A DNA stretch of 64,000 bases from an uncultured virus (IMG/VR IMGVR_UViG_3300037991_001521). Lineage: Duplodnaviria > Heunggongvirae > Uroviricota > Caudoviricetes > Autographiviridae. Location of the stretch: positions 1 to 64,000 of the IMG/VR virus record IMGVR_UViG_3300037991_001521. The stretch is one strand, 5' to 3'. The translations under genes were made by a program, and so were the position numbers. Every line of letters starts with the position of its first letter. Positions within the stretch are counted from its first letter, which is position 1. The notes under the pieces were generated by a model, which was not told where the DNA came from, made no database searches, and saw only the letters and a program-made list of their open reading frames with translations. This document shows positions 1-64,000 of this stretch, in pieces.

Positions 1-1
1 C

Positions 2-2524
2 TTCGTTTGTTGCTCCTGAATTGACATGTAATGCCCTAGACGGCGACGACGTTCCAATGCCAACGTTGCCCGAGCTGTTGATTCGCATCCGCTCGGCTGG
101 TGTGTCATTGGCGTCAGAACTTGACCGCGTACCAAAAGACAGAAAACCAATACTATTTGAACCTTCTCTGCCGTGCCCTATATACGCACCAGCGACAGAA
201 GATCCGGAACCTGATTCGCTAAATACAATCTGCGGTCCTTGACCAACTATTGCACTGTCGCCAGACAAAACAATATGTCCTGTATTAGTGCCGACCGTGC
301 TTGCCCCTCTGATTTCTAACTTGGCTGATGGGCTGGTATCTCCAATGCCAACATTTCCAGTTGTTACAACATTCTGACTGCCAAAGTCCGGGCTGATTTT
401 GGTGCCAGCAATGGCTGCATCAGCCTTAACCATCGCATTATTGATGGTGTTGTTGCTAGGTGTACCGATGTTGACAGAAGTACCTACAGTAACAATAAAG
501 AACTCAGAGCCAGTAGCAGGAGCTGCAGCAAGAATGATGTCAGCATTGTCAATAGCAAAGCCTTCAGACGGTTGTGACGTGCCACTGTTGGGCTTTTGAA
601 TGACACCGTTAATGCTTACAATATGCTGCTGTGCGACACTTCCAGGGTTGCTGAGGGTAAACCTATAAGCAGAGCCGTTAAACGTCGCTGAGCCGCCTCC
701 AGTGCCGCCTGAGGAGCTTAGAGTGTTGATAAAGTAGTTACCAACAGCTTGTACTTCTTCCCATGCAGTCACAGTGGCGTCATATACCAGCATCTTGCCA
801 GTGGACGTGTTAAAGAACAGGTCACCAGCGTCTAGATCTGTGGTAGGATTGGTCGAACCAATACGATACCGGGCAAAGAAATCGTTGACATCATCGTTCA
901 GTTGTGCAATGTCAGCGTCTGTACCAAGGACTTTGTGGTACGTATAGGTGTTGAGCGTGGAAGTAGAGACAACTTGCAAGCCTTGACCTGCAGGAAGAGT
1001 GCTGCTTTGCAATGCAGACGGGAAGCCAGTGATGGTCACAGCAGTGCCACCAGTCGTTTGACCACTCGCAGTTCCAGATGCACTGACTACCAGACCACCT
1101 GCATCAGAGATAGACACAACAGTGCCTGCATCATCAGATGGATCAGGGTTGGTAGTGGGGAAACTGTTTTCGTTTGCGATGGCAACAAAGCCACCAAGGT
1201 TGTCCATCAGGCCAAGAACGTAGCCGCTGATGGCATTAGACGACGGATATTGGGTTGTGCTGCTAGCAGTGAAGCTATTAGTCAGCGTATTACCGTCGAG
1301 TTGGTTGATTTCAGTTGCATTAGCAGTGACACCATCCAAGATATTGAGTTCGTTGGTGCTAACAGTCGCACCATCTAGGATCTGAACCTCAGCTTGCGTA
1401 AGATCAGCCAGTGCAGACGCAGTAGTAGACCCCATAGTTGCCAGTTCACGCAGCTCAGCATCAGCAAGCTTGACGTTTGTGACAGCATTGTCAGCAATCT
1501 TAGGCGTAGTTACACCACTATCAGGAATTTTGCTGGTAGTAACTGCATTATCTGCAATTTTACCTTCAACAACTTGGTTTGCACCAATCTTTGCGCTAGT
1601 AATGGCGCTGTCGTTGATCTTTGCAGTGGTGATTGCAGAGTCAGCCACCTTTGCAGTGGTGACATTTGCGTCAACAATGGCTGCAGTATCGACAGAAGCG
1701 TCAGCTAGCTCACTCGAAGTGACTGCATTAGCTGCAATCTCGCTAGATCCAACAGCATCTGCTGCAATTTTTGCGGCAGTAATTGCATCGTTTGCAATCT
1801 TAGCGGTAGTTACGTTGGCATCAGTAATCTTAGCCGTGGTAACAGCATCGCTAGCAAGCTTTGCAGTTGTCACACTCGTGTCTGCAAGCGAAGCAGTCGT
1901 GACGTTTGCATCAGCAATCTTTGCAGTAGTTACTGCGTCATCTGCAATGTCGCCTGTAGCAATAGTACCGTCAGAAATTTTTGCGCTGGTAATTGCAGAG
2001 TCAGCAATCATGCCAGTGGCAACAGTACCTGTGTCACCAGTAGTAACGACAGTGCCAGTTACGTCAGGCAAGGTGATCGTACGGTCAGCAGTAGGATCAG
2101 TGACCGTAAGAGTTGTTTCGTTTGCGTTATCAGTCTGACCTTCAAATACAATGTCAGCGTTCTGACCAAAGTTCAGATCACCAGACATGGTGCCACCAAG
2201 GGTCTGCAAAGCGTTGTTGTCAACCTCTTGTGCAGTAAACAACACTTGGTCAAAGTTGTTGTTCAAGTCTTCTGCTTTGACAGCCGAGCCAGCAAAGAAC
2301 GTTGCCGTCTTTTCGTCGTTGTCAGTATCGCGGAAGATAATCACGTTGGCCCCGTTAGACGGAGCCGTAGTGAAAGAAACAGTAGTTGCGTTGGCTAGAG
2401 TAAATGCGGTTGTATTTACGCCGTCGATTTTAGCTTTGACGTCGGCGGTTTTAATATATGGAAATGTAAAAGAGAAGTTGGTGGTGGAACCATTCCCTGT
2501 GAATGAATTTTGGGTTACAGCCAT
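2..2524 (-). CDS. Tail fibre protein (T7 gp17-like), copy A; 3' end runs off the window
   Basis: ATG at 2524 gives MAVTQNSFTGNGSTTNFSFTFPYIKTADVKAKIDG, a T7 fibre N-terminal anchor domain homologous to the N-terminus of 42831..47867; follows gp16; absent from the ORF track because no stop lies in the window. Confidence 0.9.
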   Translation of the reverse strand, partial: MAVTQNSFTGNGSTTNFSFTFPYIKTADVKAKIDGVNTTAFTLANATTVSFTTAPSNGANVIIFRDTDNDEKTATFFAGSAVKAEDLNNNFDQVLFTAQEVDNNALQTLGGTMSGDLNFGQNADIVFEGQTDNANETTLTVTDPTADRTITLPDVTGTVVTTGDTGTVATGMIADSAITSAKISDGTIATGDIADDAVTTAKIADANVTTASLADTSVTTAKLASDAVTTAKITDANVTTAKIANDAITAAKIAADAVGSSEIAANAVTSSELADASVDTAAIVDANVTTAKVADSAITTAKINDSAITSAKIGANQVVEGKIADNAVTTSKIPDSGVTTPKIADNAVTNVKLADAELRELATMGSTTASALADLTQAEVQILDGATVSTNELNILDGVTANATEINQLDGNTLTNSFTASSTTQYPSSNAISGYVLGLMDNLGGFVAIANENSFPTTNPDPSDDAGTVVSISDAGGLVVSASGTASGQTTGGTAVTITGFPSALQSSTLPAGQGLQVVSTSTLNTYTYHKVLGTDADIAQLNDDVNDFFARYRIGSTNPTTDLDAGDLFFNTSTGKMLVYDATVTAWEEVQAVGNYFINTLSSSGGTGGGSATFNGSAYRFTLSNPGSVAQQHIVSINGVIQKPNSGTSQPSEGFAIDNADIILAAAPATGSEFFIVTVGTSVNIGTPSNNTINNAMVKADAAIAGTKISPDFGSQNVVTTGNVGIGDTSPSAKLEIRGASTVGTNTGHIVLSGDSAIVGQGPQIVFSESGSGSSVAGAYIGHGREGSNSIGFLSFGTRSSSDANDTPAERMRINSSGNVGIGTSSPSRALHVNSGATNE
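1470..2000 (-). repeat. Degenerate 10-aa (30-nt) repeats (AKIADxAVTT) in tail fibre A
   Basis: Translation AKIADDAVTTAKIADANVTTASLADTSVTTAKLASDAVTT..., more than 15 units. Confidence 0.85.
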
Positions 2525-2540
2525 TGCATGTTAGTATCTG

Positions 2541-5500
2541 TTAGTTATCAAAGTATGTACGATAGGTTTGTGAGAACCTTTCGATTGCTCCTTTGTTTTG
2601 CTCTTGCCGTTGACGTTCGACACCTTGCAGCCTAGTGACTTCATCAATGTCGTTACGCTTAGTTGCTAGATCGATTAGCTGTTTATTACGGATGGATTGC
2701 ACAAGATCAGGGCGAATGTCGAGAAGGGCTTGTTCAGCAATGAGCTGACCCTCTTTTACAACCCTGTCCATTTCTCTGTACAGTGAAGTTTTTTGTTCGT
2801 CAAGAGCATGGTCATCTAGACCAACGTCTGCACCAACAGCACGGTGTGCTCTAATTTTACCTAGAATGTACTTATATTTAGGCTTATCTAGGATCTTCTC
2901 CATTTGTTTCCAACGTTGTTGTGAGCCAAAATGACGTTGGATAAACTCGAATTCTTCTGGACTGTATTCCACAGAACCAGTAGAATCTCTCTTCAATGCG
3001 CTGAGACCTCTCCAACCGGAAGTGTTTAGTTTTTCACGCCAAGGTTCAGGTCCGTCAATCATTGGAAACGGGCTGACAGCATTGAATGCACGCATCCAGG
3101 GGTTGTCAATATGTCCAACAGGTTGTCCAGTCCAAGAGTCAATGACCATAGGAAGGTCTTTACTGACAACTGGGAACCGGCTTTGGATCTGTCCGACAAA
3201 ATCATTGTGGATGTTCTTGACAGTGCTGTCGAACATCTTAGTAACCATGTTAATGCCAGATCCCATCGGTACGTAGTTACTTACAGTGCCTGACAACAGT
3301 CGAATCATTCCAGTGTCATCACCACCAAGCATCTTGACAATTGGTTCCAAACCTGTAAGGAGAACCATGTCAGAATACATAGATGTCAAAGTCCACTGAA
3401 TTTTTCTGCCGATATTATCCATCATTGCTTCGTCAGCATCACCAGCGTAATAAGCCAGATCACCAAGCAAAGTCAGAAGTGGATCTACACCAGGAATACC
3501 TTTGTAGCTGTACCATTTACCACCAAGGTAGATAGTTTTCGGTACGTATCCATCTTGACGTTCTCTGTAACGACGTGCGGAATTGTAGTGACCAGATCCA
3601 CGAATGTTTCCAGACGCTGCAAAGCCCCACATAGATTGATAAAACAGTCCACTGAAAGCTAAACGTCCAATGTACTCCCTCTTCAGGTTTTGAAAGATTG
3701 CACGTGCATTAGGGTCTTTGTCAAAATCAACGTCGTGCTTAGCTAGTGCCTTCCTAATGTCATCATCGCTTCTTGCCCAAATTACATCACCTTGTTTTGT
3801 AATACCGGGCAGCGCAGCCAAAGGTGAGTATGATGCTTCTAACTTCAAAGCATTAGTGCTTGAAGTTGGGAAGTACATAAAGTTACGCAGGAATGGATAT
3901 TGATCAATAGCGTTGTTTGCGAGAGCAGCGGCTTTGTCGTCAAGGTTGAGTGCAATCTCACCAGCGGCATTTTTAGCTGCTTTGTCAAGCAAAACACCCC
4001 TGCTGTCAAACATGCTCTTGAAAACCTCATGCTCAGCTTCACGCAGAGCTTTTTCGTCAACGTAACCAAACTTGCTAAAAACGTTGTCGTAGGCACGAAT
4101 GCGTGCAGTCAACGTGGCAAGATACACATTGGTGCCTTGGTCAATACCAGACATACCAATCTGTGTTGCACGACCGAACCTGCTGTTGCCAAACAAATGC
4201 ATAGCCTGCGCCATACGCAGTTTCATAAGCTCGCCATACTTTCCTTCCGCTTTTAAGGTCGGTGCAAGCATGTCAAAGATCTTAGTCTTGTCGTCAGCGT
4301 GTTTTTGGAAGTCCTTACGAATGAAATCCTTAAACTCATCAGGGTTCATAAAACCCTTTTTGATAAGACTAAAGCCGTCAACTACAGCACGTTTGGCTGT
4401 TTCGTAACTGGCTGCGTAGTAATAAGCGAACCGCTCAATAGCTTTAGGGTCACCAGCCATAGCTGCAACACCATGTCCTAGACCTGCATTGATAGGTTTA
4501 CGCAACAGTTCAATCGTGTTGCCTTTGAATGCGTTGATAATTGCACGACCTGCAAGTTTGCTAGCGTACAATGTGGCTGACAAACCTTGTCCGAAGTAAG
4601 TTGCACCTTGTGTGTCACGGTTGACAATAAATGCACGTCGGAACGAAAGTTGCTTTTGTGCATACGCAAGGAGTTTTTCGAGACTATCAACTTCACCGTT
4701 AGTAAGTTCAAAAGCCTTGAACAACGGCATCATTGCTGCTGGGTTTTCACGAGCAAGCTCAGCAAGGTTTTCGCTAAATGTTTTAGCTTCTTGACTAATC
4801 CGACGACGACCTTCTTTAAATTCTTCCAAGATCGTTGCAAACTGCTCAGCATTTGTAACCCCATCTTTAGGGTCAAAGTTCTTCATTTGCAACATATTAC
4901 CTGACACGTACTGGTTCAGACGCACCTCTTCATATAGAAATGCAGCTTTTTTCAGCATTAGGTCACGTGTCATCAAGGTGTCGTTTGCATAGTCAAAACG
5001 ACGCAGACCTTCGGCTTGTGTAGCTAGCTCAGCACCTGCAGTTTGCATAGCACGAGATGACGCTGCCAAGACTTCTTCACCAATAAATTGGTTATAAAGG
5101 TCCATGTAGGCAAAGTACGCAGCACGTACCTGACCTTCCGTTGCAATCTCTTCCGCATAGTCGTCAGTTAGTTGGATCACAGAACGTTTGGTGTGCATGA
5201 AATCACGAATTTCATCCACAGAGTTTGCACTCATCATGCGCTTGTAATAAGCAATAGCGTCAGCGTCAAGCTCAGATCGCCTCATCCTAAAATTACCGAC
5301 TTTGTATTCAAAGTCACCAACTCTGTTAGCACGCTCTGCAAAGTCAACTACAAGGTCACGGGCATCTTTACCTGCACCATCTGCAGCAGCCAAAGCGTGT
5401 CGTGTAATTGCTGGTGGCGGGTCACCAACTACTTCCCCACGGTTAATACGCGCAGCTTCACCCATATTGCGGGCTTCTTGGCCTGCTTCGTCAAACTGCT

Positions 5501-6803
5501 TACCCATAGCTTGATCGTTGACAAAGCCAGGGCTGACATCTGGATCGAAATCAACATTGTCAGGGTCACGTGCAGCTTTGTTGACACCAGCGTTGTGTGT
5601 CTGTGCTGCGACGTCCTCTTCTACTGCACGAAGGTAATCGTCAAGGCTTTCGTAGCTGTCAACCTTTTTCATCAGTTCAGCACGCTTATCTTTTAGCGAC
5701 TGGATAAACTTTTTGTCACCTCTGCCAGTTTTAAGAACTTCGTCGATTTCTGCAATCTCTACCAGAATGTTGGTGTCAGAAGTGCGTGCCGTCTCACGTG
5801 CAACGTACTGCTGTGCAGTGTCGTCTAGAGGTTCGACAAAATCTAGTTTTGGTTTTCTACCACCTTTTAGGTAGCCAGCATAACCAATAATGTTACCAAC
5901 AACAGAAAGCAAGCCATCAGAGTACAGGTTTTTTTGACGACGTACTTCTGCTGTGTCAGTGTCAAGAGTTACCAAAGAATCGGGAATAGGTAGCAGTCCT
6001 TTTTCACCGAACACGCTAGGTGCAAGGTCTTGCAATGCACGGAATGCATTGTCATCCTCGCTCTGGTCGCTCATTGCTGTGATAAACAAATCAGCACCAG
6101 TTGTCAAACCAGCAGCACTTAAAAACTTTTCAATACGGTTGAGTTTTGACATGCCAATACCACTAGCAATGCCGCTTCCTGCAACCATAGATGGCACGAC
6201 AAGACCCATTACATCTCTAATAAATTGATGTCCAGGGTTGTCTAGTTTTGTTGCTTCGTCGTACGCATCATCTAATGCAGCACCAAAAGGCAGATTGCCA
6301 ATGATGTCCATAGGCAGGTCTGCAACAATACCTAAAACAGTTTTTGCTGCTGAGTCGTATGTCTTAAGTCGTTCGCCAATTTCTTGTTGGAATGTTCTGG
6401 GTTTGTATCCTTCATCCTTTCCGTAATAACGTTGGTAAAAGTTTCTTTCTGCTTTGTCACGAGCTTCACCAGGCTCCATATCGCGCCACTCACGCATCTC
6501 GTCCCACATTTGCATACGCTTGGCACGAGTATCGAGAGGCAGCGTTACAGTCTGCTTTTCGCCAATGGCAGCAGCATTAGCAGCTTCACTTTCAGATACA
6601 ATTTCTGATGGGTTTTCAGGTGGTGTTTTGTTACCTAGATTCTGTTGAACCTGTTCTTCTCGTGTGATTGGTTGAAGTCCGCCTTCCGCTTCAATTTCTT
6701 CTGCAGAGGGCTCTTCAAAAAATGGAGAGGTTTTTGGTAAGTCGAGTTTTTGCTCAACTGTAAGATCCTCCTCTGTAGGAACTGTGTAAAATTGATCGTT
6801 CAT
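2541..6803 (-). CDS. Internal virion (core/ejection) protein, gp16-like, copy A
   Basis: 1420 aa, sits between gp15-like and the fibre; homologous to 47887..51891. Confidence 0.8.
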   Translation of the reverse strand: MNDQFYTVPTEEDLTVEQKLDLPKTSPFFEEPSAEEIEAEGGLQPITREEQVQQNLGNKTPPENPSEIVSESEAANAAAIGEKQTVTLPLDTRAKRMQMWDEMREWRDMEPGEARDKAERNFYQRYYGKDEGYKPRTFQQEIGERLKTYDSAAKTVLGIVADLPMDIIGNLPFGAALDDAYDEATKLDNPGHQFIRDVMGLVVPSMVAGSGIASGIGMSKLNRIEKFLSAAGLTTGADLFITAMSDQSEDDNAFRALQDLAPSVFGEKGLLPIPDSLVTLDTDTAEVRRQKNLYSDGLLSVVGNIIGYAGYLKGGRKPKLDFVEPLDDTAQQYVARETARTSDTNILVEIAEIDEVLKTGRGDKKFIQSLKDKRAELMKKVDSYESLDDYLRAVEEDVAAQTHNAGVNKAARDPDNVDFDPDVSPGFVNDQAMGKQFDEAGQEARNMGEAARINRGEVVGDPPPAITRHALAAADGAGKDARDLVVDFAERANRVGDFEYKVGNFRMRRSELDADAIAYYKRMMSANSVDEIRDFMHTKRSVIQLTDDYAEEIATEGQVRAAYFAYMDLYNQFIGEEVLAASSRAMQTAGAELATQAEGLRRFDYANDTLMTRDLMLKKAAFLYEEVRLNQYVSGNMLQMKNFDPKDGVTNAEQFATILEEFKEGRRRISQEAKTFSENLAELARENPAAMMPLFKAFELTNGEVDSLEKLLAYAQKQLSFRRAFIVNRDTQGATYFGQGLSATLYASKLAGRAIINAFKGNTIELLRKPINAGLGHGVAAMAGDPKAIERFAYYYAASYETAKRAVVDGFSLIKKGFMNPDEFKDFIRKDFQKHADDKTKIFDMLAPTLKAEGKYGELMKLRMAQAMHLFGNSRFGRATQIGMSGIDQGTNVYLATLTARIRAYDNVFSKFGYVDEKALREAEHEVFKSMFDSRGVLLDKAAKNAAGEIALNLDDKAAALANNAIDQYPFLRNFMYFPTSSTNALKLEASYSPLAALPGITKQGDVIWARSDDDIRKALAKHDVDFDKDPNARAIFQNLKREYIGRLAFSGLFYQSMWGFAASGNIRGSGHYNSARRYRERQDGYVPKTIYLGGKWYSYKGIPGVDPLLTLLGDLAYYAGDADEAMMDNIGRKIQWTLTSMYSDMVLLTGLEPIVKMLGGDDTGMIRLLSGTVSNYVPMGSGINMVTKMFDSTVKNIHNDFVGQIQSRFPVVSKDLPMVIDSWTGQPVGHIDNPWMRAFNAVSPFPMIDGPEPWREKLNTSGWRGLSALKRDSTGSVEYSPEEFEFIQRHFGSQQRWKQMEKILDKPKYKYILGKIRAHRAVGADVGLDDHALDEQKTSLYREMDRVVKEGQLIAEQALLDIRPDLVQSIRNKQLIDLATKRNDIDEVTRLQGVERQRQEQNKGAIERFSQTYRTYFDN

Positions 6804-9442
6804 CGGATTTCAAAATGCCATTGGATAAGTTCACCGTTACTATAGTAAGGAATCAGTTTGATGCCATACTCACCACCATGTCTCTTAAGAAGATTCCAAG
6901 TGGGTGAACCAACAGTCACATCAATAGCGTTACCCCTCAGGTGTGCAGAATTAGCAACACCACCAACCTTCGCGTTGTGTTCAGGTGTGCGTTGTCCGCT
7001 GTTAATGTCAGAGATTCTAAAATCAGGGTACTGACGCATTAGTGAGGTCAAAGCACGAGCCATCTTCTCACCAACAACAAAGTCTGCGTTGTTGCCCATT
7101 TTGGCAGGCTGCCCATCAATCATGACAGTGAAACCATCACCGGTAGTAGGGCTGGTGTGTGGCTGAACAAGTTCAGCAGATTCAAGAGTGCTTTGGATTG
7201 GAAGAGTTGTAGGACGTACACCGGCATTAGCTTGGATTCTGTAAGTTTCAAGGCGGTACAATTCACCCAAAGAGTCGCTTCTCAGCATGTATTCTTTGAG
7301 GCGACCCATACGTGAGTCATCAACAGGGGCAGCGTAAATGTCGGCTGCATTAGGACGCATACGAGTTTTAGAATTAAAAGCTTCAGCGTGCTCGTTAAAG
7401 ATTTCGTAAATAGGTCTGCCAGTTTGCTGACTTAATGCACGCATTTCACGTGTAGCGTACACAGGGTTGCCCTGAGATATAGATGCGTCCATTGTTTCAA
7501 ACGTGTCGCGTGTAAATGCAGGTGTAGTTTTGAAATTACTGTTTTTGTTAAAGGACGAAAATAACCCTTTAAGAGATCGACCGGTTACAGCTTGCGTAGT
7601 AAAAAAAGCTTGATCTGTCTTAGCGTCGTTAGCTTCAGTAACGCCATAGCTACCTTTGCCAGCATCAATATCATCTAACACTCTTCCTAATGCTTTGTCA
7701 AATCTAGTGTTTATGTCGCCTTCCGCCTTGCGATACTCTTGGTAGAACTGCTGAACAGCAATATCAACAGTCGGCTGAAAACTTTCATGCAGTGTTTTAT
7801 CAAGAGAAAACACGTTTAGTTTTGGACGCAACGCTGCTTTCAATCGGTTTTCCAGATCAGTGTCACTGACACCGAGCTTCTCCCAATCTGCAATCTCTGG
7901 CAGGTACTTACGTTTGATCTCTGACTGCATAGAAGTCGGAGCATTGTCGTATAGATACCTCAGATAGCTGTAGTCACCGGAGGCACTTGCGCCTTCAAGC
8001 TGGCGGGTAATCTCTGACTCTTTAAAGTCACCAAGTCTAGTTTGTTGTACTGACAAAAAGTCAGTCGATACAGTAAACCCGTTAGCCTTAGCAAAAGAAA
8101 GTTTTTCTTGCAATGCCTCTTGGCTATAACCTTGACTCTCCCAGCTCTGATCAGCTCGTTCTTGACCCTCTGCATACAGACCTTCACCGTTGACCCAGTT
8201 CTCAAGATCAGAGGCGTTTTCTAGGTCTTCACGTCGGTTACGTGCATTGACTGCACGGTTTTGTTTTTGGATGCGTTCATCGCGTGCATCATCACCTTCC
8301 TGAAACTGACGCAGGAAACGTTCTCCAAGCGGGAGTTGTTTACCTTGCTGTGGCTTATAGGAAAGACCGTCGTAACCTTTGATGTCAAGCAGCTCTTGGT
8401 CAGTAGTGTCAGGTAGATCTGCGATGTCTTTGTAGGCAAGACCTACAGCAGCAGAAGTTGACCTAAGAACACCGTCTTTGTCACGTGTAGTTTCATACGT
8501 GCGGACAAGTGCCTCCCAAGCTTCTCTACGTGCTTCAATAGTGCTTGCAGACTGCCAGTTTACAAGACGACTGTTGATAAGCCGGTTGTTTTGTTCGACA
8601 ATACTTGCGCGTTTTTGCTTGGCTTTGTAAGCTTGAAGTTTAGAAGTAGCAGCGATTTTGAAGTTTTCAACTTCAATCAGCTTGCTGTCTTTCAGTCCGT
8701 TTGCACCGAGGACAGTATCAATATAGGTATTTAATCCGAGGTTATAGTCTGCATCTGTACGTGTAAAAATACCTCTGGACTCAAAAATGCTTTCTAGGTC
8801 TGTTCCGAACTCAGTCTCAAGACGCTTGTTGAGACCAAGAACAATACCTCGTTGGAATCCAACTGAACGGTCTACGTTAGCTGATGTACCAAGAATATAC
8901 TGTTGCAGCTCGGGATTAGCTGACACAGCTTCTGCTTGTGCAAAACGTTCTTGATCATTTGTACGGAATGCATCGCTAAGTGCTTGTGCACTTGCAGTCA
9001 CAGCCTGTTGACCAGCCTGTTTTTGTTTTGCTTCTCTAGTTTCTTCTGCTTCTTTGTAAAGTTTAACAGCAGCTTGTGCGGCTACACTGCCAAACGTTTG
9101 ACTAAATTGTCCGAGCTGTTGTGCTTGCCTTTCAAGTTGTCTAGCTTCTGCTATTGATTTACGATACTCTTGTTGAGCCCGTTCTGAAATAGCTTGCTGT
9201 TTGTTTTTGTAAATTTGATCTTCGAGAGCTTTTACCTCTTGTACATTCTGTGCAGCAACAGCATTTGCTTGCCGCGTGCTAGAGATAAAGTTCTTGTCTC
9301 GTTGTTCTGTACGTGCTGCTTGCAGCTTGAGTGAATCGATCACTTGTTGATCACGACGACGCAGCTCAGCTAAGCCAGCATCGCCACGATCTTGACGACG
9401 GAACCTACCGCGTACGGCAGATCCCCTAAAGCTTGAAGTCAT
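6800..9442 (-). CDS. Internal virion protein gp15-like with C-terminal peptidase M15 (peptidoglycan hydrolase) domain, copy A
   Basis: 880 aa; C-terminal SGQRTPEHNAKVGGVANSAHLRGNAIDV...WHFE is the M15 SxHxxGxAxD...H motif; synteny. Confidence 0.8.
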   Translation of the reverse strand: MTSSFRGSAVRGRFRRQDRGDAGLAELRRRDQQVIDSLKLQAARTEQRDKNFISSTRQANAVAAQNVQEVKALEDQIYKNKQQAISERAQQEYRKSIAEARQLERQAQQLGQFSQTFGSVAAQAAVKLYKEAEETREAKQKQAGQQAVTASAQALSDAFRTNDQERFAQAEAVSANPELQQYILGTSANVDRSVGFQRGIVLGLNKRLETEFGTDLESIFESRGIFTRTDADYNLGLNTYIDTVLGANGLKDSKLIEVENFKIAATSKLQAYKAKQKRASIVEQNNRLINSRLVNWQSASTIEARREAWEALVRTYETTRDKDGVLRSTSAAVGLAYKDIADLPDTTDQELLDIKGYDGLSYKPQQGKQLPLGERFLRQFQEGDDARDERIQKQNRAVNARNRREDLENASDLENWVNGEGLYAEGQERADQSWESQGYSQEALQEKLSFAKANGFTVSTDFLSVQQTRLGDFKESEITRQLEGASASGDYSYLRYLYDNAPTSMQSEIKRKYLPEIADWEKLGVSDTDLENRLKAALRPKLNVFSLDKTLHESFQPTVDIAVQQFYQEYRKAEGDINTRFDKALGRVLDDIDAGKGSYGVTEANDAKTDQAFFTTQAVTGRSLKGLFSSFNKNSNFKTTPAFTRDTFETMDASISQGNPVYATREMRALSQQTGRPIYEIFNEHAEAFNSKTRMRPNAADIYAAPVDDSRMGRLKEYMLRSDSLGELYRLETYRIQANAGVRPTTLPIQSTLESAELVQPHTSPTTGDGFTVMIDGQPAKMGNNADFVVGEKMARALTSLMRQYPDFRISDINSGQRTPEHNAKVGGVANSAHLRGNAIDVTVGSPTWNLLKRHGGEYGIKLIPYYSNGELIQWHFEIR

Positions 9443-9446
9443 TTAC

Positions 9447-10391
9447 TTATCTTCCAATATAAGCACCCATTGCAGAGCTTGCAATACCGCCAACGCTAGC
9501 TGCAAGACTGCCAGCAAAGGCAGCACCTGGATCCTGAATAGCACCCAGGACAGGAGCAGGTCCAAAGTCAAAGGGCTCAAGTTCACGCGGATAGATAAAC
9601 TCTGCTACAGGAGTAGCAATAGGTTTAATAGGTTCGGGCAAAGTTCCAGGCTCCAACATCTTCTGCGCGTACGCAGCAAGGTCTGCCGAGAACTTATCTT
9701 GTGCAATTTCACGCATTGCAGACTTTGTACTACGAGCTGCACTTGTAGCAGTTTCAGCAAGAATAGATTGCTGTCTACCAAGCTCAGCCATGTAGCTTTG
9801 TGCAACCTTTTCAGCACTACGTCCAGTGACACCACGTGCCCTAGCAGCACCACGATTACGTAGAGATTCAATGATCAACTCTTGGTTGTCAAATGCAAGT
9901 TTTTGACGTGTCTCCATCAATGCTGTCAATTCGTTGCGAGCTGCATTACGTGCAGACTGCTCATTCAAATTGATCTGTTCATTGAAGATTTCATTAGATC
10001 GTACAAACTGAGCATTTAATGATTCCTGCTCACGATTGCGGATCATCATGTCGTAGTTGTAACGACGTGCTGCTGCTGCATCTTGGTACGCAGCAAGACG
10101 TCGTTCGTTACGCTCTTTTGTCGCAATCGTGTCAATAGTAAATTGACGATCCTGTTCTAGTTTTTCGTTACGAGCACTGTACGCTGCTTTGTCGTATTCG
10201 TATTGACGCTGTACTGCTTCGTTTTGTTTTTCTGCTTGTCTCCTAGAAGAACTAGCACCGAAAATACCACTTACAAGGCCAACACCTGCAGCAATCCATC
10301 CACCGATATTATTGGTGACGCCTGATACTGCAAGTTGCTCGTCAATTAAACTAGAACCTTTAGGGTTGAACCCTTGTTCCGTATCAAACAT
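9447..10391 (-). CDS. Internal virion protein gp14-like, copy A
   Basis: 314 aa coiled-coil protein with Gly/Ala-rich hydrophobic ends, directly after tail tube B; homolog at 54521..55570. Confidence 0.7.
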   Translation of the reverse strand: MFDTEQGFNPKGSSLIDEQLAVSGVTNNIGGWIAAGVGLVSGIFGASSSRRQAEKQNEAVQRQYEYDKAAYSARNEKLEQDRQFTIDTIATKERNERRLAAYQDAAAARRYNYDMMIRNREQESLNAQFVRSNEIFNEQINLNEQSARNAARNELTALMETRQKLAFDNQELIIESLRNRGAARARGVTGRSAEKVAQSYMAELGRQQSILAETATSAARSTKSAMREIAQDKFSADLAAYAQKMLEPGTLPEPIKPIATPVAEFIYPRELEPFDFGPAPVLGAIQDPGAAFAGSLAASVGGIASSAMGAYIGR

Positions 10392-10393
10392 AA

Positions 10394-12994
10394 TTACAGT
10401 TTTCTCCTGTAGAATCTAGGTGTATAGTTTCCTTCCCACATCATAGAGTTCAGCGCAACAGGGAAAGGAGAATCGTTGAAAATTCTAAGGAAGAAGTTAT
10501 CAGTGCGCTGATGGATTGCAATAGAGAACACACTCTGTTCAGCCAGTGCAACGTCGTTTGCAAGATAAGTGTTTGCTAAAATCTCAGGATTCAAGTTGTA
10601 CCACTCATCAATGTAAATCATGATTGCAGCACCATCAGCCGGTGCTGTGGTGATTCTAATTTCAGTATCACTAAGGAATGTAAAATTTGTTTCAGCAATG
10701 CCGTTGACTTTTACCTTAACTTGGTTTCTGTCAACAAAGTTTACTTCTGTAGATGTGAAGGGAAAGTCAGTTGTCGTGCCGTCACCTGTGTAATTTTTGG
10801 TGTACGGCATCCGACCTGTTTGTTTTAGCTTGAAGCCCATAACCCCTGACAGTCCGACAGAAAACTTCATACGTGCAATGACAAGAGATGCAGTGAAGTC
10901 TGTTATTGAGTCGTCAGGTCTGAAGTAAGTTCTAGGTAGTTCTACATCAAATGTATATTTGTAGCCAACAATAACGTCACTAGCAACGCTGGTCAGATCT
11001 TTCTTAGGTACAATAAAGTGATCTCCAGTACCGTCTGTGTCCTGCGTCGGTGTGATAGTAAAACCAGACTCAACAAAACTTCCTGCTGCTGTACTACCTT
11101 TAATAACAAGCACAGGCGTCAAACCTGTAACTTTGTTAAATGGCAGATAGCACTTAGACAACTCATTGGTAGAGTCGTAGACAACTGACGATGCAGTTGC
11201 ATACAGGTCCACACACGGATTGACTCGCTGACCATCGTTGTTGACAATGATAGCCTGCGAGGGTGACTGACTAAGACTTGCTTTAGTCAATGTAAACTGA
11301 CTGGCCTGTTTGGTAACAAGGTACATGTCGTCACTATCGACCGCCATGCCTTGTACATTACCTTGTACTTTCCATTCAAACCAGGCTTGCACTACATTTT
11401 TTTCACCGTCGTTGTACGTACGGAACAAGTAGATTTCATCGCTTGACTGTGTAGACATAGCAATGAACTGGTTTTGTGGACTAGCAATCAACGTGTCGAT
11501 CGTTGCTGGTACCCATTCGTTGACAACACGACCGATGTCTAAGACCTGTGGATTTTCTTCTTGACCACGTGTCACCATGCTAAACGTACGTGTATAGCTT
11601 GGCGTCTTACTAATAAATGCAATGTTCGGTCCAACATCAACAGGATCAACCTTAGTGTCCATCTCATAGTTTGAGATAGCACGGATAATGGTTGACGTAG
11701 GTGTCAAGATACCAGTGTCAGAGAACATAATAAACTGCTGCGTCTGAGCAAACAGAATCAAACCCTGAGTGGTAGGAATGACAGCGTGCAGTGCAGCAGG
11801 TCTAATAGACGAACAGCTCAGGTCAACAGGGTCAGCATCAACAACAGTCTGTGCACTGACGTGGTAGAAGTTAAAGAACTCACCAGCCTGGCTCATAGAC
11901 ACATTGTCTTTAGACAGAAAGCCAAGGCGATTGTTGTGGAAAAAAGCCTGCTGAATTTTTTCGCCAACAAAACTGGGATGAGAATTAGTTATGTCATCAC
12001 CTACTAACCTATCAGTGTAGCTTATCTGTCGGAAGGTGAATGCGTTAGTTGCAGTATTGATCAGTTCGTGAGGTACTGTAGACTTATCAAGACCAGAAGA
12101 AACAGCAGGTGATCGTGTCTCTTCATAGAAACCAGTACCTGACACACCGTCATCTGCAACAAACTTCGCGTAGTACGTGTCGTTTGCGCTAGCGGTGTTG
12201 ATGATCTTAACAATATGTCCGTCAAACGATTGCGTTGGCAATTGTGATACGTTGTCAACTTGATCCTGGAATACAGTCAGTTTGCTGTTATCTGCACCAC
12301 CCTTGGCAGAAATAGTGAAAGCAGTACGTGTACCACTTACAACTCTGTCAAGTTCAAGAGATGCGGCGTATTTTGTGACTGTTAGTCCAGTAATAGACAA
12401 ACCGTCAATAGCAGTCTTCAGGTCAGTCAATACATCATCGTAAGTATCACTAGAAGACGAGTTGTGTGTTGTGATAGCACTACCGTTGATAGTCACATCA
12501 AAACTAGAGCTAGCAGCTATGCCAGACAAAACCAAGGTTGCTCGTGTCTTTTCAACAAACGTTGGGTCTGCAACCTTTGCTGCAACAATTTTGTTGTTCG
12601 TAATGATCGATGTATCTTGTACAGTCAGTACATCATAGTTATCACGGTCACCAGTCAGATATGCCTGTGCTCCAGAACCGTACGTCACAGTACATTGTGT
12701 ACCATCTACGTTCCAGATAGCAATAGTCCCGTTGCCTGATACAGGCTTAGGCGTAATGACTCCAATATATTTTTCGTCGTCAGTTCTGTGGATGAAAAAC
12801 CATTTGCCTCCATCGTACGTTGTGCCAGTACCCAGGTTAGCGATGTGCTCAAAACCAGGCCGTTTAGTCAGACCAAAGGTGGGGTCTGGATAGCCGTTAA
12901 GACACTCACGAACCTGTCCCGGTAGCTTTTTGTCATCTGATTGTCGTGATACACCACCAAGGTAGTTATTGATTCGTTGAGTTACGGCTGCCAT
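10394..12994 (-). CDS. Tail tubular protein B (gp12/nozzle), copy A
   Basis: N-terminal LGGVSRQSD...GLTKRPG and central PSFVG...FFHNNRLGF motifs typical of gp12. Confidence 0.92.
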   Translation of the reverse strand: MAAVTQRINNYLGGVSRQSDDKKLPGQVRECLNGYPDPTFGLTKRPGFEHIANLGTGTTYDGGKWFFIHRTDDEKYIGVITPKPVSGNGTIAIWNVDGTQCTVTYGSGAQAYLTGDRDNYDVLTVQDTSIITNNKIVAAKVADPTFVEKTRATLVLSGIAASSSFDVTINGSAITTHNSSSSDTYDDVLTDLKTAIDGLSITGLTVTKYAASLELDRVVSGTRTAFTISAKGGADNSKLTVFQDQVDNVSQLPTQSFDGHIVKIINTASANDTYYAKFVADDGVSGTGFYEETRSPAVSSGLDKSTVPHELINTATNAFTFRQISYTDRLVGDDITNSHPSFVGEKIQQAFFHNNRLGFLSKDNVSMSQAGEFFNFYHVSAQTVVDADPVDLSCSSIRPAALHAVIPTTQGLILFAQTQQFIMFSDTGILTPTSTIIRAISNYEMDTKVDPVDVGPNIAFISKTPSYTRTFSMVTRGQEENPQVLDIGRVVNEWVPATIDTLIASPQNQFIAMSTQSSDEIYLFRTYNDGEKNVVQAWFEWKVQGNVQGMAVDSDDMYLVTKQASQFTLTKASLSQSPSQAIIVNNDGQRVNPCVDLYATASSVVYDSTNELSKCYLPFNKVTGLTPVLVIKGSTAAGSFVESGFTITPTQDTDGTGDHFIVPKKDLTSVASDVIVGYKYTFDVELPRTYFRPDDSITDFTASLVIARMKFSVGLSGVMGFKLKQTGRMPYTKNYTGDGTTTDFPFTSTEVNFVDRNQVKVKVNGIAETNFTFLSDTEIRITTAPADGAAIMIYIDEWYNLNPEILANTYLANDVALAEQSVFSIAIHQRTDNFFLRIFNDSPFPVALNSMMWEGNYTPRFYRRKL

Positions 12995-13614
12995 TATCGT
13001 GTAAGAGCTTTGTAAGGTTGGAAACTGATATACTGATTAGTGTTACCAGCATGACCAAAATAAGTATAGTCACCCTGATTACATTCATACTCCATAGCCA
13101 TAGCCCTGGTGTATGCTTCTTTTTGTTGAAGGATTTGATATTGGTTAGCGTCACCCACAATACGACTAGAAACGATTGTAGCTGCCCTAGAAGAAATAAA
13201 ATCCTTAATAGGCTGCGGTAGGTCAACCCAATCAAATAGCCATACAACATCACATTCGAGTTTTGTGAAGTTTGTCCACTTAAAGGTGTGGTGAACTGGA
13301 TCGTAGAGTTTGCCACTGCGACGACTTGCTTTGTATTCAACGTTAGCAGGAACATCGCTAAGATCAATTTGCAGAATGTTTGCAGGAATCAACACTTCAT
13401 TATCTGTATTGGGTACAAACTCAAAGTTGTTTTCTTTGTTAAATGTCCATCCCTCCGCCTGTACTTCCCGTGAGACTTCAAGCAAAGTCTGATAGGCAAT
13501 CGCAACGTCCGGGTTGGTTTGATCTAGGGTAGTCACAGGCGCTTGACCACATGACTGCAGAATTTGATTCACAGCTGGAAGTTCTTGCTGCGCGTTAGTG
13601 GTAGGAAAAGCCAT
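12994..13614 (-). CDS. Tail tubular protein A (gp11), copy A
   Basis: Start refined to MAFPTT (13614) by alignment with 58204..58818; ELPAVNQIL...VQAEGWTFN motif. Confidence 0.92.
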   Translation of the reverse strand: MAFPTTNAQQELPAVNQILQSCGQAPVTTLDQTNPDVAIAYQTLLEVSREVQAEGWTFNKENNFEFVPNTDNEVLIPANILQIDLSDVPANVEYKASRRSGKLYDPVHHTFKWTNFTKLECDVVWLFDWVDLPQPIKDFISSRAATIVSSRIVGDANQYQILQQKEAYTRAMAMEYECNQGDYTYFGHAGNTNQYISFQPYKALTR

Positions 13615-13620
13615 ATAAAT

Positions 13621-13647
13621 AAAAAAAAGGGACCCCGAAGGATCCCT
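13621..13647 (-). terminator. Intrinsic terminator after capsid (T-phi analogue), copy A
   Basis: AGGGATCC-TTCG-GGGTCCCT stem-loop plus T-run between capsid stop and gp11; same hairpin at 58825..58850. Confidence 0.9.
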
Positions 13648-13660
13648 GTAGGTTGATAAA

Positions 13661-14797
13661 TCAGAATGCGGCAGGCTTGGTAGCGGTGCCAGCAAACAGT
13701 TCCACTGCACAGGCAGGGTTCAGGTAGTCTGCGCCCATGGCGAGACGACCCAGGATCACGTCGCCTTGGTAGACCACGGAGACGTCACCGCTGGTGACCT
13801 GGACCTGAGGGCCAATAGCTTCAACGCAGCCAGCGGCTTCGCGTTGGAAGATAAGACCACAGGAGTTTGCGAATTCGGTTTCTTCACCGTACTCGTTGTT
13901 GATGCCAGTGACATCGTTAGCAGCATCTTCCACAGCTTCGCTGACAAAGGAGCCAGTGTTACCGGGGGAGGTGGTGCCAGGGTTGGTTGCAGAACCAGTT
14001 CCGTACTTGGTGCCATACTGGCTAAAGAACGGAATGTTCATGGACTTGAAGATCTTGATACCAGCAATCTCCACAATGCCCTGACCGGACTGCAGGGCAG
14101 CGCCTTGCTCGTCACGGTTGATCAGTCCGTTGTTGCCAACTTCCTGGATCAGTGCATAGTATTGACGTGGGTTCAGAACACCTACACGACCTTCTTGAGA
14201 CACACCCTTCTCATCCATCGCAGCAGCAGCGTCGAAGAAAGCGGTGGTCAGTTTCTGAGCATCGTATGCATCAGATGCGTTGGCAGTAGCACCAACACGG
14301 ATTTGGGTGCCACCCGGCTCAACGAAGTTAGACTTGGTGATAGGGGAAGCAGCACGTGCACCGCGAGTGATAGCGCGGAAGATCAGACGATCATACTTTT
14401 GTGCAAGTGCATAACCGATCTTACGTGAGATTTCAGAACGCAGATCGTAGTGGGCAAGAGTTTCATCCAGGTCATACAAAAATGCACTGGAGATGAGCAG
14501 ATCATCAACGGTGATGGTCTTCTCAGCCACCGGAGGTGCACCGTCGGAGTTACCGAGGATTGCGTTTCCGGGGGTGTGGTACTCAGCCGTGGTGCGACCA
14601 GTGTAGATGAACTGCATAGATTTGCCGTTCGTCAGCGTACGCTTCATGATCAGATCACGAGCGATAGCATTATACTGGAAGCCTTTGAACATTTCTCCAC
14701 TGAACAACTTCAGGTAGAGAGCGCGGGCGTCACCCGCAGAATTAGCCTGACCAGGACGAGTCAGACTCGTGGTCAGCGTAGAACTTTGATGTGCCAT
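13661..14797 (-). CDS. Major capsid protein (gp10), copy A
   Basis: ALYLKLFSGEMFKGF...EKTITVDDLLISSAF motif of T7-like cyanophage capsids. Confidence 0.96.
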   Translation of the reverse strand: MAHQSSTLTTSLTRPGQANSAGDARALYLKLFSGEMFKGFQYNAIARDLIMKRTLTNGKSMQFIYTGRTTAEYHTPGNAILGNSDGAPPVAEKTITVDDLLISSAFLYDLDETLAHYDLRSEISRKIGYALAQKYDRLIFRAITRGARAASPITKSNFVEPGGTQIRVGATANASDAYDAQKLTTAFFDAAAAMDEKGVSQEGRVGVLNPRQYYALIQEVGNNGLINRDEQGAALQSGQGIVEIAGIKIFKSMNIPFFSQYGTKYGTGSATNPGTTSPGNTGSFVSEAVEDAANDVTGINNEYGEETEFANSCGLIFQREAAGCVEAIGPQVQVTSGDVSVVYQGDVILGRLAMGADYLNPACAVELFAGTATKPAAF

Positions 14798-14827
14798 TGT
14801 AAGGAGTAAATAGTATTAACCAACTCC

Positions 14828-14945
14828 CAAAGCTTTGAGAAAAATTTTTTGTGGTCTATCCCACCGTCTAGACGGCTAATGGGTATCCGCGTACGGGCCA
14901 AAAGCCAATGCAAGGGAGGTCCGACTCTGAGGTGCCTCCCAAGCT
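14828..14945 (-). ncRNA. Conserved structured RNA/regulatory leader upstream of capsid (element 3), copy A
   Basis: Near-identical to 60048..60177; GGGAGG/CCTCCC hairpin, CCG-TACG-CGG hairpin, GGCT/AGCC to GGCG/CGCC covariation, palindromes. Confidence 0.7.
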
Positions 14946-14946
14946 T

Positions 14947-15099
14947 TTACAGAAGACCTTTAAGGCACTTCTTTTGTTTGCGACATTGTGGTTTCTTGTC
15001 ACCACAGTGACCACAACGATTGAAAGCTATACCGTTATCAACAGTATCAGGTACTGTTTTAGTGATAGCAGCTTTAACAACCTTAGATTGATGTGGCAT
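14947..15099 (-). CDS. Small Cys-rich protein (50 aa, CGHC...C...C), copy A
   Basis: MPHQSKVVKAAITK...FNRCGHCGDKKPQCRKQKKCLKGLL, conserved with synonymous changes at 60346..60498. Confidence 0.75.
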   Translation of the reverse strand: MPHQSKVVKAAITKTVPDTVDNGIAFNRCGHCGDKKPQCRKQKKCLKGLL

Positions 15100-15115
15100 G
15101 ATGTATCTAAATTTA

Positions 15116-15187
15116 TGTAGGCGTGGACGCTTTCCGATCATCCACTCCTTAAACCGTTCCTTCGGGCTTTACAATTGTGGAAAGCTC
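15116..15187 (-). ncRNA. Candidate pseudoknotted cis-regulatory RNA (element 2), copy A
   Basis: 72 nt with 3 differences from 60515..60586, two forming a compensatory A-U to G-C pair; 5' CUUUCC complementary to hairpin loop GGAAAG. Confidence 0.7.
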
Positions 15188-15196
15188 AGAAGATAT

Positions 15197-15313
15197 TTAG
15201 TTAGATGCGACATTGCGCTTAACAATGTAAGCAACACCACGATACTTCAAGACAATTTCTTTTTGCTTGGCTTGCTGTTCGCGGACACGTTGACGCAATT
15301 CAATTTGAGACAT
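15197..15313 (-). CDS. DUF4278-type downstream peptide (38 aa), copy A
   Basis: MSQIELRQRVREQQAKQKEIVLKYRGVAYIVKRNVASN; LxYRGVxY motif; directly 3' of the riboswitch; conserved at 60594..60707. Confidence 0.85.
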   Translation of the reverse strand: MSQIELRQRVREQQAKQKEIVLKYRGVAYIVKRNVASN

Positions 15314-15327
15314 GATGAACTTCAATA

Positions 15328-15378
15328 ACCTTACCCCCCGTTCCATGAGTAAGATGCCTGCGTCCCGAAGGATGAACG
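15328..15378 (-). promoter_or_regulatory. Glutamine-II (Downstream-peptide) riboswitch, copy A
   Basis: CGUUCA-UCC(UUCG)GGA-CGCA...stem with loop AUGGAACGGG pairing to 5' CGUUC; compensatory changes versus copy B; upstream of a YRGV peptide. Confidence 0.85.
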
Positions 15379-15390
15379 TACGGCTGAAGT

Positions 15391-15540
15391 CTATTTCTTT
15401 TTTGCAGTCTTGGCAGAACGCTTAAAGTTTGCTGCAGTTGGTGCGCCTTTTGATCCAGGCTTACGCATCTTCTCGCCACTGCCTGCAGCGATGCGCTTAC
15501 GTTTGGCGTGGATGTTAGCGTACAATCCTCGTTTAGCCAT
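15391..15540 (-). CDS. Small basic protein (49 aa, MAKRGLYANIHAKRKRI...)
   Basis: Conserved homolog at 61148..61297; start refined to ATG 15540. Confidence 0.8.
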   Translation of the reverse strand: MAKRGLYANIHAKRKRIAAGSGEKMRKPGSKGAPTAANFKRSAKTAKKK

Positions 15541-15748
15541 AAGTCTTTTTAGATTTCTTTTTAGCAAGAGGTAGTTGTGGACCAGTCCGCTTAAGAAAAG
15601 TTTCTTTCTCGTGCGGGTTGTTTGTGCTTTTACCTTTGTTGTAGATCTTTTGTTTCTTTTGTGCACCTCTGTGGCCTGGGCCAATGTCAAAGGACTGCGA
15701 AACAAAATTGCTGTTGAAGGCTTTTTGATCAACTCGTTTGCTGTTCAT
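15533..15748 (-). CDS. Small basic hypothetical protein (MNSKRVDQ...)
   Basis: TAATG coupling with the upstream gene; Lys-rich; copy A only. Confidence 0.6.
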   Translation of the reverse strand: MNSKRVDQKAFNSNFVSQSFDIGPGHRGAQKKQKIYNKGKSTNNPHEKETFLKRTGPQLPLAKKKSKKTYG

Positions 15749-16015
15749 TAGCATTTCCATTTGCGAAGTGCAAGAGCCTTCCGTGTAGGACGACCCTTGC
15801 TGTCTTTCATTGGTCCCTTCATGCCCTTGAACCGGGCGCAGAAAGAACGTTTACGAGGTCCGCCTTTTGGCTGAGGTGCCTTGAGATTCGACCCTGTAGC
15901 TCTGTTATATTTACGNNNNNNNNNNACCGGCAGCCGTCAAGCCACCAGACCGCGATTTGTGTACACCGATCTTAAGACTTACTGAACGTGTACTACTTTT
16001 TGTAGCCTTTGCCAC
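15748..16015 (-). CDS. Small basic phage protein (DUF6321-like), spans an N gap
   Basis: ...KSRSGGLTAAG-[gap]-RKYNRATGSNLKAPQPKGGPRKRSFCARFKGM...RKALALRKWKC. Confidence 0.65.
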
Positions 16016-16055
16016 CTTTCTTGCCTCCGCAAGAGCCTTTGCCTTTGTGTGCCAT
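15993..16055 (-). CDS. Tiny Lys/Gly-rich peptide (20 aa)
   Basis: MAHKGKGSCGGKKGGKGYKK; TAATG coupling with the upstream ORF. Confidence 0.45.
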   Translation of the reverse strand: MAHKGKGSCGGKKGGKGYKK

Positions 16056-16228
16056 TAGGCCATTCTCCGGCGACGACGCAGGGCGGCAAAGTCATCACCG
16101 CCAATCTTCATCTTGTCACCAGCCATGCGAGCAATCTTTTGTTGCTTAGGCGAAAGCTTTTTTTTCTTTTTAGACTTACCAGGTGGTCGGCCAACTTTGG
16201 AGCCGTAGGTTCCAGGTCCGCTAGGCAT
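16055..16228 (-). CDS. Small basic protein (57 aa, MPSGPGTYGSKVGRP...DFAALRRRRRMA)
   Basis: Conserved homolog at 61297..61464. Confidence 0.8.
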   Translation of the reverse strand: MPSGPGTYGSKVGRPPGKSKKKKKLSPKQQKIARMAGDKMKIGGDDFAALRRRRRMA

Positions 16229-16255
16229 TGTTTAATACTTTGTAAGGTTAACGTG

Positions 16256-17023
16256 TTAGAAATCAATGTCAGACCGTTCAAGTTTCTGCATGATCTCTTG
16301 TCGATATGCAGGATCACGAGAGTAACGTGGATCGTTCATAGCTTCAACAAGTTCAGCTTGACTGCGGAAAACATTTTGATTGTTTGAAGGAGCCTTGCCT
16401 TGGATAAGGTTTCCTTCAACACCAATAGAATCTTGGTACTTATATGCCAGAGCCTGCACCGCAAAGTATGCGGCAGCAGGGTTACCAGAATCCATCACCT
16501 CATCATACAAAGTAACTTCATCCTCAGACATATTCTGGCTAGCCCATTGCACCATGTTGTCGTAATTTTCTTCACCACCAACGACACCCTTCAACCCCTG
16601 AACGTCTTGTTCAGTAAGTTGACGAGGTTCATTGGATTGCATCTCATTACGATACTCCAGGTACATTTTGGCAAGGTCACCGGGCTTAGCCTCTGCTAGT
16701 TCTTTCAAAGTCTCCTCTGAAAACTCGCCTTTGGATTCTTCCCAAAGACGATCTAGCAGGGACGCATCAGGACCTTCTTCTTGTTCCTCTTCTTGTTCCT
16801 CTACAGTTTCTTCTGTAGATTCTTCAGTCGTGTTACTTTCACCAAGTTTCTTTTGCAGTTCTAGGTATGCAGACTCAAGCTCTTGTGCGTTCTTGTATTT
16901 ACCAGCAAGCATTTGCTCCTGGTCTTGCTGCATCTGTTCGCCAACTTGCAAAGAATCTTGTTCATCTGCATTAAGTTCTCCCGGTGCATTTTCTTCCGGG
17001 ATCATCGACATTACTTCAGCCAT
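16256..17023 (-). CDS. Capsid assembly scaffolding protein (gp9), copy A
   Basis: Acidic; LAGKYKNAQELESAY and FRSQAELVEAMNDPRY motifs; follows portal. Confidence 0.93.
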   Translation of the reverse strand: MAEVMSMIPEENAPGELNADEQDSLQVGEQMQQDQEQMLAGKYKNAQELESAYLELQKKLGESNTTEESTEETVEEQEEEQEEGPDASLLDRLWEESKGEFSEETLKELAEAKPGDLAKMYLEYRNEMQSNEPRQLTEQDVQGLKGVVGGEENYDNMVQWASQNMSEDEVTLYDEVMDSGNPAAAYFAVQALAYKYQDSIGVEGNLIQGKAPSNNQNVFRSQAELVEAMNDPRYSRDPAYRQEIMQKLERSDIDF

Positions 17024-17029
17024 AGGTGG

Positions 17030-18589
17030 TTAGGATGATTGTTGTAGCTGGTCCGCTACGATTGGATTTTTAGAGGGGTCAGCCATTGGTGTCTTCATTG
17101 CATCAATAGCTAGTTGATTATTTTGCAAGTCTTGCTGCTGTTGCATTGCCATCTGCCTTTCCTCTTGCACCTCTTGCATAGAACGTACAAGGTTCAAGAC
17201 GTCAATACCCTGGGCCGCGGCCAAACGTTTGATCACTTCGTCAGTGTTAATAAACTGACCAATAGCTTCAGGACCAAGAGTCTGTGCAATGATAGTCAGG
17301 AACTGACCAAGACTTTCTCTGTCTTGTCCACGACCAAGAGCATTGATACCAGCAACGATTGTTGGTTTGACAATATCTTTGGGGATCCGTGGAATTTCGC
17401 CAGACTTTTGCGCCTGACTAAGTTTACGATTTAGGTATGGAACAAGGAAGTCAACTGTGAGCAGACTAAACAGTCCGCCAAGCTGTTGCTCCAGCTCCAT
17501 CTGTGTCATGCGTACTTCTTCTGCAGTCGTACGTTCACTGTTCCTCACGTTCATAATGAGGAATGCTTCGTTTAGGCGACGTTCGAGTACACCAATCATT
17601 TCGTAGGCAGTACGGAAGTCAGCAGTCTTGCCAACCTGAATGACACCAACGTCATCAGGACGACCTTGAATAATGGCCCCGTTACCTGCCTGTGCAAGGG
17701 TGCTAGGTTTAGTTGTAGATGATGGACTGACAGTAAATACAACTTTACTTGCAGCAGCAGATCCTTCTACAATTGCCTGAGACAATCCTTCTAAAGATTT
17801 GAGGTCACCGATAAATTGCCCGGCTCTGCCTCTACCGTAGGATTCACCATCGACCGTGTTAAATCTCAATGGAATCCAAGGATTTACATCGAGTGGTGAT
17901 TTACCTTGTGAACCTTTTACTATTGTGTCGTACACCTCTTGGTGCCAGACAAACCGATTGTTGTCACGACGTACGTGTGTGTACACGTCTACATCATCTT
18001 TGTATGAACTGTTTTCATCCATGACCTTCTCGTTAAGGAGTCCGTCAGGCAGTTGTTTTTCAATTAGTTTTTTAGAGATACGTTCTTTCGTGACTATTTC
18101 AATCACTTGACCGTTCCCGTCCCGATCCACTACATAGCGATTCAGAGGGTATAACTTCAATCCTAATTTGCTCATGAAGATGAGAGCATTACCACCTACA
18201 ACCAAATGCTGCAAAGCCTGATGGACCACAACGCGGTCATCAGATGCTGCAATAGATTCCAGGATTGTACGCTCAACCTTTGCAAAAGACAAATCAAGTT
18301 CAGACTTAATTTCAGGCCCAAAGTCTTGACCCAGTTGACTTTCGTCAAGCTGCAGTTTAAAAAACGAAGTTTGCACAGGAAGCAGAGCCAGCATCAATTT
18401 AGATGCCAACGTCACACAACCCTTAGCTCCAACGCTTTGATACGGTGTCTTAAGTTGTCGCATACCCGTGTGACTTTCTTCGTGTCCACGGATTAAATAT
18501 GGAAGAGTTAGTTCTGATGCTTGTTTAGCTTCATCAAGGAACTGTGAACGATCACTCGACAAATAGTCATACCTTGTACGTGCTGACAT
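17030..18589 (-). CDS. Portal / head-tail connector (gp8), copy A
   Basis: QSVGAKGCVTLASKLMLALLP, RTTAEEVR, GINALGRGQD motifs. Confidence 0.96.
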   Translation of the reverse strand: MSARTRYDYLSSDRSQFLDEAKQASELTLPYLIRGHEESHTGMRQLKTPYQSVGAKGCVTLASKLMLALLPVQTSFFKLQLDESQLGQDFGPEIKSELDLSFAKVERTILESIAASDDRVVVHQALQHLVVGGNALIFMSKLGLKLYPLNRYVVDRDGNGQVIEIVTKERISKKLIEKQLPDGLLNEKVMDENSSYKDDVDVYTHVRRDNNRFVWHQEVYDTIVKGSQGKSPLDVNPWIPLRFNTVDGESYGRGRAGQFIGDLKSLEGLSQAIVEGSAAASKVVFTVSPSSTTKPSTLAQAGNGAIIQGRPDDVGVIQVGKTADFRTAYEMIGVLERRLNEAFLIMNVRNSERTTAEEVRMTQMELEQQLGGLFSLLTVDFLVPYLNRKLSQAQKSGEIPRIPKDIVKPTIVAGINALGRGQDRESLGQFLTIIAQTLGPEAIGQFINTDEVIKRLAAAQGIDVLNLVRSMQEVQEERQMAMQQQQDLQNNQLAIDAMKTPMADPSKNPIVADQLQQSS

Positions 18590-18591
18590 TA

Positions 18592-19455
18592 TTAAATGTT
18601 AAGTGATGAGATACGCATACCAGATCTACCGAACTGGCTGCTGACTGTACGTCTTGCTCCGGTCGATGTAAATTCAGGTGAACGTGCAGCTTTGACACCT
18701 GAGACCCTTTGACGATTAGAGTTAGCGTAGGCGTCTGTAACACGTGCTCGTTGCTGACGTTGGATGTCAGCTTCTTGAGCTGTTTTGATTTGTGCTTTCA
18801 ACCCACCAATTTGATCTTCGTAACCAGTGCGAGTTGTACTCAACTCACTACGCAAAGCGTCAATGTTTGTTTGGAACAAACTGCGTTGTGATGCAAGTTG
18901 ATCAGCAGATTGTTGTCCGAGGGTTTGTCTCAAAGTATTCATTTGTGAAGCATACTCACCGCTGAGTTGTGAACGCAAATCACTGAGAGCTTTTGTCCGC
19001 TCGTTTGTGTATTGGGAACCCAGCGTTGACCGCAAACTTGCAAGCTGCTGGTCTACCTGCTCTTGTGTAATACCTGGGACAGGCTTAGGTGCGTTTGCAA
19101 TTTCTAGCTCACGCGCTTTTGTACTTTGTGTTAGCGCATCTAAACGGGACTGCAAATCCGCAATAGTTTTTGCTTGTTCAGGATCAGTGCGGTACTCAAT
19201 CTTAGCTTGTTGTTGTTGAGGAAAAGTTTGATAGACGTTTTGAGTATAAATATCTCCATCATCATTTGAATATTTAACAGTATCAACCAGAGCTTTTCCA
19301 GCACCGCCTTTGAATGAAATATCATCCCTTAAGACCGATCGCATAGGGTCAGAGTTAATTTTCTTAAAGACACTAGGGTTCCTTTGGGCTAAGTTATACA
19401 AAAGGTCATGATTGTAATCATTACCGATCAAGTCAGGATGTCTAGATGCGTACAT
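18592..19455 (-). CDS. Pre-portal virion protein (gp7.3 position), coiled-coil
   Basis: C-terminus FGRSGMRISSLNI matches FGRAGERLMKISSLNV at 63790; synteny. Confidence 0.6.
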   Translation of the reverse strand: MYASRHPDLIGNDYNHDLLYNLAQRNPSVFKKINSDPMRSVLRDDISFKGGAGKALVDTVKYSNDDGDIYTQNVYQTFPQQQQAKIEYRTDPEQAKTIADLQSRLDALTQSTKARELEIANAPKPVPGITQEQVDQQLASLRSTLGSQYTNERTKALSDLRSQLSGEYASQMNTLRQTLGQQSADQLASQRSLFQTNIDALRSELSTTRTGYEDQIGGLKAQIKTAQEADIQRQQRARVTDAYANSNRQRVSGVKAARSPEFTSTGARRTVSSQFGRSGMRISSLNI

Positions 19456-19637
19456 TACTTATTATCCTCCATATATTTAATGACCCACTCAACGACACTA
19501 CGCTGACCGGATCGGTACATAATCTTTTGCATTGTATCGTCAGGTGAAGGGTTCGTGGGTGGGAATGATTCTTCCAGTGCATGGATCAATCCTTGAGAGT
19601 TCATCCCAAGGACTTCAAGCATATTGGGGGAGGTCAT
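19455..19637 (-). CDS. Conserved cyanopodovirus hypothetical protein
   Basis: LEESFPPTNPSP...IMYRSGQRSVVEWV; start refined to ATG 19637. Confidence 0.7.
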   Translation of the reverse strand: MTSPNMLEVLGMNSQGLIHALEESFPPTNPSPDDTMQKIMYRSGQRSVVEWVIKYMEDNK

Positions 19638-20331
19638 TGTTACTGTGTTCAAAGAAGGCTGGAACACGTGATGCTTTTGTGAAGGACAGCTCAGGGGCTT
19701 TACCTTCATACATCAGACGATCACTTGAATCCATCCAAAATTTTTTGTTTAGATATTTGTCGGGGTTAGATGCAGACAAGGGCTGCAACACCCAACTTAT
19801 AGTTGCCTTTCTGAGACGATCAAGAGAAGGACTGATGTTATACCCCAGCTCAGTATGAACCAGACTATTGGTAGCCACATGAATTTGTTCATCTCTGGAA
19901 ATATCTGCGCTACAGGTTCTCATCCCAGGGTCACCAGTAGCGCGAAAGAGTGGTAAAAGAACGAAGAAAATCGCACGTTCGGCCACCATTGCCTTGGTGA
20001 TCGTGTGATCAGGATGCGAAGTCCAAGCTTCACGAAGCCGAAAGGCTTCATCCTCAGCTTTCTCATCAACGCCGTGAGCAGCGGCAATGAAACCAAGTGC
20101 GAGGTCATGTTTTTCTTCGTCCTTGACGTTGGACAGAAGTAGTTCACGCGCCAACTCTGGTACTTCAGTGGCGAGAGCTTCATTGATAAAATCTCCCACA
20201 GGCAGTTCCATGTGACGCAAGGCAAGGGCACGTTTCAATACATCGTGTGCCCCTTCCTTGATTGTACCAGCAGTTGTTTGTACTGGTGTCCATGTTCTTT
20301 TTCGTTCGAGTAATTTTTGATACGGGTTCAT
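19615..20331 (-). CDS. nrdB: Ribonucleotide reductase class I beta subunit (cyanopodovirus type, ferritin-like)
   Basis: Two ExxH motifs (DEEKHD, DEQIHV) with E ligands; directly follows the alpha subunit. Confidence 0.8.
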   Translation of the reverse strand: MNPYQKLLERKRTWTPVQTTAGTIKEGAHDVLKRALALRHMELPVGDFINEALATEVPELARELLLSNVKDEEKHDLALGFIAAAHGVDEKAEDEAFRLREAWTSHPDHTITKAMVAERAIFFVLLPLFRATGDPGMRTCSADISRDEQIHVATNSLVHTELGYNISPSLDRLRKATISWVLQPLSASNPDKYLNKKFWMDSSDRLMYEGKAPELSFTKASRVPAFFEHSNNDLPQYA

Positions 20332-21698
20332 TCTTGACAGTCGCAGGTTTGTTCTTCATTAAGAATGTCTGCAAGGTACTGGTCAACATCATCTTCAGCT
20401 AGTGCAGCGTATGCATCTGACTTATCTTGAGTGTCTCCCATAACTTGTAGACTGTAGTAAAGGGAGGTCTGTGGAGATTCCAACCACTCTTCGATAAAGG
20501 CTTCGTCATATGTAACGACATCACTCCAACTGTTGAAGCTATACCCGTGAAGAAGTCCCGTGCGGTCGAGCATGGTCATGATGCCATCGGCAACACGTTT
20601 GTAGTTTGCCCAACCAACTTCTGATGCAATTTCTACATCGCCATATTCGTATGTCTCGACACCGAAGGTGCCACTATCCCTGTCTACTGTACGCCCGACA
20701 GGCGGAGCGATTTCTGGTGTGCAAGTATAACCATCCAGATCCTTGCTTCGATAACTGCAGGAGGCAGTGGGTGCGATAGCAAAGGCTCGAACCATATTAT
20801 GAGACCTAGCCATTGCTGCGGCAGACTCAATACCAACGTGGAATTGATGCACCAATTCATAGGCTGCTGTGCGTACCACTTCGCCTGCATTGTGCTGGTC
20901 CAAAGCGATACCGAACTGTTCATAAGTTACTCCGTACCGCCGTAGGAGATTTGCCAGTCCGAGCATTCCGAGTCCGACTTGTCGGTCGGTCTCAGGTGGG
21001 AGGTATTCTCCAGAATCGCCAACGCCAGTTTTAGCGTGGAGGGTACACAGCTCCGACATACCCTGAACGAAAGCTCCTGGAATCTCGTCGAACTCACAGG
21101 CACCGAGATTGATATGTTGGAGCAGGCAGGACCCGCGTGAGGGCAGGTATACCTCCAGGCAGACGTTACCTCGGACTCGATTTCCTTCATTGTCATACTT
21201 TACCTTGTTAAGCCAAATGTCTCCTGCCTTGATGGATTGTAGGAGTTGTTCCTTAAAAGTGCACGACCGCCACCAACCTTCAGTGATGTTGATGCATCGC
21301 TTAATCCATGGCAGCTCATGACGAGGTGTTTGAATAAACTCAAGGGCATCAGCGTGACAAAGATCAAGGTGACACACAACAGCACCGTTTTTATACACGC
21401 CGCCGCGACGGAGAGTCTCATTTAGTGTTGAGTAGATTTTTGCGAAAGAGACTGGTCCAGATGCAACCAAGCCTTTACCATTTTCTGTTCCTTTGGGTCG
21501 CAGTTCCGACAAGTGGACTGCAACACCTGCTGCATGGCGTAGCGCAAAGGATACGTAGCGCCACGATTTTTCAATTCCATCAGGTCCCTCCATAGAATCC
21601 TGGACAACAAATACCGTGCACGAAACCGGCAGTCTGGACGTTGGATCATCCATCCATTGTTGGACACGTCCGGTGCGAGAAATAAGTGAGGTGGTCAT
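20328..21698 (-). CDS. nrdA: Ribonucleotide reductase alpha subunit (compact cyanopodovirus class I)
   Basis: PVSCT, GNVCLE, AIAPTASCS, LYY and C-terminal CDC motifs. Confidence 0.9.
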   Translation of the reverse strand: MTTSLISRTGRVQQWMDDPTSRLPVSCTVFVVQDSMEGPDGIEKSWRYVSFALRHAAGVAVHLSELRPKGTENGKGLVASGPVSFAKIYSTLNETLRRGGVYKNGAVVCHLDLCHADALEFIQTPRHELPWIKRCINITEGWWRSCTFKEQLLQSIKAGDIWLNKVKYDNEGNRVRGNVCLEVYLPSRGSCLLQHINLGACEFDEIPGAFVQGMSELCTLHAKTGVGDSGEYLPPETDRQVGLGMLGLANLLRRYGVTYEQFGIALDQHNAGEVVRTAAYELVHQFHVGIESAAAMARSHNMVRAFAIAPTASCSYRSKDLDGYTCTPEIAPPVGRTVDRDSGTFGVETYEYGDVEIASEVGWANYKRVADGIMTMLDRTGLLHGYSFNSWSDVVTYDEAFIEEWLESPQTSLYYSLQVMGDTQDKSDAYAALAEDDVDQYLADILNEEQTCDCQE

Positions 21699-22058
21699 TC
21701 GATAATCAGATCTTGCAGATAAGGTTCTTTGTAGTTAGGTCCTTTCAGGACTTTGCCGTCAGGACGGTAAATAGGTTTGCCAAACTCGTCAAGCTTGGAC
21801 ATGTTTGATTCGTGAACCCGACGGAAAGCTTCGTCAAGATCCCACTCTTGTGATGCAGCAAATTGATAGCAAACATAGACAAGGTCTGCTAACTCTTTCA
21901 ACTGCTCACAATCATCTTTCATGTGGTAAGCTTCGTGGAACTCTGACCACTCTTCATCGATCAAAGATTTCTGTAGGCCGCGCTGGTCCTTCCCAGTCAT
22001 CAAAGTATACGNNNNNNNNNNCCATCGTCATCAGGCTGCGATGAATGTAGGAGTTCAT
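21695..22058 (-). CDS. MazG-like all-alpha NTP pyrophosphohydrolase, spans an N gap
   Basis: LIDEEWSEF...KELADLVYV...VHESNMSK...DGKVLKGPNY; probable N-terminus MNSYIHRSLMTM at 22058, upstream of the gap. Confidence 0.8.
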
Positions 22059-22236
22059 TTTCAAGATAGTGGATAGCTTTTTTAAGGTCTTGAGTCTTTG
22101 TGTTATCACCTTTGAAACCGGCTCTGCAAATATATTTAATAGCATTGCCGAGATGATAGTTGAGTTGTTGATCGCGGATAAAATCCCAAACCTCTATGCT
22201 TCCTCGGGTGTAGTGAGCAGGGGACGGTTGGGCCAT
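22022..22236 (-). CDS. DUF3310 / T7 gp1.7-like nucleotide kinase; end lost in gap
   Basis: PAHYTRGSIEVWDFI...GNAIKYICRAGFKG...DLKKAIHYL. Confidence 0.85.
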
Positions 22237-22436
22237 TTCTTAACTAGATTGGTAACAGTGTTTGCGAGGCAGAAGTTCTGCTTTTGCAAGGCTAGGTATA
22301 CAGTAATAATATCTTCTTTGTTAGCTTCTTTCATCAAGTCTTCAATCTGTCGAAGTTTGAATTGCTGCTCTATCGTCAGCTCCATCACTGGAGGTGGCGG
22401 GAAGCCATGGTATGACTCGTTTGTTGACTGCGTCAT
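22194..22436 (-). CDS. nblA: Phycobilisome degradation adaptor NblA-like
   Basis: ELTIEQQFKLRQIEDLM...LALQKQNF...LVKKW resembles the NblA LxxEQQF...W pattern; overlaps the exonuclease 3' end; alternative start 22385. Confidence 0.7.
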   Translation of the reverse strand: MTQSTNESYHGFPPPPVMELTIEQQFKLRQIEDLMKEANKEDIITVYLALQKQNFCLANTVTNLVKKWPNRPLLTTPEEA

Positions 22437-23112
22437 AGTCAGTATGTTGTAAAATTTTTGCGAGACGTGCATTTATCAACGCTGTTTCTTCATCCAATTC
22501 TTTGGACTTGAAGGCTTTGACAACTGTGTCCCATGTGTAACCATCTTTGTCAAGCAAAGCAATGGCACGTTTGACGCCGATCCCTGGCACTCCACCGTAA
22601 CCATCTGTTTGGTCACCAGCGAGTGTCTGCACAAGATGCCAACGCATACCTTCTTCCTCTGTGACCTCAATGGTTTCGTCAAGGTTGTATAGTTTGCCAG
22701 GGATTTGCCGCATGTCTTTGTCTGGACTGACAATAATGTTGCCTGGTTCATAGGTTGCGTAGATACCCATGGCATCGTCAGCTTCTAGTTCAGGCAGCCT
22801 GATAACTTTGTAACGGTTGCTAAGTTCTGTGATAACTCTACGATAGCCACAAGGTTTCTTTCTGTTTCGGTGACCCTTGTATTCTGGGTAAATTTTTTTC
22901 CTAAAATTTTTAGAGTCACTGAAAAACAAAATTAGCTCTGGTGTGTCCCACATGAAATGGTCTTTAATTCTGCTCAGTTCACGTTCAACACTTTGTAGTG
23001 CCTCACTAAATTTGCTGATGACAACAATGACGTCGTCACCCCAATCAATTTCGTCTTCTGCTGCAGCACAGCATTTGTAGACAATAAAATCAGCGTCAAC
23101 AAGAAGTTTCAT
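22342..23112 (-). CDS. 5'-3' exonuclease (gp6-like)
   Basis: LLVDADF, YKGHR, LEADDAMG, SPDKD, GDQTDGYGGVPGIG; ATG 23112 coupled (ATGA) to the upstream stop. Confidence 0.93.
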   Translation of the reverse strand: MKLLVDADFIVYKCCAAAEDEIDWGDDVIVVISKFSEALQSVERELSRIKDHFMWDTPELILFFSDSKNFRKKIYPEYKGHRNRKKPCGYRRVITELSNRYKVIRLPELEADDAMGIYATYEPGNIIVSPDKDMRQIPGKLYNLDETIEVTEEEGMRWHLVQTLAGDQTDGYGGVPGIGVKRAIALLDKDGYTWDTVVKAFKSKELDEETALINARLAKILQHTDYDAVNKRVIPWLPATSSDGADDRAAIQTSTD

Positions 23113-23456
23113 GACCAGAAAGTTTCCCAACCGATAGGTACGTGTCGTTTGTTCCAGCGTGGTTGCCAGTTTTCAGGATCGATGTATACGTGGTACACAC
23201 CGGGCAATGGTTTGGCTTGGTTGTTAGCCTTCCATTTACCTGTTGTTGTTTTCTTCATGCATTTGACGTCGATACGAAGGACCTCACCGTCTTTTTCAAT
23301 AACAAGATCTGTGTTACCAACACATGAAAGGTTGCGAAACACTTCTGCACCTCGCAGCATTGCTTCACGGGCAACTGCTAATTCATAAACGTCTCCAACA
23401 CGACTAGGATTAGTGTGTTTCTGCCCACGAATGACCGACGCTTGCTTCTGCTGCAA
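23109..23456 (-). CDS. PD-(D/E)XK-type endonuclease (start uncertain)
   Basis: GDVYE...TDLV...IDVK motif; nearest in-frame near-canonical start is TTG 23456, inside the DNAP gene. Confidence 0.6.
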   Translation of the reverse strand: MQQKQASVIRGQKHTNPSRVGDVYELAVAREAMLRGAEVFRNLSCVGNTDLVIEKDGEVLRIDVKCMKKTTTGKWKANNQAKPLPGVYHVYIDPENWQPRWNKRHVPIGWETFWS

Positions 23457-24687
23457 TTGGGATTCTAAGGTTGTAATATTCTCCTGCGTGTTTTGCACTT
23501 CGCTCAAGGAGAGCTGATAAGGAGTCTGCATAGTTAGGGGTGGTTTCAAACTGCAATTCGTCGTGAACAAACGCAAGCTGGTTGCAAGGTAAGTTCTGTT
23601 TTGTAATATCTTCGTTAGCCAATACCATCCAGCGTTTTGCGATAACGCCAGCGCCTGACTGAAGTAAATAATTAAGTGCCTTGTGCTGACTATCAACCTT
23701 GATTGGTCTTCCGTCAATAGATTTTACGTGACCTTTTTTGCTGGCTTTTTTTATAGCCGCAAGCAATTCTGCAAGGCCATCAATAGAAGAAACAAACGCT
23801 TGTCTGAGTTCTGCTCCCTTCGCTTTTGCTTGTTCGTCAGATAGTTGGGCATCAAAGGTTTTGCCTAATTTAAGATTGCCCCCTCCATAGGTGAAACAAT
23901 AGGTGATACGTTTAATTTCAGATCTGGTGACACCGACTCGATCGGCATTGACTTGATGGATGTCTCCGGTAAGGAGGGTGTCGGCAAATTCCGTAGACCA
24001 TTTAGAAAGGTAATGTGCGAGCATCCGTAGCTCGATGCCGCTAAGATCGGCACCCACCATAACTTGACCAGGCGATGCTTTAAAAAGTTGTCTACAATCA
24101 TGGTCAGAAGGTACTTGAGAAAGGTTTGGTTTTCGGTGGGCACATCTGTGCGTGTTTGTTGCAACTGAGCAGTGATGATGTACTCGACTAGCAGTCGTAC
24201 ATAGCTTCAGCCATGCGTTCACGCCTTGCGAGATCATCCCCAATTTCTTTGTAATAGTTAGACACTTGAGAAAGCCCTCGGCAATCGTAATCCCACTCGA
24301 AGCAACTTCTGTCAGCACATTCTCGTCGATTACTGCTTTGCCCGTCTCTGTTCGTAATGTTGGTTCCCATCCGTAATGTTCTCCCAAGAACCATGCAATA
24401 TGGTCCCGTGATGTGGGGTTAAGTTCAGTGATGCGGGTGAATGTTGCTCCGGCGATATACCCGTAGCGTTTGTTATTTGCCTTAGGAGTGAATTCCGATC
24501 TTGGTGTGTAAGCGTGCCCGTCGCGTAGTACTGCACAAGTTTCTTCAAGTTCTGCTCTGAGAGATGATGACAGTTCCCATGCAGCGCGTTCATCAAAATA
24601 CCATCCATGGAGTTCCTGTGTGGTGAGAATTTGTGCAACCTGGTGTTCTAGTTGGACCCACTCAGGTATTTGTGGAAGTGGTCGCAT
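23410..24687 (-). CDS. DNA polymerase family A, polymerase domain
   Basis: Motif A DLSGIELR, motif B KRITYCFTYG, motif C VHDE; ATG 24687 overlaps the exonuclease-domain ORF. Confidence 0.95.
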   Translation of the reverse strand: MRPLPQIPEWVQLEHQVAQILTTQELHGWYFDERAAWELSSSLRAELEETCAVLRDGHAYTPRSEFTPKANNKRYGYIAGATFTRITELNPTSRDHIAWFLGEHYGWEPTLRTETGKAVIDENVLTEVASSGITIAEGFLKCLTITKKLGMISQGVNAWLKLCTTASRVHHHCSVATNTHRCAHRKPNLSQVPSDHDCRQLFKASPGQVMVGADLSGIELRMLAHYLSKWSTEFADTLLTGDIHQVNADRVGVTRSEIKRITYCFTYGGGNLKLGKTFDAQLSDEQAKAKGAELRQAFVSSIDGLAELLAAIKKASKKGHVKSIDGRPIKVDSQHKALNYLLQSGAGVIAKRWMVLANEDITKQNLPCNQLAFVHDELQFETTPNYADSLSALLERSAKHAGEYYNLRIPIAAEASVGHSWAETH

Positions 24688-25175
24688 AGTTTGCGAGTGA
24701 CGTTGACATCTTGTACGCAATAATCTTGCATCTCTTGACTCCACTCTTGCCAGTCAGTGTCTTTACCGAAAGACCCTTTGTATTCTCCCAGCCTATACCC
24801 GTAGGATTCGAGTGAATGCCTACCGTATAGCTGTAGTGGCATTTGGTCCCAGCTACGGTCTTGATCAACTTTGAGCATATCTGTGTGATACAGACGTGAC
24901 AACAACAAAGTGTCTACAACCATGGCGGTTGGTGAGAACCACGAGTAAATCTTACGGAGACAAGGTATGTCATAGCCGATGACGTTGTGGCCCACAATGA
25001 CGTCAGCATCTTCGAGCCTTTGGACACCACGGGTGATCGGCTCAGCGTTACCTTCGTCGTTGTAAGCAATCGTCTCACCAGTTTCCTGCTCATGAATAAC
25101 AAGGCAGTGGATTTTGGTAACATCATTCAGGAGACCGTTGCTTTCTAGATCGAATACTAGAGTGTTTCCAGACAT
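24648..25175 (-). CDS. DNA polymerase family A, 3'-5' exonuclease domain (separate ORF)
   Basis: ExoI VFDLES, ExoII GHNVIGYD, ExoIII YCVQDV. Confidence 0.92.
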   Translation of the reverse strand: MSGNTLVFDLESNGLLNDVTKIHCLVIHEQETGETIAYNDEGNAEPITRGVQRLEDADVIVGHNVIGYDIPCLRKIYSWFSPTAMVVDTLLLSRLYHTDMLKVDQDRSWDQMPLQLYGRHSLESYGYRLGEYKGSFGKDTDWQEWSQEMQDYCVQDVNVTRKLCDHFHKYLSGSN

Positions 25176-25287
25176 AAGTCTTGTCAACAAATTGTGCACG
25201 TTTCACCATTTCCGGTGTGGGTGGGTTGGGTCGTTTGAGTTCAGAAATCTGGGATGTATTCAGGCTCCGTTGTTGATTCAGTTTCAT
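25123..25287 (-). CDS. Small overlapping hypothetical ORF (54 aa, ...KRPNPPTPEMVKRAQFVDKTYVW...)
   Basis: ATG 25287 to TGA 25123; bridges the helicase end and the polymerase start. Confidence 0.4.
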   Translation of the reverse strand: MKLNQQRSLNTSQISELKRPNPPTPEMVKRAQFVDKTYVWKHSSIRSRKQRSPE

Positions 25288-26863
25288 TAAATTTACAGGT
25301 GGATAAATCGTAATCTAGTAAGCACGCGATGCCAGTTTCGCCAGAATATCGATTCTTAAGGACTCGCACTGTCGTAGCATTGTGTTTAGATCCACTCTGC
25401 TGATTTCGTTCGAGTGCAATAACGCTATCTGAGAGCTGAGCAATTGAAGCTGAGCCGCGTAGCTGGCCGAGAGTAACTCTTGCTCCTTCTTCATGGTTTT
25501 TATCTGATTGGGTTGTACGGCGGAGATGTGAAACAAGAAACATTGCAATGCCAGTACGTTCCACAAGACTGCGGAGACGGGTCATTGTGATGTCCAGCAT
25601 CCGGCGCTCGTCACCATCTAGACCAGACAAAAGGATACTGAGGTGATCAAGAAATACGACACGAGTCTCAAGACCCGCTGCCATGTACTCAATACGGTTG
25701 TAAATATGGTCAGGGTCATAGCTACCAAAACCATCAAACATGTGAAGGTTCCAGTTGGCTATGGTTTCGTCAAAATGGTCTGTTAGCTCTCGCTTGCTGT
25801 GTTCTCCAATGTGGAGAGACTTACCGACTGCTGATGACATGAGTCCGATAGCTGTACGGCGGTTAGATTCTTCAAGAGCCACGTAGCCGACTCGTTCTCC
25901 TTTGTTAAGAAGGTCAGCTGCAATTGAACGACAGAAGGTGGATTTTCCTTGACCAGAGCCGCTAGTAATTGTTGTAAGTTCGCCAAACCTGATCCCGTGT
26001 AACTTTGTTTGTAATCCTTGAAAGGGGTAGTCATGGTCGGCTGGTGGTGAGGGGGTTGTGACAACTTCGAGCAAGTCTTTGGCATCTACAATCCCATCAG
26101 GTGTGTATTGTTGATGGTTGTAATTACAGACAGCTCTGACAGCTTCTGCATCGCCTGCGGCTAAAGCCTCTGAGGCGTCCTTGTAGCCTTCTAGAAAGCC
26201 GATAAACACCTTGCCAGGTGGTAGGACACCTGCAGCATCTTTAGACGCCTGTACACCGGCAGGATCGTTGTCGAAAAATAGAACTACTTTGTCGTAATGT
26301 GCAATCCATTCGTAATTATGTTGGATTGCTTTTTTGGCCGCGGCAGCCCCGTTAGGAATGCTGACCACGTCCCAGGGCTGTGCCTCGTAGCAGGCCATGG
26401 CATCCATTTCACCCTCTGTAATTACAAGCTTTTTTTGTTTGCTTGTAGTCTTGTGGCGAAAGTTCTGCATTCCGAACAAAGTCTTGACCTCGCCTTCACA
26501 GCGAAAGTCTTTGTCCTTTGTTCTTACCTTAGCCCCAAGTAACTTTCCATCCACATCAAAGTAATAATGCCGAAGAACTTGTCCATCCTTGTAGGTTTTG
26601 AAGAGTTCAGCAGTTTTTTCGCTGATCTTTCGTTGAGCCAACCTTGAAGCAGAACCTTGAAGTTCGACGGCAGACATTGTGTGATTGTGAAGGGACGGCG
26701 TGCCATCACCGTGCGTGCGGTAGTGACACTTGTGACAAAACGTGTGACCATCGGTGTAGATTGCGTTAGCGTCAGAAGAACCGCAGTTAGGACACGGAAG
26801 GTGCCGTATAAACTCGTTCTCTACATGAGCCACGCTACCGGGATGTTCGTGAAAGAGCACCAT
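25241..26863 (-). CDS. Primase-helicase (gp4)
   Basis: Zn finger CPNC...CHKC, TOPRIM ITEGEMDAM/FDND, Walker A SGSGQGKST, LRGS...QLSD, KNRYSGETG. Confidence 0.96.
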   Translation of the reverse strand: MVLFHEHPGSVAHVENEFIRHLPCPNCGSSDANAIYTDGHTFCHKCHYRTHGDGTPSLHNHTMSAVELQGSASRLAQRKISEKTAELFKTYKDGQVLRHYYFDVDGKLLGAKVRTKDKDFRCEGEVKTLFGMQNFRHKTTSKQKKLVITEGEMDAMACYEAQPWDVVSIPNGAAAAKKAIQHNYEWIAHYDKVVLFFDNDPAGVQASKDAAGVLPPGKVFIGFLEGYKDASEALAAGDAEAVRAVCNYNHQQYTPDGIVDAKDLLEVVTTPSPPADHDYPFQGLQTKLHGIRFGELTTITSGSGQGKSTFCRSIAADLLNKGERVGYVALEESNRRTAIGLMSSAVGKSLHIGEHSKRELTDHFDETIANWNLHMFDGFGSYDPDHIYNRIEYMAAGLETRVVFLDHLSILLSGLDGDERRMLDITMTRLRSLVERTGIAMFLVSHLRRTTQSDKNHEEGARVTLGQLRGSASIAQLSDSVIALERNQQSGSKHNATTVRVLKNRYSGETGIACLLDYDLSTCKFNETESTTEPEYIPDF

Positions 26864-27174
26864 AAAATGCCTAATCGCTCACAGTATTGGGCGTATGTAG
26901 TTTTAGATTTTTTAGATATTGTGTTGTAAGGAGCTTGGAAGACCATGCGAAGGTCAAGGTCAGGGTTTTGTTCCTTGACTGCTTTGACTTTGCGCCTGTC
27001 TTTACTATCCCAGTACCCTTTACATTCCAAGTGCACGCCGTTAGGCAAGATGAAGTCTGGTTTGTAAATGTGGGCAATGGTGTAGTCAACCTTGACGGTT
27101 TCGTATTCGTACTTGACGTCAAGGTCAACCAACAGGTCAGCGACTTTCTCCTCCAATCGGGAGCGGAAAGCCAT
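26821..27174 (-). CDS. Endonuclease I / Holliday junction resolvase (gp3)
   Basis: FRSRLEE...YKPDF...ECKG motif. Confidence 0.93.
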   Translation of the reverse strand: MAFRSRLEEKVADLLVDLDVKYEYETVKVDYTIAHIYKPDFILPNGVHLECKGYWDSKDRRKVKAVKEQNPDLDLRMVFQAPYNTISKKSKTTYAQYCERLGILWCSFTNIPVAWLM

Positions 27175-27176
27175 TG

Positions 27177-27749
27177 TCAGAAGTCATCCTCCACAGCTTC
27201 GCCTTGCTGGTCAGCAATGACGTTAGGTTCACTTTGCTTAAAGCCTTTGGTTTTACCGAACAGGTCTGCCACGTCAGTGTCATCCATGTCACCGACATCA
27301 GTGCCAGCTTCAGATGAAACCGAGACAATCTGTACACCAACCAGTTTAAGGCTGGTTCCATAGGTCACGCCATCTTTCAGGACGTACGGCTTTTGGTAAA
27401 AAGCAAGCTTCACTTTGCTTCCGCTGTAAACCGGAACGTTTTCATCAGTGACAGGAGTTCCTTCCGTGTCAACAATGACAGGTTTGGTCTCGTCCTTCCA
27501 AGAAAACTTGATCTTGTACTTACCTTTTGCAACCTCTTCCCAAGGCTCAGGCTTGAGGGTTGAACGCTTAGGGTTTTTTAGTTTTGACTCAGCCCATGCA
27601 AGGCTGCTAGGGCGATCAGTTTCGAGCTGATCAACCACGTCATCACCAACAATAGCGTTGAGACTGTAGCCAAACTTGCTGGGTTTAAGTACAGCCTGAT
27701 AGCCTTCGAGAACGACAGGCTCTTCAGTTTTAAAAATGGTGCGGGCCAT
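27177..27749 (-). CDS. ssDNA-binding protein (gp2.5)
   Basis: SGSKVK...GTSLKLVGVQIV and acidic tail ending in DDF. Confidence 0.92.
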   Translation of the reverse strand: MARTIFKTEEPVVLEGYQAVLKPSKFGYSLNAIVGDDVVDQLETDRPSSLAWAESKLKNPKRSTLKPEPWEEVAKGKYKIKFSWKDETKPVIVDTEGTPVTDENVPVYSGSKVKLAFYQKPYVLKDGVTYGTSLKLVGVQIVSVSSEAGTDVGDMDDTDVADLFGKTKGFKQSEPNVIADQQGEAVEDDF

Positions 27750-30088
27750 TAACAGAAAAAGTAGGTGGAATTAATTACCGTTGACGGTTCTAAGTCACCG
27801 ATAATTGGAGGTTTTGTTTCTGCACCGATGTGTTGTGCAAATGTCGTGAGGTAGTCATGCTCCGCAAACAGGTGCATGTATGTTTCACGAACAATGGCTG
27901 AAAGAATACCCATGTCAGTAGCACGACATAGAACCGAGTCGTGTATGAGGGAAATCGGTGCGTCGAAACGGAGTGTAGATAGACACAAGAGACTTGCATC
28001 AAGTGAATGTATTAGATTAGGACTAGTAGCGTTTTTGTGATGTGCTTTGTCAACCTTGTCGGTGTCACCCGTAGCAATTTTGACTTGACATCTACCCAGT
28101 AATTGGAGATCAATTCGCTGAGTTTGGTATTTCATAAGACGTTGCGTCACAACAAAACCAGACGGTGTTACCCATTGGATTTGTGTTTCGCCACGATCAA
28201 TGGCAGCAGCTACTTCCTTTTCTATCCACTCCATCACTCGCATTGGACCAGGAAAAACCTTGTCCATGGCATTTCTTACAGCCTTTACTACAGCTGTCAA
28301 GTCTTCCTTTTCAACTTGAACACCTTTTTCTTTCAGGGCATCACGAATGTATGACCTATTGGAATAGGGTTTGGCGTTGTAAGGAATTGTCATAACTGTC
28401 CGCTTAGTTACCTTTCGATCCATAAAAGGCTGAATGCTTTCTGGAACGTCTGGTTTTGCTTGTTCAGCTATGGCTTTGTATGCGTCTTCTGGCTTGTTAC
28501 CAGGGACAACATTGACCAACTTTGCAGTTGATTTGTCTCGTGCAAGTCCTGCTAAGATTTGTAAACCTGAGCAAGTTGCATCTGTGGCAACCATCAAGTT
28601 TGTAAACTGACGGTTACATTTAATGACACAAGCGTAGTATTCCTCGCAGCTCGCGAGAAATTGCCAAGGTTCATCAGCAGCTTCCCATTCAGGAAGGTTG
28701 CCAATTGGATCTGTGGCTACACGTTTGATTAGATCGTGGTTGTTATCAACCCAGACCTGTCTGTCGTGCATTGTGTCCTTATCAAGACCATATGTTGTGG
28801 CAACCTGAAAGGCTAGCCAGCGTTCAGACTCTGGGGTGACAAAGGCTGACACATGGAATTTGAGAAGGGACTTTCCGAAGTCTGTGTCTTGTGGAGTCAA
28901 AAACGCAGGGATTGGGTAGACCCTAGATCTATAATCAAACGACCAAGGAATGAAAAATTTTTCTTTGTCCTTGAATACCTTGACAGCATTCATGGTCATC
29001 CGAGTCCTGCAAGACTTCTGGAATGCTTGTGCATTGAGGTTCATTACCTCTGCCGCACGTCGCCTGTAGTCCTTTCGTGCGTCGTAGTTCTCAGCAATGT
29101 CTGCAGGCTTTGGTGGCAGTGGTATGTCAACCACAGGGATAAACTTTCCAACAGCTCTACCCTTAGCCATGAGCGTCTCAGCAACGCCCACTACGAATGG
29201 GTTAAGAGTGTATGCAACCTTCTGAATTTTGTTCAGAAAGGCTATTGGAGTTTCCCCCTGTATACATGAGGGATTGCCCCGACGAACCATGTCATAACCC
29301 TTCATGACCTCATTTAAAATGTAGCCACCTTGAGTCTCATTAGACCAATCATTTGGTTCAATGAGCATGGGCCAAGCAATCGGACTAAATAGTTCAGCCG
29401 TTGCCATGACCTGGTCTTTAATGGCTATAAACTCAGGAGTAGGGACGACATAGTTTTGTCGTTTCTTACCCTCTTGCTTCATGTCTGTCATAAACCAATT
29501 GGAAGACAGACAAATGCAATCAAGCAACCAACCACCTAACCGAATGCGATTAGCACGGCCCCACGCCTGCCAGTGATCAACATCACATCGATTCATCAGT
29601 GTCCGAATGACAACTACCTTTTGCTCGGTGCCAATAGACTTGTGCCAGTAGTTCTGTTTAAGGCTGTGGAGTAACCCTGGCACGTTGGTCTCGTAGTACC
29701 TCATCATGCACTCGTTTTCAATGGCTTTACCGATGGCATCTGTGACGCCTGATACGGTGTTTGCTTTTGGTTTAGTGCTAAAGACTTTGTCGAACGTGAT
29801 TTTGCAAGCAATAGCTGCTGCAGCTTCAGGTTCTAAATCTTTGAGATACTCATGAATCTCTTTGAAGTTTTCACCAGCACGACCATTTGTTATGCGCAAC
29901 CGAGTTGCACTAATACGACCCACCACATGAGGGATAAGGTCCCTAATAGAAGCCACCCCGTAGACTGAAGAACTTGCATAACTTTTTTCCTCAAGGTTGC
30001 GTGTGTTTGAATGCAGATGATCAAGTCCTTGTCGGATTTGTTCTCTTTCAAGGGCAATCTGTTGGTCAATTTCAAATGGTGTCGGCAT
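27749..30088 (-). CDS. Single-subunit T7-like RNA polymerase (779 aa)
   Basis: DYRSRVY, DATCSGLQ, KRTVMTIPY, NLIHSLDAS, IHDS. Confidence 0.97.
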   Translation of the reverse strand: MPTPFEIDQQIALEREQIRQGLDHLHSNTRNLEEKSYASSSVYGVASIRDLIPHVVGRISATRLRITNGRAGENFKEIHEYLKDLEPEAAAAIACKITFDKVFSTKPKANTVSGVTDAIGKAIENECMMRYYETNVPGLLHSLKQNYWHKSIGTEQKVVVIRTLMNRCDVDHWQAWGRANRIRLGGWLLDCICLSSNWFMTDMKQEGKKRQNYVVPTPEFIAIKDQVMATAELFSPIAWPMLIEPNDWSNETQGGYILNEVMKGYDMVRRGNPSCIQGETPIAFLNKIQKVAYTLNPFVVGVAETLMAKGRAVGKFIPVVDIPLPPKPADIAENYDARKDYRRRAAEVMNLNAQAFQKSCRTRMTMNAVKVFKDKEKFFIPWSFDYRSRVYPIPAFLTPQDTDFGKSLLKFHVSAFVTPESERWLAFQVATTYGLDKDTMHDRQVWVDNNHDLIKRVATDPIGNLPEWEAADEPWQFLASCEEYYACVIKCNRQFTNLMVATDATCSGLQILAGLARDKSTAKLVNVVPGNKPEDAYKAIAEQAKPDVPESIQPFMDRKVTKRTVMTIPYNAKPYSNRSYIRDALKEKGVQVEKEDLTAVVKAVRNAMDKVFPGPMRVMEWIEKEVAAAIDRGETQIQWVTPSGFVVTQRLMKYQTQRIDLQLLGRCQVKIATGDTDKVDKAHHKNATSPNLIHSLDASLLCLSTLRFDAPISLIHDSVLCRATDMGILSAIVRETYMHLFAEHDYLTTFAQHIGAETKPPIIGDLEPSTVINSTYFFC
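29256..29276 (-). promoter_or_regulatory. Candidate phage RNAP promoter inside the RNAP gene
   Basis: CAATCCCTCATGTATACAGGG, exact 21-nt copy of 34423..34443. Confidence 0.5.
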
Positions 30089-30218
30089 CTTCAGGTAGAT
30101 ACTTGACTGAGTTCATGTCATCGATTTGTTCGTGCATCAACTCAATAATTTCATCTTTGTGTGGATGTTTATCCAGTTCAATGATGAGTCTTGCAAATTG
30201 CAAATCAGTCATCATCAT
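30072..30218 (-). CDS. Small hypothetical protein (48 aa, ...HPHKDEIIELMHEQ...)
   Basis: Fills the gap before RNAP and overlaps both neighbours. Confidence 0.6.
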   Translation of the reverse strand: MMMTDLQFARLIIELDKHPHKDEIIELMHEQIDDMNSVKYLPEDADTI

Positions 30219-30525
30219 TGGTATCCTCCATTAGAAGCTCTGGGTGCACGTAGTACAACGCTTCTTCAGCGCAGACAATCAATTCGTGCGTTTTGTACGT
30301 CATGTATTGACGTATTTTGTTCTCAGCGTATGACATGCGTTTGTACACATGTTCAGTGACTTTGCTGTTTTTAAGGTTTCTAGCGCGGATGACACAAGCG
30401 ACGTCCATGGGAAGCTCCCAGCCAGCGACCTTCCACTCCATGACATCGTCATAGGAAATGGATTGAAACATACTGGCCGGGGTTTCCTTGTACTTACGCC
30501 ATTTATTTGGGAAATACTTACTCAT
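30205..30525 (-). CDS. Conserved early hypothetical protein (MSKYFPNKWRKYKETP...)
   Basis: 106-aa ORF in a tightly coupled operon. Confidence 0.75.
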   Translation of the reverse strand: MSKYFPNKWRKYKETPASMFQSISYDDVMEWKVAGWELPMDVACVIRARNLKNSKVTEHVYKRMSYAENKIRQYMTYKTHELIVCAEEALYYVHPELLMEDTNDDD

Positions 30526-30658
30526 CGATTAACCGTACGTCTATAAGGTAAGAATCAAGTTCATTGGACAATTCCAAGGCATACCAAGCGGCCTCCTCGG
30601 CATTGGCGGCGAGAATGTAGATAATCTCGTCACTTAGACAAACTTCATACCCCTTCAG
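30518..30658 (-). CDS. Small hypothetical protein (YILAANAEEAAWYALELS); possible CTG start
   Basis: Protein-like 46-aa segment filling the interval; no ATG/GTG in frame. Confidence 0.5.
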   Translation of the reverse strand: MKGYEVCLSDEIIYILAANAEEAAWYALELSNELDSYLIDVRLIDE

Positions 30659-30872
30659 TCGGCTTCCGAGTAGCTCGTCTTGCCCGTCGTGGTTTCGGCT
30701 TTGCGGGTTGTCCGATGTAAGACTCCCGTTCTGCCAAATCCTTATAAATGGAGTGCCACTTGTGNNNNNNNNNNTCGAAGTAATACAACCAACAATGGAT
30801 TGCATTACGGATGAAAAAGTCTTCATCCAGCGCTTTCGCTTTTCCATCGTTAGTCGTGTTTGAAGTGGACAT
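30645..30872 (-). CDS. Small hypothetical protein, spans an N gap
   Basis: DEDFFIRNAIHCWLYYF-[gap]-HKWHSIY; preceded by the TTCACAATCACA motif and AGGA. Confidence 0.6.
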   Translation of the reverse strand: MSTSNTTNDGKAKALDEDFFIRNAIHCWLYYFXXXXHKWHSIYKDLAERESYIGQPAKPKPRRARRATRKPTEGV

Positions 30873-31069
30873 GTTCCTACATGTGATTGTGAAAAGAAGA
30901 TATTCAGTTGTCTAGGTTCGTGGCGGTTTGAGCTATGCCCTGTCCGCACTTACAAGATAATGAGTAGCTACCGTGGTGCCACGAATCAGTTGTAGAAGTG
31001 GCACATTACAAAACTTATTTCGTCGGTTTTATGCTTTACAGGTTGTCTTCAGAATGTAGGGCTTGACAC

Positions 31070-31102
31070 AAAAAAAGACCCCCGCCGACGCAGCAGGGGC
31101 CT
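31070..31102 (-). terminator. Intrinsic terminator in the early region
   Basis: AGGCCCCTGCTG-CGT-CGGCGGGGGTCT followed by a T-run. Confidence 0.8.
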
Positions 31103-31142
31103 TGACAACTCTTCCGTTCCTATGTTAGGTGCGTCCTTGGGA

Positions 31143-31454
31143 TTAGGTGATCATCTTAGTGTTTTCATTAGGTTCATGTGCCTCAGGACCGAAACCCTCA
31201 GCAGCAATCTGATCTTTGCTGACAGTTGTAGGTTTAGCCTTAGCGTCCTTGTCAGCAAATGAAGCAAACCAATCACGTAGATCATCTCCAGTGGGTGTAC
31301 CCTTAGGCCAAGCAATAAACTTAAGAGCTTTCTTTGTGTCCGTGAATATACGACTGGTGTTGGGTTTCCAGATCGTATAGGTCACCACTGGACCTTCACG
31401 GTTACGCCTGCGCTCGATCCACAGGCCATTTGCGGTGAAGTAATCAGGTTTCAT
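31143..31454 (-). CDS. Early hypothetical protein (103 aa)
   Basis: Coupled ORF followed by the terminator. Confidence 0.7.
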   Translation of the reverse strand: MKPDYFTANGLWIERRRNREGPVVTYTIWKPNTSRIFTDTKKALKFIAWPKGTPTGDDLRDWFASFADKDAKAKPTTVSKDQIAAEGFGPEAHEPNENTKMIT

Positions 31455-31833
31455 CTTTTACTGGCGCGAGTTTTTTAGTCTCTTTGATAGCAGGCAAGAT
31501 AGTTACCTTGCGGTGGTTTGGGCAAGCAGCCCTGTTTGTCAAAAACAATTCACCTTTGTAGAAACCATCATCATCTGCCATGCCATTGATTTCACTTTTA
31601 ATTTCTAAGTAATCATCATCAATTGAATCAAGCAACCTAATAGCTGCTGCCATTTCGTACAGTGCTTCCTCTGAATTCATGTCATCGTCCAAAAACTTTT
31701 CCAAATTTAAAGTACAAGTTCTGACTGCAAGCCTGAATGCAGCTTCACGTGCATCCCACCATTCTCCGAGTTTAATCATTGCGAGTGCGCGATAGCGTGC
31801 ACGTGGTGTCAGGTTGCTGTTGTTTGAAGACAT
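31444..31833 (-). CDS. Early hypothetical protein (129 aa)
   Basis: Tightly packed - strand ORF. Confidence 0.65.
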   Translation of the reverse strand: MSSNNSNLTPRARYRALAMIKLGEWWDAREAAFRLAVRTCTLNLEKFLDDDMNSEEALYEMAAAIRLLDSIDDDYLEIKSEINGMADDDGFYKGELFLTNRAACPNHRKVTILPAIKETKKLAPVKDET

Positions 31834-31963
31834 TGTAAAAGCTCCGTTCTAGGGTGGTTAGTTTGATGGATGGATCTGTGAGTGCCAGGCGTGCACGTTG
31901 TTTAGCTTTCGCTATGTACGTCCCTGGGTTGGTGTACCATTGATTGACACGGTCGTTACTCAA
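31772..31963 (-). CDS. Early hypothetical protein (YIAKAKQRARLAL...LTTLERSFY)
   Basis: Packed ORF with TTG start. Confidence 0.55.
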   Translation of the reverse strand: MSNDRVNQWYTNPGTYIAKAKQRARLALTDPSIKLTTLERSFYNVFKQQQPDTTCTLSRTRND

Positions 31964-32135
31964 GCTGTTGTACAGTAGTTATCTGTACTTTAGACAGAGT
32001 TCTAGGTATTTCTACCATTGCCAACGTAATGGCATGGTTTGCTGACATAGCATTTACCGTGACATGTCCAGTTGATCCACGTCCTGTGGTGCGGGCTTTG
32101 CCTGCGTACTTAACAAACCATTTGGTGTAGTTCAT
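31956..32135 (-). CDS. Early hypothetical protein (59 aa, MNYTKWFVKY...)
   Basis: ATGA coupling with the upstream stop; fills the interval. Confidence 0.55.
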   Translation of the reverse strand: MNYTKWFVKYAGKARTTGRGSTGHVTVNAMSANHAITLAMVEIPRTLSKVQITTVQQLE

Positions 32136-32482
32136 TCAAACCTCGCACGATTGTTGAACTTGTTTTCTGTACACATGCAGTACCATTTGGCAGCTACGTA
32201 GATCTCCGTGGGAGCGTAGTTTTTTGGACGGAAAATAATCTCTGTGTCCGTGATTTTGAGATTGCCAAACTCACCACGTACAAGACTTTCATCCTCTTGT
32301 TCCCACATCCAACCAAACTGGTCCTTGAGTTGGTCCCGTTGTCGGTTGATGAACGTGGTCTCATTGTCAAACTGAGAATCAGTCTGATACATGCTGCGGT
32401 CTCGTGTCACAGTCTTGCGTACGAATGACCGTAGGTCCTTGATCTTGGGATTGTGGACGCGTTGCTTAAAGATGATTGCCAT
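32132..32482 (-). CDS. Early hypothetical protein (116 aa)
   Basis: TAATG coupling. Confidence 0.7.
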   Translation of the reverse strand: MAIIFKQRVHNPKIKDLRSFVRKTVTRDRSMYQTDSQFDNETTFINRQRDQLKDQFGWMWEQEDESLVRGEFGNLKITDTEIIFRPKNYAPTEIYVAAKWYCMCTENKFNNRARFE

Positions 32483-32730
32483 TAGTCGATCATGTTGGGT
32501 TTGAGACGCTCACCGTGGATAGTGACCACACTGAAGCCTAGGGATTCGATCCTTGCAATGTCATACTTGCGTAGTGTTTTGCTACATGTGAGTCCCTGAA
32601 TTGTTTCGGCTTGGTCGTTGACTGGGTACGCCAAAGGTCTGCCGCATACTTGTTTGATTTCGTAGACAGCGAGGTGTGTGCCGTCACTGACTGTGCGGAC
32701 ATGCTGTAGGCGTGCGATGGCTGGGTCCAT
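32482..32730 (-). CDS. Early hypothetical protein (82 aa; YGxxxAYPVN-type motif variant)
   Basis: KQVCGRPLAYPVNDQA...LTCSKTL...IESLGF; preceded by TTCACAATCACA. Confidence 0.7.
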   Translation of the reverse strand: MDPAIARLQHVRTVSDGTHLAVYEIKQVCGRPLAYPVNDQAETIQGLTCSKTLRKYDIARIESLGFSVVTIHGERLKPNMID

Positions 32731-32752
32731 GGGATGTGATTGTGAATGATTG

Positions 32753-32783
32753 AAAAAATACCCGGCTGAAATGTTGCCGGGTT
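32753..32783 (-). terminator. Terminator-like or processing hairpin in the early operon
   Basis: ACCCGGC-AACATTTCA-GCCGGGT-ATTTTTT. Confidence 0.5.
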
Positions 32784-32787
32784 GGTG

Positions 32788-32979
32788 TTAGTTAGCGTGG
32801 TTTAATGCAAGGGCTTTGAAGTCATCAACAAAGGAAATAATCGTGCCCAGTTCTTCATTGCTGAAATGTTTGGTCACGTCATCACTATTTAACGCACGGT
32901 TGAATAGTTTCACAATGTCGTTCATTTCATCGTGGTAGACTTCAAACTTAACGGCGATCTTGTGTTCAGTTGTTGTCAT
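32788..32979 (-). CDS. Early hypothetical protein (MTTTEHKIAV...)
   Basis: ATG 2 nt after the upstream stop. Confidence 0.6.
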   Translation of the reverse strand: MTTTEHKIAVKFEVYHDEMNDIVKLFNRALNSDDVTKHFSNEELGTIISFVDDFKALALNHAN

Positions 32980-32980
32980 T

Positions 32981-33322
32981 TTAGGCGACAGGAATTGCAA
33001 GGGCTCGACTAATCAAAATGTTTGCGGCTGCTTTACATGTACAAACACCAGCACTAAGTGACCAGAATTGGCCTGTAGATTTGACCAGTTCATCATCAAT
33101 CCACGGATAGATTGCACGGGCTGCATCATCCCAACGTTGAAGCGGAATGGTGTTAAGTGCTGGGTCTTCACGGTGAGCGTTGACCAGTTCTTCAGGGCTG
33201 AACTTGCCTGCGATGTATGAAACCACAGACTTATTGGCGAACTGTGTGTAGAAGGCCTGGTGCATGGTGCGCTTGGCGTCAGCGTCACCTTGGAAGTCGA
33301 GATACTGTTTGCGGGTGATCAT
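32981..33322 (-). CDS. Early hypothetical protein (MITRKQYL...HQAFYTQF...LNTIPLQRWD)
   Basis: ATGA coupling; protein-like sequence. Confidence 0.7.
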   Translation of the reverse strand: MITRKQYLDFQGDADAKRTMHQAFYTQFANKSVVSYIAGKFSPEELVNAHREDPALNTIPLQRWDDAARAIYPWIDDELVKSTGQFWSLSAGVCTCKAAANILISRALAIPVA

Positions 33323-33450
33323 GGCTTGAGTTGGCGGCATTGGTCGTAACTCATAGACGTCATCCGTTCGCAGTGCTTAGCGCCGATGTGATCAGCGAAC
33401 TGGGCAGCACCGAACAGACAGAAGAAGATGGCGGTGAGATAGACGGTCAT
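33319..33450 (-). CDS. Small protein with hydrophobic N-terminus (43 aa)
   Basis: MTVYLTAIFFCLFGAAQFADH...; ATGA-coupled at both ends. Confidence 0.6.
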   Translation of the reverse strand: MTVYLTAIFFCLFGAAQFADHIGAKHCERMTSMSYDQCRQLKP

Positions 33451-33662
33451 GAATCGCATTGCTTAAGCTCCTCCAGAACGTCGTCGTTGTTGGTGACGTA
33501 GAAGTAAACCTCTTCTAAGTCAGGGAAGGCGTCACCCATTGCATCGCCGCAGCCGTCGAGGAGAGTGTAGGTGCGCTCGCCGTCTTCGTCGCGTGTCTTG
33601 GTAAGTGTGCAGGGTGTGTGAGCCTGTATGGCTTCGTTGAGTTGGTCGAATGTGTGAGACAT
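33447..33662 (-). CDS. First early gene, hypothetical (MSHTFDQL...)
   Basis: First ORF after the candidate sigma70 promoter. Confidence 0.65.
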   Translation of the reverse strand: MSHTFDQLNEAIQAHTPCTLTKTRDEDGERTYTLLDGCGDAMGDAFPDLEEVYFYVTNNDDVLEELKQCDS

Positions 33663-33706
33663 GGTGTTAATCGGCGTTGAGTGGTTGGTGTCTTGCCGAT
33701 GACCCA

Positions 33707-33785
33707 ATGATTGCTCCTGACCCTGGTCAGTGTCAAGGCTCAGTACGATAAGTCTTGCTTATCAGTGGTAATAAGGCTGGCTTAT
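33707..33785 (-). promoter_or_regulatory. Candidate host sigma70 early promoter with inverted repeats
   Basis: TTGACA-N18-AATCAT; spacer contains CTGACC-AG-GGTCAG; two ATAAG-N5-CTTAT boxes upstream. Confidence 0.5.
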
Positions 33786-34047
33786 GTGTCGCTACAGATT
33801 GAGTGAGATTGAGACAGAGAGGAAACCCGCGCGATCTATATATGCTTAACCTCATTTTGTAGCCGTTGCTACCGTCCAACGCTGCGTAACTGCCTTTCAC
33901 ACAGGTACGCAAAGGCCTAAAAACCCAGTGATACCAAGGGTTTACAGCTGCCAGGACCACTCTTGGACTGGACAAACTGGACAAAAGGCAGGGGTATGGG
34001 GGGGTTTTTGCCAACGCCCCCGCGCGTATAGGCTTCACAAATTTCTG

Positions 34048-34185
34048 TCATTTTTCATCGGACTTCTTCTTAGCCCAACACTTAAGACAGGTAACCTCAC
34101 TAATCGGATAATTAACATTTACCGGTACATCTACACCACATTCCTTACACTGCATAACCTTAACTTCATCTAATTCAAAGTCCAT
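34048..34185 (-). CDS. Small Zn-ribbon protein (45 aa)
   Basis: MDFELDEVKVMQCKECGVDVPVNVNYPISEVTCLKCWAKKKSDEK; two CxxC motifs. Confidence 0.65.
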   Translation of the reverse strand: MDFELDEVKVMQCKECGVDVPVNVNYPISEVTCLKCWAKKKSDEK

Positions 34186-34422
34186 GTATTTACTGTTAAT
34201 AGTGTTAATAGTGATGATAGTATCCAGTCTAAATTAAATTCAAATTTAAACTTATAGTTTAACTTGTTATTTAAACAAAGTACTTACAAGATTCACAGAA
34301 TGTCCATCTAGCGGACATATCTTGTATAAATAAAGGGACTGGATTGTCAGCCAGCACCGCAGGTGCGGATGACGGTCTAGTCCCTTGGCACAGGAAGATT
34401 CGAGTCCACCCTTCTCTCCTCT

Positions 34423-34443
34423 CCCTGTATACATGAGGGATTG
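34423..34443 (-). promoter_or_regulatory. Candidate phage RNAP promoter after terL (phi-OR-like position)
   Basis: AATCCCTCATGTATACA|GGGAGA, same initiation hexamer as T7 TAATACGACTCACTATA|GGGAGA; exact 21-nt copy at 29256. Confidence 0.55.
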
Positions 34444-34462
34444 GATTGAGTCTTACATAATA

Positions 34463-36190
34463 CTACCTAGAAACCCAGTTATAGCAACCTTTTTGTCTAG
34501 CTTGTTGTCTTTGGTCTTTATTGAGACCTAAAACAAGATGATTAGCTGATTCTTGGGGGTGCTCGATGGATGCACGGAGCAGGTCGTTCCATTCTTCACG
34601 TTTTCTTTGGTTGACAGCCTCTTGAGCCGAGATAGACATACAGTCAGTGAAGTATTTGACGCCTTGAGCCAGTGCATCAAGCCGGTCGTCATGCTTGACG
34701 GCTCCTTTCTCACGACACATCCGAGACATCTGGTAAAACAGCATGTACAGAAGTCTTTTTTCGGGTGCTTCGTCCTTATTAGACTTGTAGTCCCAGTCAA
34801 TAACGTCTTTATCGACGACAAGACGGTGTTGGTTCATCACCGGTTCAAGGGCATCGATGATGCGGTCTTCTTTGCGTACGTTAGCTCTAACTTCTTCGAC
34901 ATCTATCGCTTGTTTAGTCTGTTGAAGGTGTTTTTTAAACAGCTCAGCTACGATGCCATCACCAAAGTTAGTTTCAATAACCAGTTTGGTTACGTTGTAC
35001 TTCTTACAGTGTCTCAGAATGTCCAAGAGCGTTGTGTCTGAGTATCCGTCCTTGTAAGCACACATCTGGTGCAGGTACAGAAAACCGTTTCGTTGGCTGA
35101 TAAAAGCTGCAGCCGTCTCATCTGTGCCTCGACCCGACGGGTCAACACTGCAGATTGTCTCTTGGTAAGGATGCCACTCTCCTTGTAGCTGCATTGGACT
35201 GTAGAAATAATCTCCAGGTAGACCAACCGTTGGGAGTTCTTTGATGACGTTACGGGGGTCGCTACACCAGATGACGGAGTCAGGAGCGGTAGTAGGATTA
35301 ACGGCAGTGACCACGAGGTCAGCCATTTTAAGAGGGAATTTTTCACTGTCACTAAGGGAGGTATCCAGCATGAACTGGAGAAGAAAGTTGGACCGACCCA
35401 TAGCTGCTTCACGCTCAATAAGGTCGTCATCCGAAAAGCGATCAGGATCAGTTACGTTCCAAGGTTCAGCACCGTTGTCTATATCGGCCACTAGCTGCGG
35501 CGCTAATAGGCCTTCGTACTGGCTTACCTTCCTAGGGTACCTAGCAGGCCAAATAAAGGGCTTGTAGGACCTCTCAGCTAGCTTAGAATAAACAGTGAAG
35601 GATGTCTGGGGTGTACCAAGGTAGCAAATACGTGAATCTTCTTTAGGAGTAAGGATTGATTCAGCTTCTGTACACAATTGTAGTAGCTTTTCCCTCATTA
35701 ACTCAGTCATTGAGTTGCCAGGAACCTCAATATCGTCAAGAATCATTAAATCAGCCCGGCTTCCGGTCAGCTGACCCGTGATCCCGACTGATTTAACAGA
35801 CGGAGCTTGGTGAGGGCTGCAATTAACGTCAAACGAGATTCGGGACCAGCGGGAGTCATCTGATTTAGGCTGTAGGTGAGATAGCCAAGGTGTCTCAATA
35901 ATTAGTTTTTGTAGGAAGATAGACATGTTATCCGCACGTTCTTTAGATGCGGATATGATCATTATCTTTTTTTCAGGGTTATTGAAAAGCGTCCACAGAA
36001 CAAAGGCTCCAGTAATCCATGATTTTCCCACACCACGGAAAGCTTGTATCTGTAGACGTTTAGGTCCATGTTGAAGATAGTCTGCGATTGCATATTGGGC
36101 ACGGGTAGGGGAGGGCAGATCAAGCTGCTGCCACAGTGCTTGTAGAAACAGCTTGAAATCATTCTGCAACGCCTCAAGGACGTTGTTCAT
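34463..36190 (-). CDS. terL: Terminase large subunit (gp19)
   Basis: QAFRGVGKSW, LTGSRAD...DDIE, VDPSGRGTDE, HDDRLDAL. Confidence 0.97.
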   Translation of the reverse strand: MNNVLEALQNDFKLFLQALWQQLDLPSPTRAQYAIADYLQHGPKRLQIQAFRGVGKSWITGAFVLWTLFNNPEKKIMIISASKERADNMSIFLQKLIIETPWLSHLQPKSDDSRWSRISFDVNCSPHQAPSVKSVGITGQLTGSRADLMILDDIEVPGNSMTELMREKLLQLCTEAESILTPKEDSRICYLGTPQTSFTVYSKLAERSYKPFIWPARYPRKVSQYEGLLAPQLVADIDNGAEPWNVTDPDRFSDDDLIEREAAMGRSNFLLQFMLDTSLSDSEKFPLKMADLVVTAVNPTTAPDSVIWCSDPRNVIKELPTVGLPGDYFYSPMQLQGEWHPYQETICSVDPSGRGTDETAAAFISQRNGFLYLHQMCAYKDGYSDTTLLDILRHCKKYNVTKLVIETNFGDGIVAELFKKHLQQTKQAIDVEEVRANVRKEDRIIDALEPVMNQHRLVVDKDVIDWDYKSNKDEAPEKRLLYMLFYQMSRMCREKGAVKHDDRLDALAQGVKYFTDCMSISAQEAVNQRKREEWNDLLRASIEHPQESANHLVLGLNKDQRQQARQKGCYNWVSR

Positions 36191-36826
36191 TTACTTCATT
36201 TTGGTAGTGTAGGTTTTACCACGCCACGTAAATGTTTTTTTGCCAGCTTTACGTGCTTTGGCAAAAGCTTGGTCAAAGTTAGAAGCGGCAGCTTTACGGC
36301 CAAGTTCTTTTTCTTTTTTCTTGTAGTCTTTGCCCATGCTAGCCATGGGTTTGCCAGTGCCTTTTTTAGCAGTAGGTTTACCACGCAACGCTTTTGCAGC
36401 GTCCATTGCTAGTGATGCTGCAGCAAGCGCTTTGGCTGGCAAGTCAGCTCGTGGGTTAACAAGGGTGCCAACCTTTGCAGCAGTACGGATTTGACTTCCG
36501 ACACGGCCAGCTTTTGGACCTGCGGGCCTTGGCGGTCCACTTCTAGCTGGTTGATTAGGTCCACCACGCCTTCCAGTGTCGCCACCAATGGCTGTAGGTG
36601 TGCGACGGCTAGGTCCTTGTACAGGAGCGGTACGTGGACCTTGTGCACCACGAGGTGCGCCAGTACGGGTACGAGTTACACCACGACCGCGAGTTACACG
36701 ATCTTTAGAACCAGTTTCACGTGCAACACGTGCTGCAGTTTGACGTTGTGTACGGCCGCGGCCATCGTTACGAATAGGAGTTTTTGCGGTTTGACGACCG
36801 CGACGATTGTAAGTACGTTTTGCCAT
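36191..36826 (-). CDS. Very basic Arg/Lys-rich protein with C-terminal FDQAFAKARKAGKKTFTWRGKTYTT domain
   Basis: Coupled ORF in the late operon; composition. Confidence 0.7.
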   Translation of the reverse strand: MAKRTYNRRGRQTAKTPIRNDGRGRTQRQTAARVARETGSKDRVTRGRGVTRTRTGAPRGAQGPRTAPVQGPSRRTPTAIGGDTGRRGGPNQPARSGPPRPAGPKAGRVGSQIRTAAKVGTLVNPRADLPAKALAAASLAMDAAKALRGKPTAKKGTGKPMASMGKDYKKKEKELGRKAAASNFDQAFAKARKAGKKTFTWRGKTYTTKMK

Positions 36827-37296
36827 CAGCCACGACCTCCGCGACGTGCCCGACGACGTTGTGCAGTAGTTAAACGAGAACGACGTGGTTTAGGGTTTGT
36901 GCTATTGTACTTACGAAGTGCTGCAGCATATTTAGATGCACCAGCACGGCCCGCTGGGAAACTACTGCGTGAAGGTTTTTTGGGTTTAGATTTGTTGTAT
37001 TCAGACTCTGAACGTTTCAAGTCTTCACGAGTTCGTGATCCGCCAGGTCCAACAAAATTGTTGATAGCTTTTGCTTTGTTAAATGACTTTTCAACTTCAG
37101 CACGAGTAGAGCCACCAGGCATTTTTGCTTTAATAGCAGGCTTTGCGTTGCGAGTAGCTTTGTTTGCATCGCTGTGATACATCTTGTAGATACGATCTGC
37201 AGCTTGTTTAAATCGTTCTTTAGTAATGTCTCCAGCTTTAAGTTGTTTTCGAAGCTTGTCGTATTTAGCGTTAGCGTCTTTTTTAGTAAGTGCCAT
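36826..37296 (-). CDS. Very basic hypothetical protein (156 aa)
   Basis: Coupled at both ends. Confidence 0.7.
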   Translation of the reverse strand: MALTKKDANAKYDKLRKQLKAGDITKERFKQAADRIYKMYHSDANKATRNAKPAIKAKMPGGSTRAEVEKSFNKAKAINNFVGPGGSRTREDLKRSESEYNKSKPKKPSRSSFPAGRAGASKYAAALRKYNSTNPKPRRSRLTTAQRRRARRGGRG

Positions 37297-37625
37297 CAGT
37301 TAATGTGCGAAAAAATAAGAGTTTCTCTGAGTTTGTTAATTCCAAATGTTTGTCTCATCCAAGACAACCAATGTGTACTTCCTTTTGCCTGATTACACTG
37401 TTTGCAGCTAGGTACGAGATTGCTTGTAATATCTTCACCACCAAAGGTTCTAGGGTGAACGTGATCCAAAGTAAGTTCGTGTAATTCATAGGTCTCTCCA
37501 CAATAAACACATGTGCATCCAAAGTGTTCTTTGATGCTGCGCCTCCAAAGGCGCTTGGCTTCAGAGGACGTCATGGTTATAAGGTTTTGTAAGTAGTGGT
37601 CAGGCGTTGGAAGTAAAGGGGTCAT
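37296..37625 (-). CDS. HNH endonuclease
   Basis: CVYCG...TLDHVHP...GG...NLVPSCKQCNQAKG. Confidence 0.9.
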   Translation of the reverse strand: MTPLLPTPDHYLQNLITMTSSEAKRLWRRSIKEHFGCTCVYCGETYELHELTLDHVHPRTFGGEDITSNLVPSCKQCNQAKGSTHWLSWMRQTFGINKLRETLIFSHIN

Positions 37626-37870
37626 GCGTAGCGTTGCTTCATTCTTGGACGACGGCGATTAGTAGATGCTGTCTCTGTTTTACCTTTGCCAGGTCCAGTG
37701 TGTGAGGCATCTTTACCGTCTCCGTTACCGTATGTGCCAAGCTTTCTGTTTAGCTTGTTAGCAGCAGTACGGATCATAAGTCCCTTTTTAGTTTTGTTGT
37801 AGTCACCTTGCTGTTTTAGGCGGCGTTTGCGTGCAGCAGGGTTTTGTTTGTAGTACGTAGATGTTTTCAT
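37622..37870 (-). CDS. Small basic protein (GDGKDASH...NR, HNH-like fragment)
   Basis: Coupled ORF after terS. Confidence 0.65.
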   Translation of the reverse strand: MKTSTYYKQNPAARKRRLKQQGDYNKTKKGLMIRTAANKLNRKLGTYGNGDGKDASHTGPGKGKTETASTNRRRPRMKQRYA

Positions 37871-38112
37871 CGGCCATGCAGCCTAGATTGTACAAGTTCA
37901 GGATCAACTTCTGGCATAATGGCTGCCAACTTTGCCAAAGGGCTGCTTTCCAGTGCAACACCGCTAATATCGTTGGTTTTCAGCCAGTCACAGGCAGCTT
38001 TTAGGTCTTGTGTAGACGCTTCACCGGACTTAATCCGGCTGAGAAACTCTTTGGTGACTAGATTATGCAGTTCGTTAAATTGATCCTCGGTGGCTTTCTT
38101 TTTGCTAGCCAT
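37867..38112 (-). CDS. terS: Terminase small subunit (gp18-like)
   Basis: KATEDQFNELHNLVT...DLKAACDWLKTNDI. Confidence 0.8.
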   Translation of the reverse strand: MASKKKATEDQFNELHNLVTKEFLSRIKSGEASTQDLKAACDWLKTNDISGVALESSPLAKLAAIMPEVDPELVQSRLHGR

Positions 38113-38338
38113 TTTTCATCACAATTTTGTCAATTTTAGTCTCGATGCGGATCATGTGATCCTCAATTTTTTGGATTGCTGTTGTAAATTCATCCTTTGG
38201 CACGTAGCTGGTAGCTACACGCAGTTCAAAGGTGTCTAAGCGTCGGTCCATCTCTGTAATCCGTGCATGTACACGGTTTGTCAAGGCAGCACCGGCACCG
38301 ATTATTGCAACAGCAACCGGTACAACCGCTTCAATCAT
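38105..38338 (-). CDS. Small protein with N-terminal TM helix and coiled coil (holin position)
   Basis: Hydrophobic N-terminus, ...RIETKIDK; upstream of terS like T7 17.5. Confidence 0.6.
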   Translation of the reverse strand: MIEAVVPVAVAIIGAGAALTNRVHARITEMDRRLDTFELRVATSYVPKDEFTTAIQKIEDHMIRIETKIDKIVMKNG

Positions 38339-38825
38339 TTTTTGTTAGGGAGACAATAGGTACAATGTCGTGACAAAGAACTTCGACACGACTGCCGGGT
38401 CTAAAAGTAAACCCTTTTCTCATAATTTCTGTACATTTAATTGCACGAACAAGTTCGTAATCAAGACGCATTTTTTGTTCATGCTTACGTGCAATAGCTT
38501 TGCAAGTTTCAATCATCCCTCCATCCAAAGGCACAGCAAAATTTAGTTGCAAACCCCAGTTACCACTGCGTGTGTACGTGCCTCCATACGGAATGGTGTC
38601 ACTACCCATGTAAAATGGAGATACCTGCATGGTTGTACCGTTGCAACTGTTGTTTGGTGCAAAGTATTGACGTGACGGTGCTCCGTTGTTTTGGAATTGC
38701 ACGGCTGAATTAGTCACATTGCCAGTTGCCGCGGCCACCGGAGATGATGTGTTTTGTACTTTTGGATCGTTGTTAGCAAATGCAGGAGTTACTGAGAGAA
38801 GATAGACAGCGAGGTAGTAGTAGAT
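38331..38825 (-). CDS. Secreted/envelope hypothetical protein (start uncertain)
   Basis: Signal-peptide-like IYYYLAVYLLSVTPAFA then a Cys-containing domain; no canonical start at the signal peptide. Confidence 0.6.
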   Translation of the reverse strand: MYYYLAVYLLSVTPAFANNDPKVQNTSSPVAAATGNVTNSAVQFQNNGAPSRQYFAPNNSCNGTTMQVSPFYMGSDTIPYGGTYTRSGNWGLQLNFAVPLDGGMIETCKAIARKHEQKMRLDYELVRAIKCTEIMRKGFTFRPGSRVEVLCHDIVPIVSLTKND

Positions 38826-39139
38826 TCTTGTGTAATGACCTCGTCGATGACAATGTTCTCCACTACGCCTGCTGACCGACTCACAACTTCCAGTTGAAAC
38901 TGATCGCCCGCTGTGTGTACGGAATAAGTTGTTGAAGAATCCAAGATGTCGCCACTTGGCGTCACATTTGTTCCAGACCATGAGTCATAGTCACCACCAT
39001 AGATGTTTGTCGTAATAGTACGATCAATGTCAACAGTGGTAGTCGTGGTGGATTGCATACTACCCTGGGTGAAGTTTGGAGTAATTGTGTTAGCGGCGGC
39101 TGGGCTGGCTAACATCAACAGCAAGATAAGACGTTTCAT
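38789..39139 (-). CDS. Secreted hypothetical protein with signal peptide
   Basis: MKRLILLLMLASPAAA|NTITPNFTQGSM. Confidence 0.75.
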   Translation of the reverse strand: MKRLILLLMLASPAAANTITPNFTQGSMQSTTTTTVDIDRTITTNIYGGDYDSWSGTNVTPSGDILDSSTTYSVHTAGDQFQLEVVSRSAGVVENIVIDEVITQESTTTSLSIFSQ

Positions 39140-39432
39140 TCTTCTTTTTTTTTAGGGTCGGGTTTGTTAGAAGCAGCTTTGCTGTTAGATGTTGTCAAGC
39201 CAAACGTAGCTAACGCCCCGGTAAAGACCGAGGCTACAAATGTTATGTCGCCTCCGCTTTGACCTTTTTTGATCATTGGGAGGTCTACATAGTTAAGAGT
39301 GATAATAAAACCACTCCAGACCACAACACCTAAACGTACAAAAGTGCCGAGGATTTGTATCTCATCCTCAGTGTTTTCTTTAACTTTGGCTAAGAAGCTT
39401 TTTGATTCTTCTTTTTTGTTAGCTTGGTCCAT
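39136..39432 (-). CDS. Two-TM membrane protein
   Basis: VRLGVVVWSGFIITLNY and DITFVASVFTGALATFGL. Confidence 0.75.
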   Translation of the reverse strand: MDQANKKEESKSFLAKVKENTEDEIQILGTFVRLGVVVWSGFIITLNYVDLPMIKKGQSGGDITFVASVFTGALATFGLTTSNSKAASNKPDPKKKEE

Positions 39433-39824
39433 ATCTGTTTGAATAGTGGTTTAAATACTTTGACCAGCCATTTAAATAATGATGTTGCAGTAAGGGTGGC
39501 GGCGACACTAATAAATGCCGTCGTTGCTGCAGTTGTCATGATAGTAGTAGAAGGCATAGGAACCTCAACATCCGTAAATGGAATCTCTACTATCTGTGCT
39601 TCGGGTGGTGTGGGTGGTTTAGTTGATTTTGGTTTTGACGAAGGGGGTTCGTCTTTTAGTTCTATAGGTTTAATTCCTGGTGGCGGTCTAAGGGTGTTAG
39701 GAGGCGCTACAAGTGGCTTGTAACTAGGTAATGAACCACGGGGCACCTCAAACACCGTTGGTGGCATTACAGGGGCATCTGGGATAATTAGGCTAGGGAA
39801 GCTTGGTGGATCTGCCCAGTCCAT
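39390..39824 (-). CDS. Pro-rich protein with C-terminal TM helix
   Basis: TAATTAFISVAATLTATSLF. Confidence 0.7.
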   Translation of the reverse strand: MDWADPPSFPSLIIPDAPVMPPTVFEVPRGSLPSYKPLVAPPNTLRPPPGIKPIELKDEPPSSKPKSTKPPTPPEAQIVEIPFTDVEVPMPSTTIMTTAATTAFISVAATLTATSLFKWLVKVFKPLFKQIWTKLTKKKNQKAS

Positions 39825-39985
39825 TATTTAGAAGGGAAAAGTCCGTTTTTAATAAATTCAACAGCAGCATTATCTACTTCGTTGTCAGTAGACTCAGCCA
39901 GTTTAGTCAGCAGGTCAACAATAAGACGCTTAACTTGTTCGGATTGCAGAAATGCAAACAGGATTGGACGGATAAGGGTGATCAT
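39824..39985 (-). CDS. Small hypothetical protein (53 aa, MITLIRPILFAFL...STDNEVD)
   Basis: Coupled at both ends (ATGA, TAATG). Confidence 0.7.
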   Translation of the reverse strand: MITLIRPILFAFLQSEQVKRLIVDLLTKLAESTDNEVDNAAVEFIKNGLFPSK

Positions 39986-40428
39986 GGTTGTTCAGGCCAA
40001 GTAGTAGTAGGGTTGTCAATAAGTTCTTTAAGTGCTGCAACATCAGCACAGTTGTCAATTTCAGTTTGACGTGTGTTACACGCAGTACGGACTGCAGCAC
40101 GGTACGTTGTCCACTCAGTCTCGACAGTGTAGTCAGTAACTTCAAAAGCTTTAACTACACGCCAATCAGACGGAGCAAGTAGTAATGATGCAGTATTGTT
40201 TTGCTCTTGTTTCCACAAAGTCTTTAATTCGTCAAGATCTTTAGGATTATCTACACCCCAGTAAAAGCGTTGATCCCAGGTTTCCCTGGGAGTGTTAGCG
40301 ATTTCAACAATTCCGATGGCTTGCTTCTCAGCAAGTGTCGTTAAACGAAGCCAATTGGCTGGGTACGAGATTCCATTGTGTGTAAATGCCCTGTCGTATT
40401 TCAGGGTCTTACCATCAAGTTGTAACAT
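39982..40428 (-). CDS. Tail fibre assembly/chaperone-like protein
   Basis: YPANWL...WDQRFYW...LLAPSDWRVVK...YRAAVR...WP; follows fibre genes. Confidence 0.7.
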   Translation of the reverse strand: MLQLDGKTLKYDRAFTHNGISYPANWLRLTTLAEKQAIGIVEIANTPRETWDQRFYWGVDNPKDLDELKTLWKQEQNNTASLLLAPSDWRVVKAFEVTDYTVETEWTTYRAAVRTACNTRQTEIDNCADVAALKELIDNPTTTWPEQP

Positions 40429-40442
40429 AGTTATTTGTGAGT

Positions 40443-42834
40443 TTAACGAGCAAGCCCGCCATTGGCTTTGAACGGGTTTTCAGCAAATGCAGCATACATA
40501 TACTTTTCGCCATCTGTGTTATGACCAGGATTATTTGATTTAATCAGAAATCCATTAGAGAGAATATCTATAGGGCCATTGTTGTTTTCACCATTATTTT
40601 CATTTGCTTCTAGCTCAGGATTGTTTTGTGAATCGGTCGCATGGTTAAATCCAAGGCGCTTGTAATCGCGTATGAACCAGTCAGCGGCCGCTGTATTCTC
40701 ATTAATTGCCTTATACATTATCCATGCTGGCCTAAACCCCAACCAAATGAAGGGACCACGAGAATTATTATTGCCTTCATACGAACCAAACGCGCTATAG
40801 CCTTCGACAGAAGTAAAACAGTAAGCGATGTTGTTATTTAGGCTTGAACCTGTTAAACCGCGATTACCATCAAACACAGTTGAATTTACGGTGTCAATTC
40901 GATCTGTGTAAGCATCCTCACGGTCACGCTGGTCGAGCAATAAATTTTTTCCTGAAGTCAAATCTTTGTGGTAAACACGCCAACTATGTCCATTGTCTAG
41001 AGCCTTAGCCATGATAAATTCTGGCACCGCATTTAAGCCATGTCCAACACTCTGCTCGTTAGAGCTTGGATTCCATTTTACAATTGAAAAACCAGCATTT
41101 GTATTTGCTTTAACTGAAGAAGTTACGTCTCCGTCAGTGTTGCTGACCGGGTTTGAGGATCCGGCGTCCCAAGCCCAGCCAACAATCTTTACGCCTGAAC
41201 TGTTTAGACCTACGTTAGTCCCAACAGTAAAACCATTTGAGTTAAAGCTAGTAAGTATGGATGAATCTGTATCCTCTGCAGGATAGTCATTACTATGAAG
41301 AATTTTATCTTCTCCTCTGACCGAATCTATGAGGATATGGTCGCCTGCTTGGTTACGTCGCTTACCCCAGAGGAAATCTGGCTCAAATTCTAAGCCGGTA
41401 ATTGGTTGAGAACTACCAGTTCCGTTCCACAAAGCGGTGTCAAAGTAATCCGAACCATCGGCAATCGTCGGGTCGGGAAGGTTCGCGGTACAAATTGCTT
41501 TAAATCCAGAAGGTGCCGACGTGTTGAAGGGTCTTTGTCCAAAATTCAAGTCTGCTTCAATACTGTGCCTTCTAGACCACCTGCTTATAGCAGGGAAAAA
41601 AGTCCCAGAAAGTCCGCTTGCCAAGAATCCTGTTCCCGCCGCAGGATTGCCACTGTTAATATACGTTCCATTTACAGAAAATACCATTTCCAACAGACCC
41701 AATGTGATAAACACCGCCCATTGGCGTGTCAACAACACCAACCACCATTGATTCAGTAGATGTTTCCCTGACAGTTTCTACGGCTTCAAAGTACCACTTG
41801 CCGCTAGTTAGCCCCATCGTGCCAACAAAAGTAATGTAGTTAGTTCCTTGAAGATTGCCAAGCCAACTTTCTGCGGTATTAGGGTATTTAACGTGCAAGT
41901 TCCCATTACTTGTGATTGCATTTGTTTGATCTACAATCAATGGATTCATAACGCAGTAATTGCCGCTGACTTCTCCGCCCGCACCAGTGTCTGACTGCGT
42001 TCCGTTTACTGGTACGTCGAACAGAATATCATTGCCTGCACCTGCAGTCGAGCTGATGTTGTTTGCTGTCCAATCGTCTCCATTGCTGCTTGAGTCGTGA
42101 CCGACCGTAGACTCGTTGGCAAAATCAAAAAGATGGTATCCGTTTGATCCATATGTTCCGTCATAGGCTATAGCCTGCCAAACTCCATTGTCGTCAAACT
42201 CACCGAAATCTGTTTCGTCCTTTTGCGCACCGTCAATGAAATAAAAATCGGTCAAATAGCCATCAAAATAAAATCTCTTGGTTCCACTGTTGTCTTTAGC
42301 CAAGCCGATCCAATGATCAGCATTACTTTCACCAACGTAGCGGTAATCAAAATTTTGGACAACGTGGTTGGATGAACTTAAGTCAGAGGTATTAACTTGT
42401 TCTCCGTTTACATAAATAATTAACCTATCGTTTTCAGTAGACTGAGTTGTGTCAAACGCCAAGACAATGTGATACCACGCCGCAGGGTCTCTAAATACAC
42501 GATGAGTTATGACTTTTTTAGAGGTACTACTGTTGGCGTATGTTTCTACATAAAGTCTGTCGTTGTTATCAAAACGAATATCCAAACCTTTTGCGGAGTC
42601 GGGACTAGGTCCTGCAAAAAATATCGCCTTATCCACGTTACTAGCCCCCCTACCAGGCTGTTTTCGTTTTACCCAAAAGGAAAAGGTGAATTTTCTTTGG
42701 CTGCCTTCATTTGGATTGCTTCTTGTTAAGTGAGCACTGTCACCAGGATTAAACCGAACAGACTGGATCGGCCCAGCAGCGCCACCGGCTTGACCGGCGG
42801 CACCACCAAGCATATTATTATGAAAAATACTCAT
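40443..42834 (-). pseudogene. LamG/SPRY-type tail fibre or receptor-binding protein split by a frameshift (ORFs 41656..42834 and 40443..41741)
   Basis: LamG (FRDPAAWYHIV) and SPRY start (GKWYFE) in ORF1; SPRY end (NFGQRPF..APSGFKA) and the C-terminal domain in ORF2; mid-SPRY segment appears missing. Confidence 0.7.
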
Positions 42835-45800
42835 GAGTATGCAAGGGTAGCTACAGCGTGAATAGAGGTGGAAGAGCGGACGATGTAGTCGATCCGATCA
42901 ACGCCATTTGCGGTAGTCGTGAGCGTGGGTGCGGCTCCGCCAGCAAAGTCCCAATAAGAACCAAATGCAGCTGTACGGGAGCCAGTTCCATCTTGAACAA
43001 TGAAGATAGAACCGGATTGACCAGCGGTTAGGTTGCTGGGATTAGCAATGGTTGTGTTAGTTCCGAGCGTGACTGTGAAGTTACAGGAATTGGCAAAGTT
43101 AGGAGTAATGGTTGAAGCGCTGGAAAGCGTATCGATTTCAGCGACAGCACCTCCCTGAGCAGTAATAACGCCTTGAATGTTTGCAACACCATCAACATCC
43201 AAGCTGTCGCATTGGACCTCGCCTGTTACGTCAATGCCGTCTGATTTGGTGTTAAGTTTTTCGCTTCCATAATTGTAAAGACGAACCTTTCCATCACTGC
43301 CGTCGCAAAGAATATAAGTGGTAACAGTGCCGGAACCGTTATCAGTTTGCAAATATATGTCTGAATTATCTGCATTATTTCTAATAATAAGGTTGTTTGT
43401 GTTATTATGAATGTTGGAATTCGTTCCATCGTGCCAAATCTGCAGGTCATCACCATTGCCCAGTCTCAACCTGTCGTTGTCATGCAGATCGACGTTGCCG
43501 TTAAATATGGCACTGCCATCCGCCCTGATTGCTGAAGTAACAGTTGTTCCATACCAACCTTCCCATACATTTGAATTACTTGGATCTGCCGTACTGCTCG
43601 GTCTTGCAGCACGAACACCTCCAAAGCTTTCAAGCGATGCACCGGTGCCATCAACGCCTCGGGCAGTGCCTGTTTGTACGTCGCCAGAAAACGTCCCCGC
43701 GCCTGTTACGTCAATGCCGTCTGATTTGGTGTTAAGTTTTCTACTTCCATAGTAATAAAGATCAACCTCACCTGTGCTCCCATCACACTTTACGTAAGTA
43801 GTAAGGCCACCAGAACCATTGTCTGACTCAAGATCAATATCTTGGTCATTAGATGTATTTCTAATAATTAGCCTGTTAGCACTATCCTGACTTATAAAGC
43901 TTAAGTTGCCATCGTGATAAATCTGCAGGTTACCATCAGTGCCAAATTTTGCCCTGGCATCGTCTTGAATTATTAAAGAACTATCGCTTTTATCCCATTT
44001 AAAGTTACCTACATCTCCTGTAAAAAGAACGTCTCCATCGCTGTAAAGAATAGTCGCACCGCTGGCAATGGTTACGTTGCCAGAAAATGAGGGGCTGGTG
44101 TCTGTGCTCGCCGCAGTCAGGCGACCATCAGCATCAACAGTAAACGACGGCACACCACTTTGGCTTGCGCCATAGGTTCCGGCAGAAACAGAAGTGCTAG
44201 CAAGCTGTGTAGCGCCAATAGAACCGGCAGTAACAGCAACAGTAATCTGTCCGTTACCAGGAGTGTTGTCGCTAACAGTGATACCAGTACCACCAACAAC
44301 ATCGCTAGTTAGGGCTGTGTCGATCTTGGAATCGATCGTGCCATCAACGTACGTTTTGTTGGTTGCATTATCACCAGAAGTCGGAGTAATGGTGTTAAGC
44401 TGACCCGTCATGGTTGCACCAGACGTGGTGACAAAACCAGTGGTGTCAGTTACACCAGTAACCCAGGCACTAGAAGACGCATCGTAAATTTTGAGCGTGT
44501 CAGCAGTTGTGTCAAACCACAGGTCACCGTCATCCAAGGACGTGGTAGGTGCGGTTGCACTAACGCGATAACGAGCAGCAAAACTATTGACGCTGCTCAT
44601 ATTGGTAGCAACGGTGTTTACGTTACTAATAGAACCTGCAACAGTGTTGACATTGCTAATAGAGCCTGAAACAGTATTGATGTTACTGATGTCGTCTGAG
44701 CAGTTGCTCATTGCCGTGACATTACTGGACGTAGCCAGTGTGTTCATGTCAGACACAACATCGGCAGTACCAAGTGTATTTAGGTCTGCAACAACGTCGG
44801 CTGTTCCAAGAGTATTCATATCGGCAACAGCATCAGCAGTACCAAGGCGACCAATTTCAGTAGCCCTCCCTGCAACTGCAGTTACATCAGAACTGATTCC
44901 CGCAACTGTCGTTACGTCAGAACTGATTCCTGCAACAGTTGTGACATCAGAACTAACACCAGCAACCGTAGTTACGTTGCTAGAAATACCAGCAACAGTA
45001 GTAACTTCAGTAGCTTTAGGAGTCAGGCGATGGAATGTGTAGGTATGCAGCGTAGAGGTAGTTTCTACGATTGCACCAAATCCAGCAGACAGAACAGTAG
45101 TACCACAGCCAGTAATCGTAACGGTGTTAGAGCCAGACCCATTAGCAATGGTGACAGTACCGCTAGACGGAGTACGGCTAGTACCAATCTCCTTAATACT
45201 GATCAGAGTGCCAGCACCATCGTTGACATCAGGGTTAGAAGTCGGGAAACTGGTTTCACTTGCAATTGGTACGAAACCACCAACATCATCTACTAGGTCA
45301 ATAACACGTGCATCAATAGCTGCAGTGGTTGCAATACGAGCATCATTACTGCTCCAAGTGTCACCACTTTCAATAGTTTCAGAACTGTCTTGGCGGAAAT
45401 AACGTGCATCAGATGCAGAGGTTGTGAAGAAACTAGTATCGTTAGTAGTTGCAGCACTATGCTCACTGTTAGTGACAACAGTAGCACCACTCATTTTGGT
45501 TGTGTCAACCGCTCCGCTAGCAAGTTTAGCGTTAGTTACTGAACTATCACCAATGTTAGATGTACCACCTGTAAAATTATCAACATAATTTTTGGTTGCA
45601 GCATCTTGTGCACCAGTAGGATCACTGACACTTGTGATGCGGCTAGACTCAACGTCTACAGTACCCGTACCATGGGGGCTAATAACAACGTTTTCGTTAT
45701 TAGAATCACTGACAATCTTCTTACCGTTGACATCCAGGTTTTCCAGCAGTGTTTGTACAGACAAAGCACCTGCAGGAATGTTAACAAAACCAGTTTGCTG

Positions 45801-47867
45801 GTCAACAGTGAATGTTTCACCAACTTTAAAGGTACCTTGATGATCAGTAATAGCAGCCCAGACCTTACCGTTGTTAAGCTCTTTGATCTGCTTAGTGTCA
45901 TCAGGCACACCGCCGTTCTCAGGCAATGCAGAATAATCAGTACCACTACCCACGTACTCCATCGTATGACCGCTAGAAGCAATCATCGAACGCAGGAAGA
46001 ACGACACAGAAGCACCGCTACTTACAGCACCATTAAGACCGAGGTTTTGTGTACGGTCGCTGGTGTCAGGACGGCTAATAGTTACAGTCCATCCGCTGCC
46101 TGCAGCAACTGCTGAAAGCACAGGATACGTGTTACCGCCAATGTCCACAAGCATGTTGTCTTGCGGGCGAGTTGCAGAACCATGCCAACCAGAGGCAGCT
46201 GTAGGAGCGTCAATAGTAAATGTAGTAGAACCATCAGCAGCAGAGGCTGTGGTGCTTGCAGTAAAGATTGCACTGGTAGACCGACCATCAGCAATTAGCG
46301 AAAACTCACCAAAGTCAGAAGTTGATGCAGCCAAGTTAGCTTGACCACCATTTAAGCAAGCAATATGAAAATGGTTAAAGAAAGCATAGCTACTTGTACA
46401 CTGTGCATAACCATTGTTGGTCACAAAAATGCCAGGTGCATCTAGACCAGTGTGGGTATAGCTATCAGCAACAATAGACCGGAGAGGTGAGTCGTCGTGA
46501 GGCGTAGAGCCATCAACTAGCAGACCACCGCCAGTAGGAGCAGAGTCCAAATCACCGGCACGTCCCTTGTCTTCTGTACCAGCATAGAATGCCAGGTTGC
46601 TGTTATCAATCTCAGAATCAGAGAAGTTAGTACAGTTCTGGATGTACGGAGACTTGTAGATCATCGCGTCGGGATAGAACGAAACGTTCCAGCCCTGAGT
46701 TGGCGGAAGACCATAAGTAGAATCTTCCCACAAGGATCCAGTGTCACCGCGGGTACCACTAGCTTTCATACCCGTAAACGTCATGTTATGCAGGTATGTG
46801 CCGCTGTTTACACGGAACAAGCTATTGGTTTCAGTAGCAGCAGTCGGGTGTACGATAACGTTACGGATAGAAGCACCAATGATTGCAACATCACGCTTTT
46901 CAATGTCAATAGGTGCAGCTTCCTGATAAATACCAGGTGCAACCAAGACAACACTACCATCACCATACGTTGAATCATCGTTAATTGCTTCTACAGCACC
47001 TTTAATACTGGCTTTTGGTGTAGAAATACGGTGACCATCGTTGGTATCGTCACCATTGATACTATCAACATAGATAACTTTTTCAAGTTTGGTAAACGTA
47101 CCACCAGAGGTAATGCCTTCCCAGCTTGACCCGTTCCATACATGGAAGGTTTTGTCGCTATCATTTTGATACCAGAACTTACCGGTTTGATAAGTAGAAC
47201 CAGCCGGTGTACCAGTTTGAATTAGTGTATCGTGACGAGTCTTGGCTGCAAGAGCAGTAAAGATATTGGTATCTGCAGGAGCAGGAGACTGTGCATCTTG
47301 CTCTGCATTGTTAATAATGTCACTATTTTTCAACCGGTCAAGGTCAATAGTGTTTTGTGCTAGACCTAGCGTAATAGTGCCGTCACCATCATCTGTAACA
47401 GTAACACCGGTACCATCAGTACCGATATCGTTAGTGATTGCGGTGTCAATAGTGGCAGAGACACGGTTGTCAATTGCTTCTGTAGTAGCAATCTGTGTGT
47501 CAACACTTGACCACGTCTCTCCACTTTTAATAGTTTCAGTGTCAAAGTCCCACGTAGATTCTCGTAGTTCTTCAACAGCAAAGTTGTTTTGAGTAAAGTT
47601 ATCGTTTAGATCTTCTGCTTTAATAGCAGAACCTGCAAAGAACGTAGCCTTAAGATTAGATACATCCGTCTCACGATAAATACGGATTTTTGCATTGTTT
47701 GCAGGTGCAGTAGTGAAGCTAAGGGTGGTAGCGTTGGCAAATGTAAATGCAGTTGTGGCAGTACCGTCAATGGTGACTTTGACTTCTGCTTCTTTGATGT
47801 ATTCAAATGTAAAAGAATAGTTCGTGGTTGAACCATTCCCTGTGTATTCAATAAAAGTGTTAGCCAT
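42831..47867 (-). CDS. Long tail fibre (gp17-like, 1678 aa), copy B
   Basis: T7 fibre N-terminal domain, beta-helix-like region (IYVDSINGDD...APGIYQE), DAATKNYVD motifs, VTTVAG repeats. Confidence 0.92.
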   Translation of the reverse strand: MANTFIEYTGNGSTTNYSFTFEYIKEAEVKVTIDGTATTAFTFANATTLSFTTAPANNAKIRIYRETDVSNLKATFFAGSAIKAEDLNDNFTQNNFAVEELRESTWDFDTETIKSGETWSSVDTQIATTEAIDNRVSATIDTAITNDIGTDGTGVTVTDDGDGTITLGLAQNTIDLDRLKNSDIINNAEQDAQSPAPADTNIFTALAAKTRHDTLIQTGTPAGSTYQTGKFWYQNDSDKTFHVWNGSSWEGITSGGTFTKLEKVIYVDSINGDDTNDGHRISTPKASIKGAVEAINDDSTYGDGSVVLVAPGIYQEAAPIDIEKRDVAIIGASIRNVIVHPTAATETNSLFRVNSGTYLHNMTFTGMKASGTRGDTGSLWEDSTYGLPPTQGWNVSFYPDAMIYKSPYIQNCTNFSDSEIDNSNLAFYAGTEDKGRAGDLDSAPTGGGLLVDGSTPHDDSPLRSIVADSYTHTGLDAPGIFVTNNGYAQCTSSYAFFNHFHIACLNGGQANLAASTSDFGEFSLIADGRSTSAIFTASTTASAADGSTTFTIDAPTAASGWHGSATRPQDNMLVDIGGNTYPVLSAVAAGSGWTVTISRPDTSDRTQNLGLNGAVSSGASVSFFLRSMIASSGHTMEYVGSGTDYSALPENGGVPDDTKQIKELNNGKVWAAITDHQGTFKVGETFTVDQQTGFVNIPAGALSVQTLLENLDVNGKKIVSDSNNENVVISPHGTGTVDVESSRITSVSDPTGAQDAATKNYVDNFTGGTSNIGDSSVTNAKLASGAVDTTKMSGATVVTNSEHSAATTNDTSFFTTSASDARYFRQDSSETIESGDTWSSNDARIATTAAIDARVIDLVDDVGGFVPIASETSFPTSNPDVNDGAGTLISIKEIGTSRTPSSGTVTIANGSGSNTVTITGCGTTVLSAGFGAIVETTSTLHTYTFHRLTPKATEVTTVAGISSNVTTVAGVSSDVTTVAGISSDVTTVAGISSDVTAVAGRATEIGRLGTADAVADMNTLGTADVVADLNTLGTADVVSDMNTLATSSNVTAMSNCSDDISNINTVSGSISNVNTVAGSISNVNTVATNMSSVNSFAARYRVSATAPTTSLDDGDLWFDTTADTLKIYDASSSAWVTGVTDTTGFVTTSGATMTGQLNTITPTSGDNATNKTYVDGTIDSKIDTALTSDVVGGTGITVSDNTPGNGQITVAVTAGSIGATQLASTSVSAGTYGASQSGVPSFTVDADGRLTAASTDTSPSFSGNVTIASGATILYSDGDVLFTGDVGNFKWDKSDSSLIIQDDARAKFGTDGNLQIYHDGNLSFISQDSANRLIIRNTSNDQDIDLESDNGSGGLTTYVKCDGSTGEVDLYYYGSRKLNTKSDGIDVTGAGTFSGDVQTGTARGVDGTGASLESFGGVRAARPSSTADPSNSNVWEGWYGTTVTSAIRADGSAIFNGNVDLHDNDRLRLGNGDDLQIWHDGTNSNIHNNTNNLIIRNNADNSDIYLQTDNGSGTVTTYILCDGSDGKVRLYNYGSEKLNTKSDGIDVTGEVQCDSLDVDGVANIQGVITAQGGAVAEIDTLSSASTITPNFANSCNFTVTLGTNTTIANPSNLTAGQSGSIFIVQDGTGSRTAAFGSYWDFAGGAAPTLTTTANGVDRIDYIVRSSTSIHAVATLAYS
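43220..43740. repeat. 41-nt exact direct repeat (43220..43260 and 43700..43740) in tail fibre B
   Basis: cgcctgttacgtcaatgccgtctgatttggtgttaagtttt twice, 480 nt apart (KLNTKSDGIDVTG). Confidence 0.95.
44590..45010 (-). repeat. Tandem 10-12 aa repeats in tail fibre B
   Basis: VTTVAGISSD-like x5, ADxNTLGTADVV-like x3, SISNVNTVAG-like x3. Confidence 0.9.
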
Positions 47868-47886
47868 TACGCTTTAGTTTTGTTTG

Positions 47887-50800
47887 TTAGTAGGAATACT
47901 CTTCCATCATTTTCAGGAACCTTTCAGCAGCTTCAAAGTTTTCTGCTTCTAAATAAGCTTCGACTGTTTGGTTAATAGCCATTTTACGGGCTACAACGTC
48001 CTTGTCAGAAGACAAAGCCGATGCCATTCTCATGGCAAGCCGGAGTTCGGCGTCAAGCAACCTATGGACTTGACCTACATCATTTATATCTGGCTTAAAG
48101 CCCATATTTACAGCCTTCATGTATTTTTTCCGAAACTCTTTTCCTGTCGTTGTCTTCATTACACGCTTAATTCCTTCCTTGAAAAAGCCTCTTTGACCCA
48201 TAATGTTGGTGATTTCTGAGCGTTGATCAGGTGTCAACTCAACACCACGGCCGTTTGTACGCAATCTAGGCAAAGCATCATACTCAACCATTTGCAAAAA
48301 CTTTTTCTCGTCAGAAATTTTTCCGCTAATTTTCCAAGGCATGTAATTATTCCAGACACGAGTCATGAACCCTTCGTACGTATTGCCAGCCTTGTCTGGA
48401 TAACCAATTCGATCCCCGTCAATCCAGTCGTACTTCTGTGGAAGTTGACTTCTAAACAGTGGTAGGCGGTTACGTGCCATGTCAAGAATAGTTGACTCTA
48501 CTTCTTTGAGTCCAGGATCCATCAAACGACCCATTTCTGCCATCAAACTAGATCCAGGCACATTTGCTGCAACTGCGAATTGACCTCCCCAACGGCTCAA
48601 CGCACCAACATCACCACGTGCAACATCCATGAAAGGCTCTAGACCAGCCATAAATGATTTGTCAGTAATTGATGCTGCAAGAATAAATCCAAGTTTGCGG
48701 AATTGTTCTGCCATATCGTTTGGAGTCAATGAATCCATGTTGTCAGCAACGTCAGCTACAGCAGCAAACCAATTGCTTACAGGACCAAGGTTGTCGTAAC
48801 TAATCCAGTTACCACCTGGCAAACGAATCGAACGTGGTTTCCAACCCGTTTCACGACGCAAAGCTTGTTTTTGTTTGTCAGCAAGTCCGTTGCCAGTAAT
48901 TCTATCGGTTACAAACAAACCAAGAGCACCCATAACTGTAAGAGTGCCAATAGCTGTTCGCCCATACAAATCTGCACGAATCTCACCGTACCGCATGTAT
49001 TTTTCTTCCACACTCATCTTGTTAACTTCCATCTCTTTCATGCCGCGACTTCTGAGAATATCGTCAATCTGCTGCATTGGAAGTTCGTTAGGCTTCATGC
49101 GGAAATCTCTGTACTCCTTCATAAACAAATTATGGGGAGAATAAGATTTTGCAAGAATAAGATCGTTAATAGGAGTCTTGGTAAACAACACAAACGGCTT
49201 GAGTACAGGGAAACGTGAAATAAAACCTGAAACGCTGTTTGTCAACTCGTTATCCAAAGACATTGCAAGTTCACCTGCAGTATGCCTGACAATTTCATCT
49301 TTGATAAGACCATCTTCATCAAACATTTCTTTTTTAATTTCAGCATACATGCTTTCAGCAAGTTTGCCGTCAAACTCTTTAGCACCGTTGTTAGTAACCT
49401 TATCAAATGCACGTCCACGAATTTCTGCGTGCATAATCATGTTTTGAGTAAAGCCGTCAAGCGCCTGCATAGCCCTGTTACCAAAACGGAGCCAAGGATG
49501 GTTTGCCAAGTCGTTCATGGCTTTAATGCGTTCAACTGCAGCGAGTGGTGCTGAATCACCTTCTGCGTCTTTTGCAACAGCAATTGCTTCTAAAATCTCA
49601 ATTTGCTCTTGGTTCTTCATCGTAATGTTTTCACGCTGCAAATCAGCAACGTTCAGTTCTGTAGCACTGCGTTTGAAAACATCACCCATATACTTCAGTG
49701 AGTCCTGAAGGACTTCAAAGTTTAGGTTATATTGATAAAGAGCACGACGCATGTTTGCGGTATCGCCTAATAGCTGACTGCCAATAAGTGCACCTAATGG
49801 TTTTTCCACCAGACCAGCCATGTTACTAAAGCCAGCCTTTATAGGGGTTGCAAAAGCACTCAATGTAGAGTTATAAACATTAGACCAGAATGCGTTCAGG
49901 ATTACTGATTGTGTTCCAGGATCATCGTTTACCAGTGAGTTTCTAAAAATACCAGTAGATTTTTTGAGGAACTTATTTAATGACACCATTGTGTTTACTT
50001 TGCCATCAGTAAACTCATATGCCATAATTAAAGGTGCAAAAAACTCTGGCTTTTCTGTGCGAATTTCACGAAGTGTATCGGCTGTGAACTTTGCATCGAG
50101 ACGAATCCTGTCAATTGCACGCAAGGTTTCGTTTGATTCTTCCTTAAGAATACGGTCAATACGCTTGGCATAAGCAGCTTGGTTTGCCTTACTGCCTGAT
50201 GCAGTTAAACGATTCCACATGTTGGTAAGGTTGAGCGCCCGACCACGGATATATGCAGACCGACCACGCATTGCCATAAGGTATTCAATGCGGTCAATGA
50301 TTAAATTCGATGCATTATCAATAGCAGGCGTGCCCTCTGTCATCCGCACACCTTGTGCAATGTCAGAAACTTGACCAGCAAGAGATGTCGCAAGATACGT
50401 TTCTGCTTTGACATCATCCAGATTCATCAAATCAGTAGTGTATTGTTTAATCATTTTTCGGGCAGCTTCCATGCCCACTTCACTTAGGCCTTCTACACCA
50501 GCACGCCGATCAACAATACCAGATGCTTTGACGTCTTCCATGAAAAGCTTTTTAACTTGTTCCCAAGGAAGTTGCATATATTCTGTCGCCATTTCATCGC
50601 CAACCTTGGCAATGTCAGCAGCAGTGGCATAGTCTCCATTAGGAAACTTGACATCCATTTTTGTGTCTTTTAGCTGTGAGCCAATGCCTTTGAGCATGAT
50701 AGTCATGTCCTTATCAAGCTTCAAGCCGTCTTTAAGGAAGGGCTCAGTAATCATGCTACCTACTCGGCCATTCACGCTTCCGCCTTTATTAGTAGCAACC

Positions 50801-51891
50801 TGCCACGCATCTACTGCAGCAAGGTTTACATCACCATCTAACGAGCGTTGAACAACTTCCTGTGCACCGTATAGATCGTGGACTCCGTAGATTGGCTCTG
50901 ACAGGGCAAGCTCAACATCACCGCCAGCCTTTTCAACAGCTTCGTCTAGATTCCATTTGCCAAGATCGTCTAAGGCTTGTGAGCGTTTAGCAGCCGAAAA
51001 ATTAACTGATTCTTCTGGATCAAGAGCTTGTTCTGCATTGTATTTAGCAGCATACTGACCAGCTTTTTCGTTTTTAGGAATGTAGTTTGTAGTCAGTCCC
51101 CTTCTACCGTTAAGAAGTTTTGCTGCACCGACTAGCAAATCAGTACCTACACCCAGATAAACACCTTCAGTAACGTTCTTGGCACGTTTCATGTCAGCAC
51201 CATCAGACGCTAGAGTTGCTAGGTCATCAGGAATCCAACCATAAAATCTAGGCCAGGTTTGTTTAAGAACACCAGTAAGGTTGTCGTCAGTTTGATTGAT
51301 CTCAACTGTGTAGTCAACAAAGGCACCAGTACCAGCACTGAATGCCATGCCTCCTACTTTTTTGACCATAGGGTCTACAAGAAATTGAAGCTTAGACGCT
51401 TTAGACGCTTTAGACGCAATAGAAGCAGCTCTGCCTGCCAGAGCAGCAGTCCCTAGTCCACTCAATCCAATAGTAGGAATGATGATAGAAGACATTTCCC
51501 GTACTGTTTGTGTGATTTCACTTTCAAACTCAGGAACTTTTTCAATCTCTACACCAGGGACTAGGTTGAGAAGGTCAGCACCAAAATCAAGAACACCGAC
51601 AGGTGCTGCCGCAGCGAGTTCACCTACAAATTCAATTGCAGATTGATCGTCCTCGTCTTCATCTTCGTCGTCTTTTTCTTTTTCCTCTTCTTTGAGAGTA
51701 GTTTCTACTTGTTCAACTTTTTCTTCTGGTGTCAAAACTTGTGGTTGTGCAGGTTCAGATGTCGCCGTAGCTTCATCAGTATCTTCAGTTTCTTCCTGCT
51801 TTCTGAGTTCTTCTAAAGCTTTCTGTTGCTCGATGAACTCCGTATCACGGCTAGGTAACCCTTCCGTAAAATTGTTTAGAAATTCATTCAT
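47887..51891 (-). CDS. Internal virion protein gp16-like, copy B
   Basis: Homologous to 2541..6803; start refined to MNEFLNNF (51891). Confidence 0.8.
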   Translation of the reverse strand: MNEFLNNFTEGLPSRDTEFIEQQKALEELRKQEETEDTDEATATSEPAQPQVLTPEEKVEQVETTLKEEEKEKDDEDEDEDDQSAIEFVGELAAAAPVGVLDFGADLLNLVPGVEIEKVPEFESEITQTVREMSSIIIPTIGLSGLGTAALAGRAASIASKASKASKLQFLVDPMVKKVGGMAFSAGTGAFVDYTVEINQTDDNLTGVLKQTWPRFYGWIPDDLATLASDGADMKRAKNVTEGVYLGVGTDLLVGAAKLLNGRRGLTTNYIPKNEKAGQYAAKYNAEQALDPEESVNFSAAKRSQALDDLGKWNLDEAVEKAGGDVELALSEPIYGVHDLYGAQEVVQRSLDGDVNLAAVDAWQVATNKGGSVNGRVGSMITEPFLKDGLKLDKDMTIMLKGIGSQLKDTKMDVKFPNGDYATAADIAKVGDEMATEYMQLPWEQVKKLFMEDVKASGIVDRRAGVEGLSEVGMEAARKMIKQYTTDLMNLDDVKAETYLATSLAGQVSDIAQGVRMTEGTPAIDNASNLIIDRIEYLMAMRGRSAYIRGRALNLTNMWNRLTASGSKANQAAYAKRIDRILKEESNETLRAIDRIRLDAKFTADTLREIRTEKPEFFAPLIMAYEFTDGKVNTMVSLNKFLKKSTGIFRNSLVNDDPGTQSVILNAFWSNVYNSTLSAFATPIKAGFSNMAGLVEKPLGALIGSQLLGDTANMRRALYQYNLNFEVLQDSLKYMGDVFKRSATELNVADLQRENITMKNQEQIEILEAIAVAKDAEGDSAPLAAVERIKAMNDLANHPWLRFGNRAMQALDGFTQNMIMHAEIRGRAFDKVTNNGAKEFDGKLAESMYAEIKKEMFDEDGLIKDEIVRHTAGELAMSLDNELTNSVSGFISRFPVLKPFVLFTKTPINDLILAKSYSPHNLFMKEYRDFRMKPNELPMQQIDDILRSRGMKEMEVNKMSVEEKYMRYGEIRADLYGRTAIGTLTVMGALGLFVTDRITGNGLADKQKQALRRETGWKPRSIRLPGGNWISYDNLGPVSNWFAAVADVADNMDSLTPNDMAEQFRKLGFILAASITDKSFMAGLEPFMDVARGDVGALSRWGGQFAVAANVPGSSLMAEMGRLMDPGLKEVESTILDMARNRLPLFRSQLPQKYDWIDGDRIGYPDKAGNTYEGFMTRVWNNYMPWKISGKISDEKKFLQMVEYDALPRLRTNGRGVELTPDQRSEITNIMGQRGFFKEGIKRVMKTTTGKEFRKKYMKAVNMGFKPDINDVGQVHRLLDAELRLAMRMASALSSDKDVVARKMAINQTVEAYLEAENFEAAERFLKMMEEYSY

Positions 51892-54505
51892 CTTCGAATG
51901 GGGTAAATCCGATAATAGCGTTTGCTGCTGCAGACCATGCAGCCTCTGCTTCATCAGTGTACGGGAGAGTGGTTGGCGGAGCAACGTCGATAGCTACACC
52001 ACGAGAATGTGCACTTCCAGTATCGTTAGGACGTAAGTAAGAAGTAACCCTAAATCCTGCCTGTTCAAAAGCTAGCTTTGCAGCAGCAGCCTGTTGTGGA
52101 GTTTCGAATTCATAATGGTTATGGTAGTTTCTTCCACCATGACCACGAGGTCCATCGCCATTGTCATAAACAATACGGCCATCAGCAGTTGACTTACCAC
52201 GAATTGCAGGATCACCACTTACGTATTGAACAACTTTGAACATAGATGTCCTCATCGGTGCCGTAGCAGCCGACTTGTTATCACCAATGTTTGCTCGTCC
52301 AGTTCGTTCAGCAGTGCGATATTTGTTTCTAATATATGTATACGGCGTATCAACATACTGCTGATATTTAGCCTTCATTTCTTTATCTACTTTATCCATT
52401 GACAACTTGAGGTTGCCGTCTCCAATGTGTGTAGAAAGAATCTTTAGAGCAGCAAGCGGTGTCCTGTTAATAGCATCTGCGTAAACAACTACTGCAGGGG
52501 GTATTGCATAGTTAGGATTAGTGTAGTTTTGTGCAAACATCTCGATTTCTTTGTGATTCATCAAAGCTGCGGCTTGCTGTGCTCTGGCATCGTCTGTCAA
52601 GCTACCATCACGCGCAATTTCAATAAGTTTTTTAATGTTCTCTTCGCCAGTAGTTGCAATACCTCTGAACTTACCAGCTTGATCAGCATCAATAGGTTTT
52701 CTACGAAACGCGTCTAAACCTCCTTTAGGTTGATGTCTTTTCTCGAGATCATCCTGCATTTCAAATAAGACAAGATCATAAGCCTGTTTTCTTGCTTTAT
52801 CATAATTCATCTCTGTGTCTGCAGCCATGAACTTCTGCGTGTACGTTCTGTACCGACTGTTATAGTCAGCAATAGCAAGCGCGTAATTTATTTCATTAGC
52901 TTTTGGGTTGACAGCCCTTGCAGCTGTGACTGCTGGATGATTATCAAATTCGTTTTTAAGCTTTAAAAGGTCTGTTTTAGATCCCTCATGTGCATAAAGT
53001 TTTTCTTGAGTCCTTGCAACACCTTCCCAAAAAATACGCCTGTTGATGTCATTGTACTTACCGTTGTTGACATGATCCATGGTCAGACGACCAGCCTGAG
53101 ACAACCTTTCATTGAATTGTTCTGTTTCAAGAGCAACCGCAGCGTCAGGAGTCATCATTTTGACTTTTGCAAATTCTTTGGAAGTCATTCCTGGATACGT
53201 ACGATGCAGCTCTATTTGCAACCTATCAACATCAGCCTCTGACAAAACACCGTCATCCATGCCCAGCTCGTTTGCTCGGTCAATAACAAAAGACTCCATT
53301 TCGCGCTGCTCCCGCGCTGCTTCGGCTTTCCAAGCATCTTCTTCACGCTTAAGGATCTTACGTTGAATTTCTTCTAACTCAGCTGTAGTGCCAGCAAAAG
53401 ACTCTCTAATACTTTTTCCGTTAGAACCTCCTCCTGGTGCATTTAAAAGATTTTCAATATCTTCAACGCCCCAAGTGTAAGCGCCGCCACCTTCAACTGC
53501 CAGTTCAATGGCTTTAACCATGTCCTGACGTTTTTGGTAAGAAGGGTTTTGCCCGTTGTACCGAAGGACACCTTGAAGGCGTTCTGTTTGCCAGGTTGTC
53601 AAAAACGCATTATGGCGGTCACGTGCAAACTCTTCTTTGTGAAGCTTTCGTCTTTCTGTGACAAAGACATCCCTACGGTCATTAGCTAACTCATCCAGTT
53701 TGGAATACACACCAAGTCCAGAAAGAACCTCTGGCCTTGCCGTGCCGACAAAGTGTATGCCAATAAACTCACGCTTTGCCTCATCAATGACAGAATCAAA
53801 ATCATCAATCGGCTGTCCTGTTGCTTCCCGAATCTCGTTAATCTTTGCGTCAAGGAATGAAGGAAAAGCATTCAAAGAATTAGCAAAGAATGCTTTGTGT
53901 TCAATCCACCGTTTAGTGTTTCTATTTTGGTAGATCGTAAATAAAGCATCAACCTGGTCAGGTGCAGCATTTGGTCCCAACATTTTTTGGACACTGTCTT
54001 GTGCAGCAAACTCAGCCTTTGTCAGGTTGTCATTGAGCGTTTGAATTTTGATTAATTCTTCGTAAGTCGAGCCGGATCTTGCAATGACATCGTGTGCAAT
54101 TGCGACTTTTTTTTGTTCCTGCTCTTCTAAATAGCCGCTAATCATACCAAAGGCAGTTTGGCTGAGCTGACTAATTTCTTGCAGCTCACGCTGCCTGCCT
54201 TGGTTCTGACGATCCAGATTGTCCATCTGGATTTTGTAATCACGAGTCAGTGCGTTTCGGTAAGATTCACGCTCAACCGTCTGCATGTCAAAGTTAGTTT
54301 GACGGTTTCTTTCCTCTGCAGCGTTGACAAGACGCTGTGCACGCATATAAATGTCTCTGTTTCTTTCAAGAGACCGTTGTGCTCTTTCCCGACCCTGTAC
54401 TACGCGTTGTTTTTCTTCTTTTATTTTGCCGGTTTGATCTGGAGTTTTAATTTGAAATTCACTAAAACTTCCCGGCTTAGCATATGTTTTGTAGTTTTTA
54501 GGCAT
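51884..54505 (-). CDS. Internal virion protein gp15-like with C-terminal M15-like peptidase motifs, copy B
   Basis: Synteny; NHYEF...VTSYLRPNDTGSAHSRGVAIDV. Confidence 0.78.
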   Translation of the reverse strand: MPKNYKTYAKPGSFSEFQIKTPDQTGKIKEEKQRVVQGRERAQRSLERNRDIYMRAQRLVNAAEERNRQTNFDMQTVERESYRNALTRDYKIQMDNLDRQNQGRQRELQEISQLSQTAFGMISGYLEEQEQKKVAIAHDVIARSGSTYEELIKIQTLNDNLTKAEFAAQDSVQKMLGPNAAPDQVDALFTIYQNRNTKRWIEHKAFFANSLNAFPSFLDAKINEIREATGQPIDDFDSVIDEAKREFIGIHFVGTARPEVLSGLGVYSKLDELANDRRDVFVTERRKLHKEEFARDRHNAFLTTWQTERLQGVLRYNGQNPSYQKRQDMVKAIELAVEGGGAYTWGVEDIENLLNAPGGGSNGKSIRESFAGTTAELEEIQRKILKREEDAWKAEAAREQREMESFVIDRANELGMDDGVLSEADVDRLQIELHRTYPGMTSKEFAKVKMMTPDAAVALETEQFNERLSQAGRLTMDHVNNGKYNDINRRIFWEGVARTQEKLYAHEGSKTDLLKLKNEFDNHPAVTAARAVNPKANEINYALAIADYNSRYRTYTQKFMAADTEMNYDKARKQAYDLVLFEMQDDLEKRHQPKGGLDAFRRKPIDADQAGKFRGIATTGEENIKKLIEIARDGSLTDDARAQQAAALMNHKEIEMFAQNYTNPNYAIPPAVVVYADAINRTPLAALKILSTHIGDGNLKLSMDKVDKEMKAKYQQYVDTPYTYIRNKYRTAERTGRANIGDNKSAATAPMRTSMFKVVQYVSGDPAIRGKSTADGRIVYDNGDGPRGHGGRNYHNHYEFETPQQAAAAKLAFEQAGFRVTSYLRPNDTGSAHSRGVAIDVAPPTTLPYTDEAEAAWSAAANAIIGFTPFEDE

Positions 54506-54520
54506 AATCAGAAAGTTTTA

Positions 54521-55570
54521 CTATAAGCCGGCAACTGTACTTGCAATGCTTAGGCTATTACGGAAGAATGCACCAGCAATGTTAGCTTGATATGGAATGC
54601 TCTTAGCAGGCTTAGGACCTTGCTTAGGCTTGTAAATATCCTGAAATTCAGGCCTAGGCAGTGTAAAGGGACGTGGAATTGGAGGAGGTAATGTTGGCTT
54701 CAAAAGCACACTAGCTTCTGCATCAAGATCTGCCTGTAAACGCTGCATCTTAATTTGTTGACGAGACATTCTATCAGCAGCTACAAGATTGTTACCACTT
54801 AATTGAAGTGCTAAATTATCTTGCATATTTTGATAACGAGACGAAAGCAGATCCATGTCTACTTGCGAAGTACCATTTAAAAGTTCTTCTACAATTTCTG
54901 ACTCAACAGCATTTGCTTCAGCTTGAATTGCGTTCAGTGTTTTAGCACCAGAACGTCCACTCTGGCCGCGTGAAGCGGCTTCACCACTAGCCTTTAAAGC
55001 AGCAATGTTAGACTTTCTGAGTTCAGCAACAGCTTGTGATTTAAGACCTTTTTTCTTGAGTAAAAGTCCATGAGACTGAGCAGTGTAGTTAAGTAGAGTT
55101 TCTTTCTCATTCAACTCAAGCTCAATCTGCTGCTCCATCAAGTTGCGATCTTGCTGCAAATTAGCAAAATCAGAACCTACTTGATTAAATTGTTTTTGAC
55201 TTTCCGCTTGTGCCACTGATTGATTATAAGCACGCAAATCTTGCGCGGTCTCATAATCACGGATACCCATCGCGTAATTATATTCTTGAAACTGTGCATC
55301 CTGTTTAAATCTTAAATCAGCTTCAAGGTTTCTTTTTGCAATCTCAAGGCTTTCCTTTTCGTGCTTATACCGCCTCTTAATTTCTTTACCTTCGTGTTTA
55401 TATGCTTTTTCGTTAAACTTGTTTATTTCTTTGGATTGTTTTTTGGCGTGTTTATTTTTTGTAGATGCACCGCCAGTAAAAATATCCTTAATAGTGCCAA
55501 AAATATTAAGCTCTAAACCAGACTCCGCAAGCTGTTGATCAAGTATATTTTCTTTTGGGTTGAACATCAA
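54521..55570 (-). CDS. Internal virion protein gp14-like, copy B
   Basis: FNPKENILDQQLAESG resembles FNPKGSSLIDEQLAVSG of copy A. Confidence 0.7.
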   Translation of the reverse strand: MMFNPKENILDQQLAESGLELNIFGTIKDIFTGGASTKNKHAKKQSKEINKFNEKAYKHEGKEIKRRYKHEKESLEIAKRNLEADLRFKQDAQFQEYNYAMGIRDYETAQDLRAYNQSVAQAESQKQFNQVGSDFANLQQDRNLMEQQIELELNEKETLLNYTAQSHGLLLKKKGLKSQAVAELRKSNIAALKASGEAASRGQSGRSGAKTLNAIQAEANAVESEIVEELLNGTSQVDMDLLSSRYQNMQDNLALQLSGNNLVAADRMSRQQIKMQRLQADLDAEASVLLKPTLPPPIPRPFTLPRPEFQDIYKPKQGPKPAKSIPYQANIAGAFFRNSLSIASTVAGL

Positions 55571-58203
55571 GCCCTCCTATAGAATCGCGGTGTATATTGT
55601 CCTTCCCACATCATTGCATTTACAGCAACAGGAAAAGGTGAGTTGTTAAACATTTTAAGTCTAAAATTTTCAGTGCGTTGATGGATGGGAATAGTAAATA
55701 CTGTCTCGTTATTTAGGGGTACGTCGTTAGCAAGGTATTGGTTTGCTTCTGCTACAGGTTGAATGTCAAACCATTCATCAATGTAGAACTTAATTGCAGC
55801 ATTATTAGCAGGTGCTGTTGTAAATACAATAGTTGTGTCGTTAGTAAAAGTAAACCCTGTTTCATTGACACCGTTGACGCTTACCTTGACATCAGACCTG
55901 TCAGCAAAATCAAGGTCACGTTTGTTGTAGGTATAGGTAGTGGTAGAACCATTACCAGTAAATTCAACACTGTATGGAAGCCTGCCTTGCTGTTTGATTT
56001 TGAAGCTCATCATGCCTGACAAACCAACTGCAAACTTCATGCGTGCAATAGTTACATTGGCTGTAAAATCTGTAATTGGATTTTCAGGTCGGTAGTATGT
56101 ACGGGGTAGCTCTACATCAAAATTATATTTAAATCCAACAATTACATCATCAGCAACGTTAAGAGGGTCTTCACCAGATGCCGTCAAATTTTTGTTGGGA
56201 ATAATAAAGAAGGTTTCAGTGCTTGGAGAGTTAGGACCGTTTGTATCTGACCCACGTTCAGGTGTGAGGGTAAAACCAGACTCTACAAACGTACCACCAC
56301 TTGTGTCACCCTTGACGACAATGATAGGTGTCAATGACGAGACGTCGTTGTAGGGAATGTAGCACTTAGTACGGTTGTTAGTTGAGTCGTAGATGACTGC
56401 ACTAGATGCAATGTTCTTGTATAGGTCGATAGCAGGGTTAACTTTCTCACCTTCGTTGTTGACAATAATTGCTTGTTCAGGGCTTTGGCTAAGCGCAGCC
56501 TTAAGCAGCGTGAACTGGTTACCCTGTTTAGTCACTGCATACATGTCGTCAGAATCGGCTGCAAGAAACTGCACGTTGCCTGGCATTAACCAACTGACCC
56601 ATGCTTCCATCAGGTTCTTTTCTCCGTCGTTGTAGTAACGGAACAAGAACACCTCATTTAAACTCTGACCACTTAAAGCAATCAAAGAGTTTTGTGGGCT
56701 AGAAATCATCAGGTCTACGTCTGGTGAAATCCATTCCTTAACTACACGAGAGGTGTCTAGGACCTGTGGATTTTCCTGCTGACCACGTGTAATCATACTA
56801 AACACACGGCTATATCCAGGTGTCTTGCTGACAAAGTTGATGTTGGTACCAACGTCTACAGGATGGATGTCACGATCCATCTGATAGTTAGAAAGAGTCC
56901 TAATCGTTGCCAGTGAAGGTGTCAACACACCAGTGTCAGAGAACAGGATAAACTGTTGGTTTTCACTAAACAAAACAACACCCTGAGCTGTAGGCAGTAC
57001 AGCACTTAGTGACGTAGGTCGAATAGAAGAGCAACTGATGTCAATAGGGTCAGATTCAATAACTGTCTGAGCAGTGGTAAAGAAGAAGTTATAGAAATCA
57101 CCTGACCGACTCATGATAACATTGTCACGAGAGATAAAACCTAGACGATTGTTATGAAAGAACCCACCTGTAATTTTGTTGCCTACAAAACTTGGTTGTG
57201 AATTAGTGGTGTCGTCACCTACCTGTCTGTCAACATAGTTAATTTGTCGGAAAATAAACGTATCAGTAGCAGTGTTGACAAGTTCGTGCGGCATGGTCGA
57301 GTTATCAAGACCAACCGAAACTGTTGGGTTAATTGTTTCTTCCCAGTAACCTTCACCACCAGTACCGTTGTGTGCTACAAACTTAACCCAATAGTCTGCA
57401 TCGTTTGCACCAGTCAGTACAACCTTTATAAGCCTACCATTTCTAGACTGTACAGGCAAGTCAGCAGTTGTTGTAACAACATCTTCAATTGCAAGCAAAT
57501 CAAGATTGTTGATACCACCTTCTGCATGGACATCCATGTCAGCAGTGTGTACAAGCTCCAGTTCGTTGGCAAACTGACTGACAGTGATACCAGCATGGTC
57601 ACCAGTCATTGCTTCAATGTCTGTTTTCAAATCAGCAAGAACATCTGACGCATCACTTGAACTGGTGGCTGTAAAGGTTGCTGTCTGCTTTGTGCTGTTG
57701 ACAGTAATATCAATCGTGTATGTAGCACCGTTGACTACAGTGCCAAGGACGATCGACACTGACCTGTGTGGATCATAGTTGGAGTCAGTTACAGCAGAGT
57801 CAGCACTTACGTTGTCTTTGCTATTGATAATGATGCTGGTGTCTTGGACAGTAATAATTTCGTAGTTATTTTTTGTACCGTCCAGGTAACCAGTGCCATC
57901 AGGAAACGTAACCGTAGCTGCATTCCCAGTGACTGCATTCCAGATGTCAATGTCAGTACCTTTGATTACACCAATGTATTCCTCATCGTTATCACGTTTG
58001 ATGTAAAACCACTTACCATCATCGTAGGTAGTACCAGTGCCAAGGTTGAGAATATGCTCAAAACCAGGACGCTTTGTCAAACCATATGTAGCATCAGGAA
58101 ATCCGTTGTAACACTCACGGACCTGACCTGGCAGCATTTTATCATCTGATTGTTTGGAGACGCCACCAAGGTAGCTTCCGACCCGTTGAGTTACTGATGC
58201 CAT
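55567..58203 (-). CDS. Tail tubular protein B (gp12), copy B
   Basis: Homolog of 10394..12994. Confidence 0.92.
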   Translation of the reverse strand: MASVTQRVGSYLGGVSKQSDDKMLPGQVRECYNGFPDATYGLTKRPGFEHILNLGTGTTYDDGKWFYIKRDNDEEYIGVIKGTDIDIWNAVTGNAATVTFPDGTGYLDGTKNNYEIITVQDTSIIINSKDNVSADSAVTDSNYDPHRSVSIVLGTVVNGATYTIDITVNSTKQTATFTATSSSDASDVLADLKTDIEAMTGDHAGITVSQFANELELVHTADMDVHAEGGINNLDLLAIEDVVTTTADLPVQSRNGRLIKVVLTGANDADYWVKFVAHNGTGGEGYWEETINPTVSVGLDNSTMPHELVNTATDTFIFRQINYVDRQVGDDTTNSQPSFVGNKITGGFFHNNRLGFISRDNVIMSRSGDFYNFFFTTAQTVIESDPIDISCSSIRPTSLSAVLPTAQGVVLFSENQQFILFSDTGVLTPSLATIRTLSNYQMDRDIHPVDVGTNINFVSKTPGYSRVFSMITRGQQENPQVLDTSRVVKEWISPDVDLMISSPQNSLIALSGQSLNEVFLFRYYNDGEKNLMEAWVSWLMPGNVQFLAADSDDMYAVTKQGNQFTLLKAALSQSPEQAIIVNNEGEKVNPAIDLYKNIASSAVIYDSTNNRTKCYIPYNDVSSLTPIIVVKGDTSGGTFVESGFTLTPERGSDTNGPNSPSTETFFIIPNKNLTASGEDPLNVADDVIVGFKYNFDVELPRTYYRPENPITDFTANVTIARMKFAVGLSGMMSFKIKQQGRLPYSVEFTGNGSTTTYTYNKRDLDFADRSDVKVSVNGVNETGFTFTNDTTIVFTTAPANNAAIKFYIDEWFDIQPVAEANQYLANDVPLNNETVFTIPIHQRTENFRLKMFNNSPFPVAVNAMMWEGQYTPRFYRRA

Positions 58204-58818
58204 TTATCGATAGAGTGCGTTGTAAGGTTTATAGCTCTGGTAACGATTCGTTTCTCCAGAGTGTCCAAAGAACGTGTAGTCACCTTGGTTGCATTCATAC
58301 TCCATAGCCATAGCCCTGGTGAATGCTTCTTTTTGTTGTAGCATTTGATATTGATTTGTGTCACCAACAATGCGGCTAGACACAATAGAAGCTGCCCGTG
58401 CAGTAATGAAGTCTGCAATGGGTTTAGGCAGGTCTACCCAGTCAAACAACCAGACAATGTCACATTCAATGTCTTGATCAAATGTGTACTTGTGGTGTGC
58501 CTTGTCATACAGCTTACCGCTACGACGGATAACGTCGAGTTCTACGTTTGCTGCGTTGTCAGTTGCGTCAATCTGCAGTACGTTGTTGGGAATAGCAATT
58601 TCGTTGTCAGTGTTACGAGTCATTTTATAATGACCCTCTTTGTTAAATGTCCATCCCTCCGCCTGTACTTCCCGTGAGACTTCAAGCAAAGTCTGATAGG
58701 CAATCGCAACGTCCGGGTTGGTTTGATCTAGGGTAGTCACAGGCGCTTGACCACATGACTGCAGAATTTGATTCACAGCGGGAAGTTCTTGCTGCGAGTT
58801 AGTGGTAGGAAAAGCCAT
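58204..58818 (-). CDS. Tail tubular protein A (gp11), copy B
   Basis: Homolog of 12994..13614. Confidence 0.92.
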   Translation of the reverse strand: MAFPTTNSQQELPAVNQILQSCGQAPVTTLDQTNPDVAIAYQTLLEVSREVQAEGWTFNKEGHYKMTRNTDNEIAIPNNVLQIDATDNAANVELDVIRRSGKLYDKAHHKYTFDQDIECDIVWLFDWVDLPKPIADFITARAASIVSSRIVGDTNQYQMLQQKEAFTRAMAMEYECNQGDYTFFGHSGETNRYQSYKPYNALYR

Positions 58819-58824
58819 ATAAAT

Positions 58825-58850
58825 AAAAAAAGGGACCCCGAAGGATCCCT
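58825..58850 (-). terminator. Intrinsic terminator after capsid, copy B
   Basis: AGGGATCC-TTCG-GGGTCCCT plus T-run. Confidence 0.9.
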
Positions 58851-58869
58851 GTATACGTTGATAAAAAAA

Positions 58870-60015
58870 TCAGAATGCAGCGTTACCAGTAGAACCGACG
58901 GCTGCACCAGCAATCAGTTCAACACAGCAAGCAGGGTTCAGATAGTCAGCGCCCATGGCGAGACGACCCAGAAGCACGTCACCTTGGTAGACCACGGAGA
59001 CGTCACCGCTGGTGACCTGAACTTGAGGACCGATGGCTTCAACACAACCAGCACCTTCGCGCTGGAAGATCAAACCACAGGAGTTAGCGAATTCGGTTTC
59101 TTCACCGTACTCGTTGTTGATGCCAGTGACATCGTTAGCAGCATCCTCAACACTTTCACCGACAAAGGAGCCAGTGTTACCAGGAGAGGTAGTGCCAGGG
59201 TTGGTAGCAGAACCAGTACCATACTTGGTACCGTAGTTGCTGAAGAACGGAATGTTCATGGACTTGAAGATCTTGATACCAGCAATCTCCACAATGCCCT
59301 GACCAGACTGCAGAGCGGCACCCTGCTCGTCACGGTTGATCAGTCCGTTGTTGCCAACTTCCTGGATCAAGGCATAGTATTGTCGTGGGTTGAGGACCCC
59401 GACTCTGCCCTCGCTGCTGACCCCTTTTTCATCCATCGCAGCAGCGGCGTCGAAGAAAGCGGTGGTCAGCTTTTGAGCATCGTAAGCATCAGAAGCGTTA
59501 GCAGTAGCGCCAACACGAATCTGGGTGCCGCCGGGCTCAACAAAGCTAGACTTGGTAATCGGAGATGCAGCACGTGCACCACGGGTGATAGCACGGAAGA
59601 TCAGACGATCATATTTCTGGGCAAGAGCATAGCCAATCTTACGGCTGATCTCAGAGCGCAGATCGTAGTGAGACAGAGTCTCGTCAAGATCATACACGAA
59701 AGCCGAGCTGATGAGCAGGTCGTCAACCGTGATGGTCTTTTCAGCCACCGGGGGCGCACCGTCGGAGTTACCGAGGATAGCGTTTCCGGGGGTGTGGAAT
59801 TCAGCAGTAGTGCGACCCGTGTAGATGAACTGCATAGATTTGCCGTTCTTCAGGGTACGCTTCATGACCAGGTCACGAGCGATAGCATTATACTGGAATC
59901 CTTTGAACATCTCTCCAGAGAAGAGCTTCAAATAAAGAGCGCGGGCGTCTCCCGCGGAGTTAGATTGACCAGCCCTAGTTAGGGAAGTGGTCAGATCAGA
60001 AGACTGATGTGCCAT
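58870..60015 (-). CDS. Major capsid protein (gp10), copy B
   Basis: Highly similar to 13661..14797. Confidence 0.96.
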   Translation of the reverse strand: MAHQSSDLTTSLTRAGQSNSAGDARALYLKLFSGEMFKGFQYNAIARDLVMKRTLKNGKSMQFIYTGRTTAEFHTPGNAILGNSDGAPPVAEKTITVDDLLISSAFVYDLDETLSHYDLRSEISRKIGYALAQKYDRLIFRAITRGARAASPITKSSFVEPGGTQIRVGATANASDAYDAQKLTTAFFDAAAAMDEKGVSSEGRVGVLNPRQYYALIQEVGNNGLINRDEQGAALQSGQGIVEIAGIKIFKSMNIPFFSNYGTKYGTGSATNPGTTSPGNTGSFVGESVEDAANDVTGINNEYGEETEFANSCGLIFQREGAGCVEAIGPQVQVTSGDVSVVYQGDVLLGRLAMGADYLNPACCVELIAGAAVGSTGNAAF

Positions 60016-60047
60016 TTGTTAGGTACGAAATAAGTGTATAAGCAGTC

Positions 60048-60177
60048 TCCAAACGTTTGGAAAGGCAATGTGCCAAAATTTTTTGTGGTCTATCCCACCG
60101 TCATGACGGCGAAGGGTATCCGCGTACGGGCCAACGCCAATGCAAGGGAGGTCCGACTCTGAGGTGCCTCCCAAGCT
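60048..60177 (-). ncRNA. Capsid-leader structured element 3, copy B
   Basis: See copy A; has an extra small GGCA-CAT-TGCC hairpin insertion. Confidence 0.7.
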
Positions 60178-60185
60178 GTTAAGAT

Positions 60186-60344
60186 TTAGTAGCCACGCAT
60201 TTTTTTACGGGCTTCATTGATTGCGTTTTTCCTGCGTTGCAGCTTTGCAGCAGGTGAAACATTCTTTGGATTTTCTAGATGCTTTTTAACTTTGGTTTTG
60301 GCTTTACGCCCAACACCATCAAGAAAAGATTTGACAAGATCCAT
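60186..60344 (-). CDS. Small basic protein (52 aa, MDLVKSFLDG...), copy B only
   Basis: ATG 1 nt after the upstream stop; insertion relative to copy A. Confidence 0.6.
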   Translation of the reverse strand: MDLVKSFLDGVGRKAKTKVKKHLENPKNVSPAAKLQRRKNAINEARKKMRGY

Positions 60345-60345
60345 A

Positions 60346-60498
60346 TCAGAGGAGCCCTTTAAGACACTTTTTTTGTTTGCGACATTGTGGCTTTTTGTTA
60401 CCACAGTGACCACAGCGATTGAAAACAATACTGTTATCTACAGACACAGGGTCCATCTTTGTAACAGCAGCTTTGACAACTTTAGATTGATGTGGCAT
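60346..60498 (-). CDS. Small Cys-rich protein, copy B
   Basis: Homolog of 14947..15099. Confidence 0.75.
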   Translation of the reverse strand: MPHQSKVVKAAVTKMDPVSVDNSIVFNRCGHCGNKKPQCRKQKKCLKGLL

Positions 60499-60514
60499 AA
60501 TGTATTTTATTGTG

Positions 60515-60586
60515 TGTAGGCGTGGGCGCTTTCCGAACACCCACTCCTTAAACCGTTCCTTCGGGCTTTACAATTGTGGAAAGCTC
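60515..60586 (-). ncRNA. Candidate pseudoknotted RNA element 2, copy B
   Basis: See copy A. Confidence 0.7.
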
Positions 60587-60593
60587 TTTGTAT

Positions 60594-60707
60594 TCAGTTT
60601 TTAATTGTGCGCTTGACAATGTAAGCAACGCCCCGATACTTTAAGACAATCTCTTTTTGCTTGGCTTGCTGTTCACGGATGCGCTGACGTACTTCAACTT
60701 GAGACAT
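60594..60707 (-). CDS. DUF4278-type downstream peptide (37 aa), copy B
   Basis: MSQVEVRQRIREQQAKQKEIVLKYRGVAYIVKRTIKN. Confidence 0.85.
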   Translation of the reverse strand: MSQVEVRQRIREQQAKQKEIVLKYRGVAYIVKRTIKN

Positions 60708-60722
60708 GATTAGTTCAGAAAT

Positions 60723-60777
60723 AACCTACCCCCCGTTCCATGAGTAGGTTGCCTGCGTCCCGATAACGGGATGAACG
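60723..60777 (-). promoter_or_regulatory. Glutamine-II (Downstream-peptide) riboswitch, copy B
   Basis: CGUUCA-UCCCG(UUAU)CGGGA-CGCAGGC-AACCUACUC-AUGGAACGGG-GGGUAGGUU. Confidence 0.85.
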
Positions 60778-60793
60778 TACGGCCTGAGTCTAA

Positions 60794-61138
60794 TTAAAAA
60801 TCGTAAGTGAAGCCAACTTTTGTGCCATAGTTGTTGTCACTGTCAGCAGTCATAAACGACACTTCGCCATATGCAGACACGCTGTCTGAAAGGCTGACAG
60901 AACCTCCGACTTTGCCAGAGAATTCAAGTTCAGTGTCACCACCGTCAGGAGCGACGATGGCAGGACCTGCTTGGACGAACCAGTTGTCCTTTTTGTAACC
61001 GACATGGTTGTCAATTACAGTGCCGCCATAGTTTGATCCAGAGAAACCAGAGTTGGCTTCCACGTTCAAATAGGGCTGGGCAGAGACTGGAGCTGCAACA
61101 GCAATGAGTGCTGCGGGGAGGAAAGCAGTGAGTTTCAT
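60794..61138 (-). CDS. Small outer-membrane beta-barrel-like protein with signal peptide, copy B only
   Basis: Signal peptide, alternating beta-strands, C-terminal KVGFTYDF (beta-signal ending in Phe). Confidence 0.75.
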   Translation of the reverse strand: MKLTAFLPAALIAVAAPVSAQPYLNVEANSGFSGSNYGGTVIDNHVGYKKDNWFVQAGPAIVAPDGGDTELEFSGKVGGSVSLSDSVSAYGEVSFMTADSDNNYGTKVGFTYDF

Positions 61139-61147
61139 GTCAGTGTG

Positions 61148-61297
61148 TTAGCGTTTTTTGGCGGTTTTGGCAGCACGCTTGAAGTTGGCGGCAGTCGGTG
61201 CTCCTTTGGAACCCGGCTTCCTCATCTTCTCGTTACTGCCTGCGGCGATACGACGCCGCTTAGCATGGATGTTAGCGTAGAGTCCAGGTTTTGCCAT
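61148..61297 (-). CDS. Small basic protein (MAKPGLYANIHAKRRRI...)
   Basis: Homolog of 15391..15540. Confidence 0.8.
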   Translation of the reverse strand: MAKPGLYANIHAKRRRIAAGSNEKMRKPGSKGAPTAANFKRAAKTAKKR

Positions 61298-61464
61298 CAC
61301 TTCATCCTCCGTTTACGCAATGCTGCAAAATCAGCACCGTCAATTTTCATTTTGTTACCAGCCATCCCAGCAATCTTCTGTTGCTTAGACGACAATTTTT
61401 TGTTTTTGTTTTTATTTTTAGGCCGACCCACTTTGGAGCCGTATGTTCCAGGTCCGTAAGGCAT
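61297..61464 (-). CDS. Small basic protein (MPYGPGTYGSKVGRP...)
   Basis: Homolog of 16055..16228. Confidence 0.8.
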   Translation of the reverse strand: MPYGPGTYGSKVGRPKNKNKNKKLSSKQQKIAGMAGNKMKIDGADFAALRKRRMK

Positions 61465-61466
61465 GG

Positions 61467-62219
61467 TTAAAAATCAATGTCAGATAGTTCAAGCTTACGC
61501 ATAATGTCGTTCCTGTATGCAGCGTCACGCTCGTAACGAGGATCGTTCATAGCATTGACAAGTTCAGCTTGACTGCGGAAACCTTCAGCGGAATCCGAAG
61601 CAGCCCGTCCTTGAATCAGCTCGCCTTCAGTACCCATTGAATCTTGGTACCGAAGGGCAAGTGCCTGAACAGCAAAGAAAGCAGCTTGAGTGTTACCACT
61701 CTCCATAATAGAATCATACATATCAATCTCTTGTTCGGAAAAGTTGTCCTTTGCCCAACCAAGTAGATTTGTGTATTCACCATCACCACCAACCATATCT
61801 TTGAGCTGCGTTGCAGTCTCTTCGGTCATAGGCTCAAACGTATTTGCTTCCATCTGACGACGGTAATCAAGGTGCATCTGTGCTAGGTCAGTAGGATCGG
61901 CGTTGCTCAACTCTTCAAGAATGTCATCACTAAAATTATCATTTATTTCACCTTCCCAAAGACGGTCAAACAAATCACTATCAGTTTCTTCAAGCTGTTG
62001 ATCCTCAACTTGTTCTTCAGGCTCATCACCATCAGCGCCAAGTTTCTTTTGCAGTTCAAGGTATGCAGACTCAAGTTCTTGTGCGTTCTTATATTTGCCA
62101 GCTAGCATCTGTTCATGCTGAGCTTCTAGCTCTTCGCCTACTTGCAAAGAATCTTGTTCTTCTGCATTAAGTTCACCCGGACCATTTTCTTCCGGGATCA
62201 TAGACATTACTTCAGCCAT
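61467..62219 (-). CDS. Scaffolding protein (gp9), copy B
   Basis: Homolog of 16256..17023. Confidence 0.93.
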   Translation of the reverse strand: MAEVMSMIPEENGPGELNAEEQDSLQVGEELEAQHEQMLAGKYKNAQELESAYLELQKKLGADGDEPEEQVEDQQLEETDSDLFDRLWEGEINDNFSDDILEELSNADPTDLAQMHLDYRRQMEANTFEPMTEETATQLKDMVGGDGEYTNLLGWAKDNFSEQEIDMYDSIMESGNTQAAFFAVQALALRYQDSMGTEGELIQGRAASDSAEGFRSQAELVNAMNDPRYERDAAYRNDIMRKLELSDIDF

Positions 62220-62221
62220 AG

Positions 62222-63790
62222 TTAGGTGGTTTCTTGTTCGGGTGGTTGTTCTGCCATTTCAGGATTTTTAGAAGGATCCATCATCGGCGTTTTCATTGCA
62301 TCAACGCTAAGTTTCTGCTGTTCAAGTTGCATCTGTTGTTGCATCTGTTGTTGGCGTTCACCCTGCACCTCTTCCATAGAACGTACAAGATTTAGTACGT
62401 CAATACCTTGAGATGCAGCAAGACGTTTGATGACTTCGTCAGTGTTAATAAACTGTGCAATGGACTCAGGTCCTAGAGTCTGTGCCAGTGTTGTCAGGAA
62501 TGAACCAAGGCTTTCACGATCTTGGCCGCGGCCTAGTGCGTTGACACCTGCAACAATAGTAGGCTTGACAATGTTCTTAGGAATGCGTGGGATCTCACCC
62601 TTACGCTGTGCTTCACTAAGTTTTCGATTGAGATAAGGAACAAGAAAGTCAACAGTCAGCAAACTAAACAAGCCACCGAGTTGTTGTTCCAGTTCCATTT
62701 GTGTCATACGTACCTCCTCTGCAGTTGTACGTTCTGATTGCCTGACATTGAGAATCAGAAACGCTTCGCTAAGGCGACGTTCTAATACTTGTGTCATTTC
62801 AAATGCAGTTCGGAAGTCTGCAGTCTTACCAACTTGCACAACACCCACGTCATCAGGACGACCCTGAATAATTGCACCGTTGCCTGCAGCTGCAAGTGTA
62901 CTGGGTTTGGTTGTACTAGAAGGGCTGACAGTAAACACAACCTTAGCGGCTGCTGCACTGCCTTCAACCAAAGCTTGGCTAAGACCTTCTAAAGACTTAA
63001 GGTCACCAATAAATTGACCAACCCTGCCACGTCCATAGCTTTCACCATCGACTGTGTTGAATCGCAGGGGAATCCAAGGGGTGTTGTTAATAGGTGACTT
63101 GCCTTGCGAACCTTTAATAATTTTGTCAGACACTTCTTGGTGCCAAACAAACCTGTTGTTGTCACGCTTGACATGTGTATATACATCAATGTCATCAGCG
63201 TAGGAGCCTTCTTCACTCACACTTTTCGTGTCAGCAAAGAAATCTTTGGGCAGTTGATCCCGAAGGATTCGTTTTGAAATACGTTCTTTTGTAATTATTT
63301 CAACTACTTGACCGTTGCCGTCCCGATCCACAACGTAGCGATTCAAAGGGTAGACTTTTAATCCATTCTTGCTCATAAAAATCATAGCGTTTCCTGCGAC
63401 AACCAAATGCAACAAAGCTTGATGCACCGCAACACGGTCATCAGACGCAGCAATTGATTCTAGAATGATACGTTCGATTTTTGCAAAAGACAAATCAAGT
63501 TCGGATTTGATTTCTGGTCCGAAATCTTGACCCAACTGACTTTCGTCAAGTTGCAATTTAAAGAAACTGGTTTGCACAGGGAGTAGCGCCAGCATCAACT
63601 TTGATGCCAGCGTCACACAGCCCTTCGCCCCAACGCTTTGGTATGGTGTCTTCAATTGTTTCATGCCCATGGTGTATTCTTCATGACCACGAATCAAGTA
63701 TGGAAGTGTCAGTTCTGATGCTTGACGTGCTTCTTCAAGAAACTGGGAACGGTCGCTAGTTAAATAATCATATCGTGTACGTGCAGACAT
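62222..63790 (-). CDS. Portal / head-tail connector (gp8), copy B
   Basis: Homolog of 17030..18589. Confidence 0.96.
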   Translation of the reverse strand: MSARTRYDYLTSDRSQFLEEARQASELTLPYLIRGHEEYTMGMKQLKTPYQSVGAKGCVTLASKLMLALLPVQTSFFKLQLDESQLGQDFGPEIKSELDLSFAKIERIILESIAASDDRVAVHQALLHLVVAGNAMIFMSKNGLKVYPLNRYVVDRDGNGQVVEIITKERISKRILRDQLPKDFFADTKSVSEEGSYADDIDVYTHVKRDNNRFVWHQEVSDKIIKGSQGKSPINNTPWIPLRFNTVDGESYGRGRVGQFIGDLKSLEGLSQALVEGSAAAAKVVFTVSPSSTTKPSTLAAAGNGAIIQGRPDDVGVVQVGKTADFRTAFEMTQVLERRLSEAFLILNVRQSERTTAEEVRMTQMELEQQLGGLFSLLTVDFLVPYLNRKLSEAQRKGEIPRIPKNIVKPTIVAGVNALGRGQDRESLGSFLTTLAQTLGPESIAQFINTDEVIKRLAASQGIDVLNLVRSMEEVQGERQQQMQQQMQLEQQKLSVDAMKTPMMDPSKNPEMAEQPPEQETT

Positions 63791-64000
63791 TATACGTTAA
63801 GTGAAGAGATTTTCATTAGCCGTTCACCAGCGCGACCGAAGGTGCCACGGATACCACGACGTTTTAGTTGTTGTTGAGTTGCACCACCAGTGCCACGATC
63901 TGCAAACCGAATGCTTTCTACACGGGGACGTTCACTACGTTGTGCCATAGCCTGTGCAAAAGAACCTTGCATTTCTTCCATGCGTTTGGCTGCAGCATCA
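63790..64000 (-). CDS. Pre-portal virion protein, 3' part (5' end outside the window)
   Basis: Ends KISSLNV, like 18592..19455. Confidence 0.6.
   Translation of the reverse strand, partial: DAAAKRMEEMQGSFAQAMAQRSERPRVESIRFADRGTGGATQQQLKRRGIRGTFGRAGERLMKISSLNV

Follow-up and report, generated by a model that had tools for sequence, protein, structure and literature searches.

The three conserved non-coding blocks upstream of the major capsid gene in this marine cyanopodovirus sequence raise the question of whether they form one control cassette or separate RNA modules, and of what the block next to the capsid gene does. The sequence is IMG/VR record IMGVR_UViG_3300037991_001521, from an uncultured Autographiviridae virus; the full record is 65,974 bases long with runs of N, and the window that we analyzed covers its positions 1 to 64,000. 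The record contains two collinear T7-like genomes that are 72 to 86% identical, and each carries one copy of the interval (A and B). Because these are two related phage genomes within one record, we rejected a duplication as the origin of the copies.

We confirmed that both copies carry the three blocks on the minus strand. The order described in the initial annotation (riboswitch, YRGV ORF, element 2, Cys-rich ORF, element 3, capsid gene) was recovered in A and B, with the qualification that copy B has an additional basic ORF of 52 codons (MDLVKSFLDG...; 60186 to 60344, minus strand, from the ORF list) between the Cys-rich ORF and element 3. This 52-aa ORF gave weak subthreshold matches only against Pfam. 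The capsid gene of copy A (13661 to 14797, minus strand, 378 aa, ORF list) encodes a protein that shares 96.8% identity with the major capsid protein annotated in AP013539.1; that of copy B (58870 to 60015, minus strand, 381 aa) was placed from the ORF list and the A/B alignment. The claim that the blocks are better conserved than the peptides between them stood clearly for element 2 (66 of 69 nt identical between A and B, 95.7%) and for P0 to P4 of element 3 (93 of 101 nt, 92.1%), and less so for the riboswitch (84.2%), against 81.2% for the YRGV ORF and 82.4% for the Cys ORF; the capsid ORF is 84.7% identical. The A/B changes within stems are mostly paired, as had been proposed: P1 shows U-A to G-C plus a 1-nt deletion on both sides, the hairpin of element 2 shows A-U to G-C, and the palindrome changes from CTAG to CATG. 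psbA, which had been expected in this interval in many cyanopodoviruses, was found there in 46 of 80 IMG/VR loci and in P-SSP7, S-CBP1, and NATL1A-7, and it is absent from the window. Overall, what the initial annotation had observed was partly confirmed.

The idea that the blocks make up one obligate cassette was not supported by comparison with the 80 IMG/VR relatives, 55 of which have at least 700 nt of upstream flank. Of these 55, 48 have the riboswitch, 30 have the Cys ORF, and 7 have element 2, while element 3 was found in 83 of 83 sources; 7 of the 55 have element 3 without any other module. Our preferred answer, to which we give a probability of about 0.45, is that a long read-through transcript carries in this interval three RNA modules of sense orientation, which are separable and do not form one sensor cassette, and that element 3 acts as a processing mark and protective leader for the capsid message.

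Element 3 is a covarying structured RNA in front of the capsid gene

Element 3 was found before the capsid gene, once per genome, in all of the sources searched with blastn (82 loci and the window), including P-SSP7. Its core in copy A (14848 to 14915, minus strand) scores 84.5 bits with our model R1 and has covariation in P1, P2, and P4. Reading 5' to 3', the core consists of UUGG, P1 enclosing the P2 hairpin with its UACG cap, a GAUACC bulge, the perfect 12-nt palindrome CCGUCUAGACGG, and P4 (GUGG-GAUAGA-CCAC). It is preceded by hairpin P0 (14910 to 14946, minus strand), placed by covariation, in which GGGAGG and CCUCCC flank a 15-nt loop (CACCUCAGAGUCGGA) and an outer GC..GC pairing extends the stem. 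P0 starts 1 nt past the Cys ORF stop in copy A, and double changes were seen in all 8 of its pairs. In copy B, P0 and the core span 60082 to 60180 on the minus strand, with the core at the R1 match (60082 to 60147, 86.2 bits). R1 matched 40 of 44 sources, gave one match per genome copy in the window, and gave a single strong match (67.5 bits) on the whole P-SSP7 genome.

We compared pairing across 51 sequences with shuffled and slid-partner controls. In these sequences, 88.6% of the cells paired, versus 73.3% in shuffles, and 19 of 23 pairs changed on both sides. The covariation score was 0.438, versus 0.171 in shuffles (0 of 500 reached 0.438) and at most 0.141 with slid partners. G.U cells (48) outnumbered A.C cells (26), which favors the gene strand. 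The stretch CCGUCUAGACGGUGGGAUAGACCAC, the most conserved of all, hardly varies, so that pairing there is largely untestable. Single-sequence folding was unremarkable, with z scores of -1.45 and -1.03 for the two copies and -2.07 for the opposite strand. Single-sequence folds also contained a pseudoknot joining GUCUA to the P4 loop, which we rejected since the CAUG and AUAU variants do not preserve it. We also rejected an ORF running through element 3, whose frames are not kept.

The core is followed by a distal leader, which we examined by palindrome statistics and folding. In copy A (14798 to 14847, minus strand) it has an A/U run, the perfect palindrome CAAAGCUUUG (14828 to 14837), and then AUG, and GGGAGU (14823 to 14828) is complementary to ACUCCU (14802 to 14807). 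The copy B leader (60016 to 60081, minus strand) has the palindrome UCCAAACGUUUGGA (60048 to 60061). An even perfect palindrome of at least 10 nt was present in 69 of 73 distinct leaders, with a mean length of 12.7 nt, versus 6.7 nt in shuffles.

Elements 2 and 3 had been described as motifs that could not be assigned to a class, and this held: in a covariance model scan, both stayed below every Rfam 15 family threshold. With E values up to 10 and permissive filters, element 3 gave noise-level snoRNA and lncRNA matches only against Rfam 15, and in 16 related loci the corresponding position matched no Rfam family. Thirty-six exact matches to the core 18-mer were found in 596 billion genome bases; 29 were chance matches in unrelated sequence and the remaining 7 were in phage-like contigs of marine and lake metagenome-assembled and single-amplified genomes, and we rejected a host origin of the element. 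We regard element 3 as a structured RNA that precedes the capsid gene throughout this cyanopodovirus clade and has so far been uncatalogued. A 2023 catalogue of 10,006 viral structured RNAs contains unnamed candidates upstream of PHA00201-type capsid genes (PMC10690425, accessible text). Two of these are DNAVirus_3706 (43 nt), with 71 marine and 3 freshwater members among its 74 sequences, and DNAVirus_3823 (80 nt), with 9 sequences, all of them oceanic. Like element 3, these IMG/VR-based predictions lie immediately 5' of T7-type capsid genes; they differ in that the accessible text of the catalogue gives no function, tRNA link, or P-SSP7 context for them. It is possible that element 3 or the distal hairpin overlaps such candidates, as compared by description and not by sequence.

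A tRNA or tRNA-like fold opens element 3 in sister lineages

In sister lineages, a tRNA or a T-arm-like fold stands in the place of P0. A tRNA directly adjoins the core in L002 and L160 (2 of 31 loci scanned with ARAGORN) and in L181 (Rfam tRNA, 36.4 bits); L181 was the exception among 13 loci scanned with the Rfam tRNA model, the other 12 giving no call. Other lineages have a hairpin of 5 to 6 bp with a 7-nt U(U/G)C(A/G)ANN loop and a closing helix that ends 1 to 3 nt before UUGG. We recognized this T-arm-like hairpin (7-nt UKCRANN loop) on its closing helix by reading 25 sister-lineage sequences, and the closing helix covaries in at least 8 sequence versions. In the window, P0 keeps the stem, has a 15-nt loop, and is not recognizably tRNA-like; ARAGORN and Rfam found no tRNA in the window, and its P0 falls outside the tRNA family. 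We rejected element 3 itself as a tRNA, given 0 ARAGORN calls in the window and an annotated tRNA-Gly in NATL1A-7 that lies just upstream of the element and not on it.

The fold lies close to the end of the upstream gene. Among 48 distinct P0-type sequences, 40 have an upstream ORF that ends 37 to 50 nt before the core, and in one more the distance is 100 nt; among 20 T-arm-type sequences, 17 have an upstream ORF that ends 36 to 88 nt before the core. The ORF under riboswitch control stops within the tRNA-like fold in P-SSP7 and in several further lineages; in other relatives psbA, and not the YRGVAY peptide, adjoins it.

These observations are the basis for the processing reading. A T-arm-derived hairpin, which is a tRNA or tRNA-like in sister phages, would start right at the stop codon of the upstream gene and would be followed by the compact three-hairpin core, the palindromic hairpin, and the start codon. 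The tRNA-like part may serve as a punctuation mark that is cut by host RNase P, RNase Z, or RNase E. Cleavage would separate the capsid and late mRNA from upstream middle-gene RNA, and the folded core would become the new 5' end, protecting the message and supporting heavy capsid translation. The middle/late boundary would in this way be set posttranscriptionally.

Mitochondrial tRNA punctuation, MALAT1-mascRNA, RNase P cuts in bacterial polycistronic mRNAs, and the RNase P cut in the phage P4 CI RNA are examples of such processing. As in tRNA punctuation, a tRNA or a T-arm with a closing helix lies exactly between expression units and adjoins the downstream RNA. In contrast, cleavage at element 3 is a prediction, the window version has lost the T-loop, and the downstream partner is a conserved three-hairpin core, which those examples are not known to have. 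The P-SSP7 boundary between middle and late genes, which bears on how T7-like cyanophages make this switch, is sharp at the capsid gene. A single-copy, strongly covarying RNA at that boundary, fused to a tRNA or a tRNA mimic, offers a concrete target for mutation. Through it, posttranscriptional control could be tested for the most abundant phage protein, in viruses that are among the most numerous in the ocean.

Transcription of the capsid gene and the middle/late boundary

P-SSP7 genes fall into early (1 to 12), middle (13 to 28), and late (29 to 51) expression clusters (PMC7885011, accessible text, citing Lindell 2007). The capsid gene is number 29, and the gap between genes 28 and 29 that holds element 3 is exactly the middle/late boundary. 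In the window, P-SSP7, and Syn5, the sole promoter-like two-copy motifs are inside the RNA polymerase gene and just after the terminase gene. We take the two-copy 15-mer of Syn5 to be the published Syn5 promoter; it is absent from the window. By analogy with Syn5, the two-copy motifs are candidate phage RNA polymerase promoters for the clade, a further yield of this work. Since promoter-like repeats occur only at these two places, read-through probably accounts for transcription of the capsid gene. Prediction of intrinsic terminators gave 0 sites in 14600 to 15800, where 1.4 were expected. In the literature searched, outside of which lie Lindell 2007 and Zhu 2013, there was no promoter described before the capsid gene of T7-like cyanophages and no description of this leader. 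Four metatranscriptome runs contain related sequence, and the joints seen are from relatives without the Cys ORF; as these are contigs only, they carry no information on ends, strand, or level.

Several observations run against the processing reading: the 15-nt loop of P0 in the window, the lack of a tRNA call there and in 12 of the 13 loci scanned with Rfam, the unremarkable single-sequence folding, and the near invariance of CCGUCUAGACGGUGGGAUAGACCAC. In addition, CCGUCUAGACGGUGGGAUAGACCAC and the distal hairpin are perfect palindromes through the center, which an RNA hairpin does not need and which hints at a DNA-level site, and GGGAUAGACCACAA resembles the T7 phi10 transcript start GGGAGACCACAA and lies about as far from its start codon, which fits a promoter.

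It is conceivable, but in our judgment unlikely, that element 3 works chiefly as DNA, in control of the late genes, with a promoter for phage or host RNA polymerase from which the late operon would start at the capsid gene, and with operator palindromes for a dimeric regulator such as the MarR-like gp0.7 homologue annotated in P-SSP7. The start of the P-SSP7 late cluster exactly at the capsid gene is consistent with this, as are a nearly invariant block of about 27 nt, the symmetry through the center of CCGTCTAGACGG and of the second palindrome found in most leaders, and the likeness of GGGATAGACCACAA to the phi10 +1 region. The G of GACCAC lies 59 nt before the ATG, compared with 63 nt from +1 in T7. 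The T7 gene 10 promoter and leader also share with this locus the scaffold-then-capsid order, a leader of about 60 nt, and GGGA..GACCACAA near the leader start. However, phi10 is a mapped promoter of a multicopy family, whereas the element 3 block is single copy, lies within covarying helices, and is unlike the promoter-like motif that this phage has in two copies. A search that allowed up to 3 mismatches found the core 18-mer once in each genome copy and nowhere else in the window, and the two-copy motif is unrelated and elsewhere; we rejected element 3 as a multicopy promoter of the T7 type. Pairing in P1, P2, and P4 is kept through double changes and two-sided insertions, and the G.U pairs of these helices fit the sense strand only. 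The palindrome sequences differ widely among phages while their arms covary, which favors pairing over a fixed protein site. Finally, a tRNA gene directly adjoining the core indicates that transcription enters from upstream, which argues against a DNA-level role.

We also considered and rejected a likeness of ATTGG..CCCGTAC to the Syn5 promoter, which was not above chance, and CCGTCWWGACGG as a repeated operator, which is exact only at the two element 3 sites and has 9 occurrences at up to 2 mismatches, with 4.3 expected.

A possible binding site and the Cys-rich peptide

The core could instead be an mRNA binding site, either a translational operator or a riboswitch, through which a protein or small ligand sets capsid translation. 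The conserved unpaired GAUACC, GAUAGA loop, and UUGG within a covarying scaffold are typical of binding pockets, and the element always precedes one gene. It might be bound by the capsid or scaffold protein, or by the small, basic, Cys-rich protein whose gene lies just upstream. The gene for the latter is 50 codons long in copy A (MPHQSK...FNRCGHCGDKKPQCRKQKKCLKGLL; 14947 to 15099, minus strand, a member of a conserved family) and in copy B (60346 to 60498, minus strand; ORF list and A/B alignment). Members of this family share the C terminus ...CRKQKKCLKxLL, and their indels are whole codons. Pfam and PHROGs gave no match to the peptide, and Atlas matches were to hypothetical proteins only. 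The Cys4 basic peptide gene ends 1 to 10 nt before element 3 in 32 of 48 distinct P0-type sequences, with the tails CLKGLL (23), CLKDLL (6), CLKALL (2), and CLKELL (1). However, the ORF was found in 36 of 80 relatives and is absent from 25 of the 55 with sufficient flank, all of which have element 3, and the core ends 45 to 90 nt before the start codon with variable sequence in between. We regard a binding site as rather improbable.

The glutamine riboswitch is a known and separable module

Element 1 had been read as a glutamine-II/Downstream-peptide riboswitch, and the Rfam scan bore this out. RF01704 (gathering score, 33 bits) matched a full aptamer in copy A (15329 to 15381, minus strand, 47.0 bits, model positions 1 to 60) and in copy B (60724 to 60780, minus strand, 59.5 bits). 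The ORF that follows starts 15 to 16 nt past the aptamer in both copies and encodes an IF17-like peptide of 38 aa in A (MSQIELRQ...KYRGVAYIVKRNVASN; 15197 to 15313, minus strand, ORF list) and 37 aa in B (60594 to 60707, minus strand; ORF list and Pfam/PHROG search). The copy A peptide matches Pfam DUF4278 at 18.3 bits (E = 0.003), below the cutoff of 25.3, and the IF17-like peptide matches phrog_5049 (E = 2e-4). According to the accessible text of PMC6212724, RF01704 RNAs lie in the 5' untranslated region of a short ORF, usually DUF4278/IF17-like, and the type 2 riboswitch acts on translation of that ORF.

The same pairing of riboswitch and YRGVAY peptide occurs in P-SSP7, S-CBP1, and NATL1A-7, and it is an already known kind. 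Like the described RF01704 systems (Weinberg 2010, PMC2864571; Klaehn 2018, PMC6212724), it matches the full model above the cutoff, and as in marine picocyanobacteria, a short downstream ORF bears a YRG motif. It differs from known glutamine-II systems in being phage borne and just upstream of a late operon, and from known IF17-like ORFs in the shortness of the peptide (37 to 38 aa here, 17 aa in P-SSP7) and in a score under the Pfam cutoff. The riboswitch would switch on translation of its own IF17-like peptide, as a host-derived cassette of known kind.

This cassette usually lies immediately upstream of the element 3 leader. In P-SSP7-type phages, the YRGVAY ORF stops inside the closing helix or the first hairpin of the tRNA-like fold, and in the window the stop of the last small ORF is 1 nt away from P0. 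The riboswitch and the capsid leader might be mechanically coupled, as a translation-gated RNA processing switch that ties virion output to host nitrogen status; we consider this a long shot. If it were true, ribosomes recruited at high glutamine would unfold the punctuation signal and thereby alter processing, stability, or translation of the late mRNA.

The initial annotation proposed a single nitrogen-sensing cassette in which the glutamine riboswitch governs capsid operon output. The riboswitch and element 3 do co-occur in 48 of the 55 relatives, no terminator was predicted between them, and in P-SSP7 and several lineages the controlled ORF stops within the tRNA-like fold. However, the other 7 relatives have element 3 without the riboswitch, elsewhere psbA takes the place of the peptide next to the tRNA-like fold, and in the window two further modules separate the two RNAs. 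According to PMC6212724 (accessible text), this riboswitch class controls translation of its own ORF. The identity of the riboswitch, the lack of an Rfam class for the other elements, and the covariation of element 3 stand; one obligate cassette does not, and we find nitrogen control of the capsid operon by such a cassette very doubtful.

Element 2 is an optional insert

Element 2 is a conserved 69-nt block in copy A (15117 to 15185, minus strand) and in copy B (60516 to 60584, minus strand). In copy A, its hairpin S3 lies at 15120 to 15148 on the minus strand and has the loop GGAAAGC, which is complementary to the 5'-terminal GCUUUCC of the element. Covariation across genomes, on which the structured RNA proposal depended, is abundant for element 3 and supports one hairpin only in element 2: among 23 distinct variants, S3 alone covaries, with double changes in 2 pairs and one U.G/U-A pair. 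A single pseudoknot-capable hairpin is supported. A wider search of metagenome contigs gave 13 pattern matches, none of them element 2. We rejected an SD-AUG start inside the element, as the start codon (AUG, GUG, or CUG) varies in step with the bases it pairs with, and reading frames are not conserved.

On its plus strand, element 2 resembles PhotoRC-I (RF01716), with scores of 26.1 and 25.2 bits, under the cutoff of 45. It has the two-hairpin layout and the linker CUCCUUAAACCGU..CCUUCGGG of PhotoRC-I, which lies in the 5' untranslated region of cyanobacterial psbA; four above-cutoff matches in host genomes were in sense orientation, 5' of psbA. Element 2 differs in that its first loop is 13 nt and not 6, no psbA lies downstream or elsewhere in the window, and the match is antisense to the phage genes, the strand that the wobble pairs disfavor. 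By score and orientation, element 2 falls outside this family. An antisense promoter for it was also rejected: 3 plus-strand promoter-like sites were found, not above shuffles (1.5), and relatives have G+C-rich P0 sequence in their place.

It is highly improbable that element 2, as part of the phage gene transcript, acts in trans through complementarity to the host psbA leader in phages without their own psbA: the sense orientation of true PhotoRC-I RNAs, the fit of the S3 wobble pairs to the phage gene strand only, the detection of psbA in 0 of 10 element 2 loci versus 46 of 70 others, and duplex energies with four host leaders that beat most shuffles (2 to 63 of 300 as good) agree with it, but the match is far under the family cutoff, the duplex test depends on sequence likeness and gave a poor result with one host (63 of 300), and the anticorrelation may reflect a single clade, with short upstream flanks at several of the element 2 loci.

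Each block had been described as placed before its own gene, which does not apply to element 2. It is present in 10 of 80 relatives (7 of the 55 with sufficient flank) and is an optional insert that is not tied to a gene. In relatives it either adjoins element 3 without an intervening gene or has an MSHQS ORF ahead of it and not behind it.

Two related phage genomes in the record

The virus record that contains the window is 65,974 bases long, with three runs of 10 Ns (at 15916, 22012, and 30765). Within it, two T7-like podovirus genomes, collinear and 72 to 86% identical, stand head to tail over about 1.4 genome lengths. The record has the look of a mis-joined or binned scaffold, not of a single genome. 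Since two related phages are present, the two stretches before a capsid gene, copy A (near 15 kb) and copy B (near 60 kb), form a natural comparison. Genes lie on the minus strand throughout the window, in the order portal, scaffold, small ORFs, the interval from riboswitch to capsid leader, capsid, and then tail tube genes. Copy A shares 96% DNA identity with AP013539.1, an uncultured Mediterranean phage of the genus Pedosvirus in which the small ORFs are annotated as hypothetical.

The initial annotation had proposed one order of blocks for both copies: a riboswitch (element 1), a YRGV peptide ORF (YRGVAY below), a second structured RNA (element 2), a Cys-rich peptide ORF, a third structured RNA (element 3), and the capsid gene. 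We observed this order in both, with one omission, an extra 52-codon ORF before element 3 in copy B. The noncoding blocks were also said to be better conserved than the peptides, with mostly compensatory differences, and both statements hold. Copies A and B share 95.7% identity in element 2 and 92.1% in element 3 (helices P0 to P4), versus 81 to 82% in the peptide ORFs; the capsid ORF is 84.7% identical. Stem differences are compensated in most cases.

A 114-aa signal-peptide protein with the Pfam domain Phage_OMP (cyanophage outer-membrane beta-barrel; E 1e-36) lies directly upstream of the riboswitch in copy B (60794-61138, minus strand) and is absent from copy A. Elsewhere in the window, a 41-nt exact direct repeat (72 nt at 87.5%) occurs at 43220-43260 and 43700-43740 within a 1678-aa ORF (42831-47867).

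A well-supported RNA structure precedes the capsid gene

With blastn, all of the 83 sources compared had element 3 ahead of the capsid gene. It was also found in the cultured phages P-SSP7, P-SSP2, P-SSP3, P-SSP6, P-SSP10, 9515-10a, NATL2A-133, NATL1A-7, S-B28, S-RIP2, KBS-P-1A, S-CBP1, and S-SBP1, which span several genera. Helix P0 (GGGAGG, a 15-nt loop, CCUCCC, and an outer extension) starts 1 to 10 nt past the stop of the ORF upstream; 40 of 48 distinct P0-type sequences have an ORF of 15 codons or more that ends 37 to 50 nt before the core. After 1 to 3 nt comes an invariant UUGG, and then P1, which surrounds P2 and a conserved GAUACC bulge. Next is a 12-nt perfect palindrome, CCGUCUAGACGG (14864-14875 and 60098-60109), whose variants have the centre CAUG or AUAU, with CCGUGACGG in S-CBP1. 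It is followed by P4 with the loop GAUAGA, an A/U run, a second perfect palindrome of widely variable sequence (14828-14837 and 60048-60061), and a purine block able to pair with a pyrimidine block directly before the AUG. The second palindrome is at least 10 nt long in 69 of 73 distinct leaders and has a mean length of 12.7, versus 6.7 in shuffles.

P0 is replaced in some phages by a real tRNA adjoining the core: tRNA-Gly in NATL1A-7 and, in two further loci, tRNA-Leu (L160) and an Rfam tRNA (L181). Alternatively, its place is taken by a fold in which a 5- to 6-bp stem carries the 7-nt loop U(U/G)C(A/G)ANN; this fold also has a short variable arm and is closed by a helix. Read by eye, the closing helix has at least eight complementary versions: AAGUGA/UCACUU, GAGUA/UACUC, GAUG/CAUC, CUAAG/CUUAG, ACUGA/UCAGU, GGCA/UGCC, GGUAAG/CUUACC, and AAGUAG/CUGCUU. 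Because the GGGAGG/CCUCCC stem is the T-stem of several tRNA-like folds, P0 looks like a derived T-arm.

The case for this structure rests on covariation; single-sequence folding energies were unremarkable. With 51 distinct sequences, RNAalifold predicted 23 pairs, 18 of which showed compensatory changes. In the hand-drawn structure (P0, P1, P2, and P4; 51 sequences), 88.6% of pairing cells were paired, versus 73.3% in shuffles, and 19 of 23 pairs had two-sided changes. Covariation across many genomes, on which the initial annotation had staked its structures, is thus abundant for element 3. The covariation score was 0.438 versus 0.171 when shuffled (0 of 500 shuffles reached it), and slid controls gave at most 0.141. 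P2, a 3- to 4-bp stem capped by UACG, occurs as CCG/CGG, CGG/CCG, CCU/AGG, CUUC/GAAG, and others, and P4 pairing is kept through GUGG/CCAC, GCUG/CAGC, and GUGUG/CACAC. G.U cells exceed A.C cells (48 versus 26); therefore, the gene strand is the folded strand.

A covariance model of the element 3 core (R1) matched 40 of 44 sources overall. In the window, each of the two genome copies has a single match (84.5 and 86.2 bits), and the complete P-SSP7 genome likewise has one (67.5 bits). The complete Syn5 genome has none, and neither do the capsid regions examined from SS120-1, P-SCSP1q, and pelagiphage HTVC168P. Therefore, element 3 is a feature of one cyanopodovirus clade. P-SSP7, S-CBP1, and S-SBP1 are assigned to the MPP-B group in PMC7885011. 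We rejected a host origin for element 3: an exact 18-mer search of a prokaryote genome collection gave 36 matches, of which just 7 were real, each of them on a phage-like contig from a marine or lake MAG or SAG.

The initial annotation had left elements 2 and 3 without a motif class. In agreement with this, element 3 matched no Rfam 15 family, even at E values up to 10, and element 2 gave just a sub-threshold match to PhotoRC-I. We found no description of element 3 in the literature searched. A 2023 catalogue (PMC10690425) tabulates five candidates, all unnamed, that lie upstream of capsid genes of the PHA00201 type; one of the five is a 43-nt motif from 74 sequences, of which 71 are marine. 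Judged by table entry and not by sequence, that catalogue may already include part of element 3, uninterpreted. Element 3 is a well-supported and apparently undescribed RNA structure in a biologically meaningful place.

Probable read-through transcription and a possible DNA-level alternative

The top internal repeat that a k-mer script returned for Syn5 was a 15-mer, which we take to be the Syn5 RNA polymerase promoter, with copies inside the polymerase gene and just after terminase (4929 and 44797). At the two equivalent places, the script found a 20- to 21-nt two-copy motif in P-SSP7 (6853 and 43820). The window has its own (29256-29276 and 34423-34443, minus strand), at ORFs identified by Pfam as RNA polymerase and terminase. 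In both, the motif ends in GTATACAGGG. These motifs are probably the phage RNA polymerase promoters of this clade. Nothing like them lies before the capsid gene, and no terminator was predicted in the riboswitch-to-capsid interval.

The P-SSP7 expression clusters of Lindell 2007, as given in PMC7885011, are early (genes 1 to 12), middle (13 to 28), and late (29 to 51). Gene 29 is the capsid gene, and the 306 nt that separate it from gene 28 contain the riboswitch, a 17-codon ORF, a tRNA-like fold, and element 3. The simplest reading, we infer, is read-through transcription with the middle/late distinction made on RNA. The capsid gene would be reached by transcripts starting about 14.5 kb upstream, the tRNA or tRNA mimic exactly at the junction would be a processing mark, and the compact folded core would form a stabilizing leader at the new 5' end. 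The four available metatranscriptome runs, which consist of contigs only, revealed no RNA ends.

The main rival is a late promoter or operator at element 3 that acts as DNA. Both hairpin-like leader sites are symmetric through their centres (ACGT, AGCT, GATC, GTAC, and others in relatives), which a plain RNA hairpin does not explain, and many leader palindromes coincide with 6-bp restriction-type sites. This symmetry and the invariance of the palindromes fit a DNA site, as does GGGAUAGACCACAA, which resembles the start of the T7 phi10 transcript. The first 12 transcript bases of phi10 (GGGAGACCACAA; T7 locus 131-142) match the leader sequence GGGATAGACCACAA (14849-14862) save for a 2-nt insertion, and the two lie similarly far from the start codon of the capsid gene. 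However, a DNA site accounts poorly for the covariation and wobble pairs of element 3, its single copy, and the tRNA upstream of the core.

Element 1 is a glutamine-II riboswitch

As the initial annotation had recognized, element 1 is a glutamine-II riboswitch, above the Rfam cut-off of 33 bits in copy A (15329-15381; 47.0 bits) and copy B (60724-60780; 59.5 bits). The ORF behind it encodes 37 to 38 aa (...KYRGVAYIVKR...), matches phrog_5049, and scores below threshold for Pfam DUF4278 (18.3 versus 25.3 bits). PMC6212724 describes DUF4278 "IF17-like" ORFs preceded by this aptamer class in marine picocyanobacteria, enhancement of protein synthesis by glutamine binding to the aptamer, and inhibition of glutamine synthetase by IF17. 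In P-SSP7, the riboswitch before the capsid region (48.1 bits) is followed by an unannotated 17-codon ORF, MKVTFVYRGVAYTRVIG; S-CBP1 and NATL1A-7 also have the riboswitch and peptide pair. A profile built from seven aptamers of this set detected the riboswitch in 59 of 80 IMG/VR relatives; among the 55 whose upstream flank is 700 nt or longer, 48 have it. Element 1 is known biology in a phage setting. The three blocks and their order stand, but the proposal that they form a single cassette tying capsid output to nitrogen was not established; it is a testable minority reading.

The S-CBP1 aptamer (1740-1823) spans 84 nt versus a 60-position model, yet scores 45.7 bits; it therefore contains extra sequence.

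Element 2 is a minor hairpin module

Scanning IMG/VR and the capsid loci with 16-mers yielded 23 distinct versions of element 2; a looser pattern had 13 matches in metagenome contigs, none of them element 2. The element is either cleanly present or cleanly absent, as an insert of about 70 nt that separates the YRGVAY ORF from whatever feature comes next (copy B versus locus L010). The claim that each element precedes its own gene fails here. The Cys-rich ORF follows element 2 in the window type, an acidic MSHQS ORF lies ahead and element 3 directly behind in four loci (L005, L021, L070, and L072), and in L068 element 2 adjoins the YRGVAY ORF on one side and element 3 on the other. With such differing neighbours, it does not serve any one gene as a leader.

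Of three predicted helices, only hairpin S3 has support: pair 50-64 is A-U in 12 sequences, C-G in 5, G-C in 5, and G.U in 1, pair 48-66 is G-C or A-U, and pair 51-63 is U.G or U-A. Covariation was never seen in helices 1 and 2. The wobble pairs are compatible with the gene strand alone. Folds of the gene versus the opposite strand were -19.9 versus -16.7 and -24.6 versus -19.4 kcal/mol in the window; in L005, the gene strand was not more stable. The S3 loop GGAAAGC could pair with the 5' GCUUUCC, and both are invariant.

The PhotoRC-I match, the sole database likeness, is to the opposite strand, whereas PhotoRC-I proper lies in sense ahead of host psbA, so that element 2 RNA is predicted to be complementary to leaders of this kind. 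psbA was detected in 0 of 10 loci with element 2 versus 46 of 70 others. Together, this absence and the predicted complementarity are suggestive only. We regard element 2 as a minor conserved hairpin module with a narrow distribution.

Small peptides around the elements

The Cys-rich ORF belongs to a real small-protein family of 48 to 61 aa, with a variable N-terminal half and the invariant end ...F(K/N)RCGxCGxKKxxCRKQKKCLKxLL; Pfam, PHROGs, and Atlas gave no family name. The MSHQS ORF of relatives (L005 203-349, L021 3126-3275, and L072 256-408) overlaps the end of the YRGVAY ORF in another frame. Just its first codons are left in the window (ATGTCGCAT; 15190-15210), ahead of element 2, and it shares the N-terminus MxHQS with the Cys-rich peptide. 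Upstream of the riboswitch in both copies is a 50-aa basic peptide, MAKRGLYANIHAKRKRIAAGS... (15391-15540 and 61148-61300, minus strand), which matches phrog_16028 (E 4e-30 and 6e-30) and is found after psbA in S-CBP1.

What the first reader, a model, noticed from the sequence alone, without database searches (positions are those of the whole stretch)
14828..14945. Capsid leader with perfect palindromes whose centres swap but stay self-complementary
Seen: CCGTC-TA-GACGG (A 14864-14875) versus CCGTC-AT-GACGG (B 60098-60109), and CAAA-GC-TTTG (A 14828-14837) versus TCCAAA-CG-TTTGGA (B 60048-60061). Both central dinucleotides changed and both palindromes remained perfect. Also present: AAAATTTT, an invariant GGGAGG(CACCTCAGAGTCGGA)CCTCCC hairpin, GGCT/AGCC to GGCG/CGCC covariation, and ACAATTGT in element 2. 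Inference: selection for self-complementarity through the centre suggests intermolecular RNA pairing (kissing or dimerisation, as in retroviral DIS or oligomeric phage RNAs), possibly strain-specific. Operators for a dimeric protein are the alternative. Two swaps from two sequences is only suggestive.
Basis: partly seen in the sequence, partly recalled or inferred. Interest (0 to 1): 0.75.

Follow-up and report, generated by a model that had tools for sequence, protein, structure and literature searches.

The report
Self-complementary RNA leader of cyanophage capsid gene
The untranslated stretch in front of the capsid gene of marine T7-like cyanophages is a conserved folded RNA holding two short segments that evolution keeps perfectly self-complementary right through their centres, which suggests that copies of this message pair with each other.

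Summary
The window holds two diverged T7-like cyanopodovirus capsid modules on the minus strand. The finding is the 5' leader of the capsid mRNA.

- **Pal2:** in 142 distinct homologous leaders, the longest helix 12-70 nt before the AUG has no loop in 137. The other 5 hold a shorter perfect palindrome there. There are 48-55 sequence types and 9 centre tetranucleotides in that tally, none non-palindromic.
- **Pal1:** loop-less and self-complementary in 101 of 107 distinct cores.
- **RNA level:** in the Syn5 clade, 10 of 13 Pal1 types contain G.U wobbles, so they are RNA palindromes and not DNA palindromes.
- **Surrounding structure:** a covariation-supported RNA made of hairpin H1 or a tRNA/tRNA-like element, a bulged hairpin capped by UACG, and a GAUAGA-loop hairpin. 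It matches no Rfam family and was not found as a host chromosomal element in the genomes searched.

Pairing between two leader copies is the simplest explanation, because adjacent central bases cannot pair within one strand. It is inferred, not shown. A DNA operator, a terminator, a phage promoter and chance are disfavoured. I rate it a new variant of a known kind, of fairly high interest.

The parts
14910..14944 (-). H1 hairpin, copy A. The stem GGGAGG/CCTCCC has outer GC pairs and a conserved 15-nt loop CACCTCAGAGTCGGA. In relatives this place holds a tRNA-Gly or a tRNA-like acceptor plus T-arm hairpin.
   Evidence: 38 distinct 7-bp stems with 239 of 266 cells Watson-Crick; replacement by tRNA or tRNA-like elements
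14874..14906 (-). P1/P2 hairpin, copy A. An 8-9 position lower helix carries a UU/UU mismatch. It is followed by an asymmetric internal loop (C versus AYAC) and a 3-bp upper stem capped by UACG.
   Evidence: 11 pairs, 7 of them with changes on both sides. The whole model has 89.5% of cells paired versus 36-54% when partners are slid, and 0 of 500 shuffles reach the covariation score.
14864..14875 (-). Pal1, copy A: CCGTCTAGACGG, a loop-less self-complementary segment. Its 5' CC is shared with the P1 3' strand and its 3' G with P4.
14851..14864 (-). P4 hairpin, copy A: GTGG-GATAGA-CCAC.
   Evidence: 4 pairs, 3 of them with changes on both sides, 100% of cells paired
14840..14850 (-). A-run followed by T-run (A6T5). 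It is not under palindrome constraint.
14824..14841 (-). Pal2, copy A. The RNA-level palindrome is UUCUCAAAGCUUUGGGAG. The Watson-Crick core CAAAGCTTTG lies at 14828-14837, with its centre 35 nt before the AUG.
14803..14828 (-). P5, a possible alternative hairpin GGGAGU...ACUCC that shares the purine-rich 3' arm of Pal2. It was seen in many but not all Pal2 types.
   Evidence: judged by eye, no formal covariation count
13661..14797 (-). Major capsid protein gene, copy A (378 aa).
60142..60176 (-). H1 hairpin, copy B.
60108..60138 (-). P1/P2 hairpin, copy B (GGCG.../...CGCC).
60096..60111 (-). Pal1, copy B. The RNA-level palindrome is CGCCGUCAUGACGGUG. The Watson-Crick core CCGTCATGACGG lies at 60098-60109.
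60085..60098 (-). P4 hairpin, copy B.
60064..60074 (-). Extra ordinary hairpin GGCA-CAU-UGCC, found in copy B and its relatives only. Its odd-length loop varies freely (CAT, CAC, CAA, ACAAC), so it serves as an internal control.
   Evidence: read by eye
60046..60063 (-). Pal2, copy B. The RNA-level palindrome is UUUCCAAACGUUUGGAGA. The Watson-Crick core TCCAAACGTTTGGA lies at 60048-60061.
58870..60015 (-). Major capsid protein gene, copy B (381 aa).

Best explanation
**What it is.** The stretch is the 5' untranslated leader of the major-capsid mRNA of marine T7-like cyanophages. It is a conserved multi-helix RNA read on the gene-sense strand.

**Shown.**
- Three helices (H1, P1/P2, P4) are supported by compensatory changes.
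- Two segments, Pal1 between P1 and P4 and Pal2 about 35 nt before the AUG, change sequence freely. They stay fully self-complementary by RNA pairing rules, including the two central neighbouring bases.
- The arms of Pal1 overlap P1 and P4. The 3' arm of Pal2 overlaps a possible downstream hairpin, P5.

**Inferred.**
- Neighbouring bases cannot pair within one strand, and a hairpin leaves 3-4 central bases free. The constraint is therefore most simply explained by pairing of each segment with the same segment of a second leader molecule. This would be a homodimer or a hairpin-to-duplex switch.
- The competing intramolecular helices would decide whether the segment is exposed.
- These phages appear to make very long polycistronic transcripts. 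The whole module probably sets the level of the capsid message after transcription. A cut would occur at the tRNA-like element or H1. P1/P2 would then act as a protective 5' hairpin. Self-pairing would shield or tune the AU-rich, Shine-Dalgarno-less initiation region.
For: **Conservation**
- The core is 84-87% identical in non-coding DNA of cultured cyanopodoviruses.
- At least 120 IMG/VR loci carry its exact 17-mer.
- It is present in P-SSP7, NATL1A-7 and, in diverged form, Syn5.

**Structure (68 sequences)**
- 10 of 15 pairs changed on both sides.
- 89.5% of cells are paired, versus 36-54% in slid controls.
- No shuffle of 500 reached the covariation score.
- H1 has 38 distinct stems with 239 of 266 cells Watson-Crick.

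**Pal2**
- 137 of 142 distinct leaders have a zero-loop longest helix, and the other 5 have shorter perfect palindromes.
- No inverted repeat of 5+5 or more was found around a non-complementary centre other than A/T runs.
- CG and GC centres alternate in 3 contexts that are identical over 8 nt per side.

**Pal1**
- 101 of 107 cores are loop-less palindromes.
- Syn5-clade types keep a self-complementary centre while carrying G.U wobbles in 10 of 13 types.

**RNA sense strand**
- All 30 internal wobbles are U.G with U on the 5' arm. Only 9 appear if A.C is allowed instead.

**Hairpin insufficiency**
- 15 of 48 Pal2 types have a predicted hairpin energy above -1 kcal/mol.
- Self-duplex energies have a median of -21 kcal/mol.
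- Cofolding keeps P1/P2 and P4 intact and pairs the central 8 nt of Pal1 between molecules (L010 core).

**Internal control**
- A neighbouring hairpin has a freely varying, non-palindromic loop.

**Context**
- Syn5 RNA polymerase uses one promoter for more than 37 kb (PMC3950665, section 12).
- One RNA-library contig bridges 14528-14875.
Against: - No experiment or read-level data shows two molecules paired. Cofold energies favour a dimer for any palindrome, so they do not discriminate.
- Pal1 is not palindromic in 6 of 107 main-clade cores (4 types), so full self-complementarity is not indispensable there.
- Pal2 cores are also perfect DNA palindromes, so a DNA-level reading is not excluded for Pal2.
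- Tetraloop-sized centres are sterically poor for kissing. A dimer would need strand exchange, and hairpins form faster inside cells.
- The sequences are related. The counts are of distinct sequences, not of independent events.
- The processing and stability part rests on position and analogy only.
Confidence: 0.4

Rival explanations
1. Pal1 and Pal2 are ordinary intramolecular hairpins of a structured leader. Their four central bases are kept self-complementary for a reason other than pairing between molecules. One option is a mutational mechanism such as template switching across a short inverted repeat, which copies one arm from the other through the tip. Another is an unrecognised structural preference.
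For: - RNAfold places a hairpin at Pal2 in copy B and at Pal1 in L023.
- The arms tolerate G.U as ordinary stems do.
- 6 of 107 cores have a looped or no helix at Pal1 and evidently persist.
- Centre swaps need two changes at once, which a templated event would deliver in one step.
Against: - Hairpins a few nucleotides away keep non-palindromic loops: UACG in P2b, GAUAGA in P4, 15 nt in H1. The extra hairpin in B-type leaders has a freely varying 3-5 nt loop. No general mutational force therefore makes loops palindromic here.
- 15 of 48 Pal2 types are not stable as hairpins.
- The strictness gradient is the reverse of a hairpin's. Pairing is Watson-Crick only at the centre, with wobbles only 4-8 positions out.
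Confidence: 0.25
2. The palindromes are double-stranded DNA sites for a two-fold symmetric protein, such as a regulator, nuclease or methylase, placed in front of the capsid gene.
For: - Pal2 Watson-Crick cores are exact DNA palindromes of 6-16 bp, centred at a fairly fixed -31 to -45 from the ATG.
- All centres are restriction-site-like tetranucleotides.
Against: - There are 48 distinct Pal2 types with no conserved half-site and variable length.
- 10 of 13 Syn5-clade Pal1 types are not DNA palindromes.
- Wobble extensions are strand-specific: 30 U.G versus 9 A.C.
- The only recognised transcription factor of P-SSP7, pMarR, has homologues in 7 of 20 cyanopodoviruses (PMC9692554, passages). The palindromes were in every leader examined.
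- Palindromes are otherwise somewhat depleted in the window: 44 found versus 64 expected.
Confidence: 0.08
3. The loop-less helices are substrates of a dimeric double-strand RNase such as host RNase III. In this reading they serve as processing sites that cut the capsid message out of the polycistron, as RNase III sites do in T7.
For: - T7-like phages process late transcripts at hairpins (recalled knowledge).
- Transcripts are long polycistrons.
- An intermolecular 12-16 bp duplex would have exact two-fold symmetry.
Against: - As hairpins the stems are only 2-8 bp, far shorter than known RNase III substrates.
- No sequence or structure likeness to the T7 gene 10 region was found.
- This reading still needs the intermolecular duplex, so it is more a downstream consequence of the best explanation than a true rival.
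Confidence: 0.1
4. The palindromes are a chance coincidence or an assembly artefact.
For: Single 10-14 nt palindromes are expected about once per kb. The window's record looks like a chimeric concatemer.
Against: The same feature is found at the same place in 142 distinct leaders and in finished genomes of cultured phages (P-SSP7, NATL1A-7, Syn5).
Confidence: 0.01

Closest known systems
Retroviral dimerisation initiation sites (HIV-1 DIS; MoMuLV GACG loops), as reviewed in PMC7357161 (passages read)
   Same: - A short self-complementary RNA segment keeps its palindromy while its letters differ between lineages.
- The palindrome can be hidden by an alternative intramolecular helix.
- An extended duplex through the palindrome is possible.
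   Different: - In retroviruses the palindrome sits in an open 4-9 nt loop with unpaired flanks, on a genome RNA that is packaged as a dimer.
- Here the palindrome is continuous with its stem and has no loop at all.
- There are two such sites in an mRNA leader of a dsDNA phage.
- Dimerisation has not been shown.
oskar mRNA palindromic loop (PMC7357161, passages)
   Same: An mRNA, not a genome, carries a palindromic element that mediates homodimerisation.
   Different: It is a eukaryotic 3' UTR with a six-nucleotide loop palindrome flanked by pyrimidines, and it serves localisation.
Guanidine-II riboswitch (mini-ykkC), PMC7357161 passages
   Same: Two small hairpins lie 7-40 nt apart in a 5' leader. 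Their tetraloops have a central CG and pair loop to loop. ACGT is the commonest Pal2 centre, in 21 of the 50 zero-loop types tallied.
   Different: Its loops are a conserved ACGR and are not fully palindromic. No Rfam family, mini-ykkC included, matched the leader even at E up to 10. Here the loops vary over at least 9 tetranucleotides.
T7 gene 10 leader and T7 RNase III processing sites
   Same: Both belong to the same phage family and the same gene, the most highly expressed late gene. Both have a structured leader in front of it.
   Different: T7 has its own promoter phi10 and a Shine-Dalgarno site directly upstream, and only a 6-nt TCTAGA. The cyanophage leader has no promoter match, no Shine-Dalgarno sequence and no sequence homology beyond a chance-level 8-mer.
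tRNA punctuation of polycistronic transcripts (mitochondria; recalled)
   Same: A tRNA-Gly or a tRNA-like acceptor plus T-arm hairpin abuts the first helix of the leader by 1-3 nt. RNase P/Z-type cuts could therefore free the capsid message.
   Different: Processing is untested. The window's own copies carry hairpin H1 instead of a tRNA.
Candidate structured RNAs upstream of PHA00201 capsid genes in the IMG/VR catalogue of PMC10690425 (DNAVirus_3706, _5397 and three more)
   Same: These are marine Caudoviricetes candidates of 43-80 nt within 25 bp of T7-type capsid genes (supplement tables).
   Different: Their sequences could not be read because the supplement files were too large. Overlap is therefore unknown. 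Their length and position would fit only the 3' part of this leader, and no function or palindrome rule is described in the passages read.

Membership tests
DIS-type RNA dimerisation element | Self-complementary sequence kept palindromic while its letters vary between lineages | tested here: met
   Pal2 in 142 of 142 leaders (137 as the longest helix); Pal1 in 101 of 107; Syn5 clade also
DIS-type RNA dimerisation element | Palindrome displayed in an open hairpin loop with unpaired flanking bases | tested here: not met
   The palindromes run straight into their stems with zero loop
DIS-type RNA dimerisation element | Alternative intramolecular pairing that can hide the palindrome | tested here: inconclusive
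   The arms of Pal1 overlap the covariation-supported P1 and P4 in both clades. No test shows that this acts as a switch.
DIS-type RNA dimerisation element | Physical dimer of the RNA | not testable with these tools
   Only cofold energies are available, and these favour any palindrome.
Guanidine-II riboswitch (mini-ykkC) or any Rfam 15 family | Match to the family covariance model | tested here: not met
   cmscan at gathering score on the whole window, and at E up to 10 on 14700-15450, gave no relevant hit on the leader
Intrinsic terminator or attenuator | G+C-rich hairpin followed at once by a U tract | tested here: not met
   No terminator-like site in either leader. The one site found, at 59940-59956, lies inside the capsid gene.
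Syn5-type single-subunit RNA polymerase promoter | Match to ATTGGGCACCCGTAA and recurrence within a genome | tested here: not met
   The Syn5 promoter occurs at 4929 and 44797 in Syn5, not before its capsid gene. The window has one chance-level 3-mismatch hit elsewhere. The core 17-mer occurs once per genome copy.
DNA operator of a dimeric regulator | Conserved half-sites at fixed spacing, symmetric at the DNA level | tested here: not met
   48 Pal2 types of 6-16 bp without a shared half-site. 10 of 13 Syn5-clade Pal1 types are not DNA palindromes.
tRNA (element 5' of the core) | Cloverleaf found by ARAGORN | tested here: not met
   None in the window. tRNA-Gly(UCC) was found in 3 of 202 loci. 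37 other distinct upstream types have only a T-arm-like hairpin.
Structured cis-acting mRNA leader (generic) | Compensatory base changes on the gene-sense strand, a fixed position before one gene, and presence in RNA libraries | tested here: met
   One RNA-library contig bridges the leader and the coding region (weak).

The most novel reading that the evidence does not exclude
Capsid messages of marine T7-like cyanophages self-associate through two independent loop-less palindromes into dimers or chains. This would be a DIS-like system in the mRNA of a dsDNA phage. The variable centres would act as lineage-specific addresses, so that co-infecting relatives' messages pair only with their own kind. 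Overlapping helices (P1, P4, P5) would switch the leader between a closed monomer and an open, pairing-competent form. That switch would couple message concentration to its stability or translation late in infection.
Probability: 0.3. Interest if true: 0.85.

Novelty: new variant of a known kind. Interest (0 to 1): 0.72.

Why it matters
T7-like cyanophages are among the most abundant viruses of the ocean's main primary producers. At least one of them, Syn5, transcribes more than 37 kb from a single promoter. How the capsid protein is then made in several-hundred-fold excess over its neighbours is an open question.

This leader is a conserved, phage-specific RNA placed exactly where that control must act, and it is present in the laboratory models P-SSP7 and Syn5. 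Its evolutionary signature is complementarity between adjacent central bases, kept through many sequence replacements. That signature is rare. Outside retroviruses and a few eukaryotic mRNAs it has not been tied to a function.

If the pairing between molecules is real, it would be a new way for a DNA phage to regulate a message. It would also be a compact natural RNA self-assembly module. If it is not real, the cause of the palindromy still needs an explanation.

Tried and rejected
1. **Phage RNA polymerase promoter.**
   - The core resembles the Syn5 promoter in ATTGG...CCCGTA. The motif was first recalled and then confirmed in PMC3950665.
   - In Syn5 the promoter lies elsewhere. Syn5's own capsid leader carries a diverged core that does not match the promoter.
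   - The window has no recurrence.

2. **Homology to the T7 gene 10 leader.** Only a shared 8-mer and a 6-nt TCTAGA were found, which I judged chance level.

3. **Host origin.**
   - The exact core pattern hits 7 'genome' contigs. All are phage-like DNA in metagenome bins or a single-cell assembly.
   - Model R1 gives 2 strong hits, one of them that single-cell contig and the other presumed to be the same kind (not inspected). It also gives 3 chance-level hits in 151 genomes of that family.
   - The core was therefore not found as a host chromosomal element in those searched.

4. **Pseudoknot between the Pal1 5' half and the P4 loop (UAGA).** P4 stays GAUAGA when Pal1 changes to GUCAUGAC, so there is no covariation (by eye).

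5. **RNAalifold on the raw MAFFT alignment A1.** It gave only 7 pairs because the P1 register is broken by indels. I therefore used the 68-sequence subset A2 (68 of 107 rows, those without indels and with GTCT or GTCA at Pal1).

6. **Expression data.**
   - Only assembled contigs of RNA libraries were available.
   - They cover the leader, and one bridges it to the coding region.
   - They cannot show ends, strand or level. The depth peak on the core reflects many relatives mapping there.

7. **Sigma-70 promoter in the leader on the gene strand.** None was found.

8. **Model R1 on Syn5-clade loci.** It reaches only E 0.02-0.8. Homology of that clade's leader rests on shared architecture read by eye.

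9. **Earlier notes of this scan.** Nothing was on record.

10. **Literature.**
    - Searches were 'cyanopodovirus + palindrom', 'T7-like cyanophage/capsid/upstream/stem-loop', 'cyanophage/structured RNA/intergenic/covariation/capsid', 'P-SSP7/transcription start site/capsid/RNase E' and 'self-complementary/palindromic loop/mRNA dimerization/bacteriophage'.
    - None found a description of this leader.
    - Two papers that might bear on it (PMC3561573, PMC4937493) are not held.

Full report
**What the window is**

All genes lie on the minus strand. The window holds two diverged copies of a T7-like portal-scaffold-capsid-tail block 45.2 kb apart. The capsid genes are 13661-14797 (copy A) and 58870-60015 (copy B). 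The record is a single 65,974-bp IMG/VR virus contig. The nearest named record is a Mediterranean fosmid phage (96% over the leader). The next are Synechococcus and Prochlorococcus podoviruses. The finding is the non-coding stretch between the previous gene's stop codon and the capsid ATG, read on the minus strand.

**Check of the observation**

Taken alone they are not remarkable. The window has 44 perfect palindromes of 10 nt or more against 63.9 expected from shuffles. But three lie within 48 nt in copy A. Of 56 ORFs, only the two capsid genes have such a cluster upstream.

**Homologs**

- The middle of the leader is 84-87% identical in unannotated DNA of about 30 cultured cyanopodoviruses.
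- A leader-blind sample was drawn with the capsid protein: 599 relatives, of which the best 80 were kept.
- A third sample was drawn with the Syn5 capsid: 50 loci.
- From the window plus loci L002-L202, 142 distinct leaders passed my anchor and start-codon filters. The rest were duplicates, truncated or failed the anchor, and were not examined further.

**Anatomy (copy A coordinates)**

| Element | Coordinates | Evidence |
|---|---|---|
| H1 | 14910-14944 | 7-bp stem, 38 distinct stem versions, 239 of 266 cells Watson-Crick, conserved 15-nt loop |
| P1/P2 | 14874-14906 | see below |
| Pal1 | 14864-14875 | see below |
| P4 | 14851-14864 | GUGG-GAUAGA-CCAC |
| A-run/T-run | 14840-14850 | not constrained |
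| Pal2 | 14824-14841 | see below |
| P5 (possible hairpin) | 14803-14828 | by eye only |
| AUG | 14797 | |

In 37 of 129 distinct upstream types, H1 is replaced by a hairpin with a T-loop-like 7-nt loop and an acceptor-like stem. In 3 of 202 loci a complete tRNA-Gly(UCC) ends 0-1 nt before P1.

P1/P2 is a lower helix of 8-9 positions with a central UU/UU mismatch that becomes Watson-Crick in other lineages. Above it sit an asymmetric internal loop (C opposite AYAC) and a 3-4 bp stem capped by UACG.

I counted pairs on a 68-sequence subset. These were 68 of 107 distinct cores, chosen because they have no indels. The model P1/P2 + P4 gave:
- 10 of 15 pairs changed on both sides;
- 89.5% of cells paired, versus 36-54% when partners are slid;
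- no shuffle of 500 reaching the covariation score.

No Rfam 15 family matches the leader, even at E up to 10. A covariance model of the core finds it in P-SSP7 and NATL1A-7. In 151 genomes of the host family, it gives strong hits only on one phage-like contig of a single-cell assembly and one further contig presumed alike.

**The palindromes**

*Pal2.* I searched positions -70 to -12 for the longest contiguous helix under RNA rules, allowing loops of 0-10 nt.
- 137 of 142 leaders give loop 0.
- In the other five a shorter perfect palindrome (for example GTGCAC, GCATGC, GATCGATC) sits at the expected place and is merely outscored by an A/T-rich helix.
- There are 48-55 distinct versions, depending on how wobble ends are trimmed.
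- That tally shows nine centre tetranucleotides (ACGT, AGCT, TCGA, GATC, GTAC, CCGG, GCGC, CATG, CGCG), plus TGCA among the five shorter palindromes, and 14 centre hexamers.
- None has a non-complementary centre.
- The centre lies 31-45 nt before the ATG in 141 of 142.
- In three contexts identical over 8 nt on each side, both CG and GC centres occur. AT/CG and TA/AT alternations occur in two more contexts at 5 nt.

*Pal1.*
- 101 of 107 distinct main-clade cores have a loop-less helix of 8-24 nt.
- Six cores (four types) do not.
- In P-SSP7 both sites are present: GCCGUCUAGACGGU and UUUACGUACGUAGA.
- In the Syn5 clade the sequences are quite different but the rule holds. Pal1 is AGGUGCUAGCGCCU, AGGUACCGGUGCCU, GGGUGCAUGCGCCC, GGGUGCGCGUGCCC and so on. 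Pal2 is GUUCUAGAAC, GUUCAUGAAC, GAAUCGAUUC, CUACCGGUAG and so on.
- A rearranged subclade keeps two palindromes at other positions in the leader.
- A pelagiphage and T7 do not show the feature.

**At what level the constraint acts**

- Ten of 13 Syn5-clade Pal1 types contain G.U pairs, so they are not DNA palindromes.
- In main-clade Pal2, allowing G.U lengthens the helices from a mean half-length of 6.42 to 7.37. Allowing A.C, the wobble of the opposite strand, gives only 6.51.
- All 30 internal wobbles have U on the 5' arm and G on the 3' arm, and all lie 4-8 positions from the centre.
- So the pairing is RNA pairing on the sense strand. It is strictest at the centre and laxest at the ends. 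That is the pattern of a continuous duplex and the reverse of a hairpin, whose centre is a loop.
- Fifteen of 48 Pal2 types have a predicted hairpin energy above -1 kcal/mol, and 12 of them have none at all. Their self-duplexes are predicted at -12 to -18 kcal/mol, apart from one A/T-run artefact.
- A neighbouring hairpin in B-type leaders (GGCA-CAU-UGCC at 60064-60074) has an ordinary loop that varies freely. This argues against a general mutational drive towards palindromic loops.
- Under a free-tetraloop model each new centre has a 1 in 16 chance of being self-complementary. Eight or more changes in Pal2 alone put the joint chance below about 1e-9. This is my own arithmetic and ignores relatedness.

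**How it most likely works**

*Shown:* a conserved folded leader, and two RNA segments under selection for complete self-complementarity. The Pal1 arms overlap the proven helices P1 and P4 in both clades.

*Inferred:*
- Each segment pairs with its twin on a second leader molecule.
- P1/P4 (and possibly P5 for Pal2) compete with this, so the leader could switch between a closed monomer and a pairing form.
- Cofolding of the core keeps P1/P2 and P4 intact and joins two molecules through the central 8 nt of Pal1. Such energies favour any palindrome and prove nothing.

*Inferred from context:*
- Syn5 RNA polymerase transcribes more than 37 kb from one promoter (PMC3950665, section 12).
- Host RNase E is induced during P-SSP7 infection, and phage messages are protected from it by duplex formation (PMC9692554, passages).
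- The leader has no Shine-Dalgarno sequence, no gene-strand promoter and no terminator.
- The module therefore probably acts after transcription. A cut would occur at the tRNA-like element or H1. A 5' hairpin (P1/P2) would guard the new end. Self-pairing would shield or tune the initiation region.
- I hold the intermolecular step at about 0.4.

**Rivals**

- Ordinary hairpins with palindromic loops for another cause: 0.25.
- A DNA site for a symmetric protein: 0.08, and only tenable for Pal2.
- Substrates of a dimeric RNase: 0.1, and this still needs the duplex.
- Chance or artefact: 0.01.

**Comparison with what is known**

The closest analogue in logic is the retroviral dimerisation site. 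There, lineage-specific palindromes are hidden or exposed by alternative pairing (PMC7357161, passages). One defining feature, display in an open loop, is not met. The oskar mRNA loop palindrome and the guanidine-II riboswitch share single traits. A large IMG/VR catalogue lists five candidate RNAs just upstream of T7-type capsid genes (PMC10690425, passages and supplement tables). Their sequences could not be read, so overlap with the 3' part of this leader is possible and unchecked. My five text searches found no description of this leader, and two possibly relevant papers are not held.

**Verdict**

I rate it a new variant of a known kind, with interest 0.72.

Noticed in passing
window 1-64000 (record of 65,974 bp): The record carries two diverged copies of the structural block 45.2 kb apart (capsids at 13661-14797 and 58870-60015). 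It therefore looks like a chimeric concatemer assembly of two related phages rather than one genome.
   Followed up: partly
window 15329-15381 (-) and 60724-60780 (-): Glutamine-II riboswitch aptamers (47 and 59.5 bits) lie in front of a small ORF containing KYRGVAY. The same riboswitch-peptide pair sits just upstream of the tRNA-like element and core in P-SSP7 (PSSP7_028) and many IMG/VR loci. Nitrogen status may thus feed into this region.
   Followed up: partly
window about 15120-15190 (-) and 60520-60590 (-); L122 19800-19840: A second conserved non-coding block contains ACAATTGT and GGAACGGTTTAAGGAG. It is followed by a hairpin that covaries between A and B (GTGGA..TCCAC versus GTGGG..CCCAC). 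The GGAACGGTTTAAGGA part recurs in Syn5 and relatives. A PhotoRC-I hit on the opposite strand is below threshold, at 26 bits against 45.
   Followed up: no
loci L010, L026, L042, L082, L096 and others; L001 1433-1503: Directly 5' of the core, many relatives carry a degenerate tRNA. It has an acceptor-like stem plus a T-arm with loop TTCRANT or TGCAANN. Three loci carry a full tRNA-Gly(UCC). The series suggests that H1 and the tRNA-like elements are interchangeable processing signals.
   Followed up: partly
window 14920-14934 (-) and the same loop in copy B: The conserved H1 loop begins with CACCUC, the same letters as the 3' end of 16S rRNA (recalled, not checked). It is followed by AGAG or GGAG. 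It might bind a Shine-Dalgarno-like stretch or a protein.
   Followed up: no
window 60473-60501 (+); 15074-15102 (+): Sigma-70-like sites lie on the antisense strand inside the small Cys-rich ORF. They read TTGACA-17-CATAAT (11 of 12, with TG) in B and score 9 of 12 in A. These are possible antisense promoters.
   Followed up: no
window 14947-15141 (-); 60346-60540 (-): A 64-aa basic ORF with CxxC...C..C spacing ends a few bases before H1. It is absent from relatives that carry a tRNA-like element there.
   Followed up: no
L260-L266 (genome contigs): The phage core occurs in metagenome bins labelled Dehalococcoidia, Rubrivivax, Porticoccaceae, Neomarinimicrobiota and Gammaproteobacteria. It also occurs in a 43-kb contig of a Prochlorococcus single-cell assembly. 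This is likely phage DNA mis-binned or from an infected cell.
   Followed up: no
L034 and L043 (IMG/VR): At the Pal1 position these two lineages have 22- and 24-nt RNA palindromes. They swallow the P1 3' strand and the P4 5' strand, which is the extreme form of the overlap seen everywhere.
   Followed up: no

What the first reader, a model, noticed from the sequence alone, without database searches (positions are those of the whole stretch)
15116..15187. Element 2: pseudoknot RNA with glutamine-II-like topology but unrelated sequence (candidate new riboswitch)
Seen (- strand): GAGCUUUCC-ACAAUUGU-AAAGCC(CGAAGGAAC)GGUUU-AAGGA-GUGGAUG(AUCGGAAAG)CGUCCAC. The 5' CUUUCC can pair with loop GGAAAG, the same 5'-strand-to-3'-loop topology as the riboswitch just upstream. 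69 of 72 nt are identical in copy B; two of the three changes turn an A-U pair into G-C and the third lies in the loop outside the pseudoknot pairing. It ends about 17 nt before the Cys-rich peptide ATG. Inference: an aptamer or translational control element, possibly for a different ligand.
Basis: partly seen in the sequence, partly recalled or inferred. Interest (0 to 1): 0.75.

Follow-up and report, generated by a model that had tools for sequence, protein, structure and literature searches.

The report
Phage antisense copy of host psbA leader
A conserved 69-base RNA element in front of a marine cyanophage's capsid gene is the mirror-image (antisense) of the leader of its host's photosystem II gene psbA, so the phage probably base-pairs with that host message rather than sensing a small molecule.

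Summary
The block 15119-15187 (- strand) and copy B (60518-60586) are 69/72 identical, while the flanking ORFs are 81-82% identical. The 3' hairpin is real: 5 of its 9 pairs show compensatory changes across 35 distinct homologs. The first hairpin and the pseudoknot are compatible with the data but show no covariation. Coding does not explain the conservation.

The 21 bases at 15146-15166 are the exact reverse complement of that leader. No other 69-nt segment of the window has a complementary run longer than 11.

Five different phage alleles of this core each match a different natural host allele perfectly. All core transitions are wobble-compatible with the host RNA. G.U pairs favour folding of the phage sense strand. 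Neither this virus record nor five other records carrying the element hold psbA.

Best reading (about 55%): a trans-acting antisense module in the capsid-mRNA leader that pairs with host psbA mRNA. Its effect (protection or repression) is inferred only. A new riboswitch is not supported. No paper describing this was found.

The parts
15119..15187 (-). Element 2, copy A: the conserved 69-nt block (model R1 positions 1-69)
   Evidence: cmsearch 99.5 bits. Metatranscriptome contigs lose similarity sharply at 15187 and at 15112/15116.
15146..15166 (-). Antisense core CCCGAAGGAACGGUUUAAGGA, the exact reverse complement of the host psbA leader segment UCCUUAAACCGUUCCUUCGGG
   Evidence: 100% match to both psbA leaders of host genomes G006 and G007, on the strand opposite to PhotoRC-I.
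15120..15148 (-). Hairpin H2: GG-A-GUGGAUG / loop AUCGGAAAG / CGUCCAC-G-CC. It corresponds, reverse-complemented, to P1 of PhotoRC-I and contains the AAGGAG and the in-stem ATG (15141-15139).
   Evidence: 98.4% of cells paired; 5 of 9 pairs changed on both sides; 0 of 500 shuffles reach the observed score. RNAalifold predicts it independently.
15130..15138 (-). H2 loop with invariant GGAAAG: the proposed pseudoknot partner, also complementary to the P1 loop GCUUUCC of some host leaders
   Evidence: 7-nt complement to host locus L133; 8-9 nt for the L027-class loop.
15179..15184 (-). 5' CUUUCC: candidate pseudoknot strand, or the 5' arm of an alternative 5' hairpin GCUUU/AAAGC
   Evidence: no compensatory variation; both pairings are possible and mutually exclusive.
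15119..15122 (-). GCCU, complementary to the AGGC at the 5' end of the host psbA leader
   Evidence: The cofold dimer pairs it with host AGGC.
60518..60586 (-). Element 2, copy B (core at 60545-60565)
   Evidence: cmsearch 99.3 bits.
15119..15167 (+). Sub-threshold PhotoRC-I (RF01716) match on the opposite strand
   Evidence: 26.1 bits against a gathering score of 45; copy B 25.2 bits at 60518-60566.
15329..15381 (-). Glutamine-II riboswitch upstream (context; second copy at 60724-60780)
   Evidence: 47 and 59.5 bits, both above the gathering score of 33.
15197..15313 (-). Downstream-peptide ORF (MSQIELRQ...YRGVAY...) that ends 9 nt before Element 2
14947..15099 (-). Cys-rich peptide ORF after Element 2; absent in many homologs
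14800..14945 (-). Element 3: second conserved, apparently non-coding structured region, directly before the capsid start
   Evidence: read in different frames in different variants.
13661..14797 (-). Major capsid protein gene, whose leader holds Elements 2 and 3

Best explanation
Element 2 is a phage-encoded antisense module, an evolved inverted copy of part of the host's psbA 5' leader (the PhotoRC-I motif). It sits in the leader of the late capsid mRNA of T7-like cyanophages that carry no psbA of their own.

The sense-strand RNA presents a 21-nt stretch that pairs perfectly with the host psbA mRNA leader (the 3' flank of P1, the AU-rich linker, and the 5' half and loop of P2). This stretch is followed by a stable hairpin H2 and a GCCU that can pair with the leader's first bases, AGGC.

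Shown here: the complementarity, its match to natural host alleles, the H2 structure, and the strand preference.

Inferred: that the two RNAs meet in the infected cell, and what follows. The most likely consequence is masking of the single-stranded AU-rich linker from RNase E, which would stabilise host psbA mRNA and perhaps also the phage leader, as the cis-antisense RNAs PsbA2R/3R do in Synechocystis. The alternatives are repression or co-degradation of host psbA mRNA, or use of the abundant, light-dependent psbA leader as a signal that remodels the phage leader.
For: (1) PhotoRC-I hits the + strand at 26.1 and 25.2 bits.

(2) The published seed rows and 21 cyanobacterial psbA leaders fetched here share a 21-nt identical run with the window's + strand. 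The query in sense orientation matches the strand opposite to PhotoRC-I in host genomes.

(3) Control: among 2770 69-nt segments of the window, the longest complementary run to host leaders is 4-11 nt, except for 6 segments (runs of 15, 18 and 21) that I attribute to the two copies. Within the 403-nt capsid leader, only the core matches five host genomes.

(4) 21 of 35 distinct phage elements have a perfect complement of at least 21 nt among 19 distinct host leaders. Five different phage core alleles equal five different host alleles. Close phage relatives differ only at these host-polymorphic sites.

(5) Matched allele pairs give the best cofold gain (-26.5 to -30.5 kcal/mol). Cross pairs were 0.5 to about 20 kcal/mol weaker. 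Shuffled elements gave -8.3 +/- 3.1. The predicted dimer keeps both hairpins.

(6) All five core transitions in the phage RNA are A>G or C>U, which keeps a wobble pair with the host RNA (read).

(7) H2 covaries. G.U pairs (U.G in 23 of 35 at one pair, G.U in 31 of 35 at another) exist only on the - strand. The - strand also folds better.

(8) All real genes are on the - strand.

(9) There is no psbA in this record or in 5 other records bearing the element.

(10) Precedents: PsbA2R/3R (passages of PMC6596454) and antisense protection from RNase E during cyanophage infection (abstract of PMC3113571).
Against: There is no direct evidence of transcription strand, RNA ends or RNA-RNA contact. The RNA runs were available only as contigs and come from one study.

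The host of these uncultured phages is not known.

14 of 35 distinct elements have shorter perfect runs (13-20 nt) against the host leaders sampled. These include classes with a 1-nt deletion or with mismatching transversions.

The H2 stem is not complementary to the host P1 stem. The H2 loop complements the P1 loop of only some host alleles.

No antisense counterparts were found in IMG/VR for two other host leader core types tried with exact patterns, UCCGUAACC followed by GUCUCC or GCUCUUCGG (0 hits each).

The function of PhotoRC-I itself is unknown. The shared variable sites could partly reflect shared mutational tolerance.
Confidence: 0.55

Rival explanations
1. Cis-acting structured leader (a riboswitch, RNA thermometer or protein-binding site). 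H2 would sequester the AAGGAG and an in-stem start codon, with a pseudoknot between the 5' CUUUCC and the loop GGAAAG. The likeness to the psbA leader would be only a relic of a captured host fragment.
For: H2 covaries and contains AAGGAG plus an ATG or GTG in 37 of 47 variants. The pseudoknot strands are invariant, and one divergent class offers CUUCUG/CGGAAG. The element always lies in the capsid leader, here next to a genuine riboswitch.
Against: The pseudoknot and first hairpin show no compensatory variation. The in-stem codon is CTG or GTC in 10 of 47 variants. The next ORF varies or is absent. A relic would decay, yet the 21-nt core is the best-kept part and follows five host alleles. 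No Rfam family fits the - strand.
Confidence: 0.15
2. The functional strand is the + strand, or the DNA itself. It would be either a PhotoRC-I-like RNA transcribed antisense to the phage genes that mimics the psbA leader and titrates a host factor, or a DNA site for a host regulator of psbA.
For: The Rfam match is on the + strand. The P1-like hairpin keeps the GG/CC flanks and the mismatch. The loop variants UUCG, CUCG and UCCG resemble the UNCG-type loops of host P2.
Against: The score is far below the gathering score. The 3' half of P2 is missing, so P2 cannot form (marks the non-pairs). The wobble pairs become A.C mismatches on the + strand. The + strand folds no better than shuffles, z = -0.44 and -0.95. 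No conserved promoter or psbA lies downstream on the + strand. All genes are on the - strand. A DNA site would not need RNA-type covariation.
Confidence: 0.12
3. Coding: the conserved block is the N-terminal extension (MIGKRPRLH...) of the Cys-rich peptide, or a small leader peptide.
For: The frame is open in both window copies and in 16 of 20 variants that have the Cys ORF. GenBank record AP013539.1 annotates the 64-aa extended CDS.
Against: 3 of 20 variants are out of frame and 1 has an in-frame stop. 10 of 47 have CTG or GTC at the start position. 27 of 47 have no Cys ORF at all. Substitutions fall at all codon positions (R/H/Q/L, P/L, I/F/T) but keep the stem paired. The 43 nt upstream of the ATG are equally conserved.
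Confidence: 0.03
4. Attachment or recombination site: a 21-bp identity with the host chromosome used for integration at psbA.
For: Exact 21-bp identity with the host, with alleles following the host.
Against: No tyrosine integrase in the record. The site lies inside the structural operon. 0 of 42 genome-contig hits carry phage-type flanks. It does not explain the H2 covariation or the wobble pattern.
Confidence: 0.03

Closest known systems
PhotoRC-I RNA motif (Rfam RF01716; Weinberg et al. 2010, PMC2864571: passages and supplementary seed alignment read)
   Same: A 21-nt identical run on the opposite strand. A hairpin in the place of P1 with the same GG...CC flanks and internal mismatch. The same variable sites as natural host alleles.
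   Different: It lies on the strand opposite to all phage genes. It scores 26 bits against a cut-off of 45. The 3' half of P2 is absent. No psbA follows. The P1 stem sequence is different and longer. It is in a phage, and the folding signal is on the complementary strand.
PsbA2R/PsbA3R, cis-antisense RNAs of the psbA 5' UTR in Synechocystis PCC 6803 (review PMC6596454, passages read)
   Same: An RNA complementary to the psbA leader, there shown to shield an AU-rich RNase E site and raise psbA expression.
   Different: Those are host-encoded, cis, fully complementary and separately transcribed. This one is phage-encoded, trans, complementary over 21 (+4) nt, and embedded in an mRNA leader. Its effect is untested.
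CfrI of cyanophage S-PM2 (known to me only through reviews PMC12197685 and PMC10690425, passages read)
   Same: A cyanophage non-coding antisense RNA tied to psbA.
   Different: CfrI is cis-antisense to the phage's own psbA 3' end and homing-endonuclease region. Element 2 is aimed at the host leader, in phages without psbA.
Phage- or prophage-encoded trans-acting small RNAs that pair with host mRNAs (e.g. IpeX, 24B_1, misc_4, as listed in review PMC12197685, passages read)
   Same: A phage RNA acting on host gene expression by base pairing.
   Different: Here the seed is an inverted copy of a host cis-regulatory motif. It is carried in the capsid leader of a lytic-type podovirus and varies in step with host alleles.
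   Same: A proposed 5'-strand-to-3'-loop pseudoknot topology, and immediate neighbourhood.
   Different: No Rfam match of Element 2 to it. No covariation for the pseudoknot. No conserved pocket-like core.

Membership tests
PhotoRC-I (RF01716) | Score at or above the curated gathering score (45 bits) | tested here: not met
   26.1 and 25.2 bits on the + strand. True host leaders score 45-68.6 bits.
PhotoRC-I (RF01716) | P1 hairpin with GG/CC outer pairs and an internal mismatch | tested here: met
   GG-A-stem...stem-G-CC is kept in all 35 distinct sequences, counted on the - strand. cmscan aligns it to P1.
PhotoRC-I (RF01716) | P2: a 5-bp hairpin with a UUCG-type loop | tested here: not met
   The 3' half is absent. 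cmscan marks non-pairs and gaps. At most 2-3 bp are possible.
PhotoRC-I (RF01716) | Lies about 20 nt upstream of the psbA start on the coding strand | tested here: not met
   No Photo_RC gene in the record. The match is antisense to all genes.
Trans-acting antisense / base-pairing regulatory RNA | Extended complementarity to a target mRNA leader, beyond chance | tested here: met
   A 21-nt perfect run against a background maximum of 11 in 2770 segments. ddG -26.5 against -8.3 +/- 3.1 for shuffles.
Trans-acting antisense / base-pairing regulatory RNA | Complementarity kept through variation of the target | tested here: met
   Five phage core alleles equal five host alleles. All 5 transitions are wobble-compatible. 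The loop-loop match is inconsistent.
Trans-acting antisense / base-pairing regulatory RNA | Transcribed on the pairing strand in infected cells | tested here: inconclusive
   It is the sense strand of the late operon, and metatranscriptome contigs hold it. Contigs give no strand information and may derive from DNA.
Trans-acting antisense / base-pairing regulatory RNA | Demonstrated duplex and effect on the target | not testable with these tools
   Needs bench work.
Riboswitch (new class) | Conserved multi-helix fold with covariation, including the pseudoknot | tested here: not met
   Only H2 covaries. Pseudoknot: 5 pairs invariant and 1 one-sided. H1: one-sided changes only. RNAalifold returns H2 plus a 3-bp helix.
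Riboswitch (new class) | Ligand binding | not testable with these tools
   Would need in-line probing.
Glutamine-II riboswitch (RF01704) | Match to the covariance model | tested here: not met
   Only the upstream aptamers at 15329-15381 and 60724-60780 match.

The most novel reading that the evidence does not exclude
Cyanophages that lack their own psbA carry, in the leader of their most abundant late mRNA, an exapted inverted copy of the host's psbA leader motif. It base-pairs with host psbA mRNA. This either keeps the D1 message alive during infection (an RNA substitute for carrying psbA) or lets the phage read the light-dependent psbA message as a signal, next to a glutamine riboswitch that reads nitrogen status. 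Its seed co-evolves with host clades, so it also marks host range.
Probability: 0.45. Interest if true: 0.85.

Novelty: new variant of a known kind. Interest (0 to 1): 0.72.

Why it matters
Cyanophages are known to sustain host photosynthesis by carrying psbA. An RNA-only route, an antisense aimed at the host's own psbA leader, would be a new way for a virus to control photosystem II supply. It would also be the first trans target link for the orphan PhotoRC-I motif.

The allele-for-allele match gives a testable case of phage-host co-evolution at the level of RNA pairing. It also offers a sequence marker for predicting the hosts of uncultured podoviruses.

Finally, it shows that a sub-threshold Rfam hit on the 'wrong' strand can be informative.

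Tried and rejected
- Rfam at gathering threshold: nothing on Element 2.
- Earlier findings of this scan: nothing relevant.
- Promoter and terminator scan: no - strand promoter and no terminator. Three weak + strand promoter-like sites against 1.3 expected.
- 5' hairpin H0 (GCUUU/AAAGC), which is the MFE fold: 90.9% of cells paired, no covariation, broken in the L027 class.
- Exact-pattern scans of IMG/VR for antisense counterparts of two other host leader types: 0 hits each.
- RNA evidence: 20 runs listed, all kept as contigs. Four metatranscriptome runs from one study were laid. They hold the element and variants that join it directly to Element 3, but give no strand, ends or proof of transcription.
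- Capsid-anchored search: only 10 of 80 related capsid loci hold the element, and several loci have under 400 nt of upstream sequence.
- Cultured phages: no isolate holds it. The only hit among 50,697 phage records is the uncultured AP013539.1.
- Literature: searches for PhotoRC-I; for cyanophage, antisense and psbA; for cyanopodovirus non-coding RNA; for phage-encoded antisense to host mRNA; and for Pedosvirus found no description of this element (passages).
- bioRxiv supplements were not consulted.

Full report
OBSERVATION. The window is a 65,974-base IMG/VR virus scaffold with three 10-N gaps. All plausible genes are on the - strand, and it holds about 1.5 genome equivalents of two related T7-like cyanopodoviruses. 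The nearest named record, AP013539.1, is classified as Autographiviridae, Pedosvirus. Copy B lies 45.4 kb away. The copies are 69/72 identical. The flanking small ORFs are 81-82% identical and the adjacent spacers 33-62%. The order along the - strand is: small basic protein, glutamine-II riboswitch (47 bits; copy B 59.5 bits), downstream-peptide ORF, Element 2, Cys-rich peptide ORF, a second structured region ('Element 3'), then the capsid gene.

DISTRIBUTION. Scans gave the following counts of loci holding the element:
- Exact-pattern scan of IMG/VR with the core: 20 of 20.
- Scan of IMG/VR with the phage-specific 5' part: 43 of 49.
- Loose-pattern scan of metagenome contigs: 34 of 120.
- Capsid-anchored loci: 10 of 80.
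- Prokaryote-genome hits: 0 of 42.

Some contigs were fetched more than once. After removing duplicates there are 35 distinct 69-nt sequences in three classes:
- the main class;
- a variant class with a different 5' part and H2 (L007, L010, L269, L304);
- one distant form, L310, which lies directly between the scaffold and capsid genes.

In 27 of 47 longer variants the Cys ORF is absent and the element abuts Element 3. The constant context is therefore the leader of the capsid gene. Among 50,697 phage records, only the uncultured AP013539.1 has the element.

STRUCTURE. I built a covariance model from the 35 sequences, realigned them to it, and counted pairs.
- H2 (GG-A-7 bp-loop-7 bp-G-CC): 98.4% of cells paired. 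5 of 9 pairs show changes on both sides. 0 of 500 shuffles reach the observed covariation. L310 replaces GUGGAUG/CGUCCAC with ACCUCUG/CGGAGGU while keeping the U.G pair and the A/G mismatch.
- The six pseudoknot pairs show no compensatory change in register. The only support is the variant class, where CUUCUG can pair with CGGAAG in a shifted register. I estimate the chance of this at roughly one in ten.
- The MFE fold prefers a 5' hairpin GCUUU/AAAGC that competes with both of the above. It has no covariation and is broken in one class.
- RNAalifold returns H2 plus a 3-bp helix.

So only H2 is established.

CODING. The in-stem codon is ATG in 18, GTG in 19, CTG in 6 and GTC in 4 of 47 variants. 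Of the 20 variants with the Cys ORF, 16 are in frame and open, 1 is in frame with a stop, and 3 are out of frame. Amino-acid changes are radical, while the stem stays paired. Element 3 is read in different frames in different variants. Conservation is therefore not explained by a peptide, although AP013539.1 annotates the extended 64-aa CDS.

THE KEY FINDING. With an E-value threshold, Rfam's PhotoRC-I (RF01716) matches the + strand at 15119-15167 with 26.1 bits (gathering score 45). Copy B gives 25.2 bits. PhotoRC-I is the leader just upstream of psbA in marine Synechococcus (PMC2864571: text passages, the consensus drawing in supplement 6, and the seed alignment in supplement 5).

A pattern scan of one genome per prokaryote species returned 42 loci. 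Of these, 21 are cyanobacterial psbA leaders. The other 21 are unrelated bacteria, consistent with the roughly 17 chance hits I estimated from the pattern's 18 fixed positions. The host leader reads (-10 box)...AGGC-P1-UCCUUAAACC-P2-about 20 nt-AUG. The window's + strand shares the 21-nt run UCCUUAAACCGUUCCUUCGGG and the AGGC. The phage sense RNA is therefore its exact complement, which strand-aware matches in host genomes confirm.

Controls:
- Among 2770 segments of the window, the longest complementary run is 4-11 nt, except for 6 segments with runs of 15, 18 and 21, which I attribute to overlap with the two copies.
- Nothing else in the 403-nt capsid leader matches five host genomes.

ALLELES. 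An unbiased sample (RF01716 searched in 151 genomes of the host family; 14 with a match, 10 above the cut-off) plus the pattern hits gives 19 distinct host leaders. 21 of 35 distinct phage elements have a perfect complement of at least 21 nt in one of them. Five different phage core alleles are each identical to a different host allele. The host alleles differ at core positions 4, 13, 16 and 17 and are represented by loci L106, L105, L125, L122 and L326.

Close phage relatives differ only at these sites, for example L001 vs L006, L017 vs L222, and L007 vs L304. In the phage these changes are not compensated internally, because the 3' half of P2 is missing.

The remaining phage substitutions are A>G opposite a host U and C>U opposite a host G (both wobble-compatible), two rare transversions, and indels. 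All five transitions are in the wobble-compatible direction. My estimate is that this has about a 4% chance of arising at random, which is suggestive only.

Matched phage-host allele pairs give the largest predicted gain on dimerisation (-26.5 to -30.5 kcal/mol). Cross pairs were 0.5 to about 20 kcal/mol weaker. Shuffled elements gave -8.3 +/- 3.1. The predicted dimer keeps both hairpins and pairs the core plus GCCU:AGGC.

Loop-loop complementarity (the H2 loop with the host P1 loop) reaches 7-9 nt for some host alleles only. This is also suggestive only.

STRAND.
- Wobble pairs are frequent on the - strand: U.G in 23 of 35 at one H2 pair, G.U in 31 of 35 in hairpin 1, plus three further wobble intermediates. 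All would be A.C on the + strand. Only one position favours the + strand.
- Fold z-scores are -1.36 and -2.44 on the - strand, against -0.44 and -0.95 on the + strand.
- All genes are on the - strand.
- Metatranscriptome contigs from one study hold the element, but they cannot show strand or ends and may derive from DNA.

MECHANISM. The demonstrated facts are these: a covarying 3' hairpin; a mostly unpaired 21-nt stretch perfectly complementary to the host psbA leader; allele matching; and a preference for the sense strand. No psbA was found in this record or in five other records bearing the element, which are 50-85% complete.

The most economical reading is a trans-acting antisense module carried in the abundant late capsid transcript. 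The outcome is inferred. By analogy with PsbA2R/3R, which shield an AU-rich RNase E site in the Synechocystis psbA leader (PMC6596454 passages), and with antisense protection from RNase E during cyanophage infection (PMC3113571 abstract), I favour masking of the single-stranded UUAAACC linker. That would stabilise host psbA mRNA and possibly the phage leader. Repression or co-degradation, and sensing of psbA mRNA as a light proxy, remain open.

RIVALS.
- A cis riboswitch-like leader with a relic of host DNA (0.15). It fails to explain allele matching and lacks pseudoknot covariation.
- A + strand or DNA-level PhotoRC-I mimic (0.12). Against it: P2 cannot form, the wobble pattern, and no promoter or psbA downstream.
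- Coding (0.03).
- An att site (0.03). Against it: no integrase and no junctions in genomes.

KNOWN AND NEW. Element 2 is not a member of PhotoRC-I. Three of four defining features fail. Rather, it is the reverse complement of part of PhotoRC-I. It works most like antisense regulators of psbA leaders and like phage-encoded base-pairing RNAs. It differs in being an inverted, exapted host motif inside a capsid leader that varies with host alleles. My searches of the held literature found no description of it, and it is not in Rfam 15. I class it as a new variant of a known kind.

LIMITS. There is no experimental or strand-resolved expression evidence. The hosts are unknown. Part of the host allele catalogue came from a pattern that fixed 18 of 21 positions. 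Exact-pattern scans found no antisense counterparts of two other leader types in IMG/VR.

Noticed in passing
window 14800-14945 (-); also 60105-60190 (-): 'Element 3': a GC-rich conserved region directly upstream of the capsid start (GGGAGG...CCUCCC hairpin, then CCCA..CCGUC..GACGG..UGGG). It is 84.6% identical to the isolates S-RIP2 and KBS-P-1A. It has no Rfam family. It is read in different frames in different variants, so it is probably a structured RNA.
   Followed up: partly
L310:330-405: In a distant relative, the place of Element 3 is taken by a tRNA-like piece: an AGUCAG/CUGACU stem enclosing a GGUGGG-UUCGAUU-CCCACC T-arm, between Element 2 and the capsid gene.
   Followed up: no
window 15329-15381 and 60724-60780 (-): Two genuine glutamine-II riboswitches with their downstream-peptide ORFs sit inside the structural operon of a podovirus. 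Similar stretches occur in Synechococcus phages S-CBP1 and S-CBP4.
   Followed up: partly
whole window; N runs at 15916-15925, 22012-22021, 30765-30774: The record is a scaffold in which portal, scaffold, capsid and tail genes occur twice, 45.4 kb apart, at roughly 82-96% identity (measured only over the roughly 460-nt compared stretch). This looks like two population variants joined head to tail, although CheckV rates the record 100% complete.
   Followed up: no
window 14947-15099 (-); L009, L172, L184, L195: The Cys-rich peptide comes in two N-terminal families (MPHQSK... and MS/KHQSSL...) with the same C-terminus RCGxCGxKKxQCRKQKKCLKGLL. It is absent from many relatives.
   Followed up: no
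window 15171-15178 (-): A perfect palindrome, ACAATTGT, lies inside the 5' part of Element 2. It is broken in some variants (AAAATTGT, ACAACTGT) and absent in L310 and the variant class, so it is probably not essential.
   Followed up: partly
L007, L010, L310 upstream of the element: In the classes without the riboswitch cassette, a GC hairpin (GGCCUACCGGGGGCC or GGGCCUACCCGAGGCCC) follows the scaffold gene stop, about 20 nt before Element 2. It could be a processing or termination signal that sets the 5' end of the capsid leader.
   Followed up: no
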